Assembly (NCBI GenBank): GCA_964342475.1
Contig: CAYFGE010000006.1
Span: 92,626 to 156,625, forward strand
DNA length: 64,000 nt
Reading direction: 5' to 3'
Source of the DNA: an uncultured Planctomycetales bacterium
GTDB taxonomy: Bacteria > Planctomycetota > UBA1135
Shown: positions 1 to 64,000 of the stretch, in pieces
How positions within the stretch are numbered: the first letter of the stretch is position 1
How the letters are laid out: each line of letters opens with the position of its first letter
Translations under genes and position numbers: made by a program
Notes under the pieces: model-generated
Told to the model about the DNA's origin: nothing
What the model saw: the letters and a program-made list of their open reading frames with translations, nothing else
Databases searched by the model: none

Positions 1-1
1 C

Positions 2-1613
<1,612 letters not shown>

Positions 1614-1624
<11 letters not shown>

Positions 1625-2222
1625 CACGGCCATCGTCCTCATCGGGTACCAGAACGAGATGTTCCACCCGGAGGGCTTCCTCCACGGCTCGATCAAGGAC
1701 TGCGCCGCCGAGAACCAGGTGCTGCCGAACACGGTGGCGCTGATCGAAGCCCTGCGCGAAACCGACGTCCCGATCATCCACACGACGATCAACTTCACCG
1801 ACGACTACGAGGAGCTCGAGCAGCCCGTCCGCCTGCTGAAGATGATCGTCGACTCGAACGCGCTGAAGGCCGGCTCGTTCGGCTCGGAGACGATCGGCGA
1901 GCTGCGCGCCTTCGGCGACCGCATCCTCGACGTCCCCGGCAAGCGCGGTCTCAACGCCTTCATCGGCACCGACCTCGACGAGGTGCTCAAGGCGCGCGGC
2001 GTGCGCACCATCGTGCTGGCCGGCGTGGCCACCTCGATCTGCGTCGACTCCACCGCCCGCCTCGGCATGGAGCTCGGCTACCGCGTCGTCGTGCTCGAGG
2101 ACTGCACCGCGGGCCGCACGATGACCGAGCAGGAGCTCTACTGCCAGAGCATCTTCCCGATCTACTCCGAGGTGATGAAGAGCGGCGAGCTGCTCGATTC
2201 GCTCGGTGTCGTCCATGCCTGA
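1614..2222 (+). CDS. isochorismatase-family cysteine hydrolase
   Basis: 202 aa. Family-like TIVLAGVATSICVDSTARLG (catalytic Cys context) and an N-terminal AIVLIGYQNE strand. The start overlaps the upstream stop by 11 nt. Confidence 0.8.
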
Positions 2223-3747
2223 CCGCGACCGGCGCTCGCACGAGGTCTCCACCCAGATCCACTACCGCCTGGTGGAGGAGCTGGCTGCGAGCCGTGCGCA
2301 GTACCAGGAGCTGGTCGAGTCGATCCCCGAGATCGTCCTCGAGCTGGACCGGGAGGGGCGGCTGAGCTTCCTCAACCCCGCCTGGCGCGCCAAGCTCGGC
2401 TACAGCCTCGAGGAGTCCCTCGGCAAGGAGCTGACCGGCTTCGTCCACCGCGAGGACCTCGGCAATTTCCACCTCGCGCGCTCCGAGGGGCGCGAGGAGA
2501 ACGCCGCGGCCTACCGCCTGCAGGACGTCTTCCGCCTGCGCACGGCGACGGGCGAGACGCGCTGGTTCGCCTGGGCCGGCGGCAACTCGAGCGCGACGAG
2601 CACCACCGGCCTGCTGATCGACGCCACCGACCAGGTGCGGGCGGACGAGCTGCAGCGCGTGCTGCACAAGGAGCTGCTGTCGCAGAACCTGGTGCTCGAG
2701 CGGCAGAGCAACCGCATCAAGAACCTCTTCGACCACCTGTCGGAGGGCGTCTTCCTGCTCGACAGCGGCTTCCGCATCATCCACGTCAACCTGGCTGCCA
2801 AGGCGCGCCTGGGCTTCCCCTCGGGGGCCGAGGACGGCCAGGACTTCTTCGCCCTGCTGGCCACAGCGGGCGTCGGCGACCTGCCCACGGACGTGCTCGA
2901 CGGCGAGTCCGGCGGCTTCGAGGCCGAGATCGTCGACCGCACCGACGAGCACCGCTTCCTGAGCTTCTCCTTCCGCCAGATCCTGGCCTCGGCGAAGGAG
3001 CGCCCCTACCTGCTCGTCGTGCTCCGCGACGTCACCGCCGAGCGCAAGGTGGCCGCCGAGAAGCAGCGCTTCCTCGACAACTTCTCGCACGAGCTGCGCA
3101 CGCCGCTGACCTCGATCTACGGCTTCACCCAGACCCTGCTCGACACCGAGGACATCCCGGCCGACCAACAGCGCCGCTTCCTGACCATCATCCAGCGGCA
3201 GTCGCAGCGGCTGCGCCGGCTGATCGACGGCGTGCTGCAGCTGAGCGAGACCAACGTGGAGCAGGGCGAGATCGTCACCGAGGCGGTCGAGCTGCAGCCC
3301 CTGCTCGAGCGGATGCGCGAGGAGTTCGCGCCGGTGGTGGCGGAGAAGGGGCAGCGGCTGCTGCTCGAGACCGGCGCCGGGACGCCGCGCGTCACCTGGA
3401 ACCGCAAGCACCTCGAGACGGCGGTCAGCAACCTGCTGTCCAACGCGATCAAGTACTCGCCGGAGGACGCGACCATCCTGCTGCGCGCCGTCGAGGACGA
3501 CGAGGAGCTGCGCATCGAGGTGCTCGACGAGGGCATCGGGGTCCCGCCCGGCGACCGCTGGAAGATCTTCCAGCGCTTCTTCCGCACCTCGATCTCGCGC
3601 GACACCGAGGGCGGCACCGGACTGGGCCTCGCCATCTCGCGCGAGACCATGCAGCTGCTCGGCGGCGACGTGCGCTACGCGCCGCGCGAGGGGCAGGGTT
3701 CCTGCTTCTCGGTCGTGGTGCCGCTCAGGACGGCTCCGCGGACCTGA
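2206..3747 (+). CDS. PAS-domain sensor histidine kinase, apparently cytoplasmic
   Basis: H-box FSHELRTPLTSIYGF; ATPase boxes LLSNAIKYSP, DEGIGVP, GGTGLGLAISRE. PAS-like segments lie upstream and no obvious TM helix is seen. The start overlaps the upstream stop by 17 nt. Confidence 0.9.
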   Translation: MSSMPDRDRRSHEVSTQIHYRLVEELAASRAQYQELVESIPEIVLELDREGRLSFLNPAWRAKLGYSLEESLGKELTGFVHREDLGNFHLARSEGREENAAAYRLQDVFRLRTATGETRWFAWAGGNSSATSTTGLLIDATDQVRADELQRVLHKELLSQNLVLERQSNRIKNLFDHLSEGVFLLDSGFRIIHVNLAAKARLGFPSGAEDGQDFFALLATAGVGDLPTDVLDGESGGFEAEIVDRTDEHRFLSFSFRQILASAKERPYLLVVLRDVTAERKVAAEKQRFLDNFSHELRTPLTSIYGFTQTLLDTEDIPADQQRRFLTIIQRQSQRLRRLIDGVLQLSETNVEQGEIVTEAVELQPLLERMREEFAPVVAEKGQRLLLETGAGTPRVTWNRKHLETAVSNLLSNAIKYSPEDATILLRAVEDDEELRIEVLDEGIGVPPGDRWKIFQRFFRTSISRDTEGGTGLGLAISRETMQLLGGDVRYAPREGQGSCFSVVVPLRTAPRT

Positions 3748-4111
3748 GCCCCTCGGCCACGACCACCGGCAGCTCCTTCGGCTCGAAGGGCTTGGCGACG
3801 AAGGCGAAGACCTTGCTGTCGGCGGCCTTCTCCGCCTCCTTGACCGAGGCCGACAACAGGATCACGGGTGTCGACTCGGTGGCCGGCTCGCGCCGCAGGC
3901 GCTCGAGCACCTGCCAGCCGCTGAGGTCGGGCAGGACCAGGTCGAGCAGGATCAGGTCGGGCCGGATCTCGGCCGCACGGGCCAGGGCCTCCTCGCCCGT
4001 GGCCGCCTCGGTGACCGCGTAGCCGGCGCGCTCGAGGTGGAAGGCGGCCAGCTCGCTGACCGTGGGCTCGTCGTCGACGAGGAGGATGCGGGGCGAGGGC
4101 GTTTCGGACAT
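3725..4111 (-). CDS. single-domain CheY-like response regulator receiver
   Basis: Only the last 128 aa of the 541-aa track ORF look real: MSETPSPRILLVDDEP...DLILLDLVLPDLSG...FVAKPFEP. ATG at 4111..4109. The upstream part is a shadow frame over the opposite-strand permease. Confidence 0.9.
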   Translation of the reverse strand: MSETPSPRILLVDDEPTVSELAAFHLERAGYAVTEAATGEEALARAAEIRPDLILLDLVLPDLSGWQVLERLRREPATESTPVILLSASVKEAEKAADSKVFAFVAKPFEPKELPVVVAEGLRSAEPS

Positions 4112-4142
4112 GAGGGTTCCTGATCCATCTGCGGACGTGTGG

Positions 4143-4148
4143 ATTCTA
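4143..4148 (-). promoter_or_regulatory. candidate -10 box TAGAAT (within GGGGCTAGAATCC) for the receiver gene
   Basis: The reverse complement reads TAGAAT, 31 nt upstream of ATG 4111. The same 13-mer GGATTCTAGCCCC recurs at 34430..34442. Confidence 0.45.
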
Positions 4149-4195
4149 GCCCCACCCTTTCTCCGGCCGCGCCCGGCGGCGGCGGCGGGGCCGGA

Positions 4196-4201
4196 TAGAA
4201 T
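4196..4201 (+). promoter_or_regulatory. candidate -10 box TAGAAT inside palindrome CCGGATAGAATCCGG
   Basis: TAGAAT on the plus strand, 31 nt upstream of the GTG at 4233. It is flanked by the 6-bp inverted repeat CCGGAT/ATCCGG. Confidence 0.4.
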
Positions 4202-4232
4202 CCGGCGCGCTCCCGCGCACCGCAGCCGGCCC

Positions 4233-6071
4233 GTGACCTTCCTGCTCCCGCTCAGCATCCTCGCCCTCGCGGCCGGCCCGCTCCTGTTCCGGCTGACGCG
4301 GCTGTCGCGCCCGGCGGCGGCGGGCCTGGACGGCTTCGTCCGCGTGGCGGTGGCCGGCCTGCTCCTGGTCCACGTCATGCCCGAGGCCTTCGAGGTGTCG
4401 GGCTGGGCGGCGGCCGCCGCCTTCCTCGGCGGCCTGCTCGTGCCGCTCGGCCTGCACCGGGCCATGCGCGGCACCGGAGGCACGGGGCTGCTGGCCGAGC
4501 TCGGCCTGGCGGTCACCGCCTTCGCCCTGCACGCCTTCCTCGACGGGGCCGCCCTGGTCGAGCACGACGAGCACGCCGGCTTCAGCAGCCGGATGCTGGC
4601 CGCGGCGGTGGTCCTCCACCGCCTGCCGGTGGGCATCGGGGTCTGGTGGCTGGTGCGCCCCCGCTTCGGCCGCACGGCGGCCTTCTCGGTGCTCGGCATC
4701 CTGGCCGCCGCGACCGCCGCCGGCAGCCTGTTCCACGAGAGCGCGCTGGCCGGCGCCGGCTCGACCGGGCTGGCCGCCTTCCAGGCCTTCATGGCCGGCG
4801 CCCTGCTGCACGTCGTCGTCGGCCACACCTTCCAGTTGAAGGAGGGGCTGCGCCCGGGCGCCGACCGCGCCTGGTCCGGGGTCGGCGGCCTGGCCGGCAT
4901 CGGCCTGCTCGCGCTCTTCGCCAGCCTCCACGGCCGCGCCAAGGGCGAGCTGCCCGCCGCGCCCGCCCTGCGCGCCTTCGTCGAGCTGGCGGCGCAGAGC
5001 GCGCCCGCCCTGCTCGCCGCCTCGTTGACCATCTGGCTGACCAAGGCCCTCGTCCCCGGCAGCATGGTCCGCTTCTTCCACGGCCGCACGCGCTTCGGCC
5101 AGGCGCTGCGCGGGACGGTGGCCGGCCTGCCGCTGCCGATCTGTTCCTGCGGGGTGATCCCGATGTACCGCAGCCTGATCCAGGCGCGCACCCCCGCGCC
5201 TGCCGCGATGGCCTTCCTGGTCGCCGCGCCCGAGGTCGGCTGGGCCGCGATCCTGCTCTCGCTCGGCCTGCTCGGGCCGGAGATGACCGGGCTGCGCCTC
5301 GCCGGGGCCGCGCTGCTCGCCCTCGGCGTCGGCGTGCTGGTCGGCGGCATGGCCGAGCGCTCGCGGCGCGAGGGCGAACCCGAGCCCGCCCCCGAGGCGC
5401 GGCCCCCGCTCGGCGAGCGCTTCCGCGCCGGCTTCCGCTACGGCTTCGGCACGGTGATGGACGACACCGCGCCGTGGATCGTCTTCGGCCTGCTGGTGGC
5501 GGCGGTGCTCGAGCCGACGCTGGAGGCCGACCTCCTGCTCGGCCTGCCGGCCGGCGTGGACGTGCTGCTCGCCACCCTGATCGGCCTGCCGCTCTACGTC
5601 TGCGCCTCCGGCTCGACCCCGCTGGTCGCGGTGCTGCTGCTCAAGGGCCTGTCGCCCGGCGCCGCCGTCGCCTTCCTGTTGACCGGCCCGGCCACCAACG
5701 TCACCACCGCCGGCCTGCTGGCGCAGATGCACGGCAAGCGCGTCGCGGGCGCCTTCGCCGCGGCGATGATCGCGCTGGCGGTGGCGCTGGGCCTCGGCAC
5801 CAACGCCTTCCTCGGCAGCTACCGCGTCGCCGACGCGCTGCCGCACCACCACGAGCACCTCGGCCCCTTCCAGTGGCTGACCCTCGGCCTGCTGGCGGCC
5901 GCCTACCTCGCCAGCCTGCTCCGCCTCGGTGTCCCCGGCTTCTTCGCCAAGGTGATGCGGCCCCACGCCGACGACGCGCCGCCCCCGCCCTCCTGCTGCG
6001 CCGAGCCCACGCCGCCCCCGGCCCCGGAGCCCGAGCCGAAACCCTCCTGCTGCCACGCCCACGAGAAATGA
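4233..6071 (+). CDS. chimeric metal-type permease: ZIP-like N-terminal segment fused to an ArsP/COG0701-like permease, with a His/Cys-rich C-terminal tail
   Basis: N-terminal part has HVMPEAFE and HAFLDGAALVEHDEH (ZIP-like metal motifs). The central/C-terminal part has LPLPICSCGVIPMY (CSC motif of the predicted-permease/ArsP family). Tail is HHHEH...PPPPSCCAEP...PSCCHAHEK. The start is uncertain: the track ORF begins at 4062 but overlaps the receiver gene; GTG 4233 is in frame just before the first TM (VTFLLPLSILALAAG). Confidence 0.7.
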   Translation: MTFLLPLSILALAAGPLLFRLTRLSRPAAAGLDGFVRVAVAGLLLVHVMPEAFEVSGWAAAAAFLGGLLVPLGLHRAMRGTGGTGLLAELGLAVTAFALHAFLDGAALVEHDEHAGFSSRMLAAAVVLHRLPVGIGVWWLVRPRFGRTAAFSVLGILAAATAAGSLFHESALAGAGSTGLAAFQAFMAGALLHVVVGHTFQLKEGLRPGADRAWSGVGGLAGIGLLALFASLHGRAKGELPAAPALRAFVELAAQSAPALLAASLTIWLTKALVPGSMVRFFHGRTRFGQALRGTVAGLPLPICSCGVIPMYRSLIQARTPAPAAMAFLVAAPEVGWAAILLSLGLLGPEMTGLRLAGAALLALGVGVLVGGMAERSRREGEPEPAPEARPPLGERFRAGFRYGFGTVMDDTAPWIVFGLLVAAVLEPTLEADLLLGLPAGVDVLLATLIGLPLYVCASGSTPLVAVLLLKGLSPGAAVAFLLTGPATNVTTAGLLAQMHGKRVAGAFAAAMIALAVALGLGTNAFLGSYRVADALPHHHEHLGPFQWLTLGLLAAAYLASLLRLGVPGFFAKVMRPHADDAPPPPSCCAEPTPPPAPEPEPKPSCCHAHEK

Positions 6072-8893
6072 GACGACTGCTGACCCTCCTGCTCCTCCTC
6101 GCCCTCGCCCCGGCGCTGGCCGCCCAGACCGCCCGCGGCGAGGCGCGGCCGTGGCCCCACGAGTCCTCGGACATCCCGGTCGACCCGCGCATCCACTTCG
6201 GCAGCCTGCCGAACGGCCTGCGCTGGGCCTGGGCCGACCACGCCGAACCCGAGGAGCGCTGCTACCTGCGCCTGCACGTCAACGCCGGCAGCCTGGCCGA
6301 GCAGGACAGCGAGCAGGGCATGGCCCACTTCCTCGAACACCTGGCCTTCAACGGCTCGCGCAACTTCGCGCCGGGCACGCTGATCGAGTGGTTCCAGGAG
6401 CACGGCATGAGCTTCGGCGCGGACACCAACGCGCACACCTCCTTCAGCGAGACGGTGTACAAGCTCGACCTCCCCACCGGCGACGTGGAGACGCTGCGCG
6501 AGGGTCTCACCGTGATGCGCGACTTCGCCGACGGCCTGCTGCTCGAGGAGGAGGAGGTCCAGGCCGAGAAGGGGGTGATCGACGGCGAGCAGCGCGAGCG
6601 CGACTCGGCCGGCTTCCGCATGTTCCTGCAGCAGATGGAGCGGATGTACGCCGGCACGCGCTACGCCGAGCGGCTGCCGATCGGCAAGAAGGAGGTGCGC
6701 GACGCCTTCACCGCCGAGTCGGTGCGGGCCTTCTACACCAAGTGGTACCGCCCCGAGCACATGACCCTGGTGCTGGTGGGCGACCTCGGCGGCCTCGACC
6801 CGGCGCCGCTGTTCGAGGAGGCCTTCGGCGGCATGGTGCCGCCTCCCGGCCGCCCGGCGCTCGAGCCGGTCACCGGGCGCGTGACGAGCTACGAGCACGC
6901 CTTCTCCATCCACGAGGCCGAGATCCCCTCGGTCAGCCTGACCGTCTCGGTGCTGACGCCGTGGGAGGACGAGATGCCGACGCAGGCGGCCTGGGTCGAG
7001 CAGCTGCCGCTGCAGTACGCCCACAGCATGCTCAACCTGCGCTTCGCCGAGCTGGCCAAGGACGAGGACGCGCCCTTCCTCGGCGCCAGCGTCGGCGACG
7101 GCGACGAGCTGACCGCGATGCACAGCGAGAGCCTGTCGGTCCAGTGCAAGCCCGAGCAGTGGAGCGAGGCGCTGGCCTTCTGCGAGCAGGAGCTGCGCCG
7201 CGCGCTGGAGTTCGGCTTCCAGCAGGCCGAGCTCGACGAGCTGCGCGCCGACATGCTGCGCGGCCTGGACGAGGCGGTGGCGCGCGAGGCGACCCAGCAC
7301 AGCTCGGGCATCCTCGGCGAGATCCTGCTCGCCGCGGAGGAGCGCTACGTGCCGACCGACGCGGCGACCGTCCGCGCGATCCTGCGCCCGGCCATCGAGG
7401 CGCTGACGGTCGAGCAGTGCCACGCGGCCCTGGCCGCGGCCTGGGACGCCGGCCCGCTGTCCATCACCGCGATGGGCAAGCTCGACCTGGGCGAGGAGGC
7501 CGGCGCGCAGCTCCGCGCCGCCCTCGAGGCCAGCCGCGCCGTCCCGGTGGAGCGGATGGCCGACATCGTGGTGGACGCCTTCGCCTACGCCTCGAGCGCC
7601 GACGCGCCGGGCGAGGTGGTCGAGCGCCGCCACGTCGAGGACCTCGACTTCCACATGCTGCGCTTCGCCAACGGCGTCACGGTCAACATCAAGAAGACCG
7701 ACTTCAAGGAGAAGCAGATCCTGATCCAGGGCAACCTCGGCGAGGGCGGGCTGGCCTCCGCGCCGAGCGCCGAGACCTCGGCCGTCTCCTTCTTCGCCGA
7801 CGCCGCCTTCAACGGCGGCGGTCTCGTCGCGCACGACAACGAGGACCTGCGCCGCCTCACCGCCGGCCGCACGGTCGGCAGCGGCCTCGCCGTCGGCGAG
7901 GACCGCATCGTGGTCGGCGGCTCGACCACCGCCGAGGACCTGCTGCTGCAGTGCGAGCTGATGTGCGCCTGGCTCACCGCCCCGGGCTGGCGCGAGGACG
8001 GCATGGTGCAGATGAAGCGGCAGATCCCGCTGGTCTTCCAGGGCATGGCGCACCAGCACCAGGGCCCGCTGCTCACGGAGTTCCTGCCGGCGGTCTACGG
8101 CGGCGACCCGCGCTTCGGCCTCCCCGCCCAGGAGACGCTCGAGGCCGTGACCATGGAGCAGGTCCGCGCCCTGGTCGACCCGCAGCTGGCCGACGCTCCG
8201 CTCGAGCTGAGCTTCGTCGGCGACCTCGACGTCGAGGAGGTGGTCGCCGCCTGCGCCCGCACCTTCGGCAAGCTGCCGCCGCGCCGCGCGCTGCGCGAGC
8301 ACGCCGAGCACCGCGTCGTCCCCGCAGCGCAGACCGGGCTGAAGCAGCTGCACACGGTGCAGACCCAGGTGCCGAAGTCGATGGTGCTGCTGCTCTACCC
8401 GGCCACCGACGGCCGCGACGCCGCCACGCGCCGCACCCTCTCCTTCCTCGGCACCGTGCTCAACGACCGCCTGCGCCTCGAGGTGCGGGAGAAGCTCGGC
8501 GCGGCCTACTCGCCCGGCGCCGGCACCCAGCTCAGCGAGGTCTTCCCCGGCAACGGCATGATCATGATCCAGGCCATGGCGGACCCGGAGAACGTGGACA
8601 CGCTGGTCGAGGCCTGCCTCGCCGCCGCCGACTCGCTCGCCACCGAGGGCGTCACGCAGGAGGAGACCGACCGCCTGCGCGAGCCGGTGCTCAACCAGAT
8701 CCGCGACGCGCGCCGCACCAACGGCTACTGGCTCGGCGCCATCGAGGACGCCCACCGCGCGCCCGCCTCGATCGAGAACGTGCGCACCGTGACCGCCTTC
8801 TACGAGGCGCTCGACGCCGCCGCGCTCAGCGCGATGGCCGCCGAGTACCTCGGCCGCGCGCGCGCCGACGTCCTGGTGGTCGACCCCGAGTGA
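6068..8893 (+). CDS. secreted M16-family (insulinase/pitrilysin-like) zinc metalloprotease
   Basis: Signal peptide MRRLLTLLLLLALAPALAAQ and inverted zinc motif HFLEH (HxxEH), ~941 aa, two-lobe size. ATG 6068 overlaps the permease stop (ATGA). The first 474 aa of track ORF 4646..8893 are a shadow frame. Confidence 0.9.
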   Translation: MRRLLTLLLLLALAPALAAQTARGEARPWPHESSDIPVDPRIHFGSLPNGLRWAWADHAEPEERCYLRLHVNAGSLAEQDSEQGMAHFLEHLAFNGSRNFAPGTLIEWFQEHGMSFGADTNAHTSFSETVYKLDLPTGDVETLREGLTVMRDFADGLLLEEEEVQAEKGVIDGEQRERDSAGFRMFLQQMERMYAGTRYAERLPIGKKEVRDAFTAESVRAFYTKWYRPEHMTLVLVGDLGGLDPAPLFEEAFGGMVPPPGRPALEPVTGRVTSYEHAFSIHEAEIPSVSLTVSVLTPWEDEMPTQAAWVEQLPLQYAHSMLNLRFAELAKDEDAPFLGASVGDGDELTAMHSESLSVQCKPEQWSEALAFCEQELRRALEFGFQQAELDELRADMLRGLDEAVAREATQHSSGILGEILLAAEERYVPTDAATVRAILRPAIEALTVEQCHAALAAAWDAGPLSITAMGKLDLGEEAGAQLRAALEASRAVPVERMADIVVDAFAYASSADAPGEVVERRHVEDLDFHMLRFANGVTVNIKKTDFKEKQILIQGNLGEGGLASAPSAETSAVSFFADAAFNGGGLVAHDNEDLRRLTAGRTVGSGLAVGEDRIVVGGSTTAEDLLLQCELMCAWLTAPGWREDGMVQMKRQIPLVFQGMAHQHQGPLLTEFLPAVYGGDPRFGLPAQETLEAVTMEQVRALVDPQLADAPLELSFVGDLDVEEVVAACARTFGKLPPRRALREHAEHRVVPAAQTGLKQLHTVQTQVPKSMVLLLYPATDGRDAATRRTLSFLGTVLNDRLRLEVREKLGAAYSPGAGTQLSEVFPGNGMIMIQAMADPENVDTLVEACLAAADSLATEGVTQEETDRLREPVLNQIRDARRTNGYWLGAIEDAHRAPASIENVRTVTAFYEALDAAALSAMAAEYLGRARADVLVVDPE

Positions 8894-8918
8894 GCCCGGA
8901 GCCCGCTCCCCCGCCACC

Positions 8919-10502
8919 ATGCAGGACGAACGCCGACGCGCCGAGATCCTCGACCGCATCGCGGCCGCGGGCGGCCTCGACGCCGGCGTCGCGGCCGAGG
9001 TCGCCGCGGCGACCGGGGTGCCCGAGGCCGAGGTGTGGGGCGCGGGCAGCTTCTTCCACCTGCTCGACGACCCGGCGGTGAAGCTGCGCGTGTGCACCGG
9101 CCTGTCGTGCGCCCGGCGGGGCGCCCACGAGCTGCTCGCCCGCGCGCGGGAGGCCGGGATGCCGGCCGCCGGCTGCTCCTGCCTGGCCGCCTGCGACCTC
9201 GCCCCCGCCGCGATGCGCGAGCGGGAGGTCCTGCCCGCGCTCGCCGCCGCCGAGCTCGACGCCGCTGGCGGGGACTGGCGCGCCGTCCGCTCCGAGCAGC
9301 CGGACTGGCGCGGCGCGGTCGGCGCCCTGCCCGGCGAGCGGGCCATGGACCTGGAAGGCGCGCCCGACCGGAGCGGGACGGCCTTCGCGCGCGCCGCCGA
9401 GCTGGGCGCCGAGGCCGTGATCGCCGAGCTCGAGGCCGCCGGCCTGCAGGGCCGCGGCGGCGCCGGCTTCCCCGCCGCCTTCAAGTGGAAGGCGGTGCGC
9501 GGCGAGGCCTCCCCCACCCGCTACGTAGTGCTCAACGCCGACGAGGGCGAGCCGGGCACCTTCAAGGACCGCGAGCTCCTGCTGCGCCGCCCCGACCTGG
9601 TGGTCGAGGGCCTCGCCATCGCCGCCGCCGCGGTCGGCGCGCGCGAGGTGTGGTGCTACCTGCGCGGCGAGTTCGGCGGGCCGTGGCGGTCTCTGCAGGC
9701 CGAGGTCGACGCCGCGCGCGCGGACGGCCGCTACCCGGGCGTCACCTTCCACCTGCACGCCGGCCACGGCGCCTACATCTGCGGCGAGGAGACCGCGCTG
9801 CTCGAGGCGCTCGAGGGCAAGCGCGGCATGCCGCGGTTGAAGCCCCCCTTCCCCACCCAGGCCGGGCTGTGGGGCGAGCCGACGCTGATCCACAACGTCG
9901 AGACGATCGCCTGCGTCCCTGCCATCGTGCGCCGCGGCGGCGCCTGGTTCGCCGCCCTCGGCCGCACCGGACCGGGCACCAAGCTCTACTGCCTCAGCGG
10001 CGACGTCGCGCGGCCCGGCGTTTACGAGGCGCCGCTCGGGGCATCGCTCGACGAGCTGCTCGAGCTCGCCGGCGGAGCGGTCGGGAAGCTCAAGGCCTTC
10101 TCGCCCGGCGGCGCGTCGTCCGGTTTCCTGCCGGCCAGCGAGTCGGGCCGCCCGCTCGACTTCCGCAGCCTGGCCGAGGCCGGCTCGATGCTCGGCTCGG
10201 CCGGCGTCGTGGTGCTCAACGCGGAGGTCTCGGTGGCCGAAGCCGCCCTCGAACAGCTGCGCTTCTTCGAGGCGGAGAGCTGCGGGCAGTGCGCGCCCTG
10301 CCGCATCGGCACCCGCTTCCTGCGCGAGGCGGTCGAGCGCGCGCAGGAAGCGGGCGGCGCCGAGGAGCGCCGCGCCGCCCTGCGCCACGTCGCCGACGCA
10401 GCCTGGCAGATGAACGAGGGCTCGATCTGCGGCCTCGGCCAGGCCGCCCCCCTGCCGCTGACCAGCGCGCTGAAGTGGTTCCCCGAGGACTTCGCACCGT
10501 GA
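8919..10502 (+). CDS. NAD(P)H-linked formate dehydrogenase beta-like subunit (NuoE-like plus NuoF-like fusion)
   Basis: N-terminal 2Fe-2S-like Cys pattern (CTGLSC...CSCLAAC), NuoF-type GRGGAGFPAAFKW, and 4Fe-4S ESCGQCAPCRIG. Confidence 0.85.
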   Translation: MQDERRRAEILDRIAAAGGLDAGVAAEVAAATGVPEAEVWGAGSFFHLLDDPAVKLRVCTGLSCARRGAHELLARAREAGMPAAGCSCLAACDLAPAAMREREVLPALAAAELDAAGGDWRAVRSEQPDWRGAVGALPGERAMDLEGAPDRSGTAFARAAELGAEAVIAELEAAGLQGRGGAGFPAAFKWKAVRGEASPTRYVVLNADEGEPGTFKDRELLLRRPDLVVEGLAIAAAAVGAREVWCYLRGEFGGPWRSLQAEVDAARADGRYPGVTFHLHAGHGAYICGEETALLEALEGKRGMPRLKPPFPTQAGLWGEPTLIHNVETIACVPAIVRRGGAWFAALGRTGPGTKLYCLSGDVARPGVYEAPLGASLDELLELAGGAVGKLKAFSPGGASSGFLPASESGRPLDFRSLAEAGSMLGSAGVVVLNAEVSVAEAALEQLRFFEAESCGQCAPCRIGTRFLREAVERAQEAGGAEERRAALRHVADAAWQMNEGSICGLGQAAPLPLTSALKWFPEDFAP

Positions 10503-13246
10503 TCCAGAGCCGCCACCAGCTCACCCTCGACGGGACGCCCGTCTCCTTCGCCGCCGGCGAGACCGTGCTCGACGCCGCGCGCCGCGCCGGGGTGGAGATC
10601 CCGACGCTTTGCCACGACCCGCGCCTCGCCCCGGCCGGCTGCTGCCGCTCCTGCCTGGTCGAGGTCGAGGGCCGGCCGCGCCTCGCTCCCGCCTGCGCCA
10701 CGCCCGCGGCCGACGGCATGGTCGTGGCCACCGACAACGAGCGCGTCGCGCGCCACCGGCGCACCCTGCTGTCGCTCTACCTGGCCGACCAGCCGGCCGA
10801 CCCCGAGCGCGGCGGGCACTCCTGTGAGCTGCACGGGATGGCCGCCGCTTACGGCGCCGACCCGGACTGGCCGCGGATGGCGCCGCTGCGCAGCGGCCGC
10901 GAGGACGTCAACCCCTACATCCTCTTCGAGGCCGACAAGTGCATCCTGTGCGCGCGCTGCACGCGCTACTGCGCCGAGGTCGAGGGGGTCAGCGCGATCG
11001 CGCTGAGCGGGCGCGGCGCGCGCACGACGATCTCGACCGCCGACCGCCGCGGGCTGCTCGACACGAGCTGCGAGCTGTGCGGCGGCTGCATCGACGCCTG
11101 CCCCACGGGGGCGATGACCGAGAAGATGCCGCGCGCCGCCGGCGCGCCGGCCGAGGCCGCGCTGGAGAAGGTGCGCACGACCTGCAACTACTGCGGCGTC
11201 GGCTGCCAGATGGACCTCAACGTCGACCGCGCGGCGAACCGCGTGGCCAAAGTCACCAGCCCGCCGCCGGGAACGACGACCAACGACGGCAACCTGTGCG
11301 TCAAGGGGCGCTTCGCCTACGACTTCATCGACCACCCCGACCGCCTGACGGCGCCGCTGGTGCGCGGGGCGGACGGGCTGCTGCACGAGGCCTCGTGGGA
11401 GGAGGCGCTGGCGCGCGCCGCCGACGGCCTGCGCGGGGTGGCGGCGCGCCACGGCGCTGACGCCCTCGGCTTCGTGTCGAGCTCGCGCTGCACCGGCGAG
11501 GAGAACTACCTGGTCCAGAAGCTGGCGCGCGGGGTGTTCGGCACGAACAACGTGCACCAGTGCGCAGCGACCTGACACGCTCCGACGGTGGCCGGTCTGG
11601 TCACCACCTTCGGCGCCGGCGCGATGACCAACTCGATCGGGGAGATCCGCGAGGCGGACTTCCTGTTCGTCACCGGCAGCAACACGACCGAGGCGCACCC
11701 GATCATCGCCATGGAGATGAAGCGGGCGGTGCGGCGCGGCGCCCGCCTGGTCGTCGCCGACCCGCGCGCGATCTGGCTGACCACGATCGCCGACCGCCAC
11801 CTGAAGCTGCGCCCGGGCACCGACGTCTGGCTGCTCAACGCGATGGCGCACGTGATCCTCGCCGAGGGCCTGGCCGACGAGGCCTTCATCGCCGCCAACA
11901 CCGAGAACTTCGAGGCGGTGCGCGAGGCCGTGGCGCGCTACACGCCGGAGGAGGCCGAGGAGGTCACCGGCGTGTCGGCGGCCGACATCCGCGCCACGGC
12001 GCGCGAGTACGCCACCACGCGCAAGGCCGGCATCTACTACACGCTGGGCATCACCGAGCACACCCACGGCACCGACAACGTCTACGCGCTGTCGAACCTG
12101 GTGCTGATGACCGGCCACCTCGGCGTGGCCTCGGCCGGGATGAACCCGCTGCGCGGCCAGAACAACGTGCAGGGCGCCAACGACGCCGGCGCCAGCCCTG
12201 TGTTCCTGCCCGGCTACCAGCGCGTGGACGACGACGCGGCGCGCGCGCGCTTCGAGCGGGACTGGGGCCGGAGCATCCCCGCCGAGCCCGGCCTGAACCT
12301 GAACCAGATGATGAAGGAGGCCGGCAAGTCGCTGAAGGGCTTCTTCGTCATGGGCGAGGACATCGTGCTCAGCGAGCCGAACGTGGCCCGCCTGGAGGAG
12401 GGCCTCAACCGCGTCGAGTTCCTCGTCCTGCAGGACCTCTTCCTCAACGAGACCGCGCGCTTCGCCGACGTCGTCCTGCCCGGCGCCTGCTTCGCCGAGA
12501 AGGACGGCGTGTTCACCAACTCCGAGCGCCGTGTGCAGCGCGTGCGCAAGGCGGTCGAGCCGCCGGGACAGGCGTGGGCCGACCTCGAGATCCTGCAGCA
12601 GCTCGCCGCGGCCTGCGGCGGCGACTGGCCGGCGCAGGACGCCGCCGCGGTCTACGCCGAGATGGCCGCGCTGGCGCCGAAGTTCGCCGGCATCGGGCAC
12701 GCGCGGCTCGACCGCGACGGCGGCCTGCAGTGGCCCTGCGAGACGCCCGACTCGCCCGGCACGCGCTTCCTCCACGAGGGCGGCGTGCTGCGCGGCAAGG
12801 GCCGCTTCGAGCCGGTCGAGTACCGCCCCTCGGCCGAGCAGGCCGACGCCGAGTACCCGCTGGTGCTGTCCACCGGCCGCACGCTCTACCACTACAACGC
12901 GGCGACGCAGACGCGGCGGGCGCCCGGCCTGTCGGTCAAGCAGCCCGAGGCCTACGTCGAGCTGCACCGGCGCGACGCCGGCCGCCGCGGCATCGCCGAC
13001 GGCGACCTGGTCGAGGTGCGTACGCGGCGCGGCGTGGTGCGCTGCCGCGCGGCGGTCAGCAAGCAGGTGCGCGCCGGCTGCATCTGGATGCCCTTCCACT
13101 TCTCCGAGGCGCGCGCCAACCTGCTCACCGTGGACGAGGGCGACGCCGTCACCGGCACGGCCGAGTACAAGGTGTGCGCGGCCGAGGTCAGCCGCGTGGC
13201 CGACGCCGAGCCCGCCGCCGTCTTCCCGGGCGCCTTCTGGGTGTGA
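10499..13246 (+). CDS. fdhA: formate dehydrogenase alpha subunit, selenocysteine-containing (in-frame UGA at 11573..11575)
   Basis: GTG 10499 overlaps the upstream stop (GTGA). N-terminal 2Fe-2S/4Fe-4S Cys clusters (CRSCLVEV, CILCARCTRYC, CELCGGCIDACP) and Mo-bisPGD 4Fe-4S TTCNYCGVGCQM. Track ORFs 9035..11575 and 11588..13246 share one frame and are joined by TGA in the context [34 protein letters not shown]. This aligns with the E. coli FdhF Sec site (..CARV-U-HGPSVAGL..). Confidence 0.85.
11573..11613 (+). promoter_or_regulatory. UGA(Sec) codon plus bacterial SECIS-like hairpin
   Basis: UGA CAC GCU CCG ACG GUG GCC GGU CUG GUC ACC. Stem GGUGGCC (11587..11593) pairs with GGUCACC (11599..11605), 7 bp including one G-U, with apical loop GGUCU. 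A lower stem CCGA/UCGG is possible. The GGUCUG apical sequence matches E. coli fdhF SECIS as I recall it. Confidence 0.75.
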
Positions 13247-13259
13247 GCCCTCCGCCGCC

Positions 13260-14138
13260 GTGATCCGCTACGCCGGCCAGCTCTACCGCCCTCCGTCCGA
13301 GGCCGACTCGCTGATCCTGCAAGCCACGCTGGGCTGCAGCTACAACGAGTGCACCTTCTGCGGCATGTACCGGGACAAGGCCTTCCGCGTGCGGCCGCTC
13401 GAGGAGCTCGAGCGCGAGATCGCCTGGGCGCTGGCGAACCTCCCCGGCGTGCGCAAGGTCTTCCTGGCCGACGGGGACGCGCTGGTCGCCAAGGCCTCCT
13501 TCCTCGAGGCGCTGCTCGACCGGCTGAACGCGGCCTTCCCCGCGCTGCGGCGCATCAGCGTCTACGCCTCGCCCCAGTCGCTCCAGCTGCGCACGGTCGA
13601 GGAGATGGCGCGGCTGCGCGAGAAGGGGCTGACGCTGTACTACCTGGGCATCGAGAGCGGCGACGACGCGGTGCTCACGGAGCTGCGCAAGGGTGTGGAC
13701 GCTGCGGAGATGGTGCGCGTGGCACGCAAGGCGGTGGACGCCGGCGTGAAGCTGAGCACGATGATCCTGCTCGGCGCCGGCGGGCGGGCGCGCTCGCGCG
13801 AGCACGCCGAGAACTCCGCGCGCGTGGTCAACGCGATCCAGCCGCGCTTCGTCAGCACGCTGGTCATGACGCCGGTCCCCGGCACGCCGCTGGGCGAGCA
13901 GCACGCCCGCGGCGAGGTGGACGAGCTCGACCCGGTCGAACTGGCCGCCGAGCTGCGCGTCTTCCTGGCCGCGCTCGAGCTCGACGGCGCGGTGTTCCGC
14001 AGCAACCACGCCAGCAACTTCCTGGCGCTGGGCGGGACCCTGCCGAAGGACCGCGACGCGATGGTCGCCGCGCTCGACCGTGCGCTGGCGGACCCGGCGG
14101 CCGCGCCCTTCCGGCCGGCCTGGATGCGCGGGCTCTGA
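13260..14138 (+). CDS. radical SAM protein (no recognisable auxiliary domain)
   Basis: CSYNECTFC (CxxxCxxC) near the N-terminus, followed by a TIM-barrel-like YYLGIESGDD pattern. GTG 13260 lies 14 nt after the fdhA stop. Confidence 0.75.
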   Translation: MIRYAGQLYRPPSEADSLILQATLGCSYNECTFCGMYRDKAFRVRPLEELEREIAWALANLPGVRKVFLADGDALVAKASFLEALLDRLNAAFPALRRISVYASPQSLQLRTVEEMARLREKGLTLYYLGIESGDDAVLTELRKGVDAAEMVRVARKAVDAGVKLSTMILLGAGGRARSREHAENSARVVNAIQPRFVSTLVMTPVPGTPLGEQHARGEVDELDPVELAAELRVFLAALELDGAVFRSNHASNFLALGGTLPKDRDAMVAALDRALADPAAAPFRPAWMRGL

Positions 14139-14209
14139 GGCGACCGTAACTCCTGGTGGCGCGGCGCGTCTGCTCCGGCAGAACCGAAGCCGACCCGGCA
14201 GGAGGAACC

Positions 14210-14644
14210 ATGAAAGCCATCACCCTCGCGGCCTGCGCGCTGCTCACCGGCGCGGCCGCTGCCCAGGAACCCGGCGGCGGCAGCGCGCCGCTCTGCCCCG
14301 ACCTCGGGGTGGTCCACCACGAACCCCTCAGCGTCACCTACACCGGCCTCCAGGCCTGCGACTGGGGCCTGGTCGAGTTCCGCTTCGGCGGCGTGACCGT
14401 CACCTGGGAGGACCCGGTCTGCCCGCTCTTCATCCTGGTCGAGCCGAACTGGACCGAGATCGGCGAGAAGCACGGCGCCCGCATCATGGCGATCAAACTG
14501 TCCGAGGCGATGAAGTTCAACTTCGCCTGCGACGAGGAGACGGAGAACTGCACCCAGATCTCCGTGGACCGGATCGGGATCTACGCCTACCACATCGACT
14601 CGCCCTGCGGTCCGCCGCCGGAGATCACCCCGCCGCAGCGATGA
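14210..14644 (+). CDS. small secreted Cys-rich protein of unknown function
   Basis: AGGAGG-like RBS (ggagga) 6 nt before ATG 14210. Signal peptide MKAITLAACALLTGAAAAQ. Six Cys in the mature part; third-position G/C is high. Confidence 0.6.
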   Translation: MKAITLAACALLTGAAAAQEPGGGSAPLCPDLGVVHHEPLSVTYTGLQACDWGLVEFRFGGVTVTWEDPVCPLFILVEPNWTEIGEKHGARIMAIKLSEAMKFNFACDEETENCTQISVDRIGIYAYHIDSPCGPPPEITPPQR

Positions 14645-16083
14645 GGCGCGCCGGCTGCCTGCTCCTCGCCTCGGCCCTCCCCCTCGCCGCTGCGCCGCTC
14701 CTGCTGCGGGGACCGGGAGTGGAGGAGGTCGCCGCGGCCCCGCGGCCCAGCGCCGGAGCGCCGGCGGCCGCGGGTCCGGCCGCTGGAGGATCCCTGCGGA
14801 CGCAGCGGACACCCGGGACCTCCGCCGCAGCCCTCGACCTCGGGCTGCTCGAGCGCGTCCACCAGCGTGAGGGTCGGGGCGCCGCCATCGAGGCCGCGTT
14901 GCGGCGTCCCGAGCTCCCCGCCTGGGTGCTCGAGCGCCTCGAGCGGGAGGACTTCCCGCCGGAACGCCGCCGCTCGCTCGCCTGGCTGCTGCGCGCCGTG
15001 CTGACGGTGTGGGACGAGCTCCCCGCCCCCGCACCGGCGCCGCGCGACCCGTACCTCGCCCGGGTGGTCGCCGCCGGCGCCGGGTCCGACCGTTCCGCAG
15101 CCGTCGTGCGCCTCTGCTGGAGCCGGCAGCGGCTGCTCTCCGCCGACCACCTCGGTCTGGTCCAGGCCGCGCGTCCGGCCGACCTCGAGCTACCGGACGG
15201 CGCCGAGGGTGCCGAGCGCGCCGCGATGCACCTCGCCCTGCTCGAGGACGCGTGGCGCGGCTGCCTCGAGCGCGGGCTCGACGCAGCGGTGCTCGAAGGG
15301 CTGGAGGATCCGAGCCGCGCCGTCCGCCAGCTGGCGCGCCGCCTCTGGTTCGCCACCGAACGCAGCGGAGGCTGGAAGGAAGCTCTGCTGCTGCTGAGCG
15401 GGTGGCCGCACGAGGAGCAGGCCGACCTGCTGGCGGCGATGGCGGCTGCGGCGCCGCCGGAGGAGGCCCTCGCCGCCCTGACCGCGGCCGAGTTCGCCCC
15501 GCAGGAACGCGCCGGCTTCCTCGGCGCGTGGATCGAGCTGGCCCGGCGCGCGCCCGAACGGGTCAGCGACCGCTACGCCGAGCTGCTCGCCTCGGGGCAG
15601 CGGGCGGTCCTGCCGCAGCCGCGCGGCTGGGGCGACACCGGGCCCGATGCCGACCCCGCCCTCGCCCTCGAGGACGTCCTGCGCGAGGGCCGGGGACGCA
15701 ACCACCTGCTCACCGCCGGACTCCTGGCCGGCGGCGCGACCGGACGCACCGACTGGGGCCGGGTGGAGGACGCCGCCTGGATGGAGTGGAACCCCGTGGT
15801 CCGCAGCACCGCGTGGCGGGCCCTCACCGGCGGCGGTCCGCCGGCCGCCGCGACGGCCCTCCAGCAGCTGATGGATCCGTCCTGGGTGGACGGCGCGCGC
15901 CTCCCGGGCGTCGAGGACGACGGGCACCTGATGCCCGGCCTGGTCGCCCTCGCCAGCACCCTCCCGTCGGGCCGACTCGGCGACCTCGAGCGGGGTGCTG
16001 CCGGGCTGAGGTTGGCGGAGGAGCAGGCCGCTGAACTCCGCCGGCTCCTCGAGGAGCGCCGCCGCGAGGCGTCCGACATGTGA
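14641..16083 (+). CDS. secreted protein of unknown function with HEAT-like repeats
   Basis: ATG 14641 overlaps the upstream stop (ATGA). Signal-like MRRAGCLLLASALPLAAAP. Repeated D/NPxVRxxAxRxL-like segments (EDPSRAVRQLARRL, NPVVRSTAWRAL). Confidence 0.5.
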   Translation: MRRAGCLLLASALPLAAAPLLLRGPGVEEVAAAPRPSAGAPAAAGPAAGGSLRTQRTPGTSAAALDLGLLERVHQREGRGAAIEAALRRPELPAWVLERLEREDFPPERRRSLAWLLRAVLTVWDELPAPAPAPRDPYLARVVAAGAGSDRSAAVVRLCWSRQRLLSADHLGLVQAARPADLELPDGAEGAERAAMHLALLEDAWRGCLERGLDAAVLEGLEDPSRAVRQLARRLWFATERSGGWKEALLLLSGWPHEEQADLLAAMAAAAPPEEALAALTAAEFAPQERAGFLGAWIELARRAPERVSDRYAELLASGQRAVLPQPRGWGDTGPDADPALALEDVLREGRGRNHLLTAGLLAGGATGRTDWGRVEDAAWMEWNPVVRSTAWRALTGGGPPAAATALQQLMDPSWVDGARLPGVEDDGHLMPGLVALASTLPSGRLGDLERGAAGLRLAEEQAAELRRLLEERRREASDM

Positions 16084-16117
16084 CGGCGACGGCGACGCCC
16101 CGCCCGGCGGGCGCTGC

Positions 16118-16123
16118 TACGGT
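16118..16123 (+). promoter_or_regulatory. candidate -10 box TACGGT, 6 nt upstream of ATG 16130 (leaderless architecture)
   Basis: TAnnnT hexamer, 6-nt gap (ggcgcc), then ATG. No Shine-Dalgarno is possible. Confidence 0.4.
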
Positions 16124-16129
16124 GGCGCC

Positions 16130-17855
16130 ATGACCCCCCCCTCCCGCCGCCTCGGGCGAGAAGACCTCCTTCCTCTCCCAATTCACCCAGTTCTCCGGGC
16201 TCTACTGGATCGCCAACTGGATGGAGCTGGTCGAGCGCTTCGCCTACTACGGCGTGCGCGTCGTCCTGCCGGTGTTCATGGTCGCCTCCTTCAAGGACGG
16301 CGGCCCCGAGTTCGACCACCTGCAGAAGGGCTTCGTCTACGCCATCTGGGCGTTGGTGCAGAGCTTCGTGCCGATCTTCACCGGCGGCTTCGCCGACCGC
16401 TACGGCTACAAGCTCAACATCGCGATCAGCACCGTGCTGAAGATCGTCGGCTACCTGCTGATGGGCTTCTGCATCCCGCTGGCCGAGCGGCTCGCCGGGG
16501 CGGAGCTCTCGGTGGCGCGCGCCGCCGGGACGGACCTCACCTTCGAGATCTTCTTCGCCGGGGCGATGTTCCTGGCCCTGGGCACGGCGATCTTCAAGCC
16601 CGGCCTGCAGGGCCTGATCGCCCACCAGATGCCGAAGAAGTCGGCCGCGCTCGGCTGGGCGCTGTTCTACCAGATGGTCAACATCGGCGGCTTCATCGGC
16701 CCGATGATCGCCGGTTACCTGCGCGTGCTCGAGTGGCAGTACGTGTTCCTGGCCTGCTCGGCCGGCATCGCGCTGAACTTCATCCCGCTGCTCCTCTTCA
16801 AGGAGCCGGAGCACCACGGCGACGACAACCAGGCCGGCCCGCTCAAGCTGCTGGCCGACGCCGTCCACGGCCTGCTCGAGCCGCGGCTGTTCTTCTTCAC
16901 GATCAGCTTCGCCGGCTTCTGGCTGATGTTCTACCAGCTGTTCGACATCCTGCCGAACTTCATCGACGACTGGGTCGACTCGCGCGCCGCGGCCTCCGCC
17001 CTGGCCGGGGTCTTCGGCGACGGTGCGGTCCCCACGGTGAACGAGGGCAACCTGACGCAGGAGTGGATGATCAACTTCAACGCCCTGCTGATCAGCTGCC
17101 TGGCCTTCGCCATGGGCTTCCTGACCGGCAAGGTCCGCTCGCTGACCGCGATCGTGGTCGGCATCGCGGTGTCGGCCGCGGCGATCTACGGGCTGGGCAT
17201 GTCGATGAGCGGCTGGTGGACGCTGGCGGCCATCGGCCTGTTCTCGCTCGGCGAGATGTCGGCCAGCCCGACCAAGATGCGCTACCTGGCCTCGATCGCC
17301 CCGCCCGGCAAGGAAGGCCTCTACATGGGCTACGTGAACTTCACCGTCGGCATCGGCTGGTCGATCGGTTCGGTGATCGCCGGCGAGATGTACCAGGAGG
17401 GCGGCGACAAGATCGTGCTCGCCCGCCGCTACCTGGTCGAGGAGCAGGGCGTGGCGCAGGAGGTGGTCGACGGGCTCGGCCGGGCCGACGTCCTCCCCTT
17501 CTTCCAGGAGACCCTGGCCATGGACCCCTGGCAGACCCGCGAGCTGCTGTGGAACACCTACGAGCCGCAGTCGATGTGGCTGGCGTTCACGCTGATCGGT
17601 CTGGCCTCGATGCTGCTCATCCTGGTCTACGACAAGGTGACCACCGCCGCCAACGAGCGCCCCGACCACCCCTTCAACACCTCCGGCCACCTGTGGGTGC
17701 GCACCGCGCTGGTGCCGATCGTCGGCGCATTCGGCCTGGCCTGGTTCCGCCGCCCGGACGACTACTCGGTCGCCGTGCTCATGATCATGTTCCTGATCAT
17801 GTTCCTCGCCTCCTTCACCAAGAAGCACGAACCGAGCACCGCGATGATGGCGTGA
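16130..17855 (+). CDS. POT/PTR-family proton-dependent peptide transporter; reading frame broken at a C8 tract (16134..16141) right after the ATG
   Basis: Signature WMELVERFAYYG (ExxERFxYYG) and GGFADRYGYK, ~12-14 TM. The conserved N-terminal residues EKTSFLSQFTQFSGLYWIANW are in frame 0 with no start codon after the TGA at 16131. The only start (ATG 16130) is in frame 2. Removing one C restores M-T-P-P-P-A-A-S-G-E-K-T-S-F... Confidence 0.8.
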
Positions 17856-17897
17856 CGCCGCCGGCGGCCGAGCCGCGGCCGCCGCACACGAACAGGA

Positions 17898-17924
17898 GGG
17901 GCGGAGCCCGGCGGGCTCCGCCCC
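17898..17924. terminator. GC-rich hairpin between convergent genes (possible bidirectional terminator)
   Basis: GGGGCGGAGCC-cggcg-GGCTCCGCCCC, a perfect 11-bp stem with no clear U-tract. Confidence 0.5.
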
Positions 17925-17949
17925 TCGCTGCGTCCAGGCGGCGGTTCGT

Positions 17950-19389
17950 CTAGCTGGCGCCCTTGGCCATGAAGACGGCCGGGATGGTCATGAGCAGGAT
18001 CTTCAGGTCGAGCGCCAGCGACCACTGGTCGATGTACTCGAGGTCGAGCCGCACCCACTCGTCGAAGTCGGTGATCTCGCTGCGTCCGCTGACCTGCCAC
18101 AGGCCGGTGATGCCGGGCTTCACGCTCAGCCGGCGCTTCTGGTTGCGCTCGTAGAGGTCGACCTCGCTCGGCACCGGCGGGCGCGGACCGACCAGGCTCA
18201 TGTTGCCCTTCAGCACGTTGAACAGCTGCGGCAGCTCGTCGACGGAGAACTTGCGCAGCCAGGCGCCGACGCGCGTGATGCGCGGGTCCTTCTTGATCTT
18301 GAAGACCGGCCCGTCCATCTCGTTCTGCGCCTCCAGCTGGGCCTTCATCGCGTCCGCGTTCGGCACCATGGTGCGGAACTTGTAGCAGGTGAAGAGCCGG
18401 CCGTTGAGCCCGACGCGCTCCTGACGGAACAACACGCCGCCGCCGTTGCGCTCGAGCAGCAGCAGCGCGGCGACCACCAGCATGAGCGGCGCGGCGGCCA
18501 CCAGCACCAGCGCGGCGACGGTGGCGTCGAAGGCCCGCTTCACCACCCGCGCGATGTCGGTCATCGGCGAGTGCGCCGCCGACACGGTGGTCAGGCCCTC
18601 GAAGTTGTCGAAGCCCCAGCGCACGCCGGGGAAGAAGTTCTGCGGCATGATGTAGCGCAGCGCCACGCCCTGCTCCGCGGCGGCGGAGCTCAGGTCGTAG
18701 GTCGCGCCGCTCTCGTCGGGCAGCCCGTCCACCCAGATCTCGTCGATCGGCTCCTGGTCGAGGAAGGGCACCAGCTGCTCGCGCGCGAGCACCGGCGGGT
18801 TGCCGGGGAGGTCCTCCCCGCTCCACTTCGGCTGCTGCTCGGCGGGCGGGTAGACCACGGCGAGCACGCGGAAGCCCCAGTAGTCATGCCCCAGGACCTT
18901 GCGCAGCAGCTCGGCAGGATCGCGCTGCGCGTTGGCCAGCACGACGAGGTGGCGGTAGTTGTAGCCCTTGCGGCGGACCACCCGCGCGGCGGTGCGGATG
19001 CCGATCCGCGCGGTCATCGCCGCGACCGTGTTGAGGGTCTGGAAGACCATCACCGCGACCATGTTGGCCGGCGGCGCCTTCAGGCTGGTCAGCAGCGCGA
19101 GCAGGATCAGGAAGCAGAGCGCGTTGACGAGCAGGATGCGCCAAGCCTCGCCCAGCATCGAGCGCATCCGCTGGCTCTGGTACAGATCGACCAGCTTGTA
19201 GCCCGTCAGGACGACGAAGATCGCCAGCAGGACCTGGAAGGAGTGCAGCAGCTCCGAGCGGAAGAAGGGGCTGCCACCGGGGATGAACAAGGACCGCAGC
19301 CGCACGCCAGCCGCGTAGGCCAGGAGCAGCAGGCTGCCGTCGAAGTAGACGAGCAACCTATGGACGAGCAGGCGGTGCCGCCGGAGCAT
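17950..19389 (-). CDS. polyprenyl-phosphate glycosylphosphotransferase (bacterial sugar transferase, WbaP/EpsZ-like priming enzyme)
   Basis: C-terminal catalytic domain CYKFRTM...DELPQLFNVLKGNMSLVGPRP...GITGLWQVSGR with N-terminal TM helices. Start taken at MLRRHRLL (ATG 19389); upstream codons lose the third-position G/C bias. Confidence 0.9.
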   Translation of the reverse strand: MLRRHRLLVHRLLVYFDGSLLLLAYAAGVRLRSLFIPGGSPFFRSELLHSFQVLLAIFVVLTGYKLVDLYQSQRMRSMLGEAWRILLVNALCFLILLALLTSLKAPPANMVAVMVFQTLNTVAAMTARIGIRTAARVVRRKGYNYRHLVVLANAQRDPAELLRKVLGHDYWGFRVLAVVYPPAEQQPKWSGEDLPGNPPVLAREQLVPFLDQEPIDEIWVDGLPDESGATYDLSSAAAEQGVALRYIMPQNFFPGVRWGFDNFEGLTTVSAAHSPMTDIARVVKRAFDATVAALVLVAAAPLMLVVAALLLLERNGGGVLFRQERVGLNGRLFTCYKFRTMVPNADAMKAQLEAQNEMDGPVFKIKKDPRITRVGAWLRKFSVDELPQLFNVLKGNMSLVGPRPPVPSEVDLYERNQKRRLSVKPGITGLWQVSGRSEITDFDEWVRLDLEYIDQWSLALDLKILLMTIPAVFMAKGAS

Positions 19390-19432
19390 GACAGGGGGAT
19401 GAGCTTGTCGGAGTGGGCGGGGACTCCCCGCC

Positions 19433-20617
19433 TTACTCCATCGGCGATTTCCAGTATAGCCGGGAAGGAATCGGTGCCCCGTTCGCCAGGGCGAGGAACA
19501 GGTCCTCGCGATCTGCCACCATCTTCGCGGCGCTGAAATTCGCCTCGACCGTCTCCCGCGCGCGCTCCCCCATCTTCCCGGCAAGAGCAGGATCCTTCAC
19601 CAATCGGAGAATCCGCTCCGCCAGCGCGGCGTGGTCCCCCTCCGCGATCAGGAAGCCGTTCTCGCCGTCCTCCACCTGCTCGTCGATGCTACCGACGTCA
19701 GTGCAGACGACCGGCCGGCGCGAGGCCATCGCCTCGAGCACCGAGTTGGGGAAGGTCTCGACCATGGCGTGGCTGCACAGCACCGACAGGTCCGACGCGG
19801 CGAGCAGCTCGGGGATGTCGGAACGCCGGCCGAGCGTCATCACCGCCTCGTCCAGACCGAGCTCGGCGCGCATGGCCTCGATGCGCGGGCGTTCGGGGCC
19901 GTCGCCGATGAGCAGGAAGCGCGTCTGCGGCACCTCCCTCACCACCTCCGCCGCCGCGCGCAGCAGCACGTCGTGGGCCTTCTCGATGCGGAAGGCCGCC
20001 ACGTGTGCCACCACCGGCGCGTCCGCGGGCAGGCCGAGCGCCGCGCGCGCCTCCGCGCGACCCGCTCCGGTGTAGCGCGCGAGGTCGACGCCGTTGTGGA
20101 TGACCAGGACCTTGTCGGGCGGGAAGCCCTCGTCCTCGACCAGGTAACGCGCCGCGCCGCGCGCGACGGCGACGAAGGCGTCGGTGATGCCGAACAGCCA
20201 GCGGTTCGGCCGGTCGAGGATCGAACCGCCGTGCGGGTTCCGCGTCGAGTGCAGCGTCGACACGATGCCCTTCACCCCGCTCAGCCAGCCGGCCAGGCGG
20301 CCCCAGAACATGCGGTCGCCACCGTCGCCGATCGTGCACACGACCTGGATCCCCTCGCGGCGGATCAGCCGCCGCAGGCGCCACAGCACGCCGAGGTCGG
20401 TCTTGCGCTTCAGCAGGTGCGCATGGACCGGGATGCCCGCGGCCTCGATCTCCGGCGCCAGCGGCCCAGGCTCCTTCAGACAGGCGACCACCGGCCGGAC
20501 GCGGCTGCGGTCGGTCTTCTGCACGATCTCGGCCACCTTGCGCTCCATGCCGCCGACGCGCAGGTCGGTGAGCAGGAACAGGACGGGGACGGGGGGAGCG
20601 GGCGGCGCGGCGGTCAT
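19433..20617 (-). CDS. GT4-family (GT-B) glycosyltransferase
   Basis: ETFPNSVLEAMASRRPVVCTDVGSIDEQVEDGENGFL (E-x7-E region) and N-terminal LLTDLRVGGMERKV. Confidence 0.85.
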   Translation of the reverse strand: MTAAPPAPPVPVLFLLTDLRVGGMERKVAEIVQKTDRSRVRPVVACLKEPGPLAPEIEAAGIPVHAHLLKRKTDLGVLWRLRRLIRREGIQVVCTIGDGGDRMFWGRLAGWLSGVKGIVSTLHSTRNPHGGSILDRPNRWLFGITDAFVAVARGAARYLVEDEGFPPDKVLVIHNGVDLARYTGAGRAEARAALGLPADAPVVAHVAAFRIEKAHDVLLRAAAEVVREVPQTRFLLIGDGPERPRIEAMRAELGLDEAVMTLGRRSDIPELLAASDLSVLCSHAMVETFPNSVLEAMASRRPVVCTDVGSIDEQVEDGENGFLIAEGDHAALAERILRLVKDPALAGKMGERARETVEANFSAAKMVADREDLFLALANGAPIPSRLYWKSPME

Positions 20618-20663
20618 CGGACGGGGGGTGGCTAGACTGAGCGCGCTCCCAGGCTAGCAGCCC

Positions 20664-21842
20664 ATGGAACGAGACCGCGTCGCCCTCCAGCTCCTGCCCA
20701 CGCTCAACCGCGGCGGCGCCGAGCTGTACGTGCACCGGCTGACCCGCCTGCAACGCGGCGGCCGCTGGGCGCCGGCGGTGTGCAGCATGCTGCGTGGCGG
20801 CCCCGTCGAGCAGCTGCTGGCCGACAGCGGGGTCGAGCACACCGTGCTCGGCATCGAGCGCGCCTCGATCCGCCGGCCGTGGGCGGCGGTGCGCGACTGG
20901 CGCCGCATCCGCCGCGGCGTGCGCGACTACGCGCGGGAGGTCGGCGCCGGCCTGATCCAGACCCACCTGTCGGACGCCGACTGGATCGGGCTCTCGGTCG
21001 GCCGCGAGCTGGGCGTCCCGGTGGTGCTGACCTTCCACTCCTCGAAGCTGATCCCGCCGGAGCGGGATCCCCGCGAGCTGCGCGCCCGCCTGCGCACCGC
21101 GCTGCAGTCGCGCTTCTACCGCCGCGCCGACGCGCTGGTGGCGGTCGGTTCGGACGTGCGCGACAGCCTGCTCGCCTTTCCCGGGGTGCAGCCCGACCGG
21201 GTCCACCTGGTGCCCAGCGCGATCGAGGTGCCGCCGCGGCGCAGCGCCGAGGAGCGCGCCGCCCTCCGCCGCCGCCACGCCGGATTCCTCGGCGACGCCG
21301 ACGCCGTCCTGGTCACGGTCGGCCGCGCGGTGCCGAGCAAGGCGCACCACCGGCTGATCCGGGCCATGCCGCGGATCCTGGCCCGCCGGCCCGGCGCGCG
21401 GCTCTGGATCATCGGCGACGGCCCCGAGCTCCCCCGCCTCGAAGCCGAGGTCGCCACCCACGGGCTGGCGGGCAAGGTGCAGCTCCTCGGCGGGCGCGAC
21501 GACGTGGCCGAGCTGCTGCCCTGCGCCGATCTCTACGTCACCGGCACCGAGCGTGAGGGCCTCGGGCTGGCCGTCGCCGAGGGGATGGCCGCCGAGCTGC
21601 CGGCCGTCGGCTTCCGCGTCAGCGGCATCGTCGACATCGTCGAGGACGGCGAGAACGGCGTGCTGGTGCCCGACGGCGACCTCCCGGCCTTCGCCGCGGC
21701 GGTGGTCGAGCTGCTCGAGGATCCGGCGCGTCGCGCCCGGCTCGGGGCGCGGGGCCACACCACCGCGCAGCGCTTCGACGTGCGCCACGTCCGCGAGCGC
21801 ACCGAGGCGATCTACGACGCGCTGCTCGCCGCGCGGGCCTAG
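20664..21842 (+). CDS. GT4-family (GT-B) glycosyltransferase
   Basis: EGLGLAVAEGMAAELPAVGFRVSGIVDIVEDGENGVLV and N-terminal LNRGGAELYV. Divergent from the preceding glycosyltransferase. Confidence 0.85.
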   Translation: MERDRVALQLLPTLNRGGAELYVHRLTRLQRGGRWAPAVCSMLRGGPVEQLLADSGVEHTVLGIERASIRRPWAAVRDWRRIRRGVRDYAREVGAGLIQTHLSDADWIGLSVGRELGVPVVLTFHSSKLIPPERDPRELRARLRTALQSRFYRRADALVAVGSDVRDSLLAFPGVQPDRVHLVPSAIEVPPRRSAEERAALRRRHAGFLGDADAVLVTVGRAVPSKAHHRLIRAMPRILARRPGARLWIIGDGPELPRLEAEVATHGLAGKVQLLGGRDDVAELLPCADLYVTGTEREGLGLAVAEGMAAELPAVGFRVSGIVDIVEDGENGVLVPDGDLPAFAAAVVELLEDPARRARLGARGHTTAQRFDVRHVRERTEAIYDALLAARA

Positions 21843-23161
21843 CGGCCGCCGCGCAGCATCCAGAGCAGGCGGCCGAGGTCGTCGCGCTGCGGGATCAGGA
21901 GCTCGCGCATCGGCACCCCGGCCAGCCGCTGGTAGATGTAGGCCAGCACCAGCCCGTGCTGGGTGTAGCAGACCAGCGAGGCGATCGCCGCGCCGACGAT
22001 GCCGTACCGCGGGATGAGGTAGACGTTCAGCCCGATGTTCACGACCAGCGCGAGGGTGGCGCTGATCGAGGCGTATCCGGGGAAGCCGCGCCCGAGCAGG
22101 TCGGTGTTGGCGATCTGGCCGACGTTGCCGATCACCAGGCCGGGCAGGATGATCGCCAGCGGCAGCACCGCCCCGGCGAAGTCCTCGCCGAAGAGGAGCG
22201 GCACCATCGGGTAGGCGGCCAACGCGGCGACGGCGGCCAACGGGGCGCCGAAGAGCAGGAAGGAGCGCGTGGCGATCGGCGTGAGGACGGCGGTCTCCTC
22301 GCCGCTCCGGCTCATCAGGCGCGGCACCAGGGCGCGCTCGACGCTGAAGCCGACGATCTGGAACAGCATCGCCAGCGAGGCGGCGATGGCGTAGACCCCG
22401 ACCTCCTCGGCGGTGCGCCAGGCGCGGACCAGGGCGACGTCGATGCGGAACAGCAGGTAGACCGAGATCGAGGTCGGCAGGGTCTTCACCCCGAAGAGGA
22501 AGGCCTCACGGGCCAGGCCCAGGTCGGGTCGGCGTCGGCCGCGCAGGACGAGGAGGAGGGCGAAGAGGGCGACCGCGTCCCCCAGCGCAAAAGACAAGAC
22601 CCAGGCCTTGACCGCAACTGTGACCGTCACCCCTTGGGAGTGGAACAGGACCGGAACCAGCAGCGCGAAGCTGCCGGTCTGCACCACCTTGGCCACGTTC
22701 GCCGCCAGGATGGCCCGGCTGCCCACCAGCGCCCCGCCGAGGTAGCCCTCGAGGAGCAGGAGGGGCACCGCCAGGATGGCCAGCCGGATCGCCCCGGTCA
22801 CTCCGTCCCCCATCGCGGCCACCGTGCCGGCCGAATCGGCCGAGACGAAGCGCTCGAGCCAGGGGAATGCCGCCCAAAGCCCGATACAGAAAAGACTTCC
22901 GACGACCAGCGCGAAGACCAGCAGGTTGCCGGCGATCGCGCCGGAGCGCGAGGGCTGCTTCACGATCTGCCGGGTGCAGGCCGTGCCGAATCCCATGTGG
23001 GCCACCGCCCGCGCCATGTCCGGGATCAGCACCACCAGCGCCTGGATGCCCTTCCCGTCCGAGCCCAGGCCGCGGGCCACGAGCACCCCGGCGAGGAACT
23101 GCAGACCGGCCGCGAGGATCTGGAGGACCGCGGCGCCGCCGCTGTCGCGCAGGAAGCTCAT
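21839..23161 (-). CDS. Wzx-like polysaccharide flippase (MOP/PST family)
   Basis: 440 aa, ~12-14 TM helices, typical N-terminus with small/basic residues between helices. Located in the EPS locus. Confidence 0.75.
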   Translation of the reverse strand: MSFLRDSGGAAVLQILAAGLQFLAGVLVARGLGSDGKGIQALVVLIPDMARAVAHMGFGTACTRQIVKQPSRSGAIAGNLLVFALVVGSLFCIGLWAAFPWLERFVSADSAGTVAAMGDGVTGAIRLAILAVPLLLLEGYLGGALVGSRAILAANVAKVVQTGSFALLVPVLFHSQGVTVTVAVKAWVLSFALGDAVALFALLLVLRGRRRPDLGLAREAFLFGVKTLPTSISVYLLFRIDVALVRAWRTAEEVGVYAIAASLAMLFQIVGFSVERALVPRLMSRSGEETAVLTPIATRSFLLFGAPLAAVAALAAYPMVPLLFGEDFAGAVLPLAIILPGLVIGNVGQIANTDLLGRGFPGYASISATLALVVNIGLNVYLIPRYGIVGAAIASLVCYTQHGLVLAYIYQRLAGVPMRELLIPQRDDLGRLLWMLRGGR

Positions 23162-23199
23162 GCTGGAGGTCGGGACCGGCCGATGGAATCCGGCACCCT

Positions 23200-23226
23200 C
23201 ACGGTGAGAATAGCATTTTCACCGTG
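23200..23226. promoter_or_regulatory. candidate operator: perfect 8-bp inverted repeat CACGGTGA-N11-TCACCGTG bracketing overlapping divergent -10-like boxes
   Basis: The spacer gaatagcattt contains TAGCAT (plus strand, 23211..23216) and TATTCT (minus strand, 23212..23207). Lies in the AT-richer 180-bp gap between wzx-like (-) and wza-like (+) genes. Confidence 0.45.
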
Positions 23227-23230
23227 GGGT

Positions 23231-23248
23231 CCATGTTCAAAAACATGG
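23231..23248. repeat. second inverted repeat CCATGTT-caaa-AACATGG in the same intergenic region
   Basis: 7-bp perfect arms read directly from the sequence. Confidence 0.4.
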
Positions 23249-23341
23249 CACAGCAATAGACTTACAGCACCCCCTGGATCGATCCGGTATGCGCTTCTCC
23301 CACCCGGGACGGATACCACCCCCCGCACGCCTCTTCCCGAA

Positions 23342-24325
23342 GTGAATCAGGCCCACCGTCTCCTCGCCCTCCTCCTGCTCGTCGCGGCACCGGGATGCGC
23401 GAGCGTGGCCACGCTGAACGAGCCCTACGAGGCCCCGCCAGCGACCCCGCTCCCCGCCCCCTACCGGGTCTCCCCCGGTGACCGCCTGAGTCTGGAGTTC
23501 TCCCGCGTCTTCAACCCCGTGTCGGACTACCGGCTGGGGATCAACGACCGGCTCTCCGTCCACGTGCAGAAGCGCGACGACCTCCAGCTCGACACCAAGG
23601 TCGCGCCGGACGGCACCATCGCCTTCCACTTCGTGCCGCGCTTCAAGGCCGCGGGCCTGACCATCGACGAGGTGCGCCAGGTCATCCAGGACGGCCTGTC
23701 GGCCTCCGGCATGGACAAGGCGACGGTCGACGTCTTCCTGATCGAGGGCGACACCCTCACCGAGGCCTTCATCCAGATGCTGCTGCAGAGCCCGACCGGC
23801 TCGATGCGGGAGCTGGTGGTGAACCGCTCCGGCGCCGTCTCGATCCCGGGGGTCGGGCCGGTCACGGTCTCGGGGCAGACGGTCGAGGAGGTCGAGGCCA
23901 GCCTCAACCGCACCCTGCAGGAGATGATGCCGAGCCTGCAGGTCATCGTGAACACGGTGTTCAACGCCTCGGCCACCTTCACGGTGGTCGGCGAGGTGCT
24001 GAAGCCGGGCACCTTCACGATGACCGGCGACATCTCGCTGGTCGAGGCGGTCGCCACCGCCGGCTGGGAGACGGAGTACGGCGACCTCAGCCGCGTGCTC
24101 CTCATGTCGCGGGCCGAGGACGACGTCATCGAGGCCAGCCTCTACGACGTCGACGAGGCGCTCGCCCACGGCGACCCGCTGCCGCTGGTGCGGGTGCGGC
24201 CGCGTGACGTGATCGTCATCCTGCGCACCGGCGTCGGCAACTCCAACCGGGCCATCGAGCAGTACATCCGCCGCAACCTGCCGATCAACATCGGCGCCTC
24301 GTACCGCCTGAACAACCCCAACTAG
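23342..24325 (+). CDS. Wza-like polysaccharide export protein (Poly_export plus SLBB-like), probable lipoprotein
   Basis: GTG 23342. Signal LLALLLLVAAPGC. YRVSPGDRLSLEF and ...VAPDGTIAFHFVPRFKAAGLTIDEVRQVIQ resemble the PES/SLBB motifs of the family. Confidence 0.75.
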   Translation: MNQAHRLLALLLLVAAPGCASVATLNEPYEAPPATPLPAPYRVSPGDRLSLEFSRVFNPVSDYRLGINDRLSVHVQKRDDLQLDTKVAPDGTIAFHFVPRFKAAGLTIDEVRQVIQDGLSASGMDKATVDVFLIEGDTLTEAFIQMLLQSPTGSMRELVVNRSGAVSIPGVGPVTVSGQTVEEVEASLNRTLQEMMPSLQVIVNTVFNASATFTVVGEVLKPGTFTMTGDISLVEAVATAGWETEYGDLSRVLLMSRAEDDVIEASLYDVDEALAHGDPLPLVRVRPRDVIVILRTGVGNSNRAIEQYIRRNLPINIGASYRLNNPN

Positions 24326-24327
24326 CG

Positions 24328-26214
24328 ATGAGCACGAACCTCCAAAGCGAACGCCGGACCGACACCCCGCGGCGCGTCATCCGCGCCCTGTTCGAGTTCC
24401 GCAAGGCGATGCTCGGCTTCTTCGTCGTGTTCTTCGCCTTCCTCATGCTGATCGCCTACGTCTTCCCGCCGATCTGGGAGGTCAAGGGCCAGGTGCTGGT
24501 CAAGTCCGGCCGCCAGAACGCCCCCACCGGCGTGGCGATGACCAACGCCGGCGCGCGGCTCGACACCAGCATGGAGGACGTCGTCTCCGAGATGACGATC
24601 ATGATGAGCGAGCCGGTCCTGCAGCGCGTGGCGGAGCGCCTGCTCGCCGACGTGCCCGAGGAGCAGAAGGAGACCTTCGTCAGCCGGATGAAGGACGGCT
24701 TCCAGGACTTCTGCATCTCGCTCGGCCTGCTGCCCGACCTGCCCGAGGGCGCGAACCTCGTGCAGCAGCTGGGCAAGAAGGTCACGGTGGAGATCGAGCC
24801 CGGCTCGCACGTGATCAACCTGAGCTACCAGCACCAGGGCAAGGGCACCGCGGTCCGCACGATCAACTACCTGCTCGAGGAGTACCTCGAGCAGCACACG
24901 GCGATCCACAGCGAGACCGAGGCGCTGCGCTTCTTCGAGCAGCAGGTCGTCGACAAGAAGGCCGAGCTGGACCAGCTCCAGGGCGAGATCACCGCCTTCC
25001 GCATGGAGCACGACGGCGGCGACCTGACCCTGCAGCGCACCCTGCTGCTGCAGGACCTGACCGAGGCCGACCAGGCCCTGCGCAGCCTCAGCGACGTCGA
25101 CGCCACCGAGGACGGCCTGATGCAGGCCAGCTCGCTCAGCGAGCACCCCGAGCTGGCGCCCTTCTACCAGCGCCTGCTCGACCTCGAGCTGGAGATCGCC
25201 GAGGCCGAGGGCATCGACGCCACGCTGGCCGCGCAGAAGCGCGAGCAGGCGGCGACCACCCGCGGCAAGCTGCTCGAGCAGCTGCGCAACAAGCGCGCCT
25301 ACCTCGCCCGCCGGGTCGAGGAGCTGCGCGGCGAGCTGCGCGCGGTCGAGAGCGAGCGGGCCCGCTTCGAGGACCTTCTTGCCCAGCGCAACATCGTCGA
25401 GGCGACCTACCAGCAGTACGTCGCGAAGCATGAGGAGGAGCGCATCGCGCAGGCGATGGACTCCAACCGCCTGACCAGCGTGCGCGTGCTCCAGAAGGCC
25501 ACGCCGCCGGTCAAGCCGTACTTCCCCAACCGCTTCGTGATGGCGATCCTGGGCTTCCTGCTCGGCATCCCCGGCGCCATCGCCTTCGCCCTGCTGCGCG
25601 CCTACTTCAGCGGCCGGGTGTCGACCGTGCAGGACATCGAGACCGAGCTCGGCCTGCCCGTGCTCGCCTCGCTGGCCCGCCTGCCGGGCAGCGCCTTCCG
25701 CAGCGGCATGCCCGAACCGGTCATGCGCGGCGCGAAGATGGTGCTCGCCAGCGTCGACCAGGCCGGCGTGAAGTCGGTCTGCCTGGCCTCCTCCTCGACC
25801 GGCGAGGGCGCCGCGACGATCGCCGCGGCGGTCGCCCTGGCCGCCGCTCAGGACGGTCGCTCGGTGGTCTTCGCCACGCCGGACGGCGCCGGCACCGAGG
25901 CGGTCGCGGCCGCCGGGGTCGAGGTCCTCGACCTGTCGGGCCGCGGCGTCAAGGAGCAGCGCGCGGCCATCGGCGAGGCCGCCGGTCGCAGCGACCTGGT
26001 GGTCATGGCGGCGCTGCCGCTGGCCTCGGCGGAGGGCGGCCTCTACGCCTCCTCGGCCGAAGCGGCGGTCTTCGTCGTCAGCGGCTCCGGCGTCCACATC
26101 GAGGTGGCCCGCCGCGGCCACGGCGTGCTCGTCCGCTCCTGCGGCAAGGTCCTCGGCGCCGTCCTCACGCAGCGCCGCGACCCGATCCCGAGCCTCCTCT
26201 ACCGCCGCGTCTGA
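24328..26214 (+). CDS. polysaccharide co-polymerase (Wzz/Wzc/GumC-like) with a C-terminal P-loop-like domain lacking catalytic residues
   Basis: N-terminal TM plus Wzz-like VKGQVLVKSG, a long coiled-coil, a second TM, then SSSTGEGAATIAAAVALA (Walker A-like, Lys replaced by Ala) and DLVVMAALP (Walker B-like, Asp replaced by Ala). No Tyr cluster at the C-terminus. Confidence 0.8.
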   Translation: MSTNLQSERRTDTPRRVIRALFEFRKAMLGFFVVFFAFLMLIAYVFPPIWEVKGQVLVKSGRQNAPTGVAMTNAGARLDTSMEDVVSEMTIMMSEPVLQRVAERLLADVPEEQKETFVSRMKDGFQDFCISLGLLPDLPEGANLVQQLGKKVTVEIEPGSHVINLSYQHQGKGTAVRTINYLLEEYLEQHTAIHSETEALRFFEQQVVDKKAELDQLQGEITAFRMEHDGGDLTLQRTLLLQDLTEADQALRSLSDVDATEDGLMQASSLSEHPELAPFYQRLLDLELEIAEAEGIDATLAAQKREQAATTRGKLLEQLRNKRAYLARRVEELRGELRAVESERARFEDLLAQRNIVEATYQQYVAKHEEERIAQAMDSNRLTSVRVLQKATPPVKPYFPNRFVMAILGFLLGIPGAIAFALLRAYFSGRVSTVQDIETELGLPVLASLARLPGSAFRSGMPEPVMRGAKMVLASVDQAGVKSVCLASSSTGEGAATIAAAVALAAAQDGRSVVFATPDGAGTEAVAAAGVEVLDLSGRGVKEQRAAIGEAAGRSDLVVMAALPLASAEGGLYASSAEAAVFVVSGSGVHIEVARRGHGVLVRSCGKVLGAVLTQRRDPIPSLLYRRV

Positions 26215-26220
26215 TCCACC

Positions 26221-27756
26221 GTGGCCCTGGGCAGCCACCGCAGCACGCTGGACCTCGACGGCCTCGCCGGCTCCAAGGCGGCGCCGTCGGGGGTCACGGC
26301 CGTGGTGACCGCCCTGGCCGGGATGCTGTTCGCGGTCGCCGCGACCGCCACCCACTACGGCGGCGGTCGCTGGCAGCTCGTCGTCCTCGCCGGGCTGATC
26401 CTCGGCGCGGGCCTGTCGGCCTGGCTGCTGACCTACCGGCAGTTCATCGGCCTCACCGCGGGGCTGCTGGCGTTCACCTTCCCCATGGCGCTGAACGTCC
26501 AGCTGTACGAGTTCCCCACCGTGCGCCTGAGCTCGGGCATGCCCCCGGGCGTCGCGCTGTGGGAGAAGGACATCTTCCTGTTCATCCTTTGGGCGGACTG
26601 GTTCGTCGACGCCTGCCTGCGCCGCCCGGTCCGCTCGGCGCGCGTCGGCGGCGCCGCACGCTGGCTGGGCGTGATGCTGCTGGCCGCGCTGCTCTTCCCG
26701 GTCCACTCCACCTACCTGCCGGGCTCGATGATGCTGTGGGTCGAGTTCGCGCGCTACGCGACGGCCTTCCTCTACCTGGCCAAGCGGGTGGACAGCGTCA
26801 GCGTGCTGCGCTGGATCGTGATCGGCATCTGCGCGCAGATCTGGATCGAGAGCCTGATCTCCTGGGCGCAGTACGCCACCGGCGGCAACCTCGGCCTGTC
26901 CTTCCTCGGCGAGACCAAGGTGCGCGCCGAGGAGATCCCCGGCGGCGCGCTGATCCGCACCGGCGCGCTGATGGGCCACCCCAACCGCTTCGCCGAGTGG
27001 CTGGTCCTGGTCGGCCCCTTCCCGCTGGCCATGGCCCTGCGGCGCAACCTGAGCTTCCTCGCCCGCGCCGCCTACTGGGCCACGTTCGTCGTCCTCAACG
27101 TCACCCTGATCCTGACCTTCAGCCGCGCCGGCTGGGTCTGCGCGGTGTTCAACTGCTTCGCCACCTACCACCTGGTGAAGCGGCGCGAGGGCAAGCCGAC
27201 CGCGGTCAGCCTGTGGGGACCGCTGATGGCCGGCGTGGCCGTGATGGTCGCGCTCTCCTTCGGCATCGACGAGATCCGCGCCCGCCTCACCGCGGACGAC
27301 CGCGGCTCGACCTTCGCGCGCATCCCGCAGTTCGTCACCGCGCTGAACGTGATCGCGCACATGCCGCTGTCCGGCACCGGGCTCGGCTCCTACACCTCGT
27401 ATCTGCACCAGTTCGCCGCCTTCGACGGCCGCTACATCAGCACGCTGCAGTTCCGCGTCCACAACGGCCTCCTGCTGTGGACGGCGGAGACCGGCCTGAT
27501 CGGCGGCTTCGCCTACGTCATGTTCTGGTTCCACAACCTGAAGAAGGCGTGGGGCGTCTGGCGGCTGAAGGACGATTTCCTCGCACTCACCGGCATCGCG
27601 ACCCTCGTGGGCCTCTGCTCCTGGTGGATCAAGAGCATGTACAATATCCACTCGCCGTTGACCGACCACGGCATGTGGATGCACGCCGCCATGATCTACA
27701 TCGTCTACAATTGCGCTCGGCGATTGGAGAGGAGCGAGCAGTCCCCCGCGAGATGA
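26221..27756 (+). CDS. O-antigen ligase/Wzy-like polymerase family membrane protein
   Basis: ~11-12 TM. Wzy_C-like ILTFSRAGWVCAV...large loop...GTGLGSY. GTG 26221. Confidence 0.75.
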   Translation: MALGSHRSTLDLDGLAGSKAAPSGVTAVVTALAGMLFAVAATATHYGGGRWQLVVLAGLILGAGLSAWLLTYRQFIGLTAGLLAFTFPMALNVQLYEFPTVRLSSGMPPGVALWEKDIFLFILWADWFVDACLRRPVRSARVGGAARWLGVMLLAALLFPVHSTYLPGSMMLWVEFARYATAFLYLAKRVDSVSVLRWIVIGICAQIWIESLISWAQYATGGNLGLSFLGETKVRAEEIPGGALIRTGALMGHPNRFAEWLVLVGPFPLAMALRRNLSFLARAAYWATFVVLNVTLILTFSRAGWVCAVFNCFATYHLVKRREGKPTAVSLWGPLMAGVAVMVALSFGIDEIRARLTADDRGSTFARIPQFVTALNVIAHMPLSGTGLGSYTSYLHQFAAFDGRYISTLQFRVHNGLLLWTAETGLIGGFAYVMFWFHNLKKAWGVWRLKDDFLALTGIATLVGLCSWWIKSMYNIHSPLTDHGMWMHAAMIYIVYNCARRLERSEQSPAR

Positions 27757-28403
27757 GTCGACAGAACCCGGTCGTACGCGCCTTCCGCAAGCTGCGGGAC
27801 GGCGGCCTGAAGGGCGTCCTCGAGGCCCTGAAGTGGAAGCTCTACCGCCGCAAGGTGATGGTCGTCGCCGTCCGCGAGGTGGGCGCGCCGATCGAGGTGC
27901 CGAAGCGCTCGATGGTGCCGCCGGGCTTCCGCGTCGAGCTGGCCACGCTCGAGCACCTCGACATGATGGCGGCCAACTTCCCGCACAAGCGGGAGTGGTA
28001 CCGCGAGCGCCTCGGGACGCCGGGCTACTACTGCTCGCTGGGCATCGTCGAGGGGGAGGTCATCGCCCACAACTGGTTCTGCACCTGCCCGCACTTCGAC
28101 CCGGAGATGCGGACCTGGGTGCGCCCCGCCGCGGACGAGGCCTACTGGTTCGAGGGCTGGTGCACGCCCGACCGCCGCGGGATGGGCGTCGGCTACTACG
28201 CCTTCACCCACGCCTTCGAGGAGATCCTCCCCGACACCCCGGTGAAGCGCGTCTTCACCTACCTCGAGCCGAGCAACAGGCCGACGCGCCGGATCCACAA
28301 GCGCTACGGCTTCGTGGACACGGGCATCAAGAAGCACCTCCGGCTCGGCCCGTTCTACTTCAACTCCAAGACCAAGCCCCTGCCCCCGGACCACGAGGCC
28401 TGA
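27753..28403 (+). CDS. GNAT-family acetyltransferase
   Basis: ATG 27753 overlaps the upstream stop (ATGA). Acetyl-CoA-site-like RRGMGVGYYAF ... KRYGF. Confidence 0.65.
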   Translation: MSRQNPVVRAFRKLRDGGLKGVLEALKWKLYRRKVMVVAVREVGAPIEVPKRSMVPPGFRVELATLEHLDMMAANFPHKREWYRERLGTPGYYCSLGIVEGEVIAHNWFCTCPHFDPEMRTWVRPAADEAYWFEGWCTPDRRGMGVGYYAFTHAFEEILPDTPVKRVFTYLEPSNRPTRRIHKRYGFVDTGIKKHLRLGPFYFNSKTKPLPPDHEA

Positions 28404-28406
28404 ACC

Positions 28407-30284
28407 GTGTCCCCCGCCCGCCGCGTCCCCTTCCTGCTGTTCCTCGGCTTCGCCGCCGGGTGGGCCGTCGGCGCGCTCGAGACCGCCGCGATCCGCGCCA
28501 CCACCGAGCTCGCCTTCCCCGATCCGCTCGGGGACTCCGTCCAGGTCGCCTGGCGCTACGGCTTGGTCGGCGCGGCGCTCGCGCTCGCCCTCGGCCACCT
28601 GCCGCGCAAGCTGCGCCCCAACCGCGCCGCCTCGGTCCTGGCCACCACCCTCGCGGTGATGGTCTTCGTCTCGGGCACCTCCTGGATCCACCAGAAGAGC
28701 TTCCCCGGAGTGCCGGCCTGGTCCCTGGGGCCGCTGGTCGCGAACGGCGTGCTCGCCGCCTTCTGCCTGGTCGTCGGCTACGGGCTCGGACGGCTGCGCG
28801 CCTCCTTCGCCGCGGTCCTCGTGCTGGCCGTCGCCGGCCACGGCGGCGCGATGATCGCCGGCGGCAGCGAGGCCGCGACCACCGAGGCGCCCGCCCCTGC
28901 CCCGGAGGGCGCGCCGAACATCCTCTTCCTGCTGGTCGACACGCTGCGCGCCGACCACCTCCAGAGCTACGGCTACGAGAAGCAGACCTCGCCGGTGCTC
29001 GACCGCATCGCCGCCGAGGGCCTGCGATTCCACGCCGCCTACGCCCAGGCGACCTGGACGCGGCCGTCCGTCGCCTCGCTGATGACCTCGCTCTACCCGG
29101 CGAGCCACCTGACCAACAGCACCGAGATCCGCGTGCCGGAGGAGCTGCCGACCCTGGCCGAGGTGGTCCGCGCGCAGGGCTACGCCACCGCCGGCTTCTC
29201 GGCCAACCGCAACGTCTCCGAGATCTTCGGCTTCCACCAGGGCTTCGACGTCTTCTGGACGCACGCCTCGGACGAGCTGAACTCGATGCTGCGCTTCACC
29301 ACCTGGGAGCGCGTGATGGAGATCCTGCGCGGCCTCGGCCTCGTCGGCCACAGGTCGCCCGCCAACCAGGCCGAGCACATCACCGACCGGGTGCTGCGCT
29401 GGGTGGAGGAGCACGACGGCTCGCCGTACTTCCTCTACATCCAGTACCTCGACCCGCACGGGCCGTACGACCCGCCGGCGCACTACCTCGAGGAGGTCGG
29501 CATCGAGCCGTTGGACCGCGCGCTGGCGGCCAAGATGAACGTCACTCACGGCGCCGACCCCTTCCCCTTCTTCGAGGTGGAGGGCGTGGACGAGGCCTCG
29601 CTCGCCCGCGTGCGCGAGCTGTACGACGCCGAGATCTCCTACTGCGACCGCGAGATCGGCCGTCTGCTCGACGCCATGCGCGCCAAGGGCCTGCTCGACA
29701 ACACCTACGTGGTCGTCACCTCCGACCACGGCGAGGAGTTCTGGGAGCACAAGCAGTTCGGCCACGGCCAGTCGGCCTACGACGAGCTGGCGCGGGTGCC
29801 GCTGCTGATCGACGGCCCCGGCATCGAGCCCGGCGTGGTGCCGGGCGCGGTCGAGCTGATCGACCTCTACCCGACCATCGCGACCTGGGTCGGCGCGCCG
29901 CTGCCGCCGCGCATCCAGGGCCGCGACCTGAACGACCTGATCGCCGGCGGCGCGCGCGAGGAGGCCGCCGAGGCCCTGGTCAGCAACATGAAGGGCTTCG
30001 AGCTCACGGCCTGGGTCTTCGGCCGCGAGAAGCTGGTCCGCATCGAGCTGCGCGGCGAGGAGGCGTGGATGCTCTACGACCTCGACGCCGACCCGCTGGA
30101 GCAGGACGACCTCGCCGCGGCGCGCCCCGAGCGCCTGGCCGAGCTGAAGGCGCTGCTCCTCGAGCGCCGCGAACGCGCCGGCGAGTACCGCGTGGACGGC
30201 GTCGAGACCACCACCATGGACCGCGACCTCGCGCGCGAGATGGAGGGGCTCGGCTACGTCGACGAAGGGGAGGACGACGAGTAG
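28407..30284 (+). CDS. membrane-anchored sulfatase-like alkaline-phosphatase-superfamily enzyme, Thr at nucleophile position (paralog S1)
   Basis: ~5 N-terminal TM helices with GWAVGALE. Catalytic domain NILFLLVDTLRADHL...YGYEKQTSPVLD...ATWTRPSVASLMTSLYPASH, where sulfatases have C/S-x-P-x-R. C-terminus ...MEGLGYVDEGEDDE. Confidence 0.8.
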   Translation: MSPARRVPFLLFLGFAAGWAVGALETAAIRATTELAFPDPLGDSVQVAWRYGLVGAALALALGHLPRKLRPNRAASVLATTLAVMVFVSGTSWIHQKSFPGVPAWSLGPLVANGVLAAFCLVVGYGLGRLRASFAAVLVLAVAGHGGAMIAGGSEAATTEAPAPAPEGAPNILFLLVDTLRADHLQSYGYEKQTSPVLDRIAAEGLRFHAAYAQATWTRPSVASLMTSLYPASHLTNSTEIRVPEELPTLAEVVRAQGYATAGFSANRNVSEIFGFHQGFDVFWTHASDELNSMLRFTTWERVMEILRGLGLVGHRSPANQAEHITDRVLRWVEEHDGSPYFLYIQYLDPHGPYDPPAHYLEEVGIEPLDRALAAKMNVTHGADPFPFFEVEGVDEASLARVRELYDAEISYCDREIGRLLDAMRAKGLLDNTYVVVTSDHGEEFWEHKQFGHGQSAYDELARVPLLIDGPGIEPGVVPGAVELIDLYPTIATWVGAPLPPRIQGRDLNDLIAGGAREEAAEALVSNMKGFELTAWVFGREKLVRIELRGEEAWMLYDLDADPLEQDDLAAARPERLAELKALLLERRERAGEYRVDGVETTTMDRDLAREMEGLGYVDEGEDDE

Positions 30285-30286
30285 GC

Positions 30287-31432
30287 ATGGCCTCCGCGTC
30301 GCTCCAGGTCTTCGAGGGCCCGCGGGTCTTCGCGGAGCACGGCGCGCGCTGGCAGGAGCTCCTCGACCGGACGCAGAGCCCGGTCTTCTTCCTCCGACCG
30401 GACTGGCTGCAGCTCTGGGCCGACCACTTCGGCTCCGGCCGCCGCTGCTTCCTGGCCGTGGCCGAACGCGGCGGCGAGTGGATCGGCGGCCTGCCGCTGA
30501 TCCTCGGCGAGGGCCGCATCGGCCAGCGCTGGGCCGTGCCCAAGCTCGAGGCCGCCGGCACGCCCTACTTCGACCGCATGGAGGTCCCGGCGGCCGACGA
30601 CGCCGACTGCCGCGAGACCCTGCGCCTGGTCCTCGACTGGGCCCGCGCGACCGGCGGCTGGTCCGCCTTCGCCTTCCACGAGGTGCCGGCCGGCTCGCCG
30701 ACGCACCGCGCCCTCGAGTCGCTCGCCGCCGAGCGCGGCTTCGACCTGCACGCACAGCTCGCCTCGCGCGCACCGATCGTCGACCTGGAGACCGGCGGCA
30801 AGACCTCGTCCAAGTACCGCCGCCAGCTGCGCCAGTCGATGGAGCAGCTCGAGGAGGAGGGCGCGGTGGAGTGCGCCTTCGAGTTCGTCGACGCGGCCCG
30901 CATCGGCCCGCTGATCGCCGAGTGCAAGCAGGTCGAGTGCAGCAGCTGGAAGGGCGACCAGGGGGTCGGGGTGTTCCGCCGCGGACCGGTCGGCGACTTC
31001 ATGCGCGGGCTGTGGCGCGAGCTCGTCCCGCGCCAGGAGCTGGCGCTGGCCACGATCCGGCTCGACGGCCGCCTGGTCATCTACCACTGGGGCTTCCTCC
31101 ACCGCGGCCGCTTCCTCAGCTACAACCTCGCCCAGGTGCCCGAGACCAACCGCGTGCGCGGCGGCTCGCTGCTGCTCAAGCACATGGTCGAGACCGGCCG
31201 CGACCTCGACATCGAGGTGATCGACGCCTCGCGCGGCTCGCTCGAGAGCCCGAACATCATCGGCCGCTACAAGGGCCCGGTCCGCTCGCACGGCGACTTC
31301 CTGCTCTACGCGCGCAGCGCGCACGGCCGCTTCCTCGAGGGGGTGCGGCACCGCGCCATCCCCGCAGCGCGCCGCTTGCTGCGCCAGGGCGGGCCGCCCG
31401 CGCTCGACCCGGACGAGGCCTTCGTCGACTGA
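30287..31432 (+). CDS. CelD/FemAB-like GNAT acyltransferase (BioF2-like acetyltransferase domain)
   Basis: Family-typical N-terminus SPVFFLRPDWLQLWADHFG and size ~380 aa. ATG 30287 lies 3 nt after the S1 stop. Confidence 0.65.
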   Translation: MASASLQVFEGPRVFAEHGARWQELLDRTQSPVFFLRPDWLQLWADHFGSGRRCFLAVAERGGEWIGGLPLILGEGRIGQRWAVPKLEAAGTPYFDRMEVPAADDADCRETLRLVLDWARATGGWSAFAFHEVPAGSPTHRALESLAAERGFDLHAQLASRAPIVDLETGGKTSSKYRRQLRQSMEQLEEEGAVECAFEFVDAARIGPLIAECKQVECSSWKGDQGVGVFRRGPVGDFMRGLWRELVPRQELALATIRLDGRLVIYHWGFLHRGRFLSYNLAQVPETNRVRGGSLLLKHMVETGRDLDIEVIDASRGSLESPNIIGRYKGPVRSHGDFLLYARSAHGRFLEGVRHRAIPAARRLLRQGGPPALDPDEAFVD

Positions 31433-31434
31433 CC

Positions 31435-32637
31435 GTGCACCGCCGCCTCTGCCTCGGGCGGGTCCCGATCCTGACCCTCCACAGCGTCCGCCGGCGCCAC
31501 ACCGAGACGCTCGGCCCGGGCGGCGAGCTGAGCCTGCCGGACGACGTCTTCGAGCGCATGCTGCGCGGGCTGCGCCGCGACGGCTTCGAGGGGATCACCT
31601 GCGGCGAGCTGTTCGCCCACCTGAGCGACGGCGCGCCGCTTCCGGCGAAGCCGCTGCTGCTGACCTTCGACGACGGCTACCTCGACAACTGGACGATCGT
31701 CGCGCCGCTGCTGCGCCGCCACGGCTTCCGCGGCACGGTCTTCGTCGCCACGGACTACCTCCACCCCGACGCGGAGGCCGTGCGGCCCACGCTGGAGGAC
31801 ACCGATGCGCCGCCGGAGCGCGGCTACCTCAGCGCCGCCGAGCTGCGCCGGCTGCAGGAGGAGGGAGTCCTCGAACTGCAGTCGCACACCGCCACGCACG
31901 GCCGCCTCGCGGTCAGCGGCGAGGTGGTGGACTTCCACCGCCCGGACGCCCGCTGCTGGTGGCTCGAGCGGCAGCGCGCCACGCCCGCCCAGCTCTCCGA
32001 CGAGGAGCGCGGCGCCACCGCCGGCCTCGTGCCCTGGGGCGCCCCGGTCCACCGCTCGGAGTGGGCCTCGGCCGCGCGCGCCGTCCATCCCGACCCGCGG
32101 CTCGAGGACGCCCTCACCACGCACGTCGCGGCGGGCGGCGGCGCCGAGTTCTTCGCCCGGCCGGCCTGGCGCGAGGAGCTGGCCGCCGTCGAGCGCGAGG
32201 GCGCGTGGGACCACCGCCCGGAGACCGAGGAGGAGCGCCACGCGCGCATCCTCGACGACCTGACGCGGGCGAAGGCCACGCTCGAGAGCATCCTCGGCCG
32301 CGAGGTGCCCTACTTCGCCTGGCCCGGCGGCGGCTCGAGCGCGCTCGCGGTCCGCATCGCCCTCGACGAGGTCGGTCACCGCGCCACCTTCGGCACGCAC
32401 CGCGTCTGCGAAGGGGTGCCGCTCGGCCTCGAAGCGATCCCGCGGGTCTACTTCCGCCAAACCTACCGCGGGCGCGCCGACCGCGTGCTGCGCGCCTGGC
32501 ACGCGCGCGGGCTGGCCGGCTGGGAGGCCGGACGCCTCGGCGGCTACCTGCGCCTGTTCGCAGCCAACCGCCTGATGAGCCTGCTCGGCGACGCCTCGCG
32601 GCCCAACCAGCCGCGCCGCGTCCCGGGTCGGGCCTAG
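31435..32637 (+). CDS. polysaccharide deacetylase (CE4/NodB-like)
   Basis: LLLTFDDGYLDNW (NodB motif 1) and ELQSHTATH (His motif). GTG 31435 lies 3 nt after the upstream stop. Confidence 0.8.
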   Translation: MHRRLCLGRVPILTLHSVRRRHTETLGPGGELSLPDDVFERMLRGLRRDGFEGITCGELFAHLSDGAPLPAKPLLLTFDDGYLDNWTIVAPLLRRHGFRGTVFVATDYLHPDAEAVRPTLEDTDAPPERGYLSAAELRRLQEEGVLELQSHTATHGRLAVSGEVVDFHRPDARCWWLERQRATPAQLSDEERGATAGLVPWGAPVHRSEWASAARAVHPDPRLEDALTTHVAAGGGAEFFARPAWREELAAVEREGAWDHRPETEEERHARILDDLTRAKATLESILGREVPYFAWPGGGSSALAVRIALDEVGHRATFGTHRVCEGVPLGLEAIPRVYFRQTYRGRADRVLRAWHARGLAGWEAGRLGGYLRLFAANRLMSLLGDASRPNQPRRVPGRA

Positions 32638-34424
32638 TGGTCGTCGCCGATGTAGCCCAGCTGCTCGAGCGCGTGAGTGTCCTCCGCCGTCAGCTCCCCC
32701 ACCGCCTCGCGCTGCGGCAGCGCCTCGAAGTAGGCGCGCCCCTCGGCCAGCATCTCGGCCAGCCGCGCCGGCTCCTCGGCCGCGCGGTCGACCGTGTCCC
32801 CGGTCTCGGGGTGGTAGAGGAAGCTGCGACCGTCGAGGGTCCAGACGACCTTCCAGCCGTCCTTCATCCACCCGGACATCCGCGTCTCCTCGAGGCGGCG
32901 CTGGTAGGCCTCCATGTAGAGGCCGCGCGCGGCCCCTCCCTCGGCGCCGCGCAGGACCGGCAGGAGGCTGTGGCCGTGCAGCTCCTGCGGCGGGTCGATC
33001 CCGAGCAGGTCGAGCACGGTCGGCACGAGGTCGACGTGGGCCGCGGCGGCCGCCGAGCGCACGCCGCGGGGCGCCGCCTCCTCGGACGCCGGTAGGCGGA
33101 TCACCGCCGGCACGTGCTGCGTCGCCGCGTAGAGGCTCTTCTCGTGGTTCAGCTCGAGGCCGCCCTCCCCGAAGCACTCGCCGTGGTCCGCGACCAGGAG
33201 GAACAGGGTGTCGCGCAGGCCGGGGTCGCGCGCCTCGAGCGACTCGCGCAGCGAGCCGAGCAGTTCGTCGAGCAGGCTGATCTCGGCCTTGTGCAGCAGC
33301 CAGTCCTCCTCGAGGGCGGGGTCGAAGGCGTGCGGCCCCTCGTCGCGGCGGGCCAGCACGGCCTCGCGGTGCGCCGCCGGCGGCTCGAAGGGACCGTGGG
33401 CGTCGTAGAGGTGGACCCACAGGAAGGTCGGGCGGTCCTGCGCCTCGTACCACTCCTTGGCGCGCGCGACGGTGAGCGGGCCGGGGACGGTGTAGGTCAG
33501 CCGCGCCTCGGGGAAGAACAGCGTGCGCAGCAGCGAGGAGCTGAAGCGGCACAGCTCACGCAGCTGGTCGGGCAGCGAGGAGCCGGAGCGGTCGTCGAAG
33601 ACCTGGAAGCCCTCGGCGAAGCCGAAGCGCGCCGTGATCGGGTAGCCGGAGACGAAGCCGCCGGTGGCGTAGCCGTGCTCGCGCAGCAGGCCGGGCAGGG
33701 CGTGCAGCTCGGCGGCGGCGAACTGCTCGCCGTTCGAGCGCAGGCCGTGGCTGGGCGGGTAGAGCCCCGACAACATCGTGGCGTGGGCCGGGCCGGTGAT
33801 CGAGGCGACCGACTGAAAGTCGTCGAAGGTGGTGCCCTCGGCGGCGAAGCGCTCGAGGCTCGGCATGTCGAGGCCGCCGCCGCCGTAGAGCGGCAGCAGG
33901 TCGGCGCGCACCGTGTCCCAGCTGAGCAGGACGATGTGCGGCGCTTCCGGCGCGGGCGAGGTCGGCGCCGGTCCGGTGGTGACGCGCTCGCGGCCGACGA
34001 AGACCATGGCGGCGAGGACCAGGGCCGGGGCGGCCCAGCTGAGACGGCCGAGCAGGCGCGGCGCGGCCTCGGCGCGGCCGAGCACCGCCAGCGCGGTCAG
34101 GGCGAGGAGGCCGACGAAGCCCGCGGCGATGGAAGGCCAGGCGGCGAGGTTCGGCAGGCCGACGCGCCGGTTGAGGAACCAGAGGCCCCCGGCGCCGAGC
34201 AGGACGAGGACGGCGAGCAGCGGGCGCCAGCCCCCCAGCCGGCCGAGCGCGCGGCCGAGCAGCCAGCCGCCGACGCCGTAGAAGAAGAGGTTCAGCAGCG
34301 GGGTGAGCAGGTAGACCCAGCCGGTGCCGGCGAAGCCGGCGTTGGTCAGGGAAAGGCCCGACTCCCATGCGCCGAGCGCCCACCCGGCGATCATCCCGTC
34401 CAGCGCGGCCGATCTGCGTTGCAT
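32634..34424 (-). CDS. membrane-anchored sulfatase-like enzyme, Thr nucleophile position (paralog S2)
   Basis: N-terminal TMs with GWALGAWE. HIVLLSWDTVRADLL...SITGPAHATMLSGLYPPSHG. C-terminus ...LEQLGYIGDDH. Its stop shares the CTAG at 32634..32637 with the convergent deacetylase. Confidence 0.8.
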   Translation of the reverse strand: MQRRSAALDGMIAGWALGAWESGLSLTNAGFAGTGWVYLLTPLLNLFFYGVGGWLLGRALGRLGGWRPLLAVLVLLGAGGLWFLNRRVGLPNLAAWPSIAAGFVGLLALTALAVLGRAEAAPRLLGRLSWAAPALVLAAMVFVGRERVTTGPAPTSPAPEAPHIVLLSWDTVRADLLPLYGGGGLDMPSLERFAAEGTTFDDFQSVASITGPAHATMLSGLYPPSHGLRSNGEQFAAAELHALPGLLREHGYATGGFVSGYPITARFGFAEGFQVFDDRSGSSLPDQLRELCRFSSSLLRTLFFPEARLTYTVPGPLTVARAKEWYEAQDRPTFLWVHLYDAHGPFEPPAAHREAVLARRDEGPHAFDPALEEDWLLHKAEISLLDELLGSLRESLEARDPGLRDTLFLLVADHGECFGEGGLELNHEKSLYAATQHVPAVIRLPASEEAAPRGVRSAAAAAHVDLVPTVLDLLGIDPPQELHGHSLLPVLRGAEGGAARGLYMEAYQRRLEETRMSGWMKDGWKVVWTLDGRSFLYHPETGDTVDRAAEEPARLAEMLAEGRAYFEALPQREAVGELTAEDTHALEQLGYIGDDH

Positions 34425-34431
34425 CGACCGG

Positions 34432-34437
34432 ATTCTA
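34432..34437 (-). promoter_or_regulatory. candidate -10 box TAGAAT, 7 nt upstream of ATG 34424 (leaderless S2)
   Basis: The reverse complement reads GGGGCTAGAATCC, then ggtcg, then ATG. Confidence 0.5.
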
Positions 34438-34465
34438 GCCCCGGCGGCGCGTGCGCGTGGCGTGG

Positions 34466-34471
34466 TATCTT
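34466..34471 (+). promoter_or_regulatory. candidate extended -10 box TGgTATCTT, 6 nt upstream of ATG 34478 (leaderless S3)
   Basis: gtggTATCTTctgccgATG read directly from the sequence. Confidence 0.5.
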
Positions 34472-34477
34472 CTGCCG

Positions 34478-36421
34478 ATGGACGATTCTCCCACCGGACC
34501 TTCGTTCCTCGGCCGGGCCCTGCGCGGCGCGCTGGCCGGCGCCCTGCTCGGCCTCGCCGTGGGCGCGATCGAAGGTTGCGTGCTGCTCGTCGGCGTCGGC
34601 ATGGGCGTGCGCTCGCCGATGGCCGAGATGCTGCGCATCGACGTCTACTACGCCCTGTTCTGCGGCGGCATCGGAGCCCTCGTCCACGCCCTGTTCGCGC
34701 GGCGCTGCTTCCCCAATGCGTTGCGCTGGACGATCGGTCTGACCGTCTTCTTCCTCGGCCTGATGTGGCTGCGCGACGGGCTGTTCATCGGCAAGGACGC
34801 CGGCGCCGGCCTGTTCCTCGGCGCGCTCGGCGGGGCGGCGGTCCTCGCGGCGGTGGTCGGCTGCACCCTCGGCCGGCTGGGCCGCGCCCCCGCGGCCGGC
34901 CTGGTCCTGGCCCTGGTCGCCGCCGGCGCCGCCCACGGCGTCGCGCTGACCGCGACCGACGACGGCCAGGGCGCCGACCTCGGCATCCCGCGCTGGAGCG
35001 ACGAGCGGCCGCCCAACCTGCTGGTCGTCCTGATCGACACGCTGCGCGCCGACCGCCTCGGCTGCTACGGCTACGACCGGCCGACCTCGCCCGTGCTCGA
35101 CGAGCTCGCCGCCGGCGGCACGCGCTTCGACGCCGCCTACGCCCACGCCTCGTGGACGCGGCCCTCGGTGGCCTCGCTGATGACCTCGCTCTACCCGTCG
35201 AGCCACGACATCCAGAAGGACCTCGACTCGCTGCCCGCCAGCCTGCCGACGCTGGCCCAGGTGCTCGACGCGCGCGGCTACGAGACGGCGGCCTTCTCGG
35301 CCAACCCGCAGATCTCACCGGTCTACGGCTTCGACCGCGGCTTCGACACCTTCGGCAAGGGTGGCAGCCACCTCGTCCGCCGTACCGCGATCGGCAACCT
35401 CGAGCACATGGCGAAGCGGGTGCTGCGCATCCAGCTCCTGCCGCTGCTGCGCGGCGGCGCGGCGGCGAAGCCGAAGGCGGAGAAGGACGCCGACGGCCAC
35501 CCGCTGGAGAACACCGGCGCGGCCGCGATCAACGAGCAGGTCTACCGCTGGATCGACGGCTACACCGCGGACGAGCCCTACTTCCTCTACGTCCAGTACA
35601 TCGACCCGCACACGCCCTACGCCCCGCCGGTCGACCTGATCAACGAGGGCGGCCAGGCGCCGGTCTCGATGCCGGCCAGCTTCATCGACAAGGACGCGCC
35701 GCCCTTCCCGCTGGCCGAGTCCGCCGCGGCGACCGAGGAGGTGCTGGCCGGCCTCTCGCGCCTCTACGACGCCGAGGTGCGCTTCGTCGACCGCGAGGTC
35801 GGTCGCCTGATCGAGCGCCTCGAGGAGCGCGGCATGATGGAGAACACCTTCGTCGTCGTCACCTCCGACCACGGCGAGGAGTTCTACGACCACAGCCAGT
35901 GGCTGCACGGGCAGTCGCTGTTCGACGAGCTCGTCCGCGTCCCGCTGATCGTCGCCGGCCCCGGCGTCGCCGCCCAGGTCGTGCGGCTGCCGGTCGAGCT
36001 GGTCGACGTCCTCCCCACCGCCGCCGGCTGGGCCGGCGCCCCGCTCGGCTTCGACCACCACGGCCGCGACCTCGGCGAGGTCCTGCGCGGCGGCGAGCCC
36101 GACGGGGACCGCGTGGTCTACAGCGAGCGGCAGGGGACCTACGCGATCGACGCGGTGCGCCGCGGCGACCGCAAGCTGATCCGCATCACCTCGCCCGAGG
36201 GCGTGACCTGGCTCGAGTACGACCTGGCCGCCGACCCGGGCGAGCGGAACAACCTCGCCGCCTCGCGCGCGCCCGACGCCGAGCTGCGCGCCCTGCTCGA
36301 GCAGGTCGAGGTGGCGGCCGGCGCCTACCTCGGCGAGCGCTCGGGCAAGATCGAGGCCGAGGGGGAGCTGGCCGAGGAGCTCGGCGCCCTCGGCTACATC
36401 GACACGGAGGAGGACGAATGA
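34478..36421 (+). CDS. membrane-anchored sulfatase-like enzyme, Thr nucleophile position (paralog S3)
   Basis: N-terminal TMs with GLAVGAIE. NLLVVLIDTLRADRL..YGYDRPTSPVLD..ASWTRPSVASLMTSLYPSSH. C-terminus ...LGALGYIDTEEDE. ATG 34478 is preferred over GTG 34451 because of the -10 spacing. Confidence 0.8.
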   Translation: MDDSPTGPSFLGRALRGALAGALLGLAVGAIEGCVLLVGVGMGVRSPMAEMLRIDVYYALFCGGIGALVHALFARRCFPNALRWTIGLTVFFLGLMWLRDGLFIGKDAGAGLFLGALGGAAVLAAVVGCTLGRLGRAPAAGLVLALVAAGAAHGVALTATDDGQGADLGIPRWSDERPPNLLVVLIDTLRADRLGCYGYDRPTSPVLDELAAGGTRFDAAYAHASWTRPSVASLMTSLYPSSHDIQKDLDSLPASLPTLAQVLDARGYETAAFSANPQISPVYGFDRGFDTFGKGGSHLVRRTAIGNLEHMAKRVLRIQLLPLLRGGAAAKPKAEKDADGHPLENTGAAAINEQVYRWIDGYTADEPYFLYVQYIDPHTPYAPPVDLINEGGQAPVSMPASFIDKDAPPFPLAESAAATEEVLAGLSRLYDAEVRFVDREVGRLIERLEERGMMENTFVVVTSDHGEEFYDHSQWLHGQSLFDELVRVPLIVAGPGVAAQVVRLPVELVDVLPTAAGWAGAPLGFDHHGRDLGEVLRGGEPDGDRVVYSERQGTYAIDAVRRGDRKLIRITSPEGVTWLEYDLAADPGERNNLAASRAPDAELRALLEQVEVAAGAYLGERSGKIEAEGELAEELGALGYIDTEEDE

Positions 36422-36864
36422 AGCTGGACCACGTCCTGCTGACCACCGACCTGTCCGAGGAGGCCCGCCGCGCCTACGCGCCGGTGGCCGAGCTCGCGCG
36501 CGAGAACGGCGCGCGGCTGACGCTGCTGCACGTCGTCGTCGACGTGCGGGTGGCGCCGCACGGCGCGCCGCTGGCGCCGCCGCTGACCGGCCCCGACGTC
36601 GGCGACCAGCTCGAGGCCGCGCGCGCCGCGCTGGCGGTCGAGCGCGAGCTGATCGACCCGGACCTCGACGTCGAGCTGGTGGCCGTGGCGGGCGGCGACG
36701 TCCCCGAGGCCATCGCCGAGCACGCCGCGCGCAGCGGCGCCGACCTCATCGCGCTGTCCACGCACGGGCGCGCGGGCTTCCGCAGGCTGATCCTCGGCAG
36801 CGTGGCCGAGGCCGTCCTGCACCACGCCCACGTGCCGGTGCTCTGCTTCCCGCGCCCGGCCTGA
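36418..36864 (+). CDS. universal stress protein (UspA family)
   Basis: ATGA overlap with the S3 stop. ...LTLLHVV...ADLIALSTHGRAGFRRLILGSVAEAVLHHAHVPVL. Confidence 0.85.
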   Translation: MKLDHVLLTTDLSEEARRAYAPVAELARENGARLTLLHVVVDVRVAPHGAPLAPPLTGPDVGDQLEAARAALAVERELIDPDLDVELVAVAGGDVPEAIAEHAARSGADLIALSTHGRAGFRRLILGSVAEAVLHHAHVPVLCFPRPA

Positions 36865-36879
36865 GCCGGCCGCGCGCGC

Positions 36880-38292
<1,413 letters not shown>

Positions 38293-38298
38293 GCCCTC

Positions 38299-38304
38299 AG
38301 GATA
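38299..38304 (-). promoter_or_regulatory. candidate -10 box TATCCT, 6 nt upstream of ATG 38292 (leaderless)
   Basis: The reverse complement reads TATCCTgagggcATG. Confidence 0.45.
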
Positions 38305-38333
38305 GCGGCGGCCCGGGCCGCCGCCGGGGCCGC

Positions 38334-38339
38334 TAGGAT
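38334..38339 (+). promoter_or_regulatory. candidate -10 box TAGGAT, 6 nt upstream of ATG 38346 (leaderless)
   Basis: TAGGATgcgcgcATG read directly from the sequence. Confidence 0.45.
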
Positions 38340-38345
38340 GCGCGC

Positions 38346-38927
38346 ATGAACGCACCGGGTCCGGGCGCTGCGCATTCCTCCGGCCGGGGCTGCCTCCTGT
38401 GGGGCGGCATCGGCGTCGCCTTCGTCGTGCTCGGCCTGGGCGCGATCGTGTTCTGGCTGGCCACCCACTCCACCCAGGACCCGGCCGAGGCCCGCGCCTG
38501 GGCCGAGGAGATGATCGACCTCGAGTTCCCGGCCGAGACGCCTCCCGCTTCGGGCCTGCGGCTCGACGACGTCCGCTTCGTCTTCGCCGGCGAGGACGTC
38601 GAGGACCCCTCGCGCCTCAGCCTGACGGTGGTCGGCTCCGCTTCGGAGCAGTCGCTCGAGTTCGACCAGCTCGCCCGCTACGGCGAGACCGACGAGGACG
38701 CCGAGGTGAAGGTGCTGGACCGCCAGGAGCTCGGATTCCTCGTCCGCGGCGAGGAGGTGCGCACGATGCTGGTGCGCTACGACAACGGCACCACCGACTA
38801 CTCGCTGCTGCTCGAGGGCAAGCCCGCGATGGAAGGCCGCAACTGGCGGGTCATGCTCGTCTTCCACGGGCCGCCCGAGCGCAACACGGCCGAGTGGGTG
38901 CAGCGCGCCCTCGACGGCGTGCGCTGA
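38346..38927 (+). CDS. membrane-anchored protein of unknown function
   Basis: One N-terminal TM (LLWGGIGVAFVVLGLGAIVFWLA) followed by an acidic soluble domain. Strong third-position G/C. Confidence 0.55.
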   Translation: MNAPGPGAAHSSGRGCLLWGGIGVAFVVLGLGAIVFWLATHSTQDPAEARAWAEEMIDLEFPAETPPASGLRLDDVRFVFAGEDVEDPSRLSLTVVGSASEQSLEFDQLARYGETDEDAEVKVLDRQELGFLVRGEEVRTMLVRYDNGTTDYSLLLEGKPAMEGRNWRVMLVFHGPPERNTAEWVQRALDGVR

Positions 38928-38936
38928 GGCCGCGGC

Positions 38937-40622
38937 CTACTCGCTGCTCTTCTTGCGGGCGCCGGTCTTCTTGCCGGCGGCCTTGGAGCTCTTCTTGGCC
39001 GTCTTCTTGGCGGGCGCCTTCTCGGCCGGCGTCTTCTCCGCCTGCGCCGCTGCGGGCTTGCCGCCGATCTTGGCCTCCTGGGCCCGCTTCCGCGCCTCGG
39101 CGCGCTCGCGGTTGGCCTGGATGATCGGGATCGCCCCGTCACCGGCCTCTCCCCCGTCGGCGCCGGAATCGCCCTCGGGCGACTCGACCGGCTGGAGGAC
39201 GCCCTCCCACCAGCCGCGCAGGACGCCGCCGTCCTGGCTGCCGATGATCACCTGGCCTCCCTCGCAGTGCTCGTTCGAGGCGACGAAGTCGTCCACGAGG
39301 TCGCGCAGCTGCTGCCGCGCCGACTGGTGGACCAGGGCGACGAGGACGTTGCAGGCGCCGCCGAGGGTGAGGCGGGTTCCGAACAGGCCCTCCTGGCGGC
39401 CGGCCTCCTGGAAGGCCTGCACGAAGGAGTCGGCCACGGAGTGCGAGATGCCGCACTTCTCCTGCAGGCTGCGGTGGCTGCTCTGCAGGCAGCGGCCGCC
39501 CTCGCCGAGGAAGGTCTCGCGCAGGGTCCGCGAGTACTCGTTGATGTTCGACACCAGCCGCCGCACGCGGTTGCTCTCCCGCACGAGGTGCTCGGAGTTG
39601 GCGCGCATCCGGTAGCTGGATTCGGGATCCACCAGGGCCGCGAGGTCGGCGTGTTCCTTCCGGCGCTTGAAGATCTTGAGCCAGTCCGCCCCACCCTGGC
39701 TGGCCGGGACGTGGTTGCGCAGGCCCTCCTCGAACTCGTTGGGCGGCATCTGGCCCCAACTGCCGAAGAGCTGCTGCTTCTCCTTCTTGAGGGCGGCGTT
39801 CAGGTGGGCCAGGGCCATCTCGGTCGAGACCCGGACCTGGTCGCGGGGCCCCGGGCCCACCTCGTGCTGGTAGCCCAGTTCGACCGCGGCGAAGGAGCAC
39901 TGCGGCGGCACCGGGATCCACTGCATGTCGAGGTCGATGCCGTGCTCGATGGCCAGGGCGCAGTCACGGCGTCCCAGCGCGCTGGTCAGCGCGTCCGACA
40001 TCGGGATCTCCTCGCCGAGGACCTCGCGGGCCCCCTGGATCACCGCGCGGGCGACCTGGACGCCGTCCACCCGCTTCTTGGCCAGACCGGTGGAGGCCTT
40101 GAAGGCCAGGGCGGCGGCCACCCCGAAGGCGGCGCGCTCGCCGAAGCCCAGCCCCTCGGGGACCCGGCTCCAGATCACCATGTCGAAGCCCACCTTCGGG
40201 GTGTTCAGCTGGCGGGTCCGGCGCAGGCCCAGCATGGCCGCGATGATCCGGAGCATCCACTGGCTCTCCTCCTCCTCGAAGACCTGGCCCAGGACGGCCA
40301 GGCTCCGCGGGGGGCCCTTCTTGGTGTAGAGGACGTCGACGTCGCCCTCCCACAGCTGGCTCCCGCCCCAGCGGGACGGGAGAACGCTACGAATTCGGAT
40401 CTTGCGGTCCTCGCGGTTCTGGATCGCGCAGTAGACCGAGCGCGAGAGGGGCAGCGTCAGGGTGCTGGTGCCCGGCCCCTCGACCAGGCCGCCGATCAAT
40501 TCCAGGCGGCACGGAGCCTGCGTAAGCCACAGCGGCTTATCGAGTTGCAGCAGTTCACCCGCCTCGCCGCTGAGCAGCGAAGCGAAGGGGAGGAACGATG
40601 CGGGGAGTGCGGGCTCCGGCAA
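38937..40622 (-). CDS. GHMP-kinase-like protein with degenerate phosphate-binding motif and a Lys/Ala/Pro-rich histone-H1-like C-terminal tail
   Basis: APCRLELIGG resembles GHMP motif 1 (APxRxxLxGG/E). VPEGLGFGERAAFGVAAALA sits where PxGSGLGSSAA is expected. Last ~60 aa: ...KPAAAQAEKTPAEKAPAKKTAKKSSKAAGKKTGARKKSSE. Start set at TTG 40622, where third-position G/C begins; track ATG 40745 lies in AT-richer, apparently non-coding sequence. Confidence 0.55.
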   Translation of the reverse strand: MPEPALPASFLPFASLLSGEAGELLQLDKPLWLTQAPCRLELIGGLVEGPGTSTLTLPLSRSVYCAIQNREDRKIRIRSVLPSRWGGSQLWEGDVDVLYTKKGPPRSLAVLGQVFEEEESQWMLRIIAAMLGLRRTRQLNTPKVGFDMVIWSRVPEGLGFGERAAFGVAAALAFKASTGLAKKRVDGVQVARAVIQGAREVLGEEIPMSDALTSALGRRDCALAIEHGIDLDMQWIPVPPQCSFAAVELGYQHEVGPGPRDQVRVSTEMALAHLNAALKKEKQQLFGSWGQMPPNEFEEGLRNHVPASQGGADWLKIFKRRKEHADLAALVDPESSYRMRANSEHLVRESNRVRRLVSNINEYSRTLRETFLGEGGRCLQSSHRSLQEKCGISHSVADSFVQAFQEAGRQEGLFGTRLTLGGACNVLVALVHQSARQQLRDLVDDFVASNEHCEGGQVIIGSQDGGVLRGWWEGVLQPVESPEGDSGADGGEAGDGAIPIIQANRERAEARKRAQEAKIGGKPAAAQAEKTPAEKAPAKKTAKKSSKAAGKKTGARKKSSE

Positions 40623-40783
40623 GAAAAATCGTCGGTTACGGCAAGCCTCTCGCCTTGCGAATGTTATGGCTGTTTCCCCTCCAGGATGCAAGTGCCATTG
40701 TCCGAAAGATGGGGTAAGCTTCCGACCCCGAGAACCCGGTCTCAACGGACCGGGAGCCTCCGTTCACGAGGAAATTCGCGTCC

Positions 40784-41989
40784 ATGCACCTCCCCCGAAC
40801 CCTCGCCCTGGCCGCCCTGGCCGCCTCCGCCGCCCTTATGGCCGCCTCCTGCGGCGGTAGCGGCGGCTCCGGCTCGACCTCGGCCGGCGCCACGAACAAC
40901 GGCGGCGTCCTGCCGACCTTCCCCGGCATCGGCACGGCCGACGCCATCTCCCCCACCGAGGTCCTGGTCTCCTGGCCGGACGCGATCGGGGGGACCGCCA
41001 ACAGCTCGGCCAACATGCGTTACCGCGTCTTCCGCGGCTTCGACAACGCCTCGGTTCTGCTGTCCAACGCCCTGGTCCACGAGACCGGCGCCGGCGTGAC
41101 CAGCTTCGTCGACCGCGGCCTGCCGCCGTTCACGACGATCTACTACCGCGTCGAGGCGGTCGACACCCGCGGCAACGTCGCGAGCAGCTCGCGGGTCTCG
41201 GCCGCGCGCACCCCGTCGACCTACATGCCCGGCTCGGCCAACTACACCAACGACGTCCTGCCGCTGTGGAACGCCGCCGATCCGAACGGCGCGACCTGCA
41301 TCGGCTGCCACGACGGCAGCGCCGCCGGCGGCCGCCTGAACCTGAGCACCGCCCTCGACGTCCTGATCGGCGTCGGCACCCTCCAGGATCCGGACAGCTT
41401 CATCATCGCCTACGACGGTGAGGGCACCTGGAACGAGTTCGTCGCCCGCTTCGTGCAGCGCCCCTTCGAGCACCGCGGCTACTTCACCTCGCCGAACTCG
41501 GTGCTGGCCATCGAGGAGCCGCTGAGCAACTGGGTCGACGAAGGCGCCCTGTCCTCTCCGGACGGCACCCCGCCGGTCTTCAAGTTCGACGCCATCGCCA
41601 ACGCCGGCAAGTACTACGGCCGCTTCGTCGACTACCAGACCGCCGAGGTCACCTGGTTCCACGCCTCCGACCCGGAGAGCCTGCCCTTCACCGGCAGCAC
41701 CCAGAACCAGCTCGAGTACCACGTCTACGCCGGCCTCGACAGCGCCACGATCGACTGGGAGAACCCGGTCGCCGTCGTGATGAGCCCCGAGCGCACCCCG
41801 ACCAACGACACGATCACCACCACCTTCCCGTGGACCGGCGATCGCCTGACCGTGGTCGTCCGCGCCCTGGACAGCTCCGGCCGCTCGGTCGTCCTGCCGC
41901 CGATCGGCGACCCGGGCTACCGCGACGCGCTCAAGCTGCGCTGGCGCAACATGTCGGTCAACGAGCGGGAGATCCGCCTGACCCGCTGA
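40784..41989 (+). CDS. probable lipoprotein with FN3-like modules and a CxxCH heme-binding (PSCyt1-like) segment
   Basis: Signal LAALAASAALMAASCGG. FN3-like ISPTEVLVSWPD...YYRVEAVDTRGN. VLPLWNAADPNGATCIGCHDGSAAGGRLNL (CxxCH at 41297..41311). Confidence 0.6.
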   Translation: MHLPRTLALAALAASAALMAASCGGSGGSGSTSAGATNNGGVLPTFPGIGTADAISPTEVLVSWPDAIGGTANSSANMRYRVFRGFDNASVLLSNALVHETGAGVTSFVDRGLPPFTTIYYRVEAVDTRGNVASSSRVSAARTPSTYMPGSANYTNDVLPLWNAADPNGATCIGCHDGSAAGGRLNLSTALDVLIGVGTLQDPDSFIIAYDGEGTWNEFVARFVQRPFEHRGYFTSPNSVLAIEEPLSNWVDEGALSSPDGTPPVFKFDAIANAGKYYGRFVDYQTAEVTWFHASDPESLPFTGSTQNQLEYHVYAGLDSATIDWENPVAVVMSPERTPTNDTITTTFPWTGDRLTVVVRALDSSGRSVVLPPIGDPGYRDALKLRWRNMSVNEREIRLTR

Positions 41990-42011
41990 TCCCCCGCACG
42001 CGGGAGATCCA

Positions 42012-42046
42012 CGCCGGCCGCGGCCCTGCCGCGGCCGGCGTTCTTC
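42012..42046 (+). terminator. intrinsic terminator-like hairpin after the lipoprotein gene
   Basis: CGCCGGCCGCGG-ccctg-CCGCGGCCGGCG (12-bp perfect stem) followed by TTCTTC. Confidence 0.6.
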
Positions 42047-43400
42047 ATTCCTCGTCGTCCTCGCCGCCCTCGAGGTAGCCCAGCTCGGCGAGCTCGGCGG
42101 ACAGCGCCTCGTCGGCCACCACCTCCACCTTCTCGACCTGGCGGAAGCCGCGCTGGCGGAACTCGGCCAGCGCCTGCCGCAGGGCCTCCGCCCGCTCGGG
42201 AGAGGCGCCGAACAAGTCCTGCTGCTCGCCGGGGTCGGCGGCCAGGTCGTAGAGCTCCATCCCGGCGGGGCCGGCGATCAGCTTCTCGCTGCCCCGGACC
42301 GCCGCCCACAGGTGCAGCGGCTCGGGCAGGACCTGGAAGCGGTGGGCGAACAGGGTGCGGCGCTCGAAGGCCGCCGGGGCGTCCCGTTGTCCCTGGATCA
42401 GCGGGGCCAGGCTCATGCCCTCGAGGCCGGGGGGCACCTCGACCCCGGCCAGCGCCAGGGTGGTGGGCAGCACGTCGATGAGGCTGACGGAGGTCGGCAC
42501 GCGGCGCCCCTCCATGCCGCCGGGCGGCCGCACGAGCAGCACGATGCGGTTCAGCTCGTCGTAGAGGGTGAACTCGTGGCCCATCTGCCCGTGCTCGCGG
42601 AACTCCTCGCCGTGGTCGCTGATCACGACGAGCAGGGTGTCCTCGGCCCAGCCGAAGTCCTCGTAGAGCCCGCGCAGCTGCTCGTCGAGGTAGCGCAGCT
42701 CGCTGTCGTAGCGCTCGCGCATGTCCTGCACGGTGCCGCGCTGCTTCTCGTACCAAGGCTCGCGCTTGTGGTACGGCTCGTGGACGTCCATGAAGTGCAG
42801 GTAGACGAAGTCCGGCGCGCCCGGAGCGAGCAGCTCCTCGCGCCACTCCCCCATCTGCGCGGCGACCTCGGCGGCGTCGCCCTTGCGGATCTGCTCGAAG
42901 CGGTCGAAGCCGCGGTCGAGGCCGATCTCCGGGCCGACGTTGAGGTTGGTCGCGATCCCCCAGGTGCGGTAGCCCGCGGCCGAGAACAGCTGCGGCATGG
43001 TGCGCAGGTCCTCGGGCAGGCGGTTGAGCGGAAGCACCTCGGCGGCGCCCTTCTGCTCACGGCGGAGGAAGGCCAGGAAGCCCTCGATGATGCCGTGCTC
43101 GGTCGGGTAGAGGCCGGTCATCACCGAGGTCACGGCCGGCGCGGTCCACGAGGAGGTCGACAGCGCGCGCTCGAAGACCGCCGCGGTCGAGCCCAGCTCG
43201 AGCAGGAAGGGCGAGGTCTCCTTCTCGGCGCCGTAGGTCTGCATCGCGTCGGGGCGCAGGGTGTCGAGCAGGATGACGACGACGTCCGGGCGCGGGTCGT
43301 CCTCGACCGGGGCCGGCGCCGGCGCGCCGCCTTCGTCGGCGCAGGCGGGGAACAGGGCGAGGAGGGCGGCCAGGGCCGCGCAGCGGGCGCGGGCCGTCAA
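42045..43400 (-). CDS. secreted/lipoprotein sulfatase-like enzyme, Thr nucleophile position (paralog S4)
   Basis: DVVVILLDTLRPDAM..YGAEKETSPFL..SSWTAPAVTSVMTGLYPTEHG. C-terminus ...LAELGYLEGGEDDEE. TTG 43400 gives MTARARCAALAALLALFPAC (signal/lipobox-like) and forms a TTGA overlap with the ispG stop. Track start GTG 43454 would overlap ispG by 58 nt. Confidence 0.8.
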   Translation of the reverse strand: MTARARCAALAALLALFPACADEGGAPAPAPVEDDPRPDVVVILLDTLRPDAMQTYGAEKETSPFLLELGSTAAVFERALSTSSWTAPAVTSVMTGLYPTEHGIIEGFLAFLRREQKGAAEVLPLNRLPEDLRTMPQLFSAAGYRTWGIATNLNVGPEIGLDRGFDRFEQIRKGDAAEVAAQMGEWREELLAPGAPDFVYLHFMDVHEPYHKREPWYEKQRGTVQDMRERYDSELRYLDEQLRGLYEDFGWAEDTLLVVISDHGEEFREHGQMGHEFTLYDELNRIVLLVRPPGGMEGRRVPTSVSLIDVLPTTLALAGVEVPPGLEGMSLAPLIQGQRDAPAAFERRTLFAHRFQVLPEPLHLWAAVRGSEKLIAGPAGMELYDLAADPGEQQDLFGASPERAEALRQALAEFRQRGFRQVEKVEVVADEALSAELAELGYLEGGEDDEE

Positions 43401-44497
43401 ACCTCGATGCCGGATCCGGCGGCGGGGGCGCCGCGCTCCTTCTCTTCCTTCCACTGGGCGATCTCCTCGAGCAGGGCTTCGACCATCTGGTCCTCCGGGA
43501 CGACCCGCACCTGCTTGCCGTGGCGGTAGAGAATTCCCTTCCCGCCGCCGCCGGCGATGCCGATGTCGGCCTCCTGCGCCTCGCCCGGCCCGTTCACGAC
43601 GCAGCCGAGCACGGCGATCTTGACCGGCACCTTCTCGCCCTGGAGGCGCTGCTCGAGCTCCTCCATCAGGGCCTCGAGGTCGATCTCGATGCGGCCGCAG
43701 GTCGGGCAGGCGATCAGCTCGGGGCTGGTCACCCGCGCCCCGGTGGCCTTGAGGATGTCGAAGGCGACCGGGATCTCGACCGCCGGGTCGGCGGTCAGCG
43801 AGACGCGGATCGTGTCCCCGATGCCGTCGAGCAGCAGCGCGCCCAGGCCGGCGGCCGACTTCAGCGAGCCGTAGCCCGGGCGGCCGGCCTCGGTGACCCC
43901 GAGGTGCAGCGGCACGTCGGTGCGCTCGGCGAACAGGCGGTTGGCGGCCAGCACGGTCTGCGTGTCGGTGGACTTGAGCGACACCAGGTAGTTGCTGAAG
44001 CCGAGCTCCTCGACCGTCTCGCAGTGGCGGAGGGCGGACTCGACCATGGCCTCGGGCGAGGGCCAGCCGTGCTTCTCGAGCAGGTCCTTCTCGACCGACC
44101 CGGAGTTCACCCCGATGCGCAGCGCCACCCCGGCGGCGTCGGCGGCCCGCACCACCTCGCGGACGCGGTCCAGCGAGCCGATGTTGCCCGGGTTCAGGCG
44201 GACCTTGTCCACCCCGGCGTCGATGCTGCGCAGCGCCAGGCGGTGGGTGAAGTGGATGTCGGCGACCAGCGGGACCGGGCAGTTGCGCCGGATCTCGGGC
44301 AGGGCGTCGGCGGCCTTGTCGTGGTTGACGGTCACGCGGACCATCTCGCAGCCGGCCTCCACCAGCCGCTGGATCTGGTCCAGGGTGGCCGGGACGTCGT
44401 CGGTGTCCGAGCTGGTCATCGACTGGACCCAGATCGGGTGTTCGTGGCCGACCAGGAGGTCGCCGATGCGGACGGTGCGGGTCGTGCGGCGGGGCAT
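43397..44497 (-). CDS. ispG: 4-hydroxy-3-methylbut-2-en-1-yl diphosphate synthase (MEP pathway)
   Basis: IWVQSMT, VRVTV, PLVADIHF, RLNPGNIG, ACPTCGR and VLGCVVNGPGEA, typical of IspG/GcpE. Confidence 0.95.
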   Translation of the reverse strand: MPRRTTRTVRIGDLLVGHEHPIWVQSMTSSDTDDVPATLDQIQRLVEAGCEMVRVTVNHDKAADALPEIRRNCPVPLVADIHFTHRLALRSIDAGVDKVRLNPGNIGSLDRVREVVRAADAAGVALRIGVNSGSVEKDLLEKHGWPSPEAMVESALRHCETVEELGFSNYLVSLKSTDTQTVLAANRLFAERTDVPLHLGVTEAGRPGYGSLKSAAGLGALLLDGIGDTIRVSLTADPAVEIPVAFDILKATGARVTSPELIACPTCGRIEIDLEALMEELEQRLQGEKVPVKIAVLGCVVNGPGEAQEADIGIAGGGGKGILYRHGKQVRVVPEDQMVEALLEEIAQWKEEKERGAPAAGSGIEV

Positions 44498-44513
44498 GGT
44501 TCTCCGGGCGGCG

Positions 44514-44519
44514 ATTCTA
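44514..44519 (-). promoter_or_regulatory. candidate -10 box TAGAAT upstream of ispG
   Basis: The reverse complement reads GGCTAGAATcgccgcccGGAGAaccATG, implying a short leader with a GGAGA RBS. Confidence 0.45.
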
Positions 44520-44607
44520 GCCGCGGGGGGCGGCAGGACCCGCCCGCGCGGATTTCCGCCTTTTCCCCCTTGCGGGACCGGGCCACCAGACCGACGATTC
44601 CGCCGAC

Positions 44608-45693
44608 ATGGCCGAACCGGCTGTCCTGCGTGGATCCTGCCACCTCCTCCAGGCCTTCGACGTGGGTTTCGAAATCGACCTGCGCAAGGCCATGGCCGCG
44701 CTTTCCGAGCCCGGCCGCACCCGCAGCTACTTCCGCAAGAGCCGCCTGCCGCTGGCCGAACAGACCCTCGGCCAGGCGGTGCGCTCGCTGCGGCGCTGCG
44801 AGGCCTTCCGCCTGGGCGCCTTCGAGACGGCGCCCGAGGTCGAGCTGACGATCTACCGCTTCGGCGTGATCAGCCTGACCTTCTCGGTGCCCTTCGAGGG
44901 CCCGGCGGGGCAGCTGCGCGAGCTGGCGGTGGCGGCCTACGACTCGAGCGAGCTCAAGGCCTTCGCCGCCGCCCGCGTCGAGGAGGCGCTGCGCGACCTC
45001 GGCGAGGCCGTCAGCCAGCCGCGCCTGTCCATGGTCCACGAGGACTACCGCCTGTTCGTGCTCGACCCGGCGGGCGGCGCCACCGTCGCCGCCCTCGAGG
45101 CCGCGCCCGACCTCCTCGCCGGCGTGCTGCGCGCCGAGGTCGGCCCGCTGGCGGCGGACGAGGTGAGCGACGCGCTCAAGGAGCGCGCCTCCTACTCGCC
45201 GCAGGAGGCGGTGTGGGTCGACTGGCTCAGCGCCGTGCTGGTCGGCGAGGACATGGACGAGGAGTGCGACGTGCTCGAGCTGGCCACCGCCGAGCTGACC
45301 GCGATGCGCTTCCTCGACGCCCAGCTGCAGGAGTCGCTCGAGGCCTCCTACGGCGTGCTCGAGCGCGCCGGGACCGGCCTCGGCCGCCTGCGCCTGCGCT
45401 CGGGCGAGCTGCAGCGCGCCGCGCGCCTGCAGGCCGACCACGCCCTGCTGCGCGAGATCGCCGACAACCCGCTCAAGCTGCACGGCGACGACTACCTGGC
45501 GCGCATCTACGACGCCGCCTCCCGCCGCTTCCGCTTCGACGCGCGCGACAGCGCCGTCGAGCGCAAGCTGGCCACCCTGCGCGACATCTACCAGCAGGTG
45601 CTCGACCTGGCCGGGGTGTTCCGCTCCGAAGCGCTGGAGTGGATCATCATCATCCTGATCGCAGTCGACATCCTGGTCTACTTCACGCCATGA
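44608..45693 (+). CDS. DUF155/RMD1-like protein with a C-terminal TM helix
   Basis: VELTIYRFGVISLTF and a C-terminal ...RSEALEWIIIILIAVDILVYF segment, as I recall for DUF155. First gene of the coupled operon. Confidence 0.5.
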   Translation: MAEPAVLRGSCHLLQAFDVGFEIDLRKAMAALSEPGRTRSYFRKSRLPLAEQTLGQAVRSLRRCEAFRLGAFETAPEVELTIYRFGVISLTFSVPFEGPAGQLRELAVAAYDSSELKAFAAARVEEALRDLGEAVSQPRLSMVHEDYRLFVLDPAGGATVAALEAAPDLLAGVLRAEVGPLAADEVSDALKERASYSPQEAVWVDWLSAVLVGEDMDEECDVLELATAELTAMRFLDAQLQESLEASYGVLERAGTGLGRLRLRSGELQRAARLQADHALLREIADNPLKLHGDDYLARIYDAASRRFRFDARDSAVERKLATLRDIYQQVLDLAGVFRSEALEWIIIILIAVDILVYFTP

Positions 45694-46409
45694 GCGCGCG
45701 CGGCGCCGGCCCGGCCCTCTCGGGGGGGATGCTCCCCCAGCCCGACCTGACCACCTGCGGCCCGACCTGCCTGCACGCGGTCTACCGCCACCTCGGCGAG
45801 CAGCTGCCGCTCGAGCAGGTCATCCGCGAGGTGCCCACGCTGCCGATGGGCGGCACGCTCGCGGTCTGCCTGGCCAACCACGCGCTGGCCCGGGGCTACC
45901 GCGCGCGCCTCTACACCTTCAACCTCGAGGTCTTCGACCCGACCTGGATGGACCTCCAGCCGGGCGAGATGATCGACCGCCTGGACAAGCGCATCGCCAA
46001 GCGCCGCGGCCGCCGCTTCCGCGAGGCCGCGCAGGCCTACCGCGAGTACCTGGTGCGCGGCGGCGAGATCTGCATGGAGGACCTCTCCGTCGAGCTGGTG
46101 CGCCGCCCGCTCGACGCCGGCGCCCCGGTCATCGCCGGGGTCAGCGCGACCTACCTCTACCGCGAGAAGCGCGAGATCCCCGAGACCAACCAGCCCGACG
46201 ACGTCGCCGGCGAGCCCGCCGGCCACTTCGTGGTGATGACCGCCTACGACCCGGCGACCCACGAGTTCGAGATCGCCGACCCCCTGCAGCCCAACCCGCT
46301 CGCCCCGGGCCCGTCCTACTATGTGGACGCGCGCCGGACGCTGACCGCGGTCCTGCTCGGGATCCTGACCTATGACGCCAACCTCCTCCTCCTCCGCCCG
46401 GGGCGCTGA
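45690..46409 (+). CDS. papain-fold / C39-like cysteine peptidase domain protein
   Basis: ATGA overlap with the upstream stop. Putative catalytic Cys in DLTTCGPTCLHAVY and His in GHFVVMTAYD. Confidence 0.6.
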   Translation: MSARGAGPALSGGMLPQPDLTTCGPTCLHAVYRHLGEQLPLEQVIREVPTLPMGGTLAVCLANHALARGYRARLYTFNLEVFDPTWMDLQPGEMIDRLDKRIAKRRGRRFREAAQAYREYLVRGGEICMEDLSVELVRRPLDAGAPVIAGVSATYLYREKREIPETNQPDDVAGEPAGHFVVMTAYDPATHEFEIADPLQPNPLAPGPSYYVDARRTLTAVLLGILTYDANLLLLRPGR

Positions 46410-47879
46410 GCGCGGCGCGCGCAGCCCCAAGGCGGTCCTCGTCGTCGACCGTGTGGAGGACTGGCCCGACCCCGCGCCCGGGGTCATGGTGGTCACCGCG
46501 CGCACCTACCTGCGCGACGAGGACTGGCAGGGCCGGCCCGGGCTGCGGGTGTTCAACCTGTGCCGCAGCTGGCGCTACCAGAGCGCGGGCTACTACGTCT
46601 CGCTGCTCGCGGTGTCGCGCCGCCACGTGCCGATGCCCAGCCTCGACACCGTGCTGCGCATGCGCTCGCGGCCGCTGCTGCGCGACCTCGACGAGGAGCT
46701 CGACCGCCTGATCCAGCGCAGCCTGTCGCACGTGCGCAGCGAGCGCTACGAGCTGAGCATCTACTTCGGGCGCAACCTCGCCGCGTCGCAGTCGCGGCTG
46801 GCGCGGCGCCTGTTCAACGAGTTCCCCGCGCCGATGATGCGCGCCCGCTTCCGCCTCGACGACGGCCACTGGCACCTGGCCTCGATCGTCGCCATCCCGG
46901 CGCGGGAGGTCCCGCCGAACCACCAGGACTTCCTGCACGAGGCCGCGCGCGAGTACTTCGCGCGGCCGAGCTACCGTCGCCGCTCGCGCAGCCTGCCGGA
47001 CACGCTGGGCATCGTGGTCGACGGCAACGAGGAGCTGGCGCCGAGCAACGAGCGCGCGCTGCGCCGCATGGAGCGCGCCTTCCGCGAGCAGGGCTTCGAG
47101 GTCGAGCGCATCGGCAAGGACGACCTCAGCCGCGTGGCCGAGCTCGACGCGGTGTTCCTGCGCGAGACCACGGCGGTCAACCACCACACCTACCGCTTCG
47201 CGCACCGCGCGGAGCAGCTCGGCATCCCGGTGATCGACGACCCCGAGTCGATCCTGCGCTGCACCAACAAGGTCTTCCTGGCCGAGACCATGCAGCTGGG
47301 CCGCATCCCCCACCCGCGCACCCTGGTCGTCGACCGCAACGACCTCGACCGCGTGCCGGACGAGCTCGGGCTGCCCTGCGTACTCAAGTACCCCGACAGC
47401 AGCTTCTCGCGCGGCGTGAAGCTGTGCCGCACGGCCGAGGAGTTCGAGACCCACGCGCAGGCCATCCTGGCCGAGTCCGACCTGCTGCTCGCGCAGGAGT
47501 TCCTGCCCACCGAGTGGGACTGGCGCGTCGGCGTGCTCGACGGCCGGGTGCTCTACGCCTGCCGCTACCACATGGCGCGCGGCCACTGGCAGATCGTGCG
47601 CGCCGACGGCAAGGGCAGCTACTCCTACGGCAAGGTCGAGCCCGTGCCGCTGGACGACGTGCCGCACGCCGTGCTGCGCAACGCCGTGCGCGCGGCCAAC
47701 CGCATCGGCCGCGGCCTCTACGGCGTGGACCTGAAGTACGTCGGCCGCCGCGCGCTGGTCGTCGAGGTGAACGACAACCCGAACCTCGACGCCGGCTGCG
47801 AGGACGCCATCCTCGGCGAGGAGCTCTACGCCGCCATCGCCCGTTCCTTCCGCCGCCGGGTCGACGCCCGCCGCCGCCG

Positions 47880-47883
<4 letters not shown>
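46372..47883 (+). CDS. RimK-like ATP-grasp amidoligase with N-terminal RLAN-type extension
   Basis: C-terminal ATP-grasp: LPCVLKYPDSSFSRGV, LLAQEFLPTEWDWRVGVL, GLYGVDLK...VVEVNDNPN. The N-terminal ~200 aa (VFNLCRSWRYQSAGYYVSLLA...) resemble the domain found fused to RimK-like enzymes. The start is ambiguous (ATG 46372 or GTG 46453). Confidence 0.75.
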
Positions 47884-49124
<1,241 letters not shown>

Positions 49125-49127
49125 GCG

Positions 49128-49835
49128 GTGGCGCGACGCGCCGCCCCGCCGCGGCTGGTCCTCAGCTGCGAACACGCGCGCGGCGCGGTGCCGCCCGAAC
49201 TGCGCGCCCTCTTCCGCGGGACGGCGGAGCTGCGCGCCGGGCACCGGGGCCACGACGCCGGCGCCCTGGCCCTGGCGCGCTCGCTCGCCCGACGCCTCGG
49301 CTGCCCGCTGCACGAGGGGCGGTGGACGCGGCTGGTGGCCGACCTCAACCGCCCGGCGGGCCATCCCGGCCGGCTCGGTCCGGCCCTGCGCCGGCTGCCC
49401 GCCGCGGAGCAGGCCGCCGTCCTCGCGCGGCACTGGGAGCCCTGGCACCGCGCCCTGCGCGCCGAGCTCGACCGGGCCGCCCACGGCGGCCGGGTGCGCC
49501 ACCTCTCCGTGCACAGCTTCACCCCCGTGTGGCGCGGACGGCCGCGCGCGGTGGGGATCGGGGTGCTCGACGACCCGCGCCGCCCCGCCGAGCGGGCCTG
49601 GAGCGCCGCCCTCCTGGCGGCGCTGCGCGAGGGGCTCCCCGGCGTCGTGGTGCGGCGCAACCAGCCCTACCGCGGCTGGACGCCGGGCGCGGTCAGCGCG
49701 CTGCGCGCCGAGCGCGGCGCGGGCTACCAGGGCCTCGAGCTCGAGGTCTCGCAGGCCCTGCTGGCCGGCCCGGAGGCCGCCGCCGTCCGCCGCGCCGTGC
49801 GGGTGGCGGTGGAAGCCAGCCTAGAATGCGCCTAG
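49128..49835 (+). CDS. N-formylglutamate amidohydrolase (FGase)-family zinc hydrolase
   Basis: LVLSCEHARGAVP, RLVADLNR and LSVHSFTP match the family metal-binding pattern (CEH...D.NR...HS). Confidence 0.7.
   Translation: MARRAAPPRLVLSCEHARGAVPPELRALFRGTAELRAGHRGHDAGALALARSLARRLGCPLHEGRWTRLVADLNRPAGHPGRLGPALRRLPAAEQAAVLARHWEPWHRALRAELDRAAHGGRVRHLSVHSFTPVWRGRPRAVGIGVLDDPRRPAERAWSAALLAALREGLPGVVVRRNQPYRGWTPGAVSALRAERGAGYQGLELEVSQALLAGPEAAAVRRAVRVAVEASLECA
49822..49827 (+). promoter_or_regulatory. candidate internal -10 box TAGAAT, 18 nt upstream of ATG 49846
   Basis: TAGAATgcgccTAGGAAGcccccgATG. The box lies inside the last codons of the FGase-like gene, with an AGGAAG RBS-like element after it. 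Confidence 0.3.
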
Positions 49836-49845
49836 GAAGCCCCCG

Positions 49846-50619
49846 ATGCCCATCCCCCTCCAAGAAGGCTGGCTCTACGGCCCGGTGAACTCGCGCCGCT
49901 ACGGCCGCAGCCTGGGCGTGAACCCGCTGCCGGTCGACCGCAAGCTGTGCTCGCTCGACTGCCTGTACTGCCAGTACGGCTTCACCCGCGCCCAGGACGT
50001 CGCCGGGCGCGCCGAGGTGCCGGGGGTGGCCGAGCTGGCCGAGGCCTTCGAGCGCGAGTTCGCCCGCCTCGCGGCCGCCGGGGATCTGCCCGACCGGATC
50101 ACGGTCGCCGGCAACGGGGAGCCGACCCTCCACCCCGACTTCCTCGAGATGTCGCGCGCCCTGGTCGCCGCCCGCGACCGCCACTTCCCGGGCGCCACGA
50201 TCGGCATCCTGTGCAACTCGATGCACCTCAACCGCGAGGACGTCGTGACCGCCCTCAACGAGTGCTACGACGAGGCGGCGATGAAGCTCGAGTGGGGCTC
50301 GGCGGCCTGCTTCGCGGCGATGAACCAGGTCTCGGAGAAGGGTTACGAGCGGGTCCTGGCGGGGCTCGAGCGGGTCGATCGCTTCGTGGTCCAGGCGCTG
50401 TTCATGCGCTCGCCGCGGGCGGACAACGCCACTCCGGCCGAGATCGAGGGCTGGCTGGCCAACCTCGAGCGGCTGCGCGAGCGGATCCGCTGGGTCGAGC
50501 TCTACTCGCTCGACCGTCCGCCGGCGGAGGCCGCCGAAGCCGTCCGCCTGGGCGGCGAGGAGCTCGCCGCGATCGCCGAGCGGGTCCGCGGCCGCGGTTT
50601 CGAGGCCCGCGTGGCCTGA
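49846..50619 (+). CDS. radical SAM protein
   Basis: GPVNSRRYGRSLGVN...CSLDCLYCQYG (CxxxCxxC) and GNGEPTLHP. Confidence 0.75.
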   Translation: MPIPLQEGWLYGPVNSRRYGRSLGVNPLPVDRKLCSLDCLYCQYGFTRAQDVAGRAEVPGVAELAEAFEREFARLAAAGDLPDRITVAGNGEPTLHPDFLEMSRALVAARDRHFPGATIGILCNSMHLNREDVVTALNECYDEAAMKLEWGSAACFAAMNQVSEKGYERVLAGLERVDRFVVQALFMRSPRADNATPAEIEGWLANLERLRERIRWVELYSLDRPPAEAAEAVRLGGEELAAIAERVRGRGFEARVA

Positions 50620-50695
50620 GGGGCTGCCGGAACGGCGGTCGGACTGCCGTTCTGGCGGGGAAACCTCCGCGGAAGCGGCTTCCTGATAATGATCC

Positions 50696-50718
50696 AAGTC
50701 ATTCTTTTTGAATGACTT
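50696..50718 (+). terminator. AT-rich hairpin AAGTCATTC-ttttt-GAATGACTT followed by aggTTTTTc (terminator of the upstream operon, or a protein-binding palindrome)
   Basis: Perfect 9-bp arms with a T-run 3 nt downstream. It lies 17 nt upstream of the -24 element of the hsp20 promoter. Confidence 0.4.
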
Positions 50719-50734
50719 AGGTTTTTCTATGCGG

Positions 50735-50751
50735 TTGGCATGGGGCTTGCA
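50735..50751 (+). promoter_or_regulatory. sigma-54 (-24/-12) promoter for hsp20
   Basis: TTGGCATGGGGCTTGCA matches TGGCAC-N5-TTGCW with a GG-to-GC offset of 12. The predicted start site near 50762 is followed by AAAGGAGA and ATG 50791. Confidence 0.75.
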
Positions 50752-50790
50752 TCTTATCGGACGTCCCTGGACCCCGAAAGGAGAACATCC

Positions 50791-51276
50791 ATGAGCCCGA
50801 CCCTCTGCAAGACCCCTGCCCCGACCCCCGCGACCCGTCGCCGCCGCAACGGCCTCGATCTGTGGGACGGCTTCTTCGACAGCCTGTTCGAGAGCCCGCT
50901 CCTGCGCTGGCCGGTCGGCGTCTCCGGCGCCCCGTCCGCCGCCCTGAGCTTCGCTCCGCGCCTCGACCTGACCGAGGGCGAGAAGGGCTTCACCCTGACC
51001 GCCGAGATGCCCGGCCTGACGAAGGAGGACATCGAGCTCGAGCTGCGCGAGGACGCCCTCGTCCTGCGCGGCGAGAAGAAGCCCGAGCCGGAGGCCGACG
51101 AGGAGACCGTGCTCCACACCGAGCGCCGCTGGGGCCGCTTCGAGCGCAGCCTGCGCCTGCCGACCGACATCGACCCCGACGCCGTCGAGGCGAGCTTCCG
51201 CAACGGGGTCCTGGTCGTGAACCTGCCGAAGGCCTCGCCGGGGGGCGGGCCGCGGAAGATCCAGGTGAACGACTGA
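50791..51276 (+). CDS. small heat-shock protein (Hsp20/alpha-crystallin family)
   Basis: alpha-crystallin domain PRLDLTEGEKGFTLTAEMPGLTKEDIELELREDALVLRGEK...GRFERSLRLP...ASFRNGVLVVNLPK. Confidence 0.9.
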   Translation: MSPTLCKTPAPTPATRRRRNGLDLWDGFFDSLFESPLLRWPVGVSGAPSAALSFAPRLDLTEGEKGFTLTAEMPGLTKEDIELELREDALVLRGEKKPEPEADEETVLHTERRWGRFERSLRLPTDIDPDAVEASFRNGVLVVNLPKASPGGGPRKIQVND

Positions 51277-51306
51277 TCCAGGAAGAGAGAGAGAAGAGGA
51301 ATATCC

Positions 51307-51337
51307 GGGGGAGCCGATCGGGAGAGCCGGCTCCCCC
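51307..51337. terminator. hairpin between convergent hsp20 and thioesterase genes
   Basis: GGGGGAGCCG-N11-CGGCTCCCCC, 10-bp perfect arms. Confidence 0.5.
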
Positions 51338-51347
51338 ACCTCTCTGC

Positions 51348-51749
51348 TCAGGCGCCGTCCGCCGCCTCCTCGTCGCGGATCGGCACCGGGCGGCGGTGCT
51401 CGTCCACCGCCACGTAGGTCACGGTGGCCTCGGTGACCTGGACCTCCACGCTGGGGTCCTGCCGCCGCTGCGCCACGACGTCCACCGCCACGGTCACCGA
51501 GGTGCGCCCGACCTTGACCAGGCGGGTGTAGAAGCTGACCAGGTCGCCGACGAAGACCGGCTCGTGGAACACGATCTGGTCCATCGCCACGGTGACGTAG
51601 GCCCGCCGCGGGTTGAGGTCGTGGGCCTCCACCACCGCCGCGAGGTCGATGTGGCTGAGGATGATGCCGCCGAAGATCGTGCCGTTGGCGTTGGTGTCCT
51701 TCGGCATCAGGATCGTGCGGATGGCCGGCTCGCGACGCGGGGCGCTCAT
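51348..51749 (-). CDS. hotdog-fold acyl-CoA thioesterase (YciA-like)
   Basis: MPKDTNANGTIFGGIILSHIDLAA...VTVAMDQIVFHEPVFVGDLV, typical of the family. Confidence 0.85.
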   Translation of the reverse strand: MSAPRREPAIRTILMPKDTNANGTIFGGIILSHIDLAAVVEAHDLNPRRAYVTVAMDQIVFHEPVFVGDLVSFYTRLVKVGRTSVTVAVDVVAQRRQDPSVEVQVTEATVTYVAVDEHRRPVPIRDEEAADGA

Positions 51750-51755
51750 GGGGGC

Positions 51756-51761
51756 ATTCTG
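51756..51761 (-). promoter_or_regulatory. candidate -10-like box CAGAAT, 6 nt upstream of ATG 51749 (leaderless)
   Basis: The reverse complement reads CAGAATgcccccATG. Confidence 0.35.
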
Positions 51762-51774
51762 CCGCCGCGCCCGT

Positions 51775-51800
51775 TCCGCACACCACCGTGCGGATCCGCA
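51775..51800. promoter_or_regulatory. cluster of TCCGCA/TGCGGA half-sites including the 12-bp palindrome TGCGGATCCGCA; candidate enhancer-binding-protein site
   Basis: TCCGCAC-accacc-GTGCGGATCCGCA, centred ~40 nt upstream of the sigma-54 -24 element at 51834. Confidence 0.35.
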
Positions 51801-51831
51801 ACGGGGCCGGGGGCGGAGGTTCCCGGCCGGC

Positions 51832-51848
51832 TTGGCACGGCAGTTGCC
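51832..51848 (+). promoter_or_regulatory. sigma-54 (-24/-12) promoter with no downstream ORF
   Basis: TTGGCACGGCAGTTGCC is a full match to TGGCACG-N4-TTGC, with GG at 51834-5 and GC at 51846-7. Confidence 0.7.
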
Positions 51849-51858
51849 CCTCTTGCGG

Positions 51859-51966
51859 TGTTCCGAAACTCGAACGGACCCGGGCCGCCGTGGGGGCTAC
51901 CCGGCCCGCTTCGAACCTTGAAGAACAGGGGGTGGCCCGACCGCCAGCGGCGGTCGGGCCTTTTTT
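51859..51966 (+). ncRNA. candidate ~108-nt sigma-54-dependent small RNA
   Basis: Bounded by the sigma-54 promoter (predicted +1 near 51859) and a strong intrinsic terminator. No start codon with RBS or credible ORF lies in between. Internal hairpins: TCCG..CGGA, GGGCCG..CGGCCC, CTTC..GAAG. Confidence 0.5.
51934..51966 (+). terminator. Rho-independent terminator (plus-strand orientation)
   Basis: GGCCCGACCGCC-agc-GGCGGTCGGGCC (12-bp perfect stem) followed by TTTTTT. The U-tract exists only on the plus strand. Confidence 0.85.
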
Positions 51967-52628
51967 CATCCCGCCCAGCCGTCGCCGGCCAGCCAGCCCT
52001 CCAGGCTGCGGGCGGTGAAGGCGCGCACCTCGTGGAGCTGCCCGGGGAAGAAGTGCCCGGCGCCTGGCAGCAGCTGGACGCGGCCGCCGTGCTCCTCAGC
52101 CGGTCCCATGCGGTGCAGGTCGACGAACTCGTCGTGGTCGCCGGCCAGGAAGGCCATCCGCTCGGGCCAGCGCTCGAGCTCGGGCCAGGAGTAGAAGCGG
52201 GTCGGCCAGGCCACCGCCAGGTACCCGGCGGCCCGGCGGCCGAGGCGCGCGGCGAGCTGCAGGCCGACGCGCGAGCCGAAGCTGAAGCCCCAGACGAAGA
52301 CCGGCAGGCCGCCGCCCTGCTCCTCGAGCCAGTCGAAGGCCGCCTCGGCGTCGTCGATCTCGCCGACGCCCTGGTCGTAGCTACCGTCGGAGCGGCCGAC
52401 CCCGCGGAAGTCGATGCGCAGCGCGGCGCAGCCGACCTCGAGCGAGCCGAGCGCGCCGTGGCGCACGACGTTGTTCTGCCGCGTCCCGCCGTGCTGCGGG
52501 TGCGGGTGCAGGTGGAGCACCAGCCCGCGCGCGTTGCCCTCCGGGCGCTCGAAGGTGGCGTCGAGCCGGCCGGCGGGGCCGTCGAGGAAGGGCCGCTCGG
52601 GCGGCGGGGTGTCGAGGTCGCGGGGCAT
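51966..52628 (-). CDS. alpha/beta-fold hydrolase
   Basis: Last 220 aa of the track ORF: HLHPHPQHGG, nucleophile-elbow-like VWGFSFGS, DHDEF, GAGHFF. Start at ATG 52628 (MPRDLD). Confidence 0.75.
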   Translation of the reverse strand: MPRDLDTPPPERPFLDGPAGRLDATFERPEGNARGLVLHLHPHPQHGGTRQNNVVRHGALGSLEVGCAALRIDFRGVGRSDGSYDQGVGEIDDAEAAFDWLEEQGGGLPVFVWGFSFGSRVGLQLAARLGRRAAGYLAVAWPTRFYSWPELERWPERMAFLAGDHDEFVDLHRMGPAEEHGGRVQLLPGAGHFFPGQLHEVRAFTARSLEGWLAGDGWAG

Positions 52629-52682
52629 GGCGGGGCGGCCGGGCTGGAGCGGCGGCCCGGGCGCCGCTAGTTTCGCCTCGCG

Positions 52683-53162
52683 GTGCCCCTCCTCGCCACG
52701 TTGCTGACCGACCTCCCGCTGCCCGACGAGGCGGCCTTCCGCGGCGTCCTGCTCGACTGCAGCCGCACGGCGCTGGCCGGCTCGATCCTGCAGGACGGCA
52801 TGAGCGCCTCGCACGCCTACGGCGAGGCCGAGACCGACCGCGAGCTGCGCGAGGTCCGCGTGGTCTGCCGCAAGGCCAACACGGCCCACCGCGCGGCGCT
52901 GGTCGAGCTCGAGAAGATCGGCTTCCGCCCCGCCACCGCGCTCGAGTTCCACACCGCCGGCGACCACGAGTCCAACGAGGACGCCTGGGCCCTGTGCGAG
53001 GTCTACGCCGAGGAGCTCAAGGGCTGGGTGGTCACCGCCTACATCGACTACGAGACCGCCGCCGAGCGCGCCGGGAGCGAGGAGGGCCTGATCCACGCCC
53101 CGGTCGGCGGCCGCCACAAGGGCGTGCTCATCGCGGCCAGCACCCTGCGCCTGCTGGCCTGA
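52683..53162 (+). CDS. hypothetical protein
   Basis: 159 aa with near-uniform G/C at third positions and a balanced composition, unlike the antisense frame. TAGTTT box lies 9 nt upstream of GTG 52683. Confidence 0.55.
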   Translation: MPLLATLLTDLPLPDEAAFRGVLLDCSRTALAGSILQDGMSASHAYGEAETDRELREVRVVCRKANTAHRAALVELEKIGFRPATALEFHTAGDHESNEDAWALCEVYAEELKGWVVTAYIDYETAAERAGSEEGLIHAPVGGRHKGVLIAASTLRLLA

Positions 53163-53165
53163 GGC

Positions 53166-54227
53166 TCAGCCCGGGAAGGGGCCGCTGAACGCAGCGATGT
53201 CGGGCCACAGCGGCGCCTCGACCACCAGCTGCCTTCCGGTCATCGGGTGCTCGACCTCGAGCTTCCAGGCGTGCAGGGCCTGGCGCTCGAGCACCAGCAG
53301 CGCGCGGTCGGTGTCGGTCAGCTCGTCCTGCACCGCGCGGATGAAGACCTCCTCGCCGCCCTGGTAGAGCTTGTCGCCGAGGATCGGGTGGCCGATCGCG
53401 GCGAGGTGGACCCGCAGCTGGTGCTGGCGGCCCGTCTTCGGCCGCAGCTCGACCAGGGTGCGCCCGGGCAGGCGCCGCGCCACGCGCCACTCGGTCAGCG
53501 AGGGCTGGCCGCCGTCGTCGTGGCGCACGGTCATCTTCAGCCGCACCGTCGAGGTCAGCGCGCGGCCGAGCGGCAGCTCGATCACGCCGGCCTCCTCGGC
53601 CATCTCGCCCTCGACCAGCGCGAGGTAGGTCTTCTGCACCGTGCGGGCCTCGAACTGCCGCCCGATGCGGGTGCGCGAGAGCTGGTCCTTGGCCGCCAGC
53701 ACGATGCCGCTGGTCTCGCGGTCGAGGCGGTGGCACAGCGTCGGCACCTCCTCGGTCGCGCCGTGCACGGCGCGGTGCCGCTCGTGGATCAGGTGGATCA
53801 ACGAGCCGGTCAGGTGGCCCTTCGAGGGGTGGACGCTGATGCCCGGCGGCTTGTTCACCGCCACCACCGAGGCGTCCTCGAAGACCACCTCGAGGCCCGC
53901 GGAGGCCACCACCGGCACCGGCGTGTCGTCCTGCGGCTGCGGCGCCGGCGTGCGCAGCACGACCTCCTGGCCCCAGCGCAGCTTCAGCCCGTGGCGCAGG
54001 CTGCCGACCGGCGCCTGCTGCGGGTCCTTGCCGGGCAGGACCTCGACCCAGCCCTGCTGGATGAAGCGGCGCACGCCCTCGCGCGAGTGCCAGGACACGC
54101 GCGCGGCCAGGAAGCTGTCGAGCCGCTGGCCGTGGTCCGGCTCGCCGACGTCGAAGCGCTGCTCGACGTGGTCGAGGCTCAGGTCGCGCTGGCCGCGACG
54201 CTTCTTGCGGCTGGGTCGGCGGGGCAT
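53166..54227 (-). CDS. RluA-family pseudouridine synthase (RluD/RluC-like) with N-terminal S4 domain
   Basis: HRLDRETSGIVLAAKD catalytic motif, KTYLALVEG, and S4-like RLDSFLAARV. Confidence 0.9.
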   Translation of the reverse strand: MPRRPSRKKRRGQRDLSLDHVEQRFDVGEPDHGQRLDSFLAARVSWHSREGVRRFIQQGWVEVLPGKDPQQAPVGSLRHGLKLRWGQEVVLRTPAPQPQDDTPVPVVASAGLEVVFEDASVVAVNKPPGISVHPSKGHLTGSLIHLIHERHRAVHGATEEVPTLCHRLDRETSGIVLAAKDQLSRTRIGRQFEARTVQKTYLALVEGEMAEEAGVIELPLGRALTSTVRLKMTVRHDDGGQPSLTEWRVARRLPGRTLVELRPKTGRQHQLRVHLAAIGHPILGDKLYQGGEEVFIRAVQDELTDTDRALLVLERQALHAWKLEVEHPMTGRQLVVEAPLWPDIAAFSGPFPG

Positions 54228-54294
54228 GGCTGGGAGAAACGAAGCGGGCCCCGGCGCGGCTGCGCCGAGGCCCGGGCGGAATCCTCGGTCCGGA

Positions 54295-54501
54295 TCAGAA
54301 GCGGGCGTGGCGGCGCATCCGCTCCGCCTTCCGGATCACGCGGATCCGCTCCAGCTTGGCCTTCCGACGGGTGGTCGTCGGCTTCTCGAAGAAGGACTTG
54401 GCCTTGGCGACCTTGAAGATGCCGCTGTAGTTGCACTGACGCTTGAAGCGCCGGATGGCGGCTTCGAGCGACTCGTTCGGACGGACTTGGACTTTCACCA
54501 T
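54295..54501 (-). CDS. rpsU: 30S ribosomal protein S21
   Basis: MVKVQVRPNESLEAAIRRFKRQCNYSGIF...RRKAKLERIRVIRKAERMRR, 68 aa, ATG 54501. Confidence 0.95.
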   Translation of the reverse strand: MVKVQVRPNESLEAAIRRFKRQCNYSGIFKVAKAKSFFEKPTTTRRKAKLERIRVIRKAERMRRHARF

Positions 54502-54661
54502 TCTGTAAGATTTGGATTCCGCGGCCTCCGCCGCCGGATCCCGAAGACCGGGACCGCTCGGCAAAGGGCCGAATAGTCTAGCCCTCGAGCCGGAATCCGT
54601 CCACACCGGGCCCCGACCCGCCCCTTTGCCGCGCCCTCCCGACGCCGAACCCGCCCACGAG

Positions 54662-56809
54662 TTGCTCGAGGGCCAGGTCGCCTGCGTGGTCTACAGCAGC
54701 GAGGAGTCCGGCTTCGCCGTGGTCTCGCTGATCACCGACGAGGGCCCCCGGACCGCCGCCGGCAGCCTGGCGCCGGTCCACGAGGGCGAGATGCTGCGGC
54801 TCCACGGCCGCTGGGACCGGCACCCCAAGTACGGCCGCCAGTTCAAGGCCCAGTGGTCGGAGCACGCCACCCCCACCTCGCGGGTGGGCCTGGAGCGCTA
54901 CCTGGGCAGCGGGGCCTTCCCCGGGATCGGCCCGGACACCGCCGCCAAGCTGGTCGAGCACTTCGGCGAGGGGGTGCTGGACGCCCTGGCCGAGGGCCCG
55001 GCGCGGCTCCAGGAGGTCCGCGGCATCGGCCCCAAGCGGGCCAAGGGGCTGGCGGAGGCCTTCTCCGAGGGCCACGAGCGCCACCGGCTGATGGCCGAGC
55101 TGCGCGGGTTGGGCCTGAACAGCGCCCAGGCGCGCACCCTCTACGAGCGCTTCGGGCCGGGGGCGGTCGAACGGGCCCGCCAGGACCCCTACGCCCTGGT
55201 CGGCGCCCTGCGCGGGGTCGGCTTCGAGACCGCCGAGCGGATGGCCCAGGAGCTCGGCATCCCGCGCGACTCGGTGGTGCGGGGGCGGGGGGTGATCACC
55301 CACCTGCTGCGCCAGGCCGGCAAGGACGGGCACGTCTGCCTGCCGCAGGACGAGGCCTGGGACAAGCTCCAGAGCTTGGGCCTGTCCACCGAGACGGTGG
55401 CCCAGTCGGTCGCCGGGCTGGTCGAGGCCGGCCGCCTGGTCGTCGAGGAGGAGCCCGGAGCCTGGTACCTCTCCGGCCTGTGGCAGGACGAGACCGGGGT
55501 GGCCGAACACCTCGCCCGGCTCACCGGCCAGCGCCTGGCCCCCGCCGCCATGCCCGACCAGGTCGCCGCGGCCATGCGGCGCAGCCCCTTCCCGCCCGAT
55601 CCCAGCCAGCGCCGGGCGATCGAGACCGCCCTGCTCGAGCCCTTCTCGGTGCTCACCGGCGGCCCCGGCACCGGCAAGACGACCACCCTGCGCCTGCTGC
55701 TCGACGTGCTCGAGGCCGCCGGGGTGCAGCCGGTCGCCCTGGCCAGCCCGACCGGGCGCGCCGCCAAGCGCCTGCAGGAGGCCACCGGCCGCGAGGCCGG
55801 CACGATCCACCGCCTGCTCCAGTTCGACCCGGTGGCCAACGAGTTCCGCCGCGACGAGGACGACCCGGTCGACGCCGCCTTCCTGGTCCTCGACGAGGTC
55901 TCGATGATGGACCTCCCGCTGGCCCACGCCGTGCTGCGCGCGGTGCCCGACGGCTGCCGCGTGCTCTTCGTCGGTGACGCCGACCAGCTGCCCTCGGTCG
56001 GCCCCGGCAGCGTGCTGCGCGACCTGGTCGAGGCGCGCTCGGTGCCGACCGTGCGGCTGCAGCAGGTGCACCGCCAAGGCGCGGGCTCGGGGATCACCGA
56101 GGCCGCCCACCGCATCCTGCGCGGCGAGCTGCCGGGCACGGCGACCGGCCCGGGCGGCGACTTCTTCCTCAGCGAGCTCGACGAACCCGAGCGCGCCGCC
56201 GAGATGGTCGAGCGCATCGTCTGCGAGCGCATCCCCGAGCGCTACGGCCTCGACCCGCACCAGGACGTGCTCGTGCTGTCACCGATGTACGCCGGCCCGC
56301 TCGGCGTGGACGCGCTGAACGAGCGCCTCGGCCGCCGCCTCAACCCCGGCGGCACCGGCCTGCCCCTGGCCGGCGAGGAGGAGGACGCCGGCCCGCCGCG
56401 CGGCGCGGCGCGCTTCCGCGTCGGCGACCGCGCGATGGTCGTGCGCAACGACTACGACCGCGAGGTCTTCAACGGCGACACCGGCCGCGTGGTGGAGGTG
56501 GCCGAGAACGCCGTCACGGTCGAGATCGAGGGGCGGCCGCAGACCTACGCCGCCGAGCAGCTCGGCGACCTGATCCCGGCCTGGTGCGTCACCGTGCACC
56601 GCTCGCAGGGGAGCGAGGCCCCGGCGGTGGTCGTCGTCCTCGGGCGCTCGCACCACCTCATGCTGCGCCGCAACCTGCTCTACACGGCGGTCACGCGCGG
56701 CAAGCGCCTGGTCTGTCTGGTCGCCGCCCCGTCGGCGCTGCGCCGCGCCGTCGGCCGCGACGACGAGAACCAGCGCTACGGCCGGCTGCGCGCGCGGATC
56801 GACGCCTGA
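54662..56809 (+). CDS. recD2: RecD2-type SF1 ATP-dependent DNA helicase
   Basis: N-terminal OB-like LEGQVACVVYSSEESGFAVV, Walker A LTGGPGTGKTT, VLDEVSMMD, VGDADQLPSVGPG, VTVHRSQGSE. The start is uncertain (TTG 54662; the track ORF opens at TTG 54512). Confidence 0.9.
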   Translation: MLEGQVACVVYSSEESGFAVVSLITDEGPRTAAGSLAPVHEGEMLRLHGRWDRHPKYGRQFKAQWSEHATPTSRVGLERYLGSGAFPGIGPDTAAKLVEHFGEGVLDALAEGPARLQEVRGIGPKRAKGLAEAFSEGHERHRLMAELRGLGLNSAQARTLYERFGPGAVERARQDPYALVGALRGVGFETAERMAQELGIPRDSVVRGRGVITHLLRQAGKDGHVCLPQDEAWDKLQSLGLSTETVAQSVAGLVEAGRLVVEEEPGAWYLSGLWQDETGVAEHLARLTGQRLAPAAMPDQVAAAMRRSPFPPDPSQRRAIETALLEPFSVLTGGPGTGKTTTLRLLLDVLEAAGVQPVALASPTGRAAKRLQEATGREAGTIHRLLQFDPVANEFRRDEDDPVDAAFLVLDEVSMMDLPLAHAVLRAVPDGCRVLFVGDADQLPSVGPGSVLRDLVEARSVPTVRLQQVHRQGAGSGITEAAHRILRGELPGTATGPGGDFFLSELDEPERAAEMVERIVCERIPERYGLDPHQDVLVLSPMYAGPLGVDALNERLGRRLNPGGTGLPLAGEEEDAGPPRGAARFRVGDRAMVVRNDYDREVFNGDTGRVVEVAENAVTVEIEGRPQTYAAEQLGDLIPAWCVTVHRSQGSEAPAVVVVLGRSHHLMLRRNLLYTAVTRGKRLVCLVAAPSALRRAVGRDDENQRYGRLRARIDA

Positions 56810-56818
56810 GGCCCGGAC

Positions 56819-58873
56819 CTACTCGGGCAGGCCGTAGCGGGTGCGCAGCGGCTGGCCGGCGCGGTAGCTGGTCAGGCGCTCGCGCATCTTGCCGGACAGC
56901 TCGTTCAGCTCGAGCTGCATCGCGCCGAACAGCGCGTCCTGCTGCGTCTGCGCCGCCAGCTGGTACTGCCCCTTCTCCGCCAGCGCGGCGGCGCTCGCGT
57001 CGAGCACGCGCGGGTCGCGCGCGGCCTGGCTGCGGCGCAGCTGGTCGACCCAGTACATCGCCTGGTCGCCGTCGCGCACCGCCGGGTCGGGGTGCGTCGA
57101 GTAGACCCACACCAGCGCGATCGCCGCCCGCACCGCGGTGGCGCCGGCCTGCGTGGCGTAGCGCAGGTCCTCGATCGCCTGCTGCGGCTGGCGCGCGACC
57201 AGGCGCAGCTCGCCCAACATCACCGAGACCTGCGGCACGCGGCCCTCGGCGCCGGGGCCCTGCAGCCGCTCCATGCTCCGCGCGTTCATGCGGTTGGCCG
57301 TCTCGTAGGCCGCGATGGCCTCCTCGACGCGGCGGTTGCGCCGCATCAGGTCGCCGAGGTTGACCCACGGCTTGACGTACTCGGGCGCCACCTCGACCGC
57401 GGTGCGCAGCATCCCCTCGATGCGCGCGTCGAGCTGCGCGGACGGCGGGCGGTGGTGCAGCAGGAGCTGGCCGAGGTTGTTGAGCGCCTGCGCGTGCTTC
57501 GGGCCGGTCTCGACCGCCTTCTCGAGATACTCGATGGCCTGCTCGCGGGCGGCCTCGACCGCGGCGGCGTCGCCGGTCGGCTCGAGCGCGAGCGAGCGCT
57601 CGTAGGCCATCAGGCCGAGGTTGTTCCAGCCGATCGAGGCCTCCGGGTTGCGCTCGACCGTGTCGAGCCACAGCGTCTCGGCGTCCTCGTAGACGAAGCC
57701 CTGGCGGAAGGAGAGCACGCCGAGCAGGACGACCAGGGCCGGCGCGCCGAAGGAGGTCAGCTCGGCGCGCGGCGCCCCGTCGCGGCCGAAGAAGAGCGCC
57801 CGGCCGAGCAGGACGATCAGCGCCGGCGCGGCGTGGTACTGGAAGTGGTCGGCGGTGAAGCTGAACTGGTGCGGGTAGACGTTGAGGAAGCCCAGCGCCG
57901 GGAACAGCACGCCGCCGAAGATGAGCACCGCCGCCAGCGGGCCGCGGCCCCAGGCCTTCGTGCGCAGCGCGAGGACGGCGATCAGCGCCAGCGCGGCGAG
58001 CGGGAACAGCCAGCCCAGGAGCTGGCCGGTGTCCACCTCCCACTGCGGGTAGATGAAGATCAGCTCGGCGGGCCAGGCCAGGGTCCCGGCGTAGCTCCAC
58101 GCGATGCGCCCGGCGATCAGCGCGCGCTGGGCGTAGGTCCAGGCCCAGAACTCGCCCTCGGCGCCGACGTGCTCGACCTCCATCATCGCCGTCTTCCAGC
58201 CGGCGAGGCCGCCGAGCAGGAGCAGCAGGCCGAGGCCGGCCCACACCTGCGGGCGCAGCGGGCGCCCCTTCCACCACAGGAGCAGCAGCGCGACCGCGGG
58301 CGCCGAGGCGACCACCGTCTTGCTGGCCAGCGCGCCCGCGAAGCACAGCGACCCGAGCAGGAAGGCGGTCCAGTCGTCGCGCTCGTCCCACTTCAGCCAC
58401 TGCAGCAGCGCGCCGAGGGCCAGCGCGAGCGACAGCACGTTCTTGCGCTCGGTGACCCAGGCCACCGACTCGACGTTCACCGGGTGCGCCGCCCACAGCG
58501 CGGCGAGCAGCCAGGCGCCGGGCAGGCCGAGCCGCAGCAGCAGGCGCCACAGCAGCACCGCGCTCAGCCCGTGCAGCAGCACGTTGGTCAGGTGGAAGCC
58601 GAAGGGGTTCGGTCCGCCGTCCTCGGCGTCGCCCCACAGGCGCCGCTCGAGCCAGAAGGTGGTGTGGACGAGCGGGTAGTACTGCGGCAGCGCGCTCGGC
58701 TCGCTCCAGATGCGGTCGAGGCCGCCCTCCTCGGTCAGCAGCGGGTTCTCGGTGACGTAGTCGTCGTCGTCCCAGATCCAGCCGTTCGGCAGCGCCGAGC
58801 CGAAGGCGACCAGGACGAGGAGGACCATCCCGAGCGCCTTGGCCCAGGGCGGGAGCGAGCGCAGCGACTCCAT
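56819..58873 (-). CDS. GT-C-fold membrane glycosyltransferase-like protein (PMT/TMTC-like) with C-terminal TPR repeats
   Basis: Start MESLRSL (ATG 58873). WIWDDDDYVTENPLL motif, ~10 TM helices, then TPR units (GWNNLGLMAY, ALNNLGQLLL, WVNLGDLMRR). Confidence 0.75.
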   Translation of the reverse strand: MESLRSLPPWAKALGMVLLVLVAFGSALPNGWIWDDDDYVTENPLLTEEGGLDRIWSEPSALPQYYPLVHTTFWLERRLWGDAEDGGPNPFGFHLTNVLLHGLSAVLLWRLLLRLGLPGAWLLAALWAAHPVNVESVAWVTERKNVLSLALALGALLQWLKWDERDDWTAFLLGSLCFAGALASKTVVASAPAVALLLLWWKGRPLRPQVWAGLGLLLLLGGLAGWKTAMMEVEHVGAEGEFWAWTYAQRALIAGRIAWSYAGTLAWPAELIFIYPQWEVDTGQLLGWLFPLAALALIAVLALRTKAWGRGPLAAVLIFGGVLFPALGFLNVYPHQFSFTADHFQYHAAPALIVLLGRALFFGRDGAPRAELTSFGAPALVVLLGVLSFRQGFVYEDAETLWLDTVERNPEASIGWNNLGLMAYERSLALEPTGDAAAVEAAREQAIEYLEKAVETGPKHAQALNNLGQLLLHHRPPSAQLDARIEGMLRTAVEVAPEYVKPWVNLGDLMRRNRRVEEAIAAYETANRMNARSMERLQGPGAEGRVPQVSVMLGELRLVARQPQQAIEDLRYATQAGATAVRAAIALVWVYSTHPDPAVRDGDQAMYWVDQLRRSQAARDPRVLDASAAALAEKGQYQLAAQTQQDALFGAMQLELNELSGKMRERLTSYRAGQPLRTRYGLPE

Positions 58874-58881
58874 GCCGCAGC

Positions 58882-59346
58882 CTAACCGCGCAGGAAGCGG
58901 ATCGCGCCGTTCGGCAGCAGGTAGAGGATGAGCATCGTGCCGCCCTCGACGGTCGGCACGTGGCGCGAGCCCGGCCCGTAGACCGTCCAGCCCGGCGGGT
59001 TGCCGTCGAAGCGCGGCGCGCCCTCGAGCGCGAAGCAGAGGTCGATCTCGCCCTCGGGGTGCTCGTGCAGCGGGCCGGGGGCCGACATCAGGACGGCGTC
59101 GGCGCTCAGACCGGCGCTCTCCTCGGACTCGCCGAACAGGCGCGAGTACTGCAGCGGCGGCGCGCCGTGGTCGCAGATGCGGCCGGCGGCGGCGGCCTCC
59201 TGCATCGCGGCGCCGAGCTCCTGGACGAAGGGGCCGTCGAAGGGGAACTCGCGCTCGAGCGCGGCGCGCGCGGCGTCCGGGTCGCTCAGGTCGAGGGCGG
59301 CGGCGAAGTCGAGCAGCGGGCGAAGGTGGAGGGGATCCAGCTCCAT
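58882..59346 (-). CDS. small cupin-like protein of unknown function
   Basis: 154 aa. HEHPEGEIDLCF and RHVPTVEGGTMLILYLLP suggest a beta-barrel metal site. Family assignment is uncertain. Confidence 0.5.
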   Translation of the reverse strand: MELDPLHLRPLLDFAAALDLSDPDAARAALEREFPFDGPFVQELGAAMQEAAAAGRICDHGAPPLQYSRLFGESEESAGLSADAVLMSAPGPLHEHPEGEIDLCFALEGAPRFDGNPPGWTVYGPGSRHVPTVEGGTMLILYLLPNGAIRFLRG

Positions 59347-59355
59347 GGGGCGACC

Positions 59356-59361
59356 ATCCTA
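59356..59361 (-). promoter_or_regulatory. candidate -10 box TAGGAT, 9 nt upstream of ATG 59346
   Basis: The reverse complement reads TAGGATggtcgccccATG. Confidence 0.4.
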
Positions 59362-59964
59362 GCCGTCCGCGGGCGGCGCCTCCGGCGCGGGGCCGGGCAG
59401 CCACGCGGCCGGCAGGAGCCAGCCGAGCGCGGTGTGGCGCTCGAGCGCGGCGCGGTGACGCGCGGCCGCTCCTGGCGGGGCCGGCGCGTCGGCGCCGCCG
59501 AGGACCGCGCCCGCGAGGGGCAGGCTCAGCGCCGCCAGCACGACCAGGACGGCGGCGAGGGGCCGGGGCGGCGCGAGGCGCTCGCCGAGCCGCGGCGCGG
59601 CGAGCAGCACCACGCCGGCCAGCGCGGCGGTGGCGGGCATTTCGAGCAGCAGCCGCGGCGCGGCGCCGTGGAACAGGAAGCCGTGCGCCAGCGGCGCGAG
59701 GCCGATCCCCCAGCCGATCCAGAAGGCGGTGGCGTGGCGCGGCGGCTGCGCCGGCAGGCGCAGGCGGGCGAGCAGCACCACGACCGGCCAGGCCAGCGCG
59801 GCGGAGAGCAGGGCCCCGTCGGCGCAGGCGGCGACCTGCGCCGCGCGGAAGGCGCCGCCGGGATCGGGCAGGCCCAGCCAGCCCTGCACGAGAGCGGGCC
59901 CGGCCGCGCCCCCGAGCAGGTGCACGAAGGCGCCGAGCCAGCTGCGCGGGCCGCGGCCGCTCAT
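59359..59964 (-). CDS. integral membrane protein of unknown function
   Basis: Last 201 aa of the track ORF (MSGRGPRSWLGAFVHLLGG...), ~5 hydrophobic helices. ATG 59964 forms an ATGA overlap with the pepP stop. Confidence 0.5.
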   Translation of the reverse strand: MSGRGPRSWLGAFVHLLGGAAGPALVQGWLGLPDPGGAFRAAQVAACADGALLSAALAWPVVVLLARLRLPAQPPRHATAFWIGWGIGLAPLAHGFLFHGAAPRLLLEMPATAALAGVVLLAAPRLGERLAPPRPLAAVLVVLAALSLPLAGAVLGGADAPAPPGAAARHRAALERHTALGWLLPAAWLPGPAPEAPPADG

Positions 59965-61304
59965 CGGCGCAGCCGCTCGACGTCCTCGAGGTCGCGCGGC
60001 ACCCTCGCGGTGAGCAGCTCGTGGCCGTCCTCGGTGATCAGCACCACGTCCTCGATGCGGATGCCGAGCGCCTCGTCGCGCAGGTAGACCCCCGGCTCGA
60101 TGGTGATCACCATGCCGGGCTCGAACTTCGCCATGACGTTGCCGACGTCGTGCGTCGCCATGCCCAGCCAGTGGCCGATGCCGTGCGGCGGCTGCCCCGG
60201 GAAGCCGCGGCGGCGCAGCTCGGCCACCGCCGCGCGGTGCACGCGCATGATGTCGCTGCCGGGGCGGCACTCGGCGAAGGCCGCCTCCTGCGCGGCGTGG
60301 ACCGCCTCGTAGACCTCGCGCTGCCGATCGCTGAAGCGGCGCCCGGAGGGCCACGAGCGCGACACGTCCGCCACGTAGTGCTGGTACTCGGCGCCGTAGT
60401 CGATCATGACGACCTCGTCCTCCCCCACCGCGCGGCCGTTGGCGTTGTAGTGGAGCACGCAGGCGTTCGGCCCGCTGCCGACGATCGTCGCGTAGGCCGG
60501 CCCCATCGCACCGAGGCGCAGCATGGTGGCGGTCATCTCGGCGGCGAGCTGCCACTCGCGCACGCCGGGCTCGGTCATCCGCATGGCCGCGACGTGGGCC
60601 TCGCCGCTGATCTCGCAGGCGCGGCGCATGGCCGCGATCTCGGGCGCGGTCTTCACCACGCGCAGCGCGTCGAGCATCACGGTGAGGTCCTTGACCTCGA
60701 CGCCGTAGCGCTCCTCGAGCACCGCGCGCAGGCGCTCGCCGCGGCCGGGGCGGCCGTCGAACAGGTCGTTGCGGCGGGCGCGCGCCGCGGCCTGCAGGTT
60801 GTCCCGGCTCATCATCCAGTTCTCGGCCGGCTGGACCTGGACGAGGAAGGTGTCGTGCTGCTCGGCCAGCTCGGAGAGCAGCGCGTCGAGGCCGCCGTGG
60901 GCGCGGCCGCCGGCGTGCAGGTCGCGGCTGTCCTCGATGCCGGTGAGGGCCGCGGCCTCCTCGGGGTCGATCAGGTCGCCCATCCAGCTCTCCATCGCCG
61001 GGTCGGCCGGCGGCACGAGCAGGGTCTGCTGCCCGGTGCTCGGCACGAGCACGAGGACGGCGTTCGGCGTGGTCAGGCCGGTGAAGTACCAGAAGTTGTT
61101 GTCCTGACGGAACTCGCGGTAGTCCGCGGCGTCGCCGGCACCGCGCAGGACGATCACCCCTTCGCCGGCGCGCTCCATCAGCGCGGCGCGGCGGCCGGCG
61201 TGCCAGGCGGCGTCGAACAGCTCCTGGCCGCGGCCGTCCTCGGGAGCCTGCTGGGGAAGGGACGCGGCGGCGGCCGCGAGGAGCGCGAGGAGAGCGGGCG
61301 GCAT
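59961..61304 (-). CDS. pepP: Xaa-Pro aminopeptidase (M24B), secreted
   Basis: Signal MPPALLALLAAAAA. M24 metal ligands in VMIDYGAEYQHYVADVSR, HGIGHWLGMATHD, VITIEPG, IRIEDVV. Confidence 0.85.
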   Translation of the reverse strand: MPPALLALLAAAAASLPQQAPEDGRGQELFDAAWHAGRRAALMERAGEGVIVLRGAGDAADYREFRQDNNFWYFTGLTTPNAVLVLVPSTGQQTLLVPPADPAMESWMGDLIDPEEAAALTGIEDSRDLHAGGRAHGGLDALLSELAEQHDTFLVQVQPAENWMMSRDNLQAAARARRNDLFDGRPGRGERLRAVLEERYGVEVKDLTVMLDALRVVKTAPEIAAMRRACEISGEAHVAAMRMTEPGVREWQLAAEMTATMLRLGAMGPAYATIVGSGPNACVLHYNANGRAVGEDEVVMIDYGAEYQHYVADVSRSWPSGRRFSDRQREVYEAVHAAQEAAFAECRPGSDIMRVHRAAVAELRRRGFPGQPPHGIGHWLGMATHDVGNVMAKFEPGMVITIEPGVYLRDEALGIRIEDVVLITEDGHELLTARVPRDLEDVERLRR

Positions 61305-61314
61305 GGGGTGGGCG

Positions 61315-61320
61315 ATTCTA
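61315..61320 (-). promoter_or_regulatory. candidate -10 box TAGAAT, 10 nt upstream of ATG 61304
   Basis: The reverse complement reads TAGAATcgcccaccccATG. Confidence 0.45.
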
Positions 61321-61336
61321 CGCCGCGTCTGGGAAG

Positions 61337-62518
61337 ATGCGGCCCGTGGACGCGCCCCTCTACCTCGACCACGCCTCGACCGCGCCGCCGCTGCCGGAGG
61401 CCCTCGCCGCCTTCGAGCAGGCGGCGCGCGGCGCCTACGCCAACCCGAGCTCGCCGCACGGCCTCGGCGCCGAGGCCGCGCGCGTCCTCGAGCGGGCGCG
61501 GCGCGAGTTGCGCGCCGCCTTCGGCGCCGAGGGCTACCGCGTCGTCCTGACCGGTACTGGCACCGAGAGCGACCACCTCGGCATCCAGGGGCTGGCGCGG
61601 CGGCAGCGGGCGAAGGCCGAGCGCGCGGCCGGCGGCGGCCCGCCGCGGGTCCTGATCGGCGCCAACGAGCACCCCGCCGCGCGCGACGCCGCGCACGCGC
61701 TCGGGGCCGAGGGCTTCGCCGTCGCGGAGGTCCCGGTCGACGCCGGCGGGGTGGTGCAGCCGGCCGCCCTGGCCGGGTGCCTGGGCCCCGACGTGGCCCT
61801 GGTCGCCGTGATGTGGGGCAACAACGAGGTCGGCTGCCTCAACCCGGTGGCCGAGCTGGTGGCGGTGACCCGCGCGCGCGCGCCACACGCCGCCTTCCAC
61901 TGCGACGCGGTGCAGGCGGCGGCCAAGCGCCCCGAGACCTTCGACGAGCTCGGCGCCGACGCCTTCGCCGTCGCGGCGCACAAGATCGGCGGCGTGCGCG
62001 GCTGCGCCGCCCTGCTGCTGCGCGAGGGCGGGCCGCGGCCCGTGCCTGCCTTCGTCGGCGGCGGCCACGAGGACGGTCTGCGCTCCGGCACCGAGAACGT
62101 GATGGGCGCGGCCGCCTTCGCCGCGGCCGCCCGCGCGCGGCGCGCGCGCCTCGACCGCGAGCCGCGCGCCTGGCTCGAGCGCCGCGCCCGCCTGCTCGCC
62201 GAGCTGCGCCGCGTCGCCCCCGACCTCGTCGTGCTCGGCCCCGAGGACGAGGCGCAGGTGCAGGGCTCGATCCTCAGCGTGGCCTTCCCCGGGCAGCGCG
62301 CCGAGCCCCTCCTCCACCGCCTCGAGGCTGCCGGGGTCTACGTCGGCAGCGGCAGCGCCTGCAGCCACGGCGGCCACACCGAGTCGCCCGTCCTCGCGGC
62401 CATGGGCTTCCCCCGCGAGCTGCGCAACTCCGTGCTGCGCTTCTCGCTCGAGGGCTCGGAGAGCGCGGACGAGCTCGTCCGCGTCGCCGACGCGGTCGGC
62501 GCGGCGCTGGCCGGCTGA
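61337..62518 (+). CDS. class V aminotransferase-fold cysteine desulfurase (NifS/IscS-like)
   Basis: YLDHASTAP, AVAAHKIGG (PLP Lys), GSGSACSHG (active-site Cys loop). Confidence 0.85.
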   Translation: MRPVDAPLYLDHASTAPPLPEALAAFEQAARGAYANPSSPHGLGAEAARVLERARRELRAAFGAEGYRVVLTGTGTESDHLGIQGLARRQRAKAERAAGGGPPRVLIGANEHPAARDAAHALGAEGFAVAEVPVDAGGVVQPAALAGCLGPDVALVAVMWGNNEVGCLNPVAELVAVTRARAPHAAFHCDAVQAAAKRPETFDELGADAFAVAAHKIGGVRGCAALLLREGGPRPVPAFVGGGHEDGLRSGTENVMGAAAFAAAARARRARLDREPRAWLERRARLLAELRRVAPDLVVLGPEDEAQVQGSILSVAFPGQRAEPLLHRLEAAGVYVGSGSACSHGGHTESPVLAAMGFPRELRNSVLRFSLEGSESADELVRVADAVGAALAG

Positions 62519-62536
62519 GCCGGCCGCCGGCCGGGT

Positions 62537-62571
62537 GGAAAAGAAGGCGGGGACCGTCGCCGGCCCCCGCC
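62537..62571 (-). terminator. terminator-like hairpin downstream of nrdJ
   Basis: The minus strand reads GGCGGGG-N12-CCCCGCC followed by TTCTTTTCC. Confidence 0.5.
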
Positions 62572-62597
62572 TCGAACCTCAGAGACAGTCGGTCAAC

Positions 62598-64000
62598 TCA
62601 GCACTGGCTGTAACCGCAGCCGTAGCACTTGCAGCAACCTTCTTCGAAGGTGAGCACACCCTCGCAGGCCGGGCACTTGACCTTGAAGGCGCCGCCGGTG
62701 CCGCTGCCGAGCTTGGCGCCGGGCTTGGGAGTCATCGCCGGCGCAGGAGCGGTCGCGGTCAGCGTGGTCGCGGCGGGGTCGACCTCGCCGAGCAGGATGG
62801 CGGTCAGGCCGTGCTCCTGCTTGGTCCAGAGGTACTTCCGCAGCGCCTTGGCCAGACCGTCGGCCAGGGACATGATGCGGCCGTCCTTCGACGGCACGGT
62901 GAGCGAGCTGCCGATGCCCTCCAGCTGCTGCAGCGACATCTCGAGGCGGCCGCCGCAACGCAGGAAGAGGCTGATCATGCGGCAGATCGCCTCGAGGTCG
63001 GAGTTGGCGACGTCGCCGCCCTTGCCCAGCTGGGCGAAGACCTCCATCTCGCGGTCGGCCTTCGGGTCGACCGAGATCTTGACGTGGACGTTGCCGAAGG
63101 GGGTCATCTGCCGCACGCGCACGCAGGGCATGATCTCGGGCAGGCGCATCGGCGCGATCTCCCGGGTGGCGGGATCCTCGACCGGCTTGGCCTCGGCCTT
63201 CTTCTCCTTCTTCAGCGCCATCGGCTGCATGTCGCGGCAGCCGTCGCGGTAGACGGTGACGCCCTTGCAGCCCTCGCGCCAGGCCAGCAGGTAGGCCGTG
63301 CGCACGTCGTCCGTGGTCGCCTCGTGCGGCAGGTTGATCGTCTTCGACACCGCGTTGTCGATGTGCGCCTGCCAGGCGGCCTGCATCATGATGTGCTCCT
63401 CCGGCACCACGTCGTGGGCCGTGACGAACACCTTCTTCAGGTCCTCGGGCAGGTCGGTGTGGGCGATCGTGCCGTCGGCGAGCGCGCCGTCGATGGCCTG
63501 CTCGACCTTGGCCGGGCTGCAGCCCGCCTTCTCCATCGCCTTGCGGAAGGCCGGGTTGACCTCCTTCATGACCACCGGCTTGCCGTCGGCGTTCTTCATG
63601 ACCTGGCGCTGGAAGGCGAGCGAGAACAGCGGCTCGATGCCGCCCGAGCAGCCGGCGATGATCGAGATCGTGCCGGTCGGGGCGACGGTGGTGAGGTGGC
63701 TGTTGCGGCGCGGGGCCTTGCCCTCGAGCTGCGGCTGGCTGCCCTCCCAGGCGCCGAAGGGCTCGCGGCCGTCCTCGCTGACCAGCTGCTCCGAGGCGAC
63801 GATGGCCTGGTCGCGCAGGCGCTTGCCGATCACGCGACCGACCTCGTAGCTCTTCTCCGAGCCGTAGCGGATGCCCAGCTTGTAGAGCAGGTCGGCGAAG
63901 CCCATGACGCCGAGGCCGATGCGGCGCTCGAGGTCGGCCTGCTCGCGGATCTCGTCGATCGGGAAGCGGTTGATCGAGACCACGTCGTCGAGGAAGCGGA
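62598..64000 (-). CDS. nrdJ: class II (adenosylcobalamin-dependent) ribonucleotide reductase, C-terminal part; 5' end beyond window
   Basis: TVAPTGTISIIAGCSGGIEPLFS, KTINLPHEATTDDV, WREGCKGVTVYRDGCR, and a C-terminal zinc-ribbon-like CPACEG...CCKCYGCGYSQC. The frame stays open to nt 64000. Confidence 0.9.
   Translation of the reverse strand, partial: RFLDDVVSINRFPIDEIREQADLERRIGLGVMGFADLLYKLGIRYGSEKSYEVGRVIGKRLRDQAIVASEQLVSEDGREPFGAWEGSQPQLEGKAPRRNSHLTTVAPTGTISIIAGCSGGIEPLFSLAFQRQVMKNADGKPVVMKEVNPAFRKAMEKAGCSPAKVEQAIDGALADGTIAHTDLPEDLKKVFVTAHDVVPEEHIMMQAAWQAHIDNAVSKTINLPHEATTDDVRTAYLLAWREGCKGVTVYRDGCRDMQPMALKKEKKAEAKPVEDPATREIAPMRLPEIMPCVRVRQMTPFGNVHVKISVDPKADREMEVFAQLGKGGDVANSDLEAICRMISLFLRCGGRLEMSLQQLEGIGSSLTVPSKDGRIMSLADGLAKALRKYLWTKQEHGLTAILLGEVDPAATTLTATAPAPAMTPKPGAKLGSGTGGAFKVKCPACEGVLTFEEGCCKCYGCGYSQC

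Follow-up and report, generated by a model that had tools for sequence, protein, structure and literature searches.

The gene at 38937..40622 on the minus strand of the window, by which is meant the whole 64,000-nucleotide stretch of planctomycete DNA that was analysed, encodes a protein of 561 amino acids with a GHMP fold, a degenerate active site and a disordered C-terminal tail. Comparison of its sequence with those of its relatives suggests, with moderate confidence, that it is an uncharacterised, clade-specific and non-catalytic 'pseudokinase', the tail of which would have an affinity for polyanions in this lineage. The family descends from sugar-1-kinases of the L-arabinokinase/galactokinase type, and its members have most likely ceased to transfer phosphate. 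Conservation is strict in the fold, in the hinge and in several new basic and aromatic blocks, and the catalytic base, most of the sugar contacts and the residues for binding Mg and the phosphates of ATP vary freely. Since catalytic and ligand residues vary while the fold and the new blocks are conserved, the protein probably acts by binding a protein partner or some non-canonical ligand, and not by phosphorylating a sugar. It is a probable 'pseudo-enzyme' that has escaped characterisation and does not represent a novel type of system.

The open reading frame is real. As in the preliminary description, it is read on the minus strand, to which all coordinates within the gene refer, from a TTG codon at 40622; homologues have the corresponding N-terminus (MPEPALP...), and the same protein of 561 residues, without a difference, has been called in public NCBI/ENA assemblies. 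A 602-residue frame from a TTG at 40745 was rejected, since upstream indels in close relatives are not multiples of three and homologues begin at the codon equivalent to 40622. The 47 orthologous loci start with GTG (29), TTG (13) or ATG (2), and the nearly constant use of a weak GTG or TTG start suggests that the protein is of low abundance. A component of anti-phage defence was also considered and dropped, as PADLOC gave no match for the gene and its two neighbours.

The fold can confidently be assigned as galactokinase-like GHMP from the predicted structure. The AF2 model has a pLDDT of 83 and a pTM of 0.79, with most of the core, residues 30-472 (39207..40535), above 90. [quoted passage not shown] Foldseek matched the model to human GALK1 with E 1.6e-21 and a target TM of about 0.8; the matches to GALK1, GALK2, Gal1p and archaeal GalK had E values from 1e-19 to 1e-21 and target TM scores of 0.64-0.87, and Gal3p was also matched (E 2e-20). 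Pfam GHMP_kinases_N scored 23.3 bits with a cut-off of 22.3. The galactokinase model TIGR00131 gave an E value of 1.3e-20, but at 73.7 bits it fell well below its curated cut-off of 226.65, and the Pfam search of the protein gave no match to the galactokinase signature PF10509. The GHMP-like fold first proposed from a short motif has therefore been upheld by Pfam, NCBIfam and PDB sequence searches together with AF2 and Foldseek.

The nearest relatives in sequence, at about 22-26% identity, are L-arabinokinase-like GHMP proteins of ~480 residues, represented by 'AbGHMP' (PDB 9ulx/9uly) and named 'GHMP kinase' or 'L-arabinokinase' in their sources. PDB 9ulx was matched at E 4.9e-27 with the protein and 3.4e-42 with the family profile; a literature search for AbGHMP/9ulx found no paper. 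In both families the domains follow one order and carry the inserts that set them apart from the 380-residue galactokinases. Canonical ~480-residue members carry APGRLDVMGGIADYSG, PLGAGVSSSAAL, CGIMDQVT and GAKITGGGSGGT, whereas the window family lacks all four; they have no C-terminal tail and are located in sugar-nucleotide operons, and the window family differs in both respects. It also has invariant blocks of its own, and is separated from these relatives by more than 500 bits, scores in an exhaustive HMM search falling from 740 bits for the family to 203 bits for the sequences that come next.

The likeness of APCRLELIGG to GHMP motif 1, pointed out earlier, holds on alignment to the GHMP/galactokinase motif, where the equivalent segment is APCRLELIGGLVEGPG (40470..40517). 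The family consensus here is APGxLxxxGGPxExPG, compared with APGRLDVMGGIADYSG in canonical relatives. Gly44/45 are nearly invariant and Glu48, at the position of Asp46 of GALK1, is kept in 65/67 orthologues; the galactokinase arginine (Arg39 here) is kept in 22/63. The galactose-binding signature GR[VI]NLIGEHTDY is absent, GEHTDY being replaced by GGLVEG in the window protein and GGPxEx in the family. Among the sugar contacts of galactokinase, the Arg37 and Asp186 positions are variable, Glu43/His44 have given way to conserved Gly/Pro, and the Tyr236 position, which is less reliably aligned, appears variable. Asp46 is the sole sugar-contact position kept, as Glu.

Motif 2 is represented by PEGLGFGERAA (40128..40160), a phosphate-binding loop without serines that aligns column for column with PQGKGVSSSAA of 9ulx and PIGAGLSSSAA of a galactokinase. 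The absence of the phosphate-binding serines, noticed at the outset in this one protein, proves common to the whole family: its consensus is P-x-x-x-G-[FY]-G-x-x-A-A in place of the PxGSGLGSSAA of active enzymes. Serine occupies both positions in 55/55 canonical relatives; in the family, positions 162 and 163 rank at the 7th and 14th conservation percentiles, with E/R/G/N/Q at the first and R/E/D/T/A at the second. The catalytic Asp of galactokinase (GxMDQ) is present in the window protein as Asp210 (39993..39995), and is kept in 31/72 orthologues, the others having Pro, Gln, Glu, Arg or Ala, as against 55/55 canonical relatives. In place of motif 3 (TGGGxGG; GGGSGG in 55/55 canonical relatives), the window protein has RLTLGGACNV. 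Of the motif 3 glycines only Gly422 is kept in the family, where it is invariant, as is Arg417. Across 72 orthologues, the Ser-Ser, galactokinase Arg and catalytic Asp columns lie between the 7th and 27th conservation percentiles, although all are kept in 55/55 canonical relatives, which bears out the claim of a catalytically altered site. The family as a whole does not conserve the catalytic pair of Asp and Arg, though both residues are present in the window protein itself. Among the ~480-residue relatives, 56/138 representatives keep all four canonical features, and that family appears to have lost the canonical site many times.

Two features of the site sit uneasily with a pseudokinase reading. 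The backbone amides of the motif 2 loop, which preserves its length, could still hold an anion, and the window protein keeps both Arg39 and Asp210. A catalytic base is dispensable in some active GHMP kinases, such as homoserine kinase. A small-molecule kinase or other ATP-dependent GHMP enzyme that is still active, with a non-canonical phosphate loop and a substrate other than galactose, would fit these features, as well as the retention of Pro155, Gly159, Gly161 (58/72) and Ala164/165 in the loop, the near invariance of Glu48 and Gly44/45, the invariance of Arg417 and Gly422 and the strong purifying selection on the core. Residues that vary among orthologues cannot, however, underlie a shared catalytic mechanism. 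The Ser-Ser positions, which contact phosphate and Mg in all canonical relatives, rank with the least conserved columns in the family, the catalytic Asp is retained by fewer than half of the orthologues, as is the Arg, and there is no nearby partner from a sugar-nucleotide pathway, unlike the situation in active relatives. We regard continued activity of this kind as unlikely.

That the protein is still functional follows from its conservation. Compared with a 95%-identical sister strain the core has a dN/dS of 0.078, and about 110 columns of the family are at least 90% conserved, including the strictly conserved blocks YTKKGPPRS, GLRRTRQLNTPKxGF, STGLxKKRVDG, EHGxDxxMQW and GWWEGVL. The 71 homologues and 47 species genomes of the family are all from uncultured Planctomycetota, save for one record assigned to Myxococcota and three that bear just the label 'uncultured bacterium'; it is limited to one group of uncultured marine Planctomycetota.

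Flanking genes were compared by tblastn with proteins of the window and with the help of precomputed gene calls, as naive clustering of open reading frames was polluted by shadow frames in this high-GC DNA. The active ~480-residue relatives adjoin NTP-transferase, epimerase or fucosidase genes; in the loci examined, such sugar-nucleotide neighbours were never found beside members of the window family. Neither the window nor the 47 loci contained an active GHMP paralogue nearby with which the putative pseudokinase might pair. A weak GHMP match at 53676..53915 was discarded as a paralogue, since it lies within a pseudouridine synthase gene. The orthologous loci have no conserved downstream operon partner and no adjacent gene for a conserved cytoplasmic partner; the downstream gene, which was considered for the first of these roles, encodes a hypothetical protein of 193 residues in the window, and in other loci its place is taken by an M1 peptidase, a TPR protein or an HhH-GPD glycosylase.

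These results bear on the proposal that the protein is a sugar-kinase-like sensor. Gal3p of S. cerevisiae is a galactokinase paralogue that serves as a transcriptional transducer; as is probably the case in the window family, catalysis has been lost and the fold has remained under selection. Gal3p retains the binding of galactose and of ATP, and insertion of a dipeptide restores its activity. By analogy, the window protein would bind a sugar and ATP without turnover and sequester a regulator, with the tail placing it on the nucleoid. The structural match to Gal3p and the precedent of a galactokinase paralogue turned sensor speak for such a transducer, and a regulator of low abundance would be in keeping with a weak start codon and a promoter that is conserved. 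The lesion in Gal3p is small, however: its motif 2 reads GLSS--A, and nearly the whole galactokinase site is kept relative to Gal1p, whereas in the window family the entire site is degenerate. The sugar contacts are variable or replaced and the phosphate contacts variable, sugar-nucleotide neighbours are absent, no counterpart of Gal80 is evident among the adjacent genes, and the basic tail is missing from almost all orthologues. The sensor proposal in the sense of Gal3p does not survive this comparison well, and we consider it very unlikely.

The gene shares a divergent intergenic region with a neighbour of 401 residues on the plus strand (40784..41989), in which a lipoprotein-type signal is followed by an fn3 domain, a helical domain with a CxxCH motif and a second fn3 domain. 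The helical domain is weakly PSCyt1-like, both the PSCyt1 and the fn3 matches being weak, and the residues of its heme motif, C172, C175 and H176, are invariant in the neighbour's family. The AF2 model of the neighbour (pLDDT 86) was matched by Foldseek to FnIII tandems only. It is adjacent or nearby in 41/47 species genomes, and its family, too, is confined to this clade of MAGs, with locus tags that run consecutively.

The gap between the two genes (40623..40783) was described earlier as AT-richer, with a TAACAT box and a CCCGGTC/GACCGGG hairpin, and all of these are present: its GC content is 0.571 compared with 0.730, and TAACAT lies at 40666..40661. The box overlaps a promoter-like pair on the minus strand, TTGCAT-17 nt-CATAAC (40691..40686 and 40668..40663). 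The pair falls in a minus-strand block at 40640..40723 that is near-invariant in loci encoding proteins of 64-84% identity. A [CG]ATAAC box occurs about 30-50 nt upstream of the start in 34/46 orthologous loci, preceded in most of these 34 by (C)TTGC at a distance of roughly 17-18 nt; a strict sigma-70 scan gave no match. The gene would be read from this conserved promoter-like element, shared with the divergent gene for the exported heme-motif lipoprotein. A sigma-54 reading of TGGCACTTGCA was rejected on inspection, since its GG and GC elements are not separated by the N5 spacer, and a riboswitch or sRNA was set aside, as Rfam gave only a chance-level match (E 0.45), which falls inside the coding sequence. 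The hairpin is poorly conserved. The inverted repeat CCCGGTC-N6-GACCGGG (40735..40754, arms 40754..40748 and 40741..40735), between the divergent genes, is partly kept in one orthologous locus (L001) and degraded in three others (L002, L003, L009) without compensatory changes, and a function for it seems doubtful. Of 12 leaders, most have a predicted stem 4-7 nt past the ATAAC box, with z below -2 in only 2; a conserved 5'-leader hairpin is unproven.

The gene is vertically inherited. The suggestion of a horizontal origin came from an apparent excess of A/T-ending codons relative to neighbouring genes. The GC3 of the gene, 0.948, is slightly under the window mean of 0.961 (sd 0.030, 35 open reading frames), a difference of about 0.4 sd only, and 10 of its 29 A/T-ending codons fall within the first 50 codons. 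Enrichment of such codons is usual at 5' ends. The same divergent neighbour accompanies the gene in 41/47 species genomes, ispG is nearby in 36/47, and family members are known only in this clade; neither a closer homologue outside the clade nor flanking mobile-element scars were seen. Horizontal acquisition is highly improbable, and the claimed excess of A/T-ending codons is not borne out.

The C-terminal tail (residues 477-561, 38940..39194) consists of an acidic stretch, a basic helix predicted by AF2 (residues 499-519, 39066..39128) and a segment of K/A/P-rich composition (residues 503-561, 38940..39116). Its 85 residues include 14 Lys and have a net charge of +7. The preliminary description had singled out the last 60 residues, and the count agrees: they contain 14 Lys and 16 Ala, with K, A and P amounting to 55%. 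At the lysine frequency of the window, ~2%, the probability of 14 or more Lys in 60 residues is 2e-11, and none of the other 34 open reading frames in the window has more than 6 Lys in any 40 residues. Except in the helix, the pLDDT of the tail is below 50. The coding DNA contains a 15-nt tandem repeat in 3.1 copies (39003..39048). In-frame GC3 is about 0.98-1.0, dN/dS is 0.30 compared with the sister strain (12 synonymous and 12 non-synonymous changes) and the two strains differ by an in-frame indel of 10 codons; by these measures the tail is translated.

The tail had been called histone-H1-like, and in composition, disorder and repetition it is a polycation of the same kind as the H1-like, AlgP and Hc1-Hc2 proteins. 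A Pfam search of the tail alone with E values up to 10 gave no match and no homologue was found among 5.8 billion proteins, so that 'H1-like' describes composition only; homology to a described H1-like family is not seen, the lone weak match being to a ValRS model, at its K-rich end (E 0.0033). Nor is the lysine-rich form a family trait. All 71 orthologues have a tail, but its median length is 23 residues and its median net charge -3, and the 85-residue lysine-rich form occurs only in this species and its 95%-identical sister. The family-wide tail being acidic, whatever role the tail has in the lysine-rich lineage cannot be ancestral. There is no compensation of charge between core and tail across the family; members with acidic cores have acidic tails too.

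The tails are short, disordered and fast-evolving in all members, and expansion of short repeats has produced the polycation of 85 residues, rich in lysine, alanine and proline, in this lineage. That the tail has no specific function, being a neutral expansion by replication slippage in GC-rich AAG/GCC repeats of a disordered terminus already free of constraint, is a possible, if less favoured, account. It would explain the range of tail length (13 to 95 residues) and net charge (-9 to +13) among full-length family members, the tandem 15-mer and the 10-codon indel between strains of 95% identity, a dN/dS four times that of the core and the lack of homologues. Against it, the dN/dS of 0.30 is below 1, though the counts are small, and composition is maintained across the indel; moreover, relatives at 83% identity end in KKKAAKMAKKK or KAKAKAKKK, which suggests a directional gain of basic charge.

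Tails of lysine repeats are described as modulating the binding of DNA or as localising to polyphosphate granules (PMC3553676, PMC5714199, PMC9239181, PMC2848022, PMC3643593). Low-complexity, K/A/P-rich repetitive termini like that of the window protein are found in mycobacterial Ku, with its PAKKA repeats, in Streptomyces TopA and DdbA, in AlgP and in chlamydial Hc2, the size of which varies by repeat number, as the window tail varies in length. The tail of the window protein has no sequence homology to these, is confined to one shallow lineage of its family and, unlike them, is joined to a metabolic-enzyme fold without a known nucleic-acid role. By analogy with Ku, TopA, AlgP and Hc2, and as argued from composition, such a polycation would give the putative pseudokinase a non-specific affinity for DNA, RNA or polyphosphate.

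Catalytically dead members of the GHMP fold are known in two eukaryotic regulators, Gal3p and XOL-1. To our knowledge, none has been characterised in bacteria. XOL-1, a developmental regulator in C. elegans with a GHMP fold, shows no detectable binding of ATP and has been proposed to bind polynucleotides (PMC11349215, citing Luz et al. 2003). It provides a non-catalytic precedent for the window family, from which it differs in being eukaryotic, in having no detectable sequence similarity, in not being galactokinase-like in sequence and in lacking a polycationic tail. It is conceivable, though quite unlikely, that the window protein is a bacterial counterpart of Gal3p or XOL-1, a Planctomycetota-specific regulator or scaffold that has abandoned catalysis, with new and strictly conserved basic blocks that would bind nucleic acid, a polyanion or a partner protein. 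It would then be controlled together with the exported CxxCH/fn3 lipoprotein from their shared conserved divergent promoter, and the lysine-rich tail would reinforce polyanion binding. If true, this would be the first such counterpart in bacteria.

The apparently repeated loss of the site in the ~480-residue family calls for caution with the automatic labels 'galactokinase' and 'L-arabinokinase' in databases. The lysine-rich tail is a small and recent embellishment, a natural experiment in the charge switching of disordered termini. The family itself, well conserved and strongly selected, with replacement motifs and a fixed genomic partner and promoter, offers a tractable case for the study of what a GHMP fold may do after catalysis.

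The gene under study occupies 38937..40622 on the minus strand and encodes 561 amino acids from a TTG start at 40622. The start first proposed was correct, as seen from homologue N-termini, upstream indels and the homologous start codons in 47 orthologous loci (GTG in 29, TTG in 13 plus the window, ATG in 2). The longest reading, 38937..40745 (602 aa), was rejected because homologues begin with MPEPALP at the codon equivalent to 40622; it is also countered by upstream indels among close relatives, which are not multiples of three. Most of the 47 loci lack any in-frame ATG upstream. The identical 561-aa protein, with the same start, is found without a name in NCBI/ENA/Logan assemblies. The near-constant weak start codon in the family, together with the lack of an obvious Shine-Dalgarno sequence at the window start codon (40620..40622), suggests deliberately low translation.

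The Pfam GHMP_kinases_N match is barely over threshold, and the NCBIfam galactokinase models reach 1e-20, yet fall far under their cut-offs (74 vs 227 bits). Built from 26 sequences of the family, an AlphaFold2 model has high confidence (pLDDT 83, pTM 0.79; core mostly >90). Human GALK1 can be superposed on it (E 1.6e-21; target TM ~0.8), as can GALK2, Gal1p, Gal3p and archaeal galactokinases. Taken together, these results establish the GHMP fold suggested in the preliminary description.

Both motifs lie where they were first reported: motif 1 reads APCRLELIGG, motif 2 is degenerate (PEGLGFGERAA), and each aligns column for column with its counterpart in AbGHMP (PDB 9ulx) and in a bona fide galactokinase. 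In an alignment of 71 homologues (44-96% identity) plus one galactokinase, 22 of 63 family members retain the GalK Arg (APGR), and 31 of 72 have the catalytic Asp (GxMDQ). The motif-2 Ser-Ser positions of active enzymes read E/R/G/N/Q and R/E/D/T/A, a single Gly remains of motif 3, and GGPxEx stands in place of GEHTDY, almost every sequence having Glu where galactokinase has Asp46. When the family's columns are ranked by conservation, these catalytic ones fall between the 7th and 27th percentiles; in canonical relatives they are conserved in 55/55. The core is under strong purifying selection (dN/dS 0.078 against the 95%-identical sister strain); roughly 110 columns of the family reach 90% conservation or more, among them blocks specific to it such as YTKKGPPRS, GLRRTRQLNTPKxGF, STGLxKKRVDG, EHGxDxxMQW and GWWEGVL. 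On this alignment, the canonical mechanism cannot be common to orthologues that keep the fold yet disagree on catalytic residues, from which we infer that the family is non-catalytic. The loss of the motif-2 serines and the family-wide variability of the catalytic columns bear out the altered active site; the proposal of a sugar sensor was judged not supported.

The lysine-rich C-terminus is real: Lys accounts for 14 and Ala for 16 of the last 60 residues. So high a lysine count has a chance of ~2e-11 at the local lysine frequency of 2%, and every other ORF in the window falls far short of it. A short low-complexity tail follows GWWEGVL in every family member, with a median of 23 aa and a net charge of -3. 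It is 85 aa (+7, 14 Lys) in the window protein and 95 aa (+13, 19 Lys) in the sister, and in relatives at 83% identity it measures 31-34 aa, with KKKAAKMAKKK or KAKAKAKKK as its last residues. The fusion is present, as described, and is shallow and lineage-specific rather than family-wide. The tail is translated, since its in-frame GC3 is ~0.98-1.0 and a 10-codon indel between the two strains is in frame. AlphaFold2 predicts disorder except for one basic helix at residues 499-519. A 15-nt tandem repeat in the tail-coding region (39003..39048) points to slippage as its putative source. With no Pfam match, and no homologue of the tail among 5.8 billion proteins, the term 'H1-like' refers to composition alone. 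Judged by analogy to the lysine-repeat tails described for mycobacterial Ku, Streptomyces TopA, AlgP and Hc2, the tail would most likely bind DNA, RNA or polyphosphate non-specifically. This cannot be the ancestral role, because the tail is acidic in most family members. Neutral drift of the tail is a serious rival to polyanion affinity; the tail dN/dS of 0.30 (12 synonymous and 12 non-synonymous changes) indicates weaker constraint than in the core. In one subclade (proteins P0019, P0020 and P0021) the tail ends, after an Arg-rich stretch, in a conserved PDYSGDYDL[DE] (DLGDFGAGDLDG in P0021), possibly a short linear interaction motif.

The AT-richer gap upstream of the gene was also confirmed (161 bp, GC 0.571), with both its TAACAT and its inverted repeat. 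The repeat, CCCGGTC/GACCGGG, is not kept in relatives; leader hairpins are common in orthologous loci, mostly no better than in shuffled sequence. A block of ~85 bp at 40640..40723 hardly varies between loci that share just 64-84% protein identity. It contains TTGCAT (40691..40686) and, after 17 nt, CATAAC (40668..40663), a pair that overlaps the TAACAT and is taken here as the probable promoter, although a strict sigma-70 scan did not call it. A [CG]ATAAC box lies ~30-50 nt 5' of the start codon in 34/46 orthologous loci, and most of these also have (C)TTGC some 17-18 nt before the box. The block holds another conserved box, TACCCGATGATTTCC-like, ~25 nt upstream of the promoter-like element, and is probably a promoter plus operator.

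The sole constant neighbour is a divergent gene on the plus strand (40784..41989, 401 aa), which 41 of 47 genomes have next to the GHMP-like gene or close to it; in 36, ispG is no more than a few kb away. The neighbour, an orphan whose family is limited to the same Planctomycetota clade, has a lipoprotein-type signal followed by two fn3 domains, one on each side of a helical domain in which C172-x-x-C175-H176 (CxxCH) is invariant; its Pfam PSCyt1 and fn3 matches are weak. The two genes may be co-regulated, though only the neighbour's product is exported, the GHMP-like protein being cytoplasmic. Downstream genes vary between subclades, no second GHMP gene is nearby, and no defence-system signal was found. 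Where the GHMP-like gene (stop 38937..38939) and a hypothetical gene of 193 aa (end 38927) converge, a terminator-like hairpin (38932..38947) sits in the 9-bp gap between their stop codons and reaches into the last part of the tail-coding region. Sulfatase genes number at least four within 15 kb (28407..30284, 32634..34424, 34451..36421, 42045..43454), the last between the lipoprotein gene and ispG, as in 18/47 related loci; such abundance is typical of marine Planctomycetota. A plus-strand cluster at 44608..47883 encodes a RimK-like ATP-grasp protein (RLAN + RimK; 46372..47883) and a protein of 361 aa, with PF27233 (MJ0711_N) in its orthologue. The sister-strain cluster (L052 1..2012) adds a Peptidase_C39_2 protein, and the cluster may be a peptide-modification or ligase module.

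The family was found in 47 species-level genomes, uncultured MAGs throughout and nearly all labelled Planctomycetota (one Myxococcota, three 'uncultured bacterium' only). Vertical inheritance is the simplest reading. The preliminary description had hinted at horizontal transfer from an excess of A/T-ending codons; in this window of 73% GC, the gene's GC3 of 0.948 is within the spread of 35 ORFs (0.961±0.030), so the codon excess does not hold; nor is the transfer supported. A third of its A/T-ending codons fall in the first 50. The lowest GC3 in the window, 0.843, belongs to a 1415-aa ORF (4646..8893, plus strand), which deviates far more. Codon bias apart, the initial observations of ORF, motifs, tail and gap were largely right; of the interpretation, the fold and altered site are supported, the sensor and transfer are not, and the fusion stands only as a lineage-specific trait.

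Searched exhaustively with a profile, 1.84 billion representatives yielded only two full-length ones of this family and two fragments. The next scores, 203 bits after 740, belong to a broad GHMP family of ~470-490 aa (210 representatives below 1e-30), named 'GHMP kinase', 'L-arabinokinase' or 'galactokinase' at source, to which AbGHMP belongs (structure solved, apparently unpublished). Canonical members carry APGRLDVMGGIADYSG / PLGAGVSSSAAL / CGIMDQVT / GAKITGGGSGGT and, unlike the window family, have no C-terminal tail. Beside two members looked up are NTP-transferase, epimerase and fucosidase genes, neighbours expected of sugar-1-kinases supplying nucleotide-sugar synthesis. The broad family has several distinct degenerate sub-lineages, one with GA[KR][IV][ST]G[RK]GCGGV and no motif-2 serines. 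Since only 56 of 138 50%-identity representatives (P0075-P0220, the outgroup of the profile search) keep all four canonical catalytic features, degenerate sites look to have arisen repeatedly in the GHMP superfamily, as recurrent pseudokinase evolution. Among the degenerate lineages found, the window family is much the most divergent. It is like Gal3p and XOL-1 in kind (GHMP fold, probably non-catalytic) and a member of neither family. Public 'galactokinase' and 'L-arabinokinase' labels are unreliable for the ~480-aa family. The window family itself is best classed as a new GHMP-fold variant, restricted to its clade and probably non-catalytic.

Follow-up and report, generated by a model that had tools for sequence, protein, structure and literature searches.

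A candidate sigma-54-dependent small RNA gene in an uncultured lineage of Planctomycetota

Regulatory RNAs that depend on sigma-54 and on a dedicated activator are known from several bacteria. The Qrr1-5 RNAs of Vibrio (sigma-54 and LuxO) derive from free-standing sRNA genes of about 100 nt with a sigma-54 promoter and, upstream, a site for an NtrC-family activator made up of TTGC-type inverted half-sites (TTGCA-N3-TGCAA in the case of LuxO); the RNAs form several stem-loops, keep one segment single stranded and conserved, and end in an intrinsic terminator. In enterobacteria, the activator-dependent sRNA genes glmY and glmZ (sigma-54 and GlrR) have upstream activator sites, and GlmY works by protein mimicry on RapZ. 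In Pseudomonas, CrcZ and CrcY (sigma-54 and CbrB) are sigma-54-dependent noncoding RNAs with repeated short motifs, CrcZ being about 400 nt long with several A-rich motifs. We found no description of a sigma-54-dependent sRNA from Planctomycetota in the literature, and we know of no regulatory RNA of this phylum that has been characterized experimentally. Finally, Pxr of Myxococcus xanthus, a small RNA with several stem-loops from a high-GC genome, has a predicted sigma-54 promoter, an upstream enhancer-binding region, and an NtrC-like regulator (PMC5684412), a source that bears out the dependence on an NtrC-like activator cited in the original prediction for the locus considered here.

From the comparison of related loci, we consider it likely that the region 51859..51966, from an uncultured Planctomycetota lineage, is a free-standing gene for a noncoding RNA of about 108 nt, located on the plus strand and driven by sigma-54 and an activator; transcription, dependence on sigma-54 and the activator, and the mode of action are what we infer for this candidate. 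As predicted here, the unit resembles the qrr genes in its size and free-standing position and in its promoter, candidate activator site with inverted half-sites, stem-loops, terminator, and conserved single-stranded segment. However, different from Qrr, the RNA has no match to any Rfam family and belongs to a different phylum, its conserved segment is G rich and adjoins the terminator, it occurs in one copy in 64 kb, and the activator gene is not adjacent. The predicted promoter and activator features, the small size with several stem-loops, and the high-GC genome likewise recall Pxr, but pxr immediately follows pxrR, the gene of its regulator, whereas here there is no activator gene nearby, and no Rfam family reached the threshold for this RNA. 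With GlmY and GlmZ the proposed gene would have in common the dependence on sigma-54 and an activator and the upstream activator site; different from them, it shows no homology in the Rfam search and no overlapping plus-strand sigma-70 promoter, and nothing in the RNA suggests a protein mimicry of the GlmY kind. The likeness to CrcZ would lie in the sigma-54 dependence and the repeated short motifs, although the RNA is about 108 nt long and carries one or two G-runs. The RNA is best read as putatively founding a new family within the regulatory type to which Qrr, GlmY, and Pxr belong.

The window, that is, the whole 64-kb stretch of DNA analyzed, has a G+C content of about 73%. The candidate unit occupies a 216-bp intergenic gap and is the only plus-strand feature there. 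The hydrolase gene had been described as convergent with the RNA, and this holds; the picture has to be corrected in that the two neighbors share the minus strand, with the thioesterase gene divergent from the RNA. The features of the locus are as follows.

51348-51749, minus strand: 4HBT thioesterase gene (133 aa), divergent from the RNA unit
51756..51761, minus strand: -10-like hexamer CAGAAT (ATTCTG on the plus strand), 6 nt ahead of the start codon ATG of the thioesterase gene (A at 51749)
51777..51781: upstream half-site CGCAC, 5 to 7 nt from the main inverted repeat
51788..51802: inverted repeat GTGCG-GATC-CGCAAC, candidate enhancer-binding-protein site, centered at about -64.5
51833..51847, plus strand: putative sigma-54 promoter TGGCAC-GGCAG-TTGC (TGGCACGGCAGTTGC; -24 GG, -12 GC), exact consensus match
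51859..51966, plus strand: predicted transcript of about 108 nt, with +1 within 51856-51860
51860..51863, plus strand: 5' arm GUUC of the predicted closing helix P1, pairing with GAAC at 51923-51926
51870..51914, plus strand: predicted long hairpin P2, with the apical GCC-GUGGG-GGC at 51887-51897 (minimum-energy fold)
51923..51935, plus strand: conserved motif GAACAGGGGGUGG, whose G5 run (51928-51932) is predicted to be single stranded, directly 5' of the terminator
51934..51966, plus strand: predicted intrinsic terminator, with a 12-bp stem, an AGC loop, and T6 (terminator scan)
51966-52628, minus strand: alpha/beta-hydrolase gene (220 aa), convergent with the RNA unit

The start of the thioesterase gene is 84 nt from the -24 element, on its upstream side. 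All nine versions of the locus described below have a hexamer of the form [C/G]A[G/C/T]AAT at 6 to 8 nt from the start codon of the thioesterase gene, which suggests an independent, leaderless thioesterase transcript; CAGAAT would probably be the promoter of this mRNA, reading away from the RNA gene. This predicted promoter region overlaps the activator half-sites. As for the wider surroundings, a 159-aa protein without a Pfam match is encoded at 52683-53162 (plus strand), and in the related loci a Pfam-less gene (158 to 161 aa) is called in the equivalent divergent position beside the hydrolase gene. The segment 49000-49750 has a G+C of 0.80 to 0.82, well over the window mean of about 0.73, and contains several overlapping long open reading frames (ORFs).

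Relatives were gathered through a metagenome scan with the less conserved hydrolase, a protein search, and look-ups of selected homologues. This resulted in nine distinct versions of the intergenic unit, including that of the window, on related Planctomycetota metagenome contigs, and the proteins of the relatives are named in the sources as Planctomycetota MAG proteins. The hydrolase is 81% identical to that of the window in version L097 (= L085), 79% in L100, 71% in L107, 69% in L109 (= L110, GCA_003696625.1), 68% in L115, 63% in L114, 62.5% in L120, and 62% in L092, while four near-identical strains (L116 to L119) have a hydrolase 99% identical to it. The exact-protein look-up of the thioesterase returned only DNA identical to the window, and a thioesterase scan of representative genomes gave relatives of at most 68% identity (Planctomycetota, Acidobacteriota), none with a -24/-12 element upstream among the matches listed. 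In eight other lineages the hydrolase and thioesterase genes overlap or nearly abut, without the RNA unit. Since these unit-less loci form one nested clade in a neighbor-joining hydrolase tree (no support values), an ancestral unit with a single loss is more parsimonious; the unit is probably ancestral and was probably lost once, and a recent insertion is disfavored by the same tree. In L114 the hydrolase gene is separated by another gene from the RNA unit, which still adjoins the 5' end of the thioesterase gene; the inserted segment (2554-3074 of that locus) comprises a Polbeta-type nucleotidyltransferase gene and a 40-aa ORF. The RNA bodies of L092, L114, L115, and L120 differ, the common elements being the promoter, the G-rich stretch ACAGGGGG, and the terminator, and it counts against the proposed reading that the RNA body is not alignable across all nine versions. 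A second copy of the RNA was found with covariance model R1 neither in the window nor in 30 loci.

The original prediction had reported a full match to the -24/-12 consensus on the plus strand, which is confirmed in the context TTGGCACGGCAGTTGCC (51832-51848). In the window scan, TGGCAC-N5-TTGC has a single exact match in the 64 kb on both strands, where 0.06 are expected by chance from dinucleotide shuffles, with at least one match in 6 of the 100 shuffles. Furthermore, the same pattern is exact in nine of nine diverged versions, while the 5-nt spacer (GGCAG, GCCCT, ACCCT, GCCGC, GCCCT, GCTCC, GCGTC, GGCGC, and GGTGC) and the flanks vary. In its sequence, the element has the form of a sigma-54 (RpoN)-dependent promoter, which we take it to be.

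The upstream region presents the 12-bp palindrome TGCGGATCCGCA (51789-51800) and the extra TCCGCA (51775-51780) as they had been claimed, and a role of the palindrome as a site for an enhancer-binding protein gains support from its arrangement. In eight of the nine versions, a spacer of exactly 30 nt separates GTGCG-N4-CGCAAC from the TGGCAC downstream of it, while the sequence of these 30 nt varies, and in an ungapped, promoter-anchored alignment of seven versions the promoter and the inverted repeat are the only two conserved blocks in the 95 nt upstream; L115, recovered later, has the same 30-nt spacing. The distance from the inverted repeat to the thioesterase ATG, on the other hand, ranges from 33 to more than 50 nt across the versions, so that the repeat appears tied to the sigma-54 promoter and not to the thioesterase gene. 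A fixed spacing is as expected of an enhancer-binding-protein site. The composite pattern GTGCG-N4-CGCA-N32-TGGCAC-N5-TTGC, where N32 stands for the AC completing CGCAAC plus the 30-nt spacer, occurs in 13 loci representing five versions and in L115 too, with L100 and L092 each one base short of it. The additional CGCAC half-site is present in eight versions with a variable spacing (N5 to N7), and it is invariant among the close strains. The ninth version, L120, has a degenerate repeat (GGGCG-AAAT-CGCACA) about 50 nt upstream of TGGCAC, about two helical turns further away; in this lower-GC relative a second palindrome, GTTGCG-TTC-TGCAAC, is found further upstream (2780-2860, minus strand of that locus). 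The TGCG/CGCA half-sites presumably resemble NtrC- and LuxO-type sites.

Some observations count against the assignment of this site. Taken by itself, the repeat motif is no rarer in the window than expected by chance, and a search of the window for further activator sites matched only the site itself, with near-matches at chance level. Moreover, a position of about -64 is nearer to the promoter than that of most characterized enhancer sites, and the window has a single activator gene, at a distance of about 50 kb from the RNA unit. This gene (2-1624, plus strand), which is truncated by the edge of the window, codes for a sigma-54 activator of the GAFTGA type with the domain order REC - Sigma54_activat (GAFTGA) - HTH_8 - C-terminal Hpt; the fusion of an Hpt domain to an NtrC-type activator is uncommon. 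The rpoN gene does not lie within the window. Taken with the -24/-12 promoter of the hsp20 gene, the activator gene indicates that the organism uses the sigma-54 machinery. The hsp20 gene (50791-51276, plus strand) has its own sigma-54-type promoter, TGGCATGGGGCTTGC (50736-50750), which is kept in L097 and L109 and is followed by the conserved TTATCGGAC. Unusually for a genome of 73% GC, the window has a perfect AT-rich palindrome, AAGTCATTC-TTTTT-GAATGACTT (50696-50718), 17 nt upstream of this promoter; it could be the terminator of the radical-SAM gene or an activator or IHF-type site. An activator site shared with hsp20 was considered and rejected: GTGCG-N4-CGCA is absent upstream of the hsp20 promoter, and thus there is no evidence for a regulon common to hsp20 and the RNA.

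With +1 set 12 nt after the C of the -12 element, the predicted RNA of 108 nt, starting at 51859, has a folding energy of -58.5 kcal/mol (z = -3.1 versus shuffles). Three small internal hairpins had been envisaged; instead, the conserved fold combines a closing helix with a single long hairpin and the terminator. In particular, five versions align over their full length, and their consensus comprises the GUUC/GAAC closing helix, the long hairpin with the GCC-GUGGG-GGC apex, the single-stranded AGGGGGU, and the terminator. The covariance model built from these five sequences detects two left-out versions (L114 at 28 bits, L092 at 24 bits), and its match in the window, one of the five model members, is at 51858-51967 with 97.8 bits. 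In an alignment of seven sequences, 90.5% of the cells are paired, and 13 of the 33 pairs show compensatory (double) changes, values that 0 of 500 shuffles reached and that compare with 30 to 51% paired cells in slid-partner controls; only seven sequences contribute, and the alignment was fitted to the covariance model. The covariation that was to be looked for in the homologous intergenic region of relatives is thus present in this sample. The two helices of P2 have seven pairs with compensatory changes, and its loop GCCGUGGGGGC is kept in five versions, while six pairs of the terminator stem covary in this way. P1 is paired in 92.9% of the cells with zero compensatory changes; L115 and L120 lack this helix, and its presence in L092 is doubtful. 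G·U cells amount to 21 and A·C cells to 2, and hence the helices fit the plus strand better. On this small sample of seven sequences, the region appears to have what distinguishes an sRNA gene, a conserved and covarying fold on the transcribed strand.

The 3' part of the unit agrees with the prediction of a perfect 12-bp GC stem followed by TTTTTT and working in the plus orientation only: the arms GGCCCGACCGCC (51934-51945) and GGCGGTCGGGCC (51949-51960) pair perfectly, T6 follows at 51961-51966, and on the minus strand ACCCCCTG comes after the stem, so that the T-run would serve plus-strand transcripts only. The U-tract does meet the stop codon of the hydrolase gene, since its last T, at 51966, also opens the TCA triplet that reads as the TGA stop on the minus strand. 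The T-run has at least five T in seven of the nine versions and is weak in L107 and L109. A scan of 3 kb (50500-53500) gave two terminator-like sites, the other one being the AT-rich palindrome at 50696-50718. A stem-loop followed by a U-run in this form is that of a putative intrinsic (Rho-independent) terminator. Directly 5' of it, ACAGGGGG is found in eight of the nine versions, while L107 has UUCGGGGG.

The comparison of the window with the strains L116 to L119 offers a view at a shorter distance. Of the 109 sites between the thioesterase ATG and 51858, 12 are variable; the half-sites, TGGCAC, and TTGC are free of them, and 51855 is the last. The 86 sites of the RNA body (51859-51944), in contrast, show no variation (Fisher's exact test, p = 0.0013), which reappears only in the terminator loop (51945) and where the T-run ends. 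The invariant stretch is thus bounded at the transcription start that the -12 element predicts (51859), and these data support purifying selection among the strains on the region from the predicted +1 to the T-run.

The absence of a credible ORF between promoter and terminator had been part of the original prediction, and it is upheld: no ORF is closed within the RNA, each candidate start running on antisense into the hydrolase gene, and a comparison of eight versions revealed no ORF that keeps its position, frame, or length. The RNA had not been recognized as a known family in that prediction, and the Rfam searches agree with this. No Rfam family reached the gathering score in the window or in eight loci representing seven of the eight homologous versions (all but L120), and with a limit of E = 10 the best subthreshold match in the window had an E of 0.3, the matches being to unrelated families and mostly on the terminator hairpin. 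A tRNA and tmRNA scan found neither. Overall, the comparative evidence supports the interpretation as a putative regulatory RNA of about 108 nt under enhancer-binding-protein control.

A role in cis is the main rival to an RNA acting in trans; it fits the location of the unit and leaves the conserved sequence and structure unexplained. The unit would be a cassette without targets in trans, in which transcription, or perfect complementarity to an mRNA reading through from the hydrolase to the thioesterase gene, controls the thioesterase gene, and which, along with the hairpin, insulates one gene from the other. The unit does lie between co-oriented minus-strand genes that, in the unit-less relatives, overlap and are apparently cotranscribed, and in the minus direction the hairpin has no U-run, so that read-through would be possible; the half-sites overlap the expected promoter region of the thioesterase gene, which the unit of L114 adjoins even though another gene separates it from the hydrolase gene. 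However, an antisense role requires neither a conserved sequence nor a conserved structure, whereas the helices covary with a G·U bias favoring the plus strand, ACAGGGGG is kept in eight of the nine versions, and the strains show no variation in the RNA body; moreover, the thioesterase gene appears to own a -10-like element at a fixed distance from its ATG. We regard such a cassette as rather unlikely.

We consider somewhat less likely still an RNA that titrates a protein, as CrcZ and RsmZ do, or that mimics a Shine-Dalgarno (SD) sequence, its G-runs (the GUGGGGG loop and ACAGGGGGU) sequestering an RNA-binding protein or the anti-SD of the 16S rRNA instead of pairing with mRNAs. A second G-run is readable in most versions, and by our own reasoning GGGGGUG could pair with CACCUCC with one G·U pair. 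Nevertheless, the bases after G5 vary (UGG, UUGG, AGG, AUG, GUAG), the version of the window has no GGA motif, and two motifs are few for a sponge, for which no candidate protein was identified. The more specific proposal that the conserved G5 (GGGGGUG in the window, GGGGGAGG in L092) is an SD mimic or a protein site, titrating the 16S anti-SD or a global RNA-binding protein under sigma-54 and activator control, with the same activator sites also gating the divergent leaderless thioesterase promoter, seems to us comparably doubtful. An mRNA for a small protein, or a chance pair of promoter-like and terminator-like sequences without function, is very improbable. GTG and TTG codons do occur in the RNA, but the position, frame, and length of the ORF are not conserved in eight versions and the indels are not multiples of three, and the small-ORF reading was rejected. 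A single -24/-12 match arises in 6 of 100 shuffles, but chance is excluded by the exact conservation of the promoter in nine loci and by the lack of variable sites in the 86-nt RNA body.

For the preferred reading, a regulatory RNA acting in trans, it is possible to hypothesize the following sequence of events. The sigma-54 RNA polymerase would bind TGGCAC-N5-TTGC (51833-47), and an NtrC-type enhancer-binding protein seated on GTGCG-N4-CGCAAC (about -64.5) and on the third half-site would open the complex upon a signal. Transcription would begin near 51859 and end at the hairpin and U-run (51934-66), and the RNA would fold into the 5'/3' closing helix, the long hairpin with its G-rich apical loop, the single-stranded ACAGGGGG, and the terminator. 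It may then act in trans through the near-invariant G-rich stretch beside the terminator, the most evident candidate for contacts with a target RNA or a protein; base pairing to C-rich segments of mRNAs would be the more likely mode and protein titration the alternative. Among the neighboring genes, an inspection by eye for pairing with the G-run found no conserved complementary target: the CCCCC before the thioesterase ATG is present only in the window and L092, and the C-runs of the hsp20 leader are not conserved, and both were discarded as conserved targets.

The locus presents as a compact unit that combines a putative activator site set at a constant distance, a -24/-12 element free of variation, a structured RNA of about 108 nt, and a candidate functional motif, and this unit is kept while the flanking hydrolase diverges to about 60% identity. 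We suggest that it could seed a new Rfam family, that it could serve as a reporter to identify the cognate enhancer-binding protein and its signal, and that it could open up a sigma-54 regulon in these uncultured bacteria.
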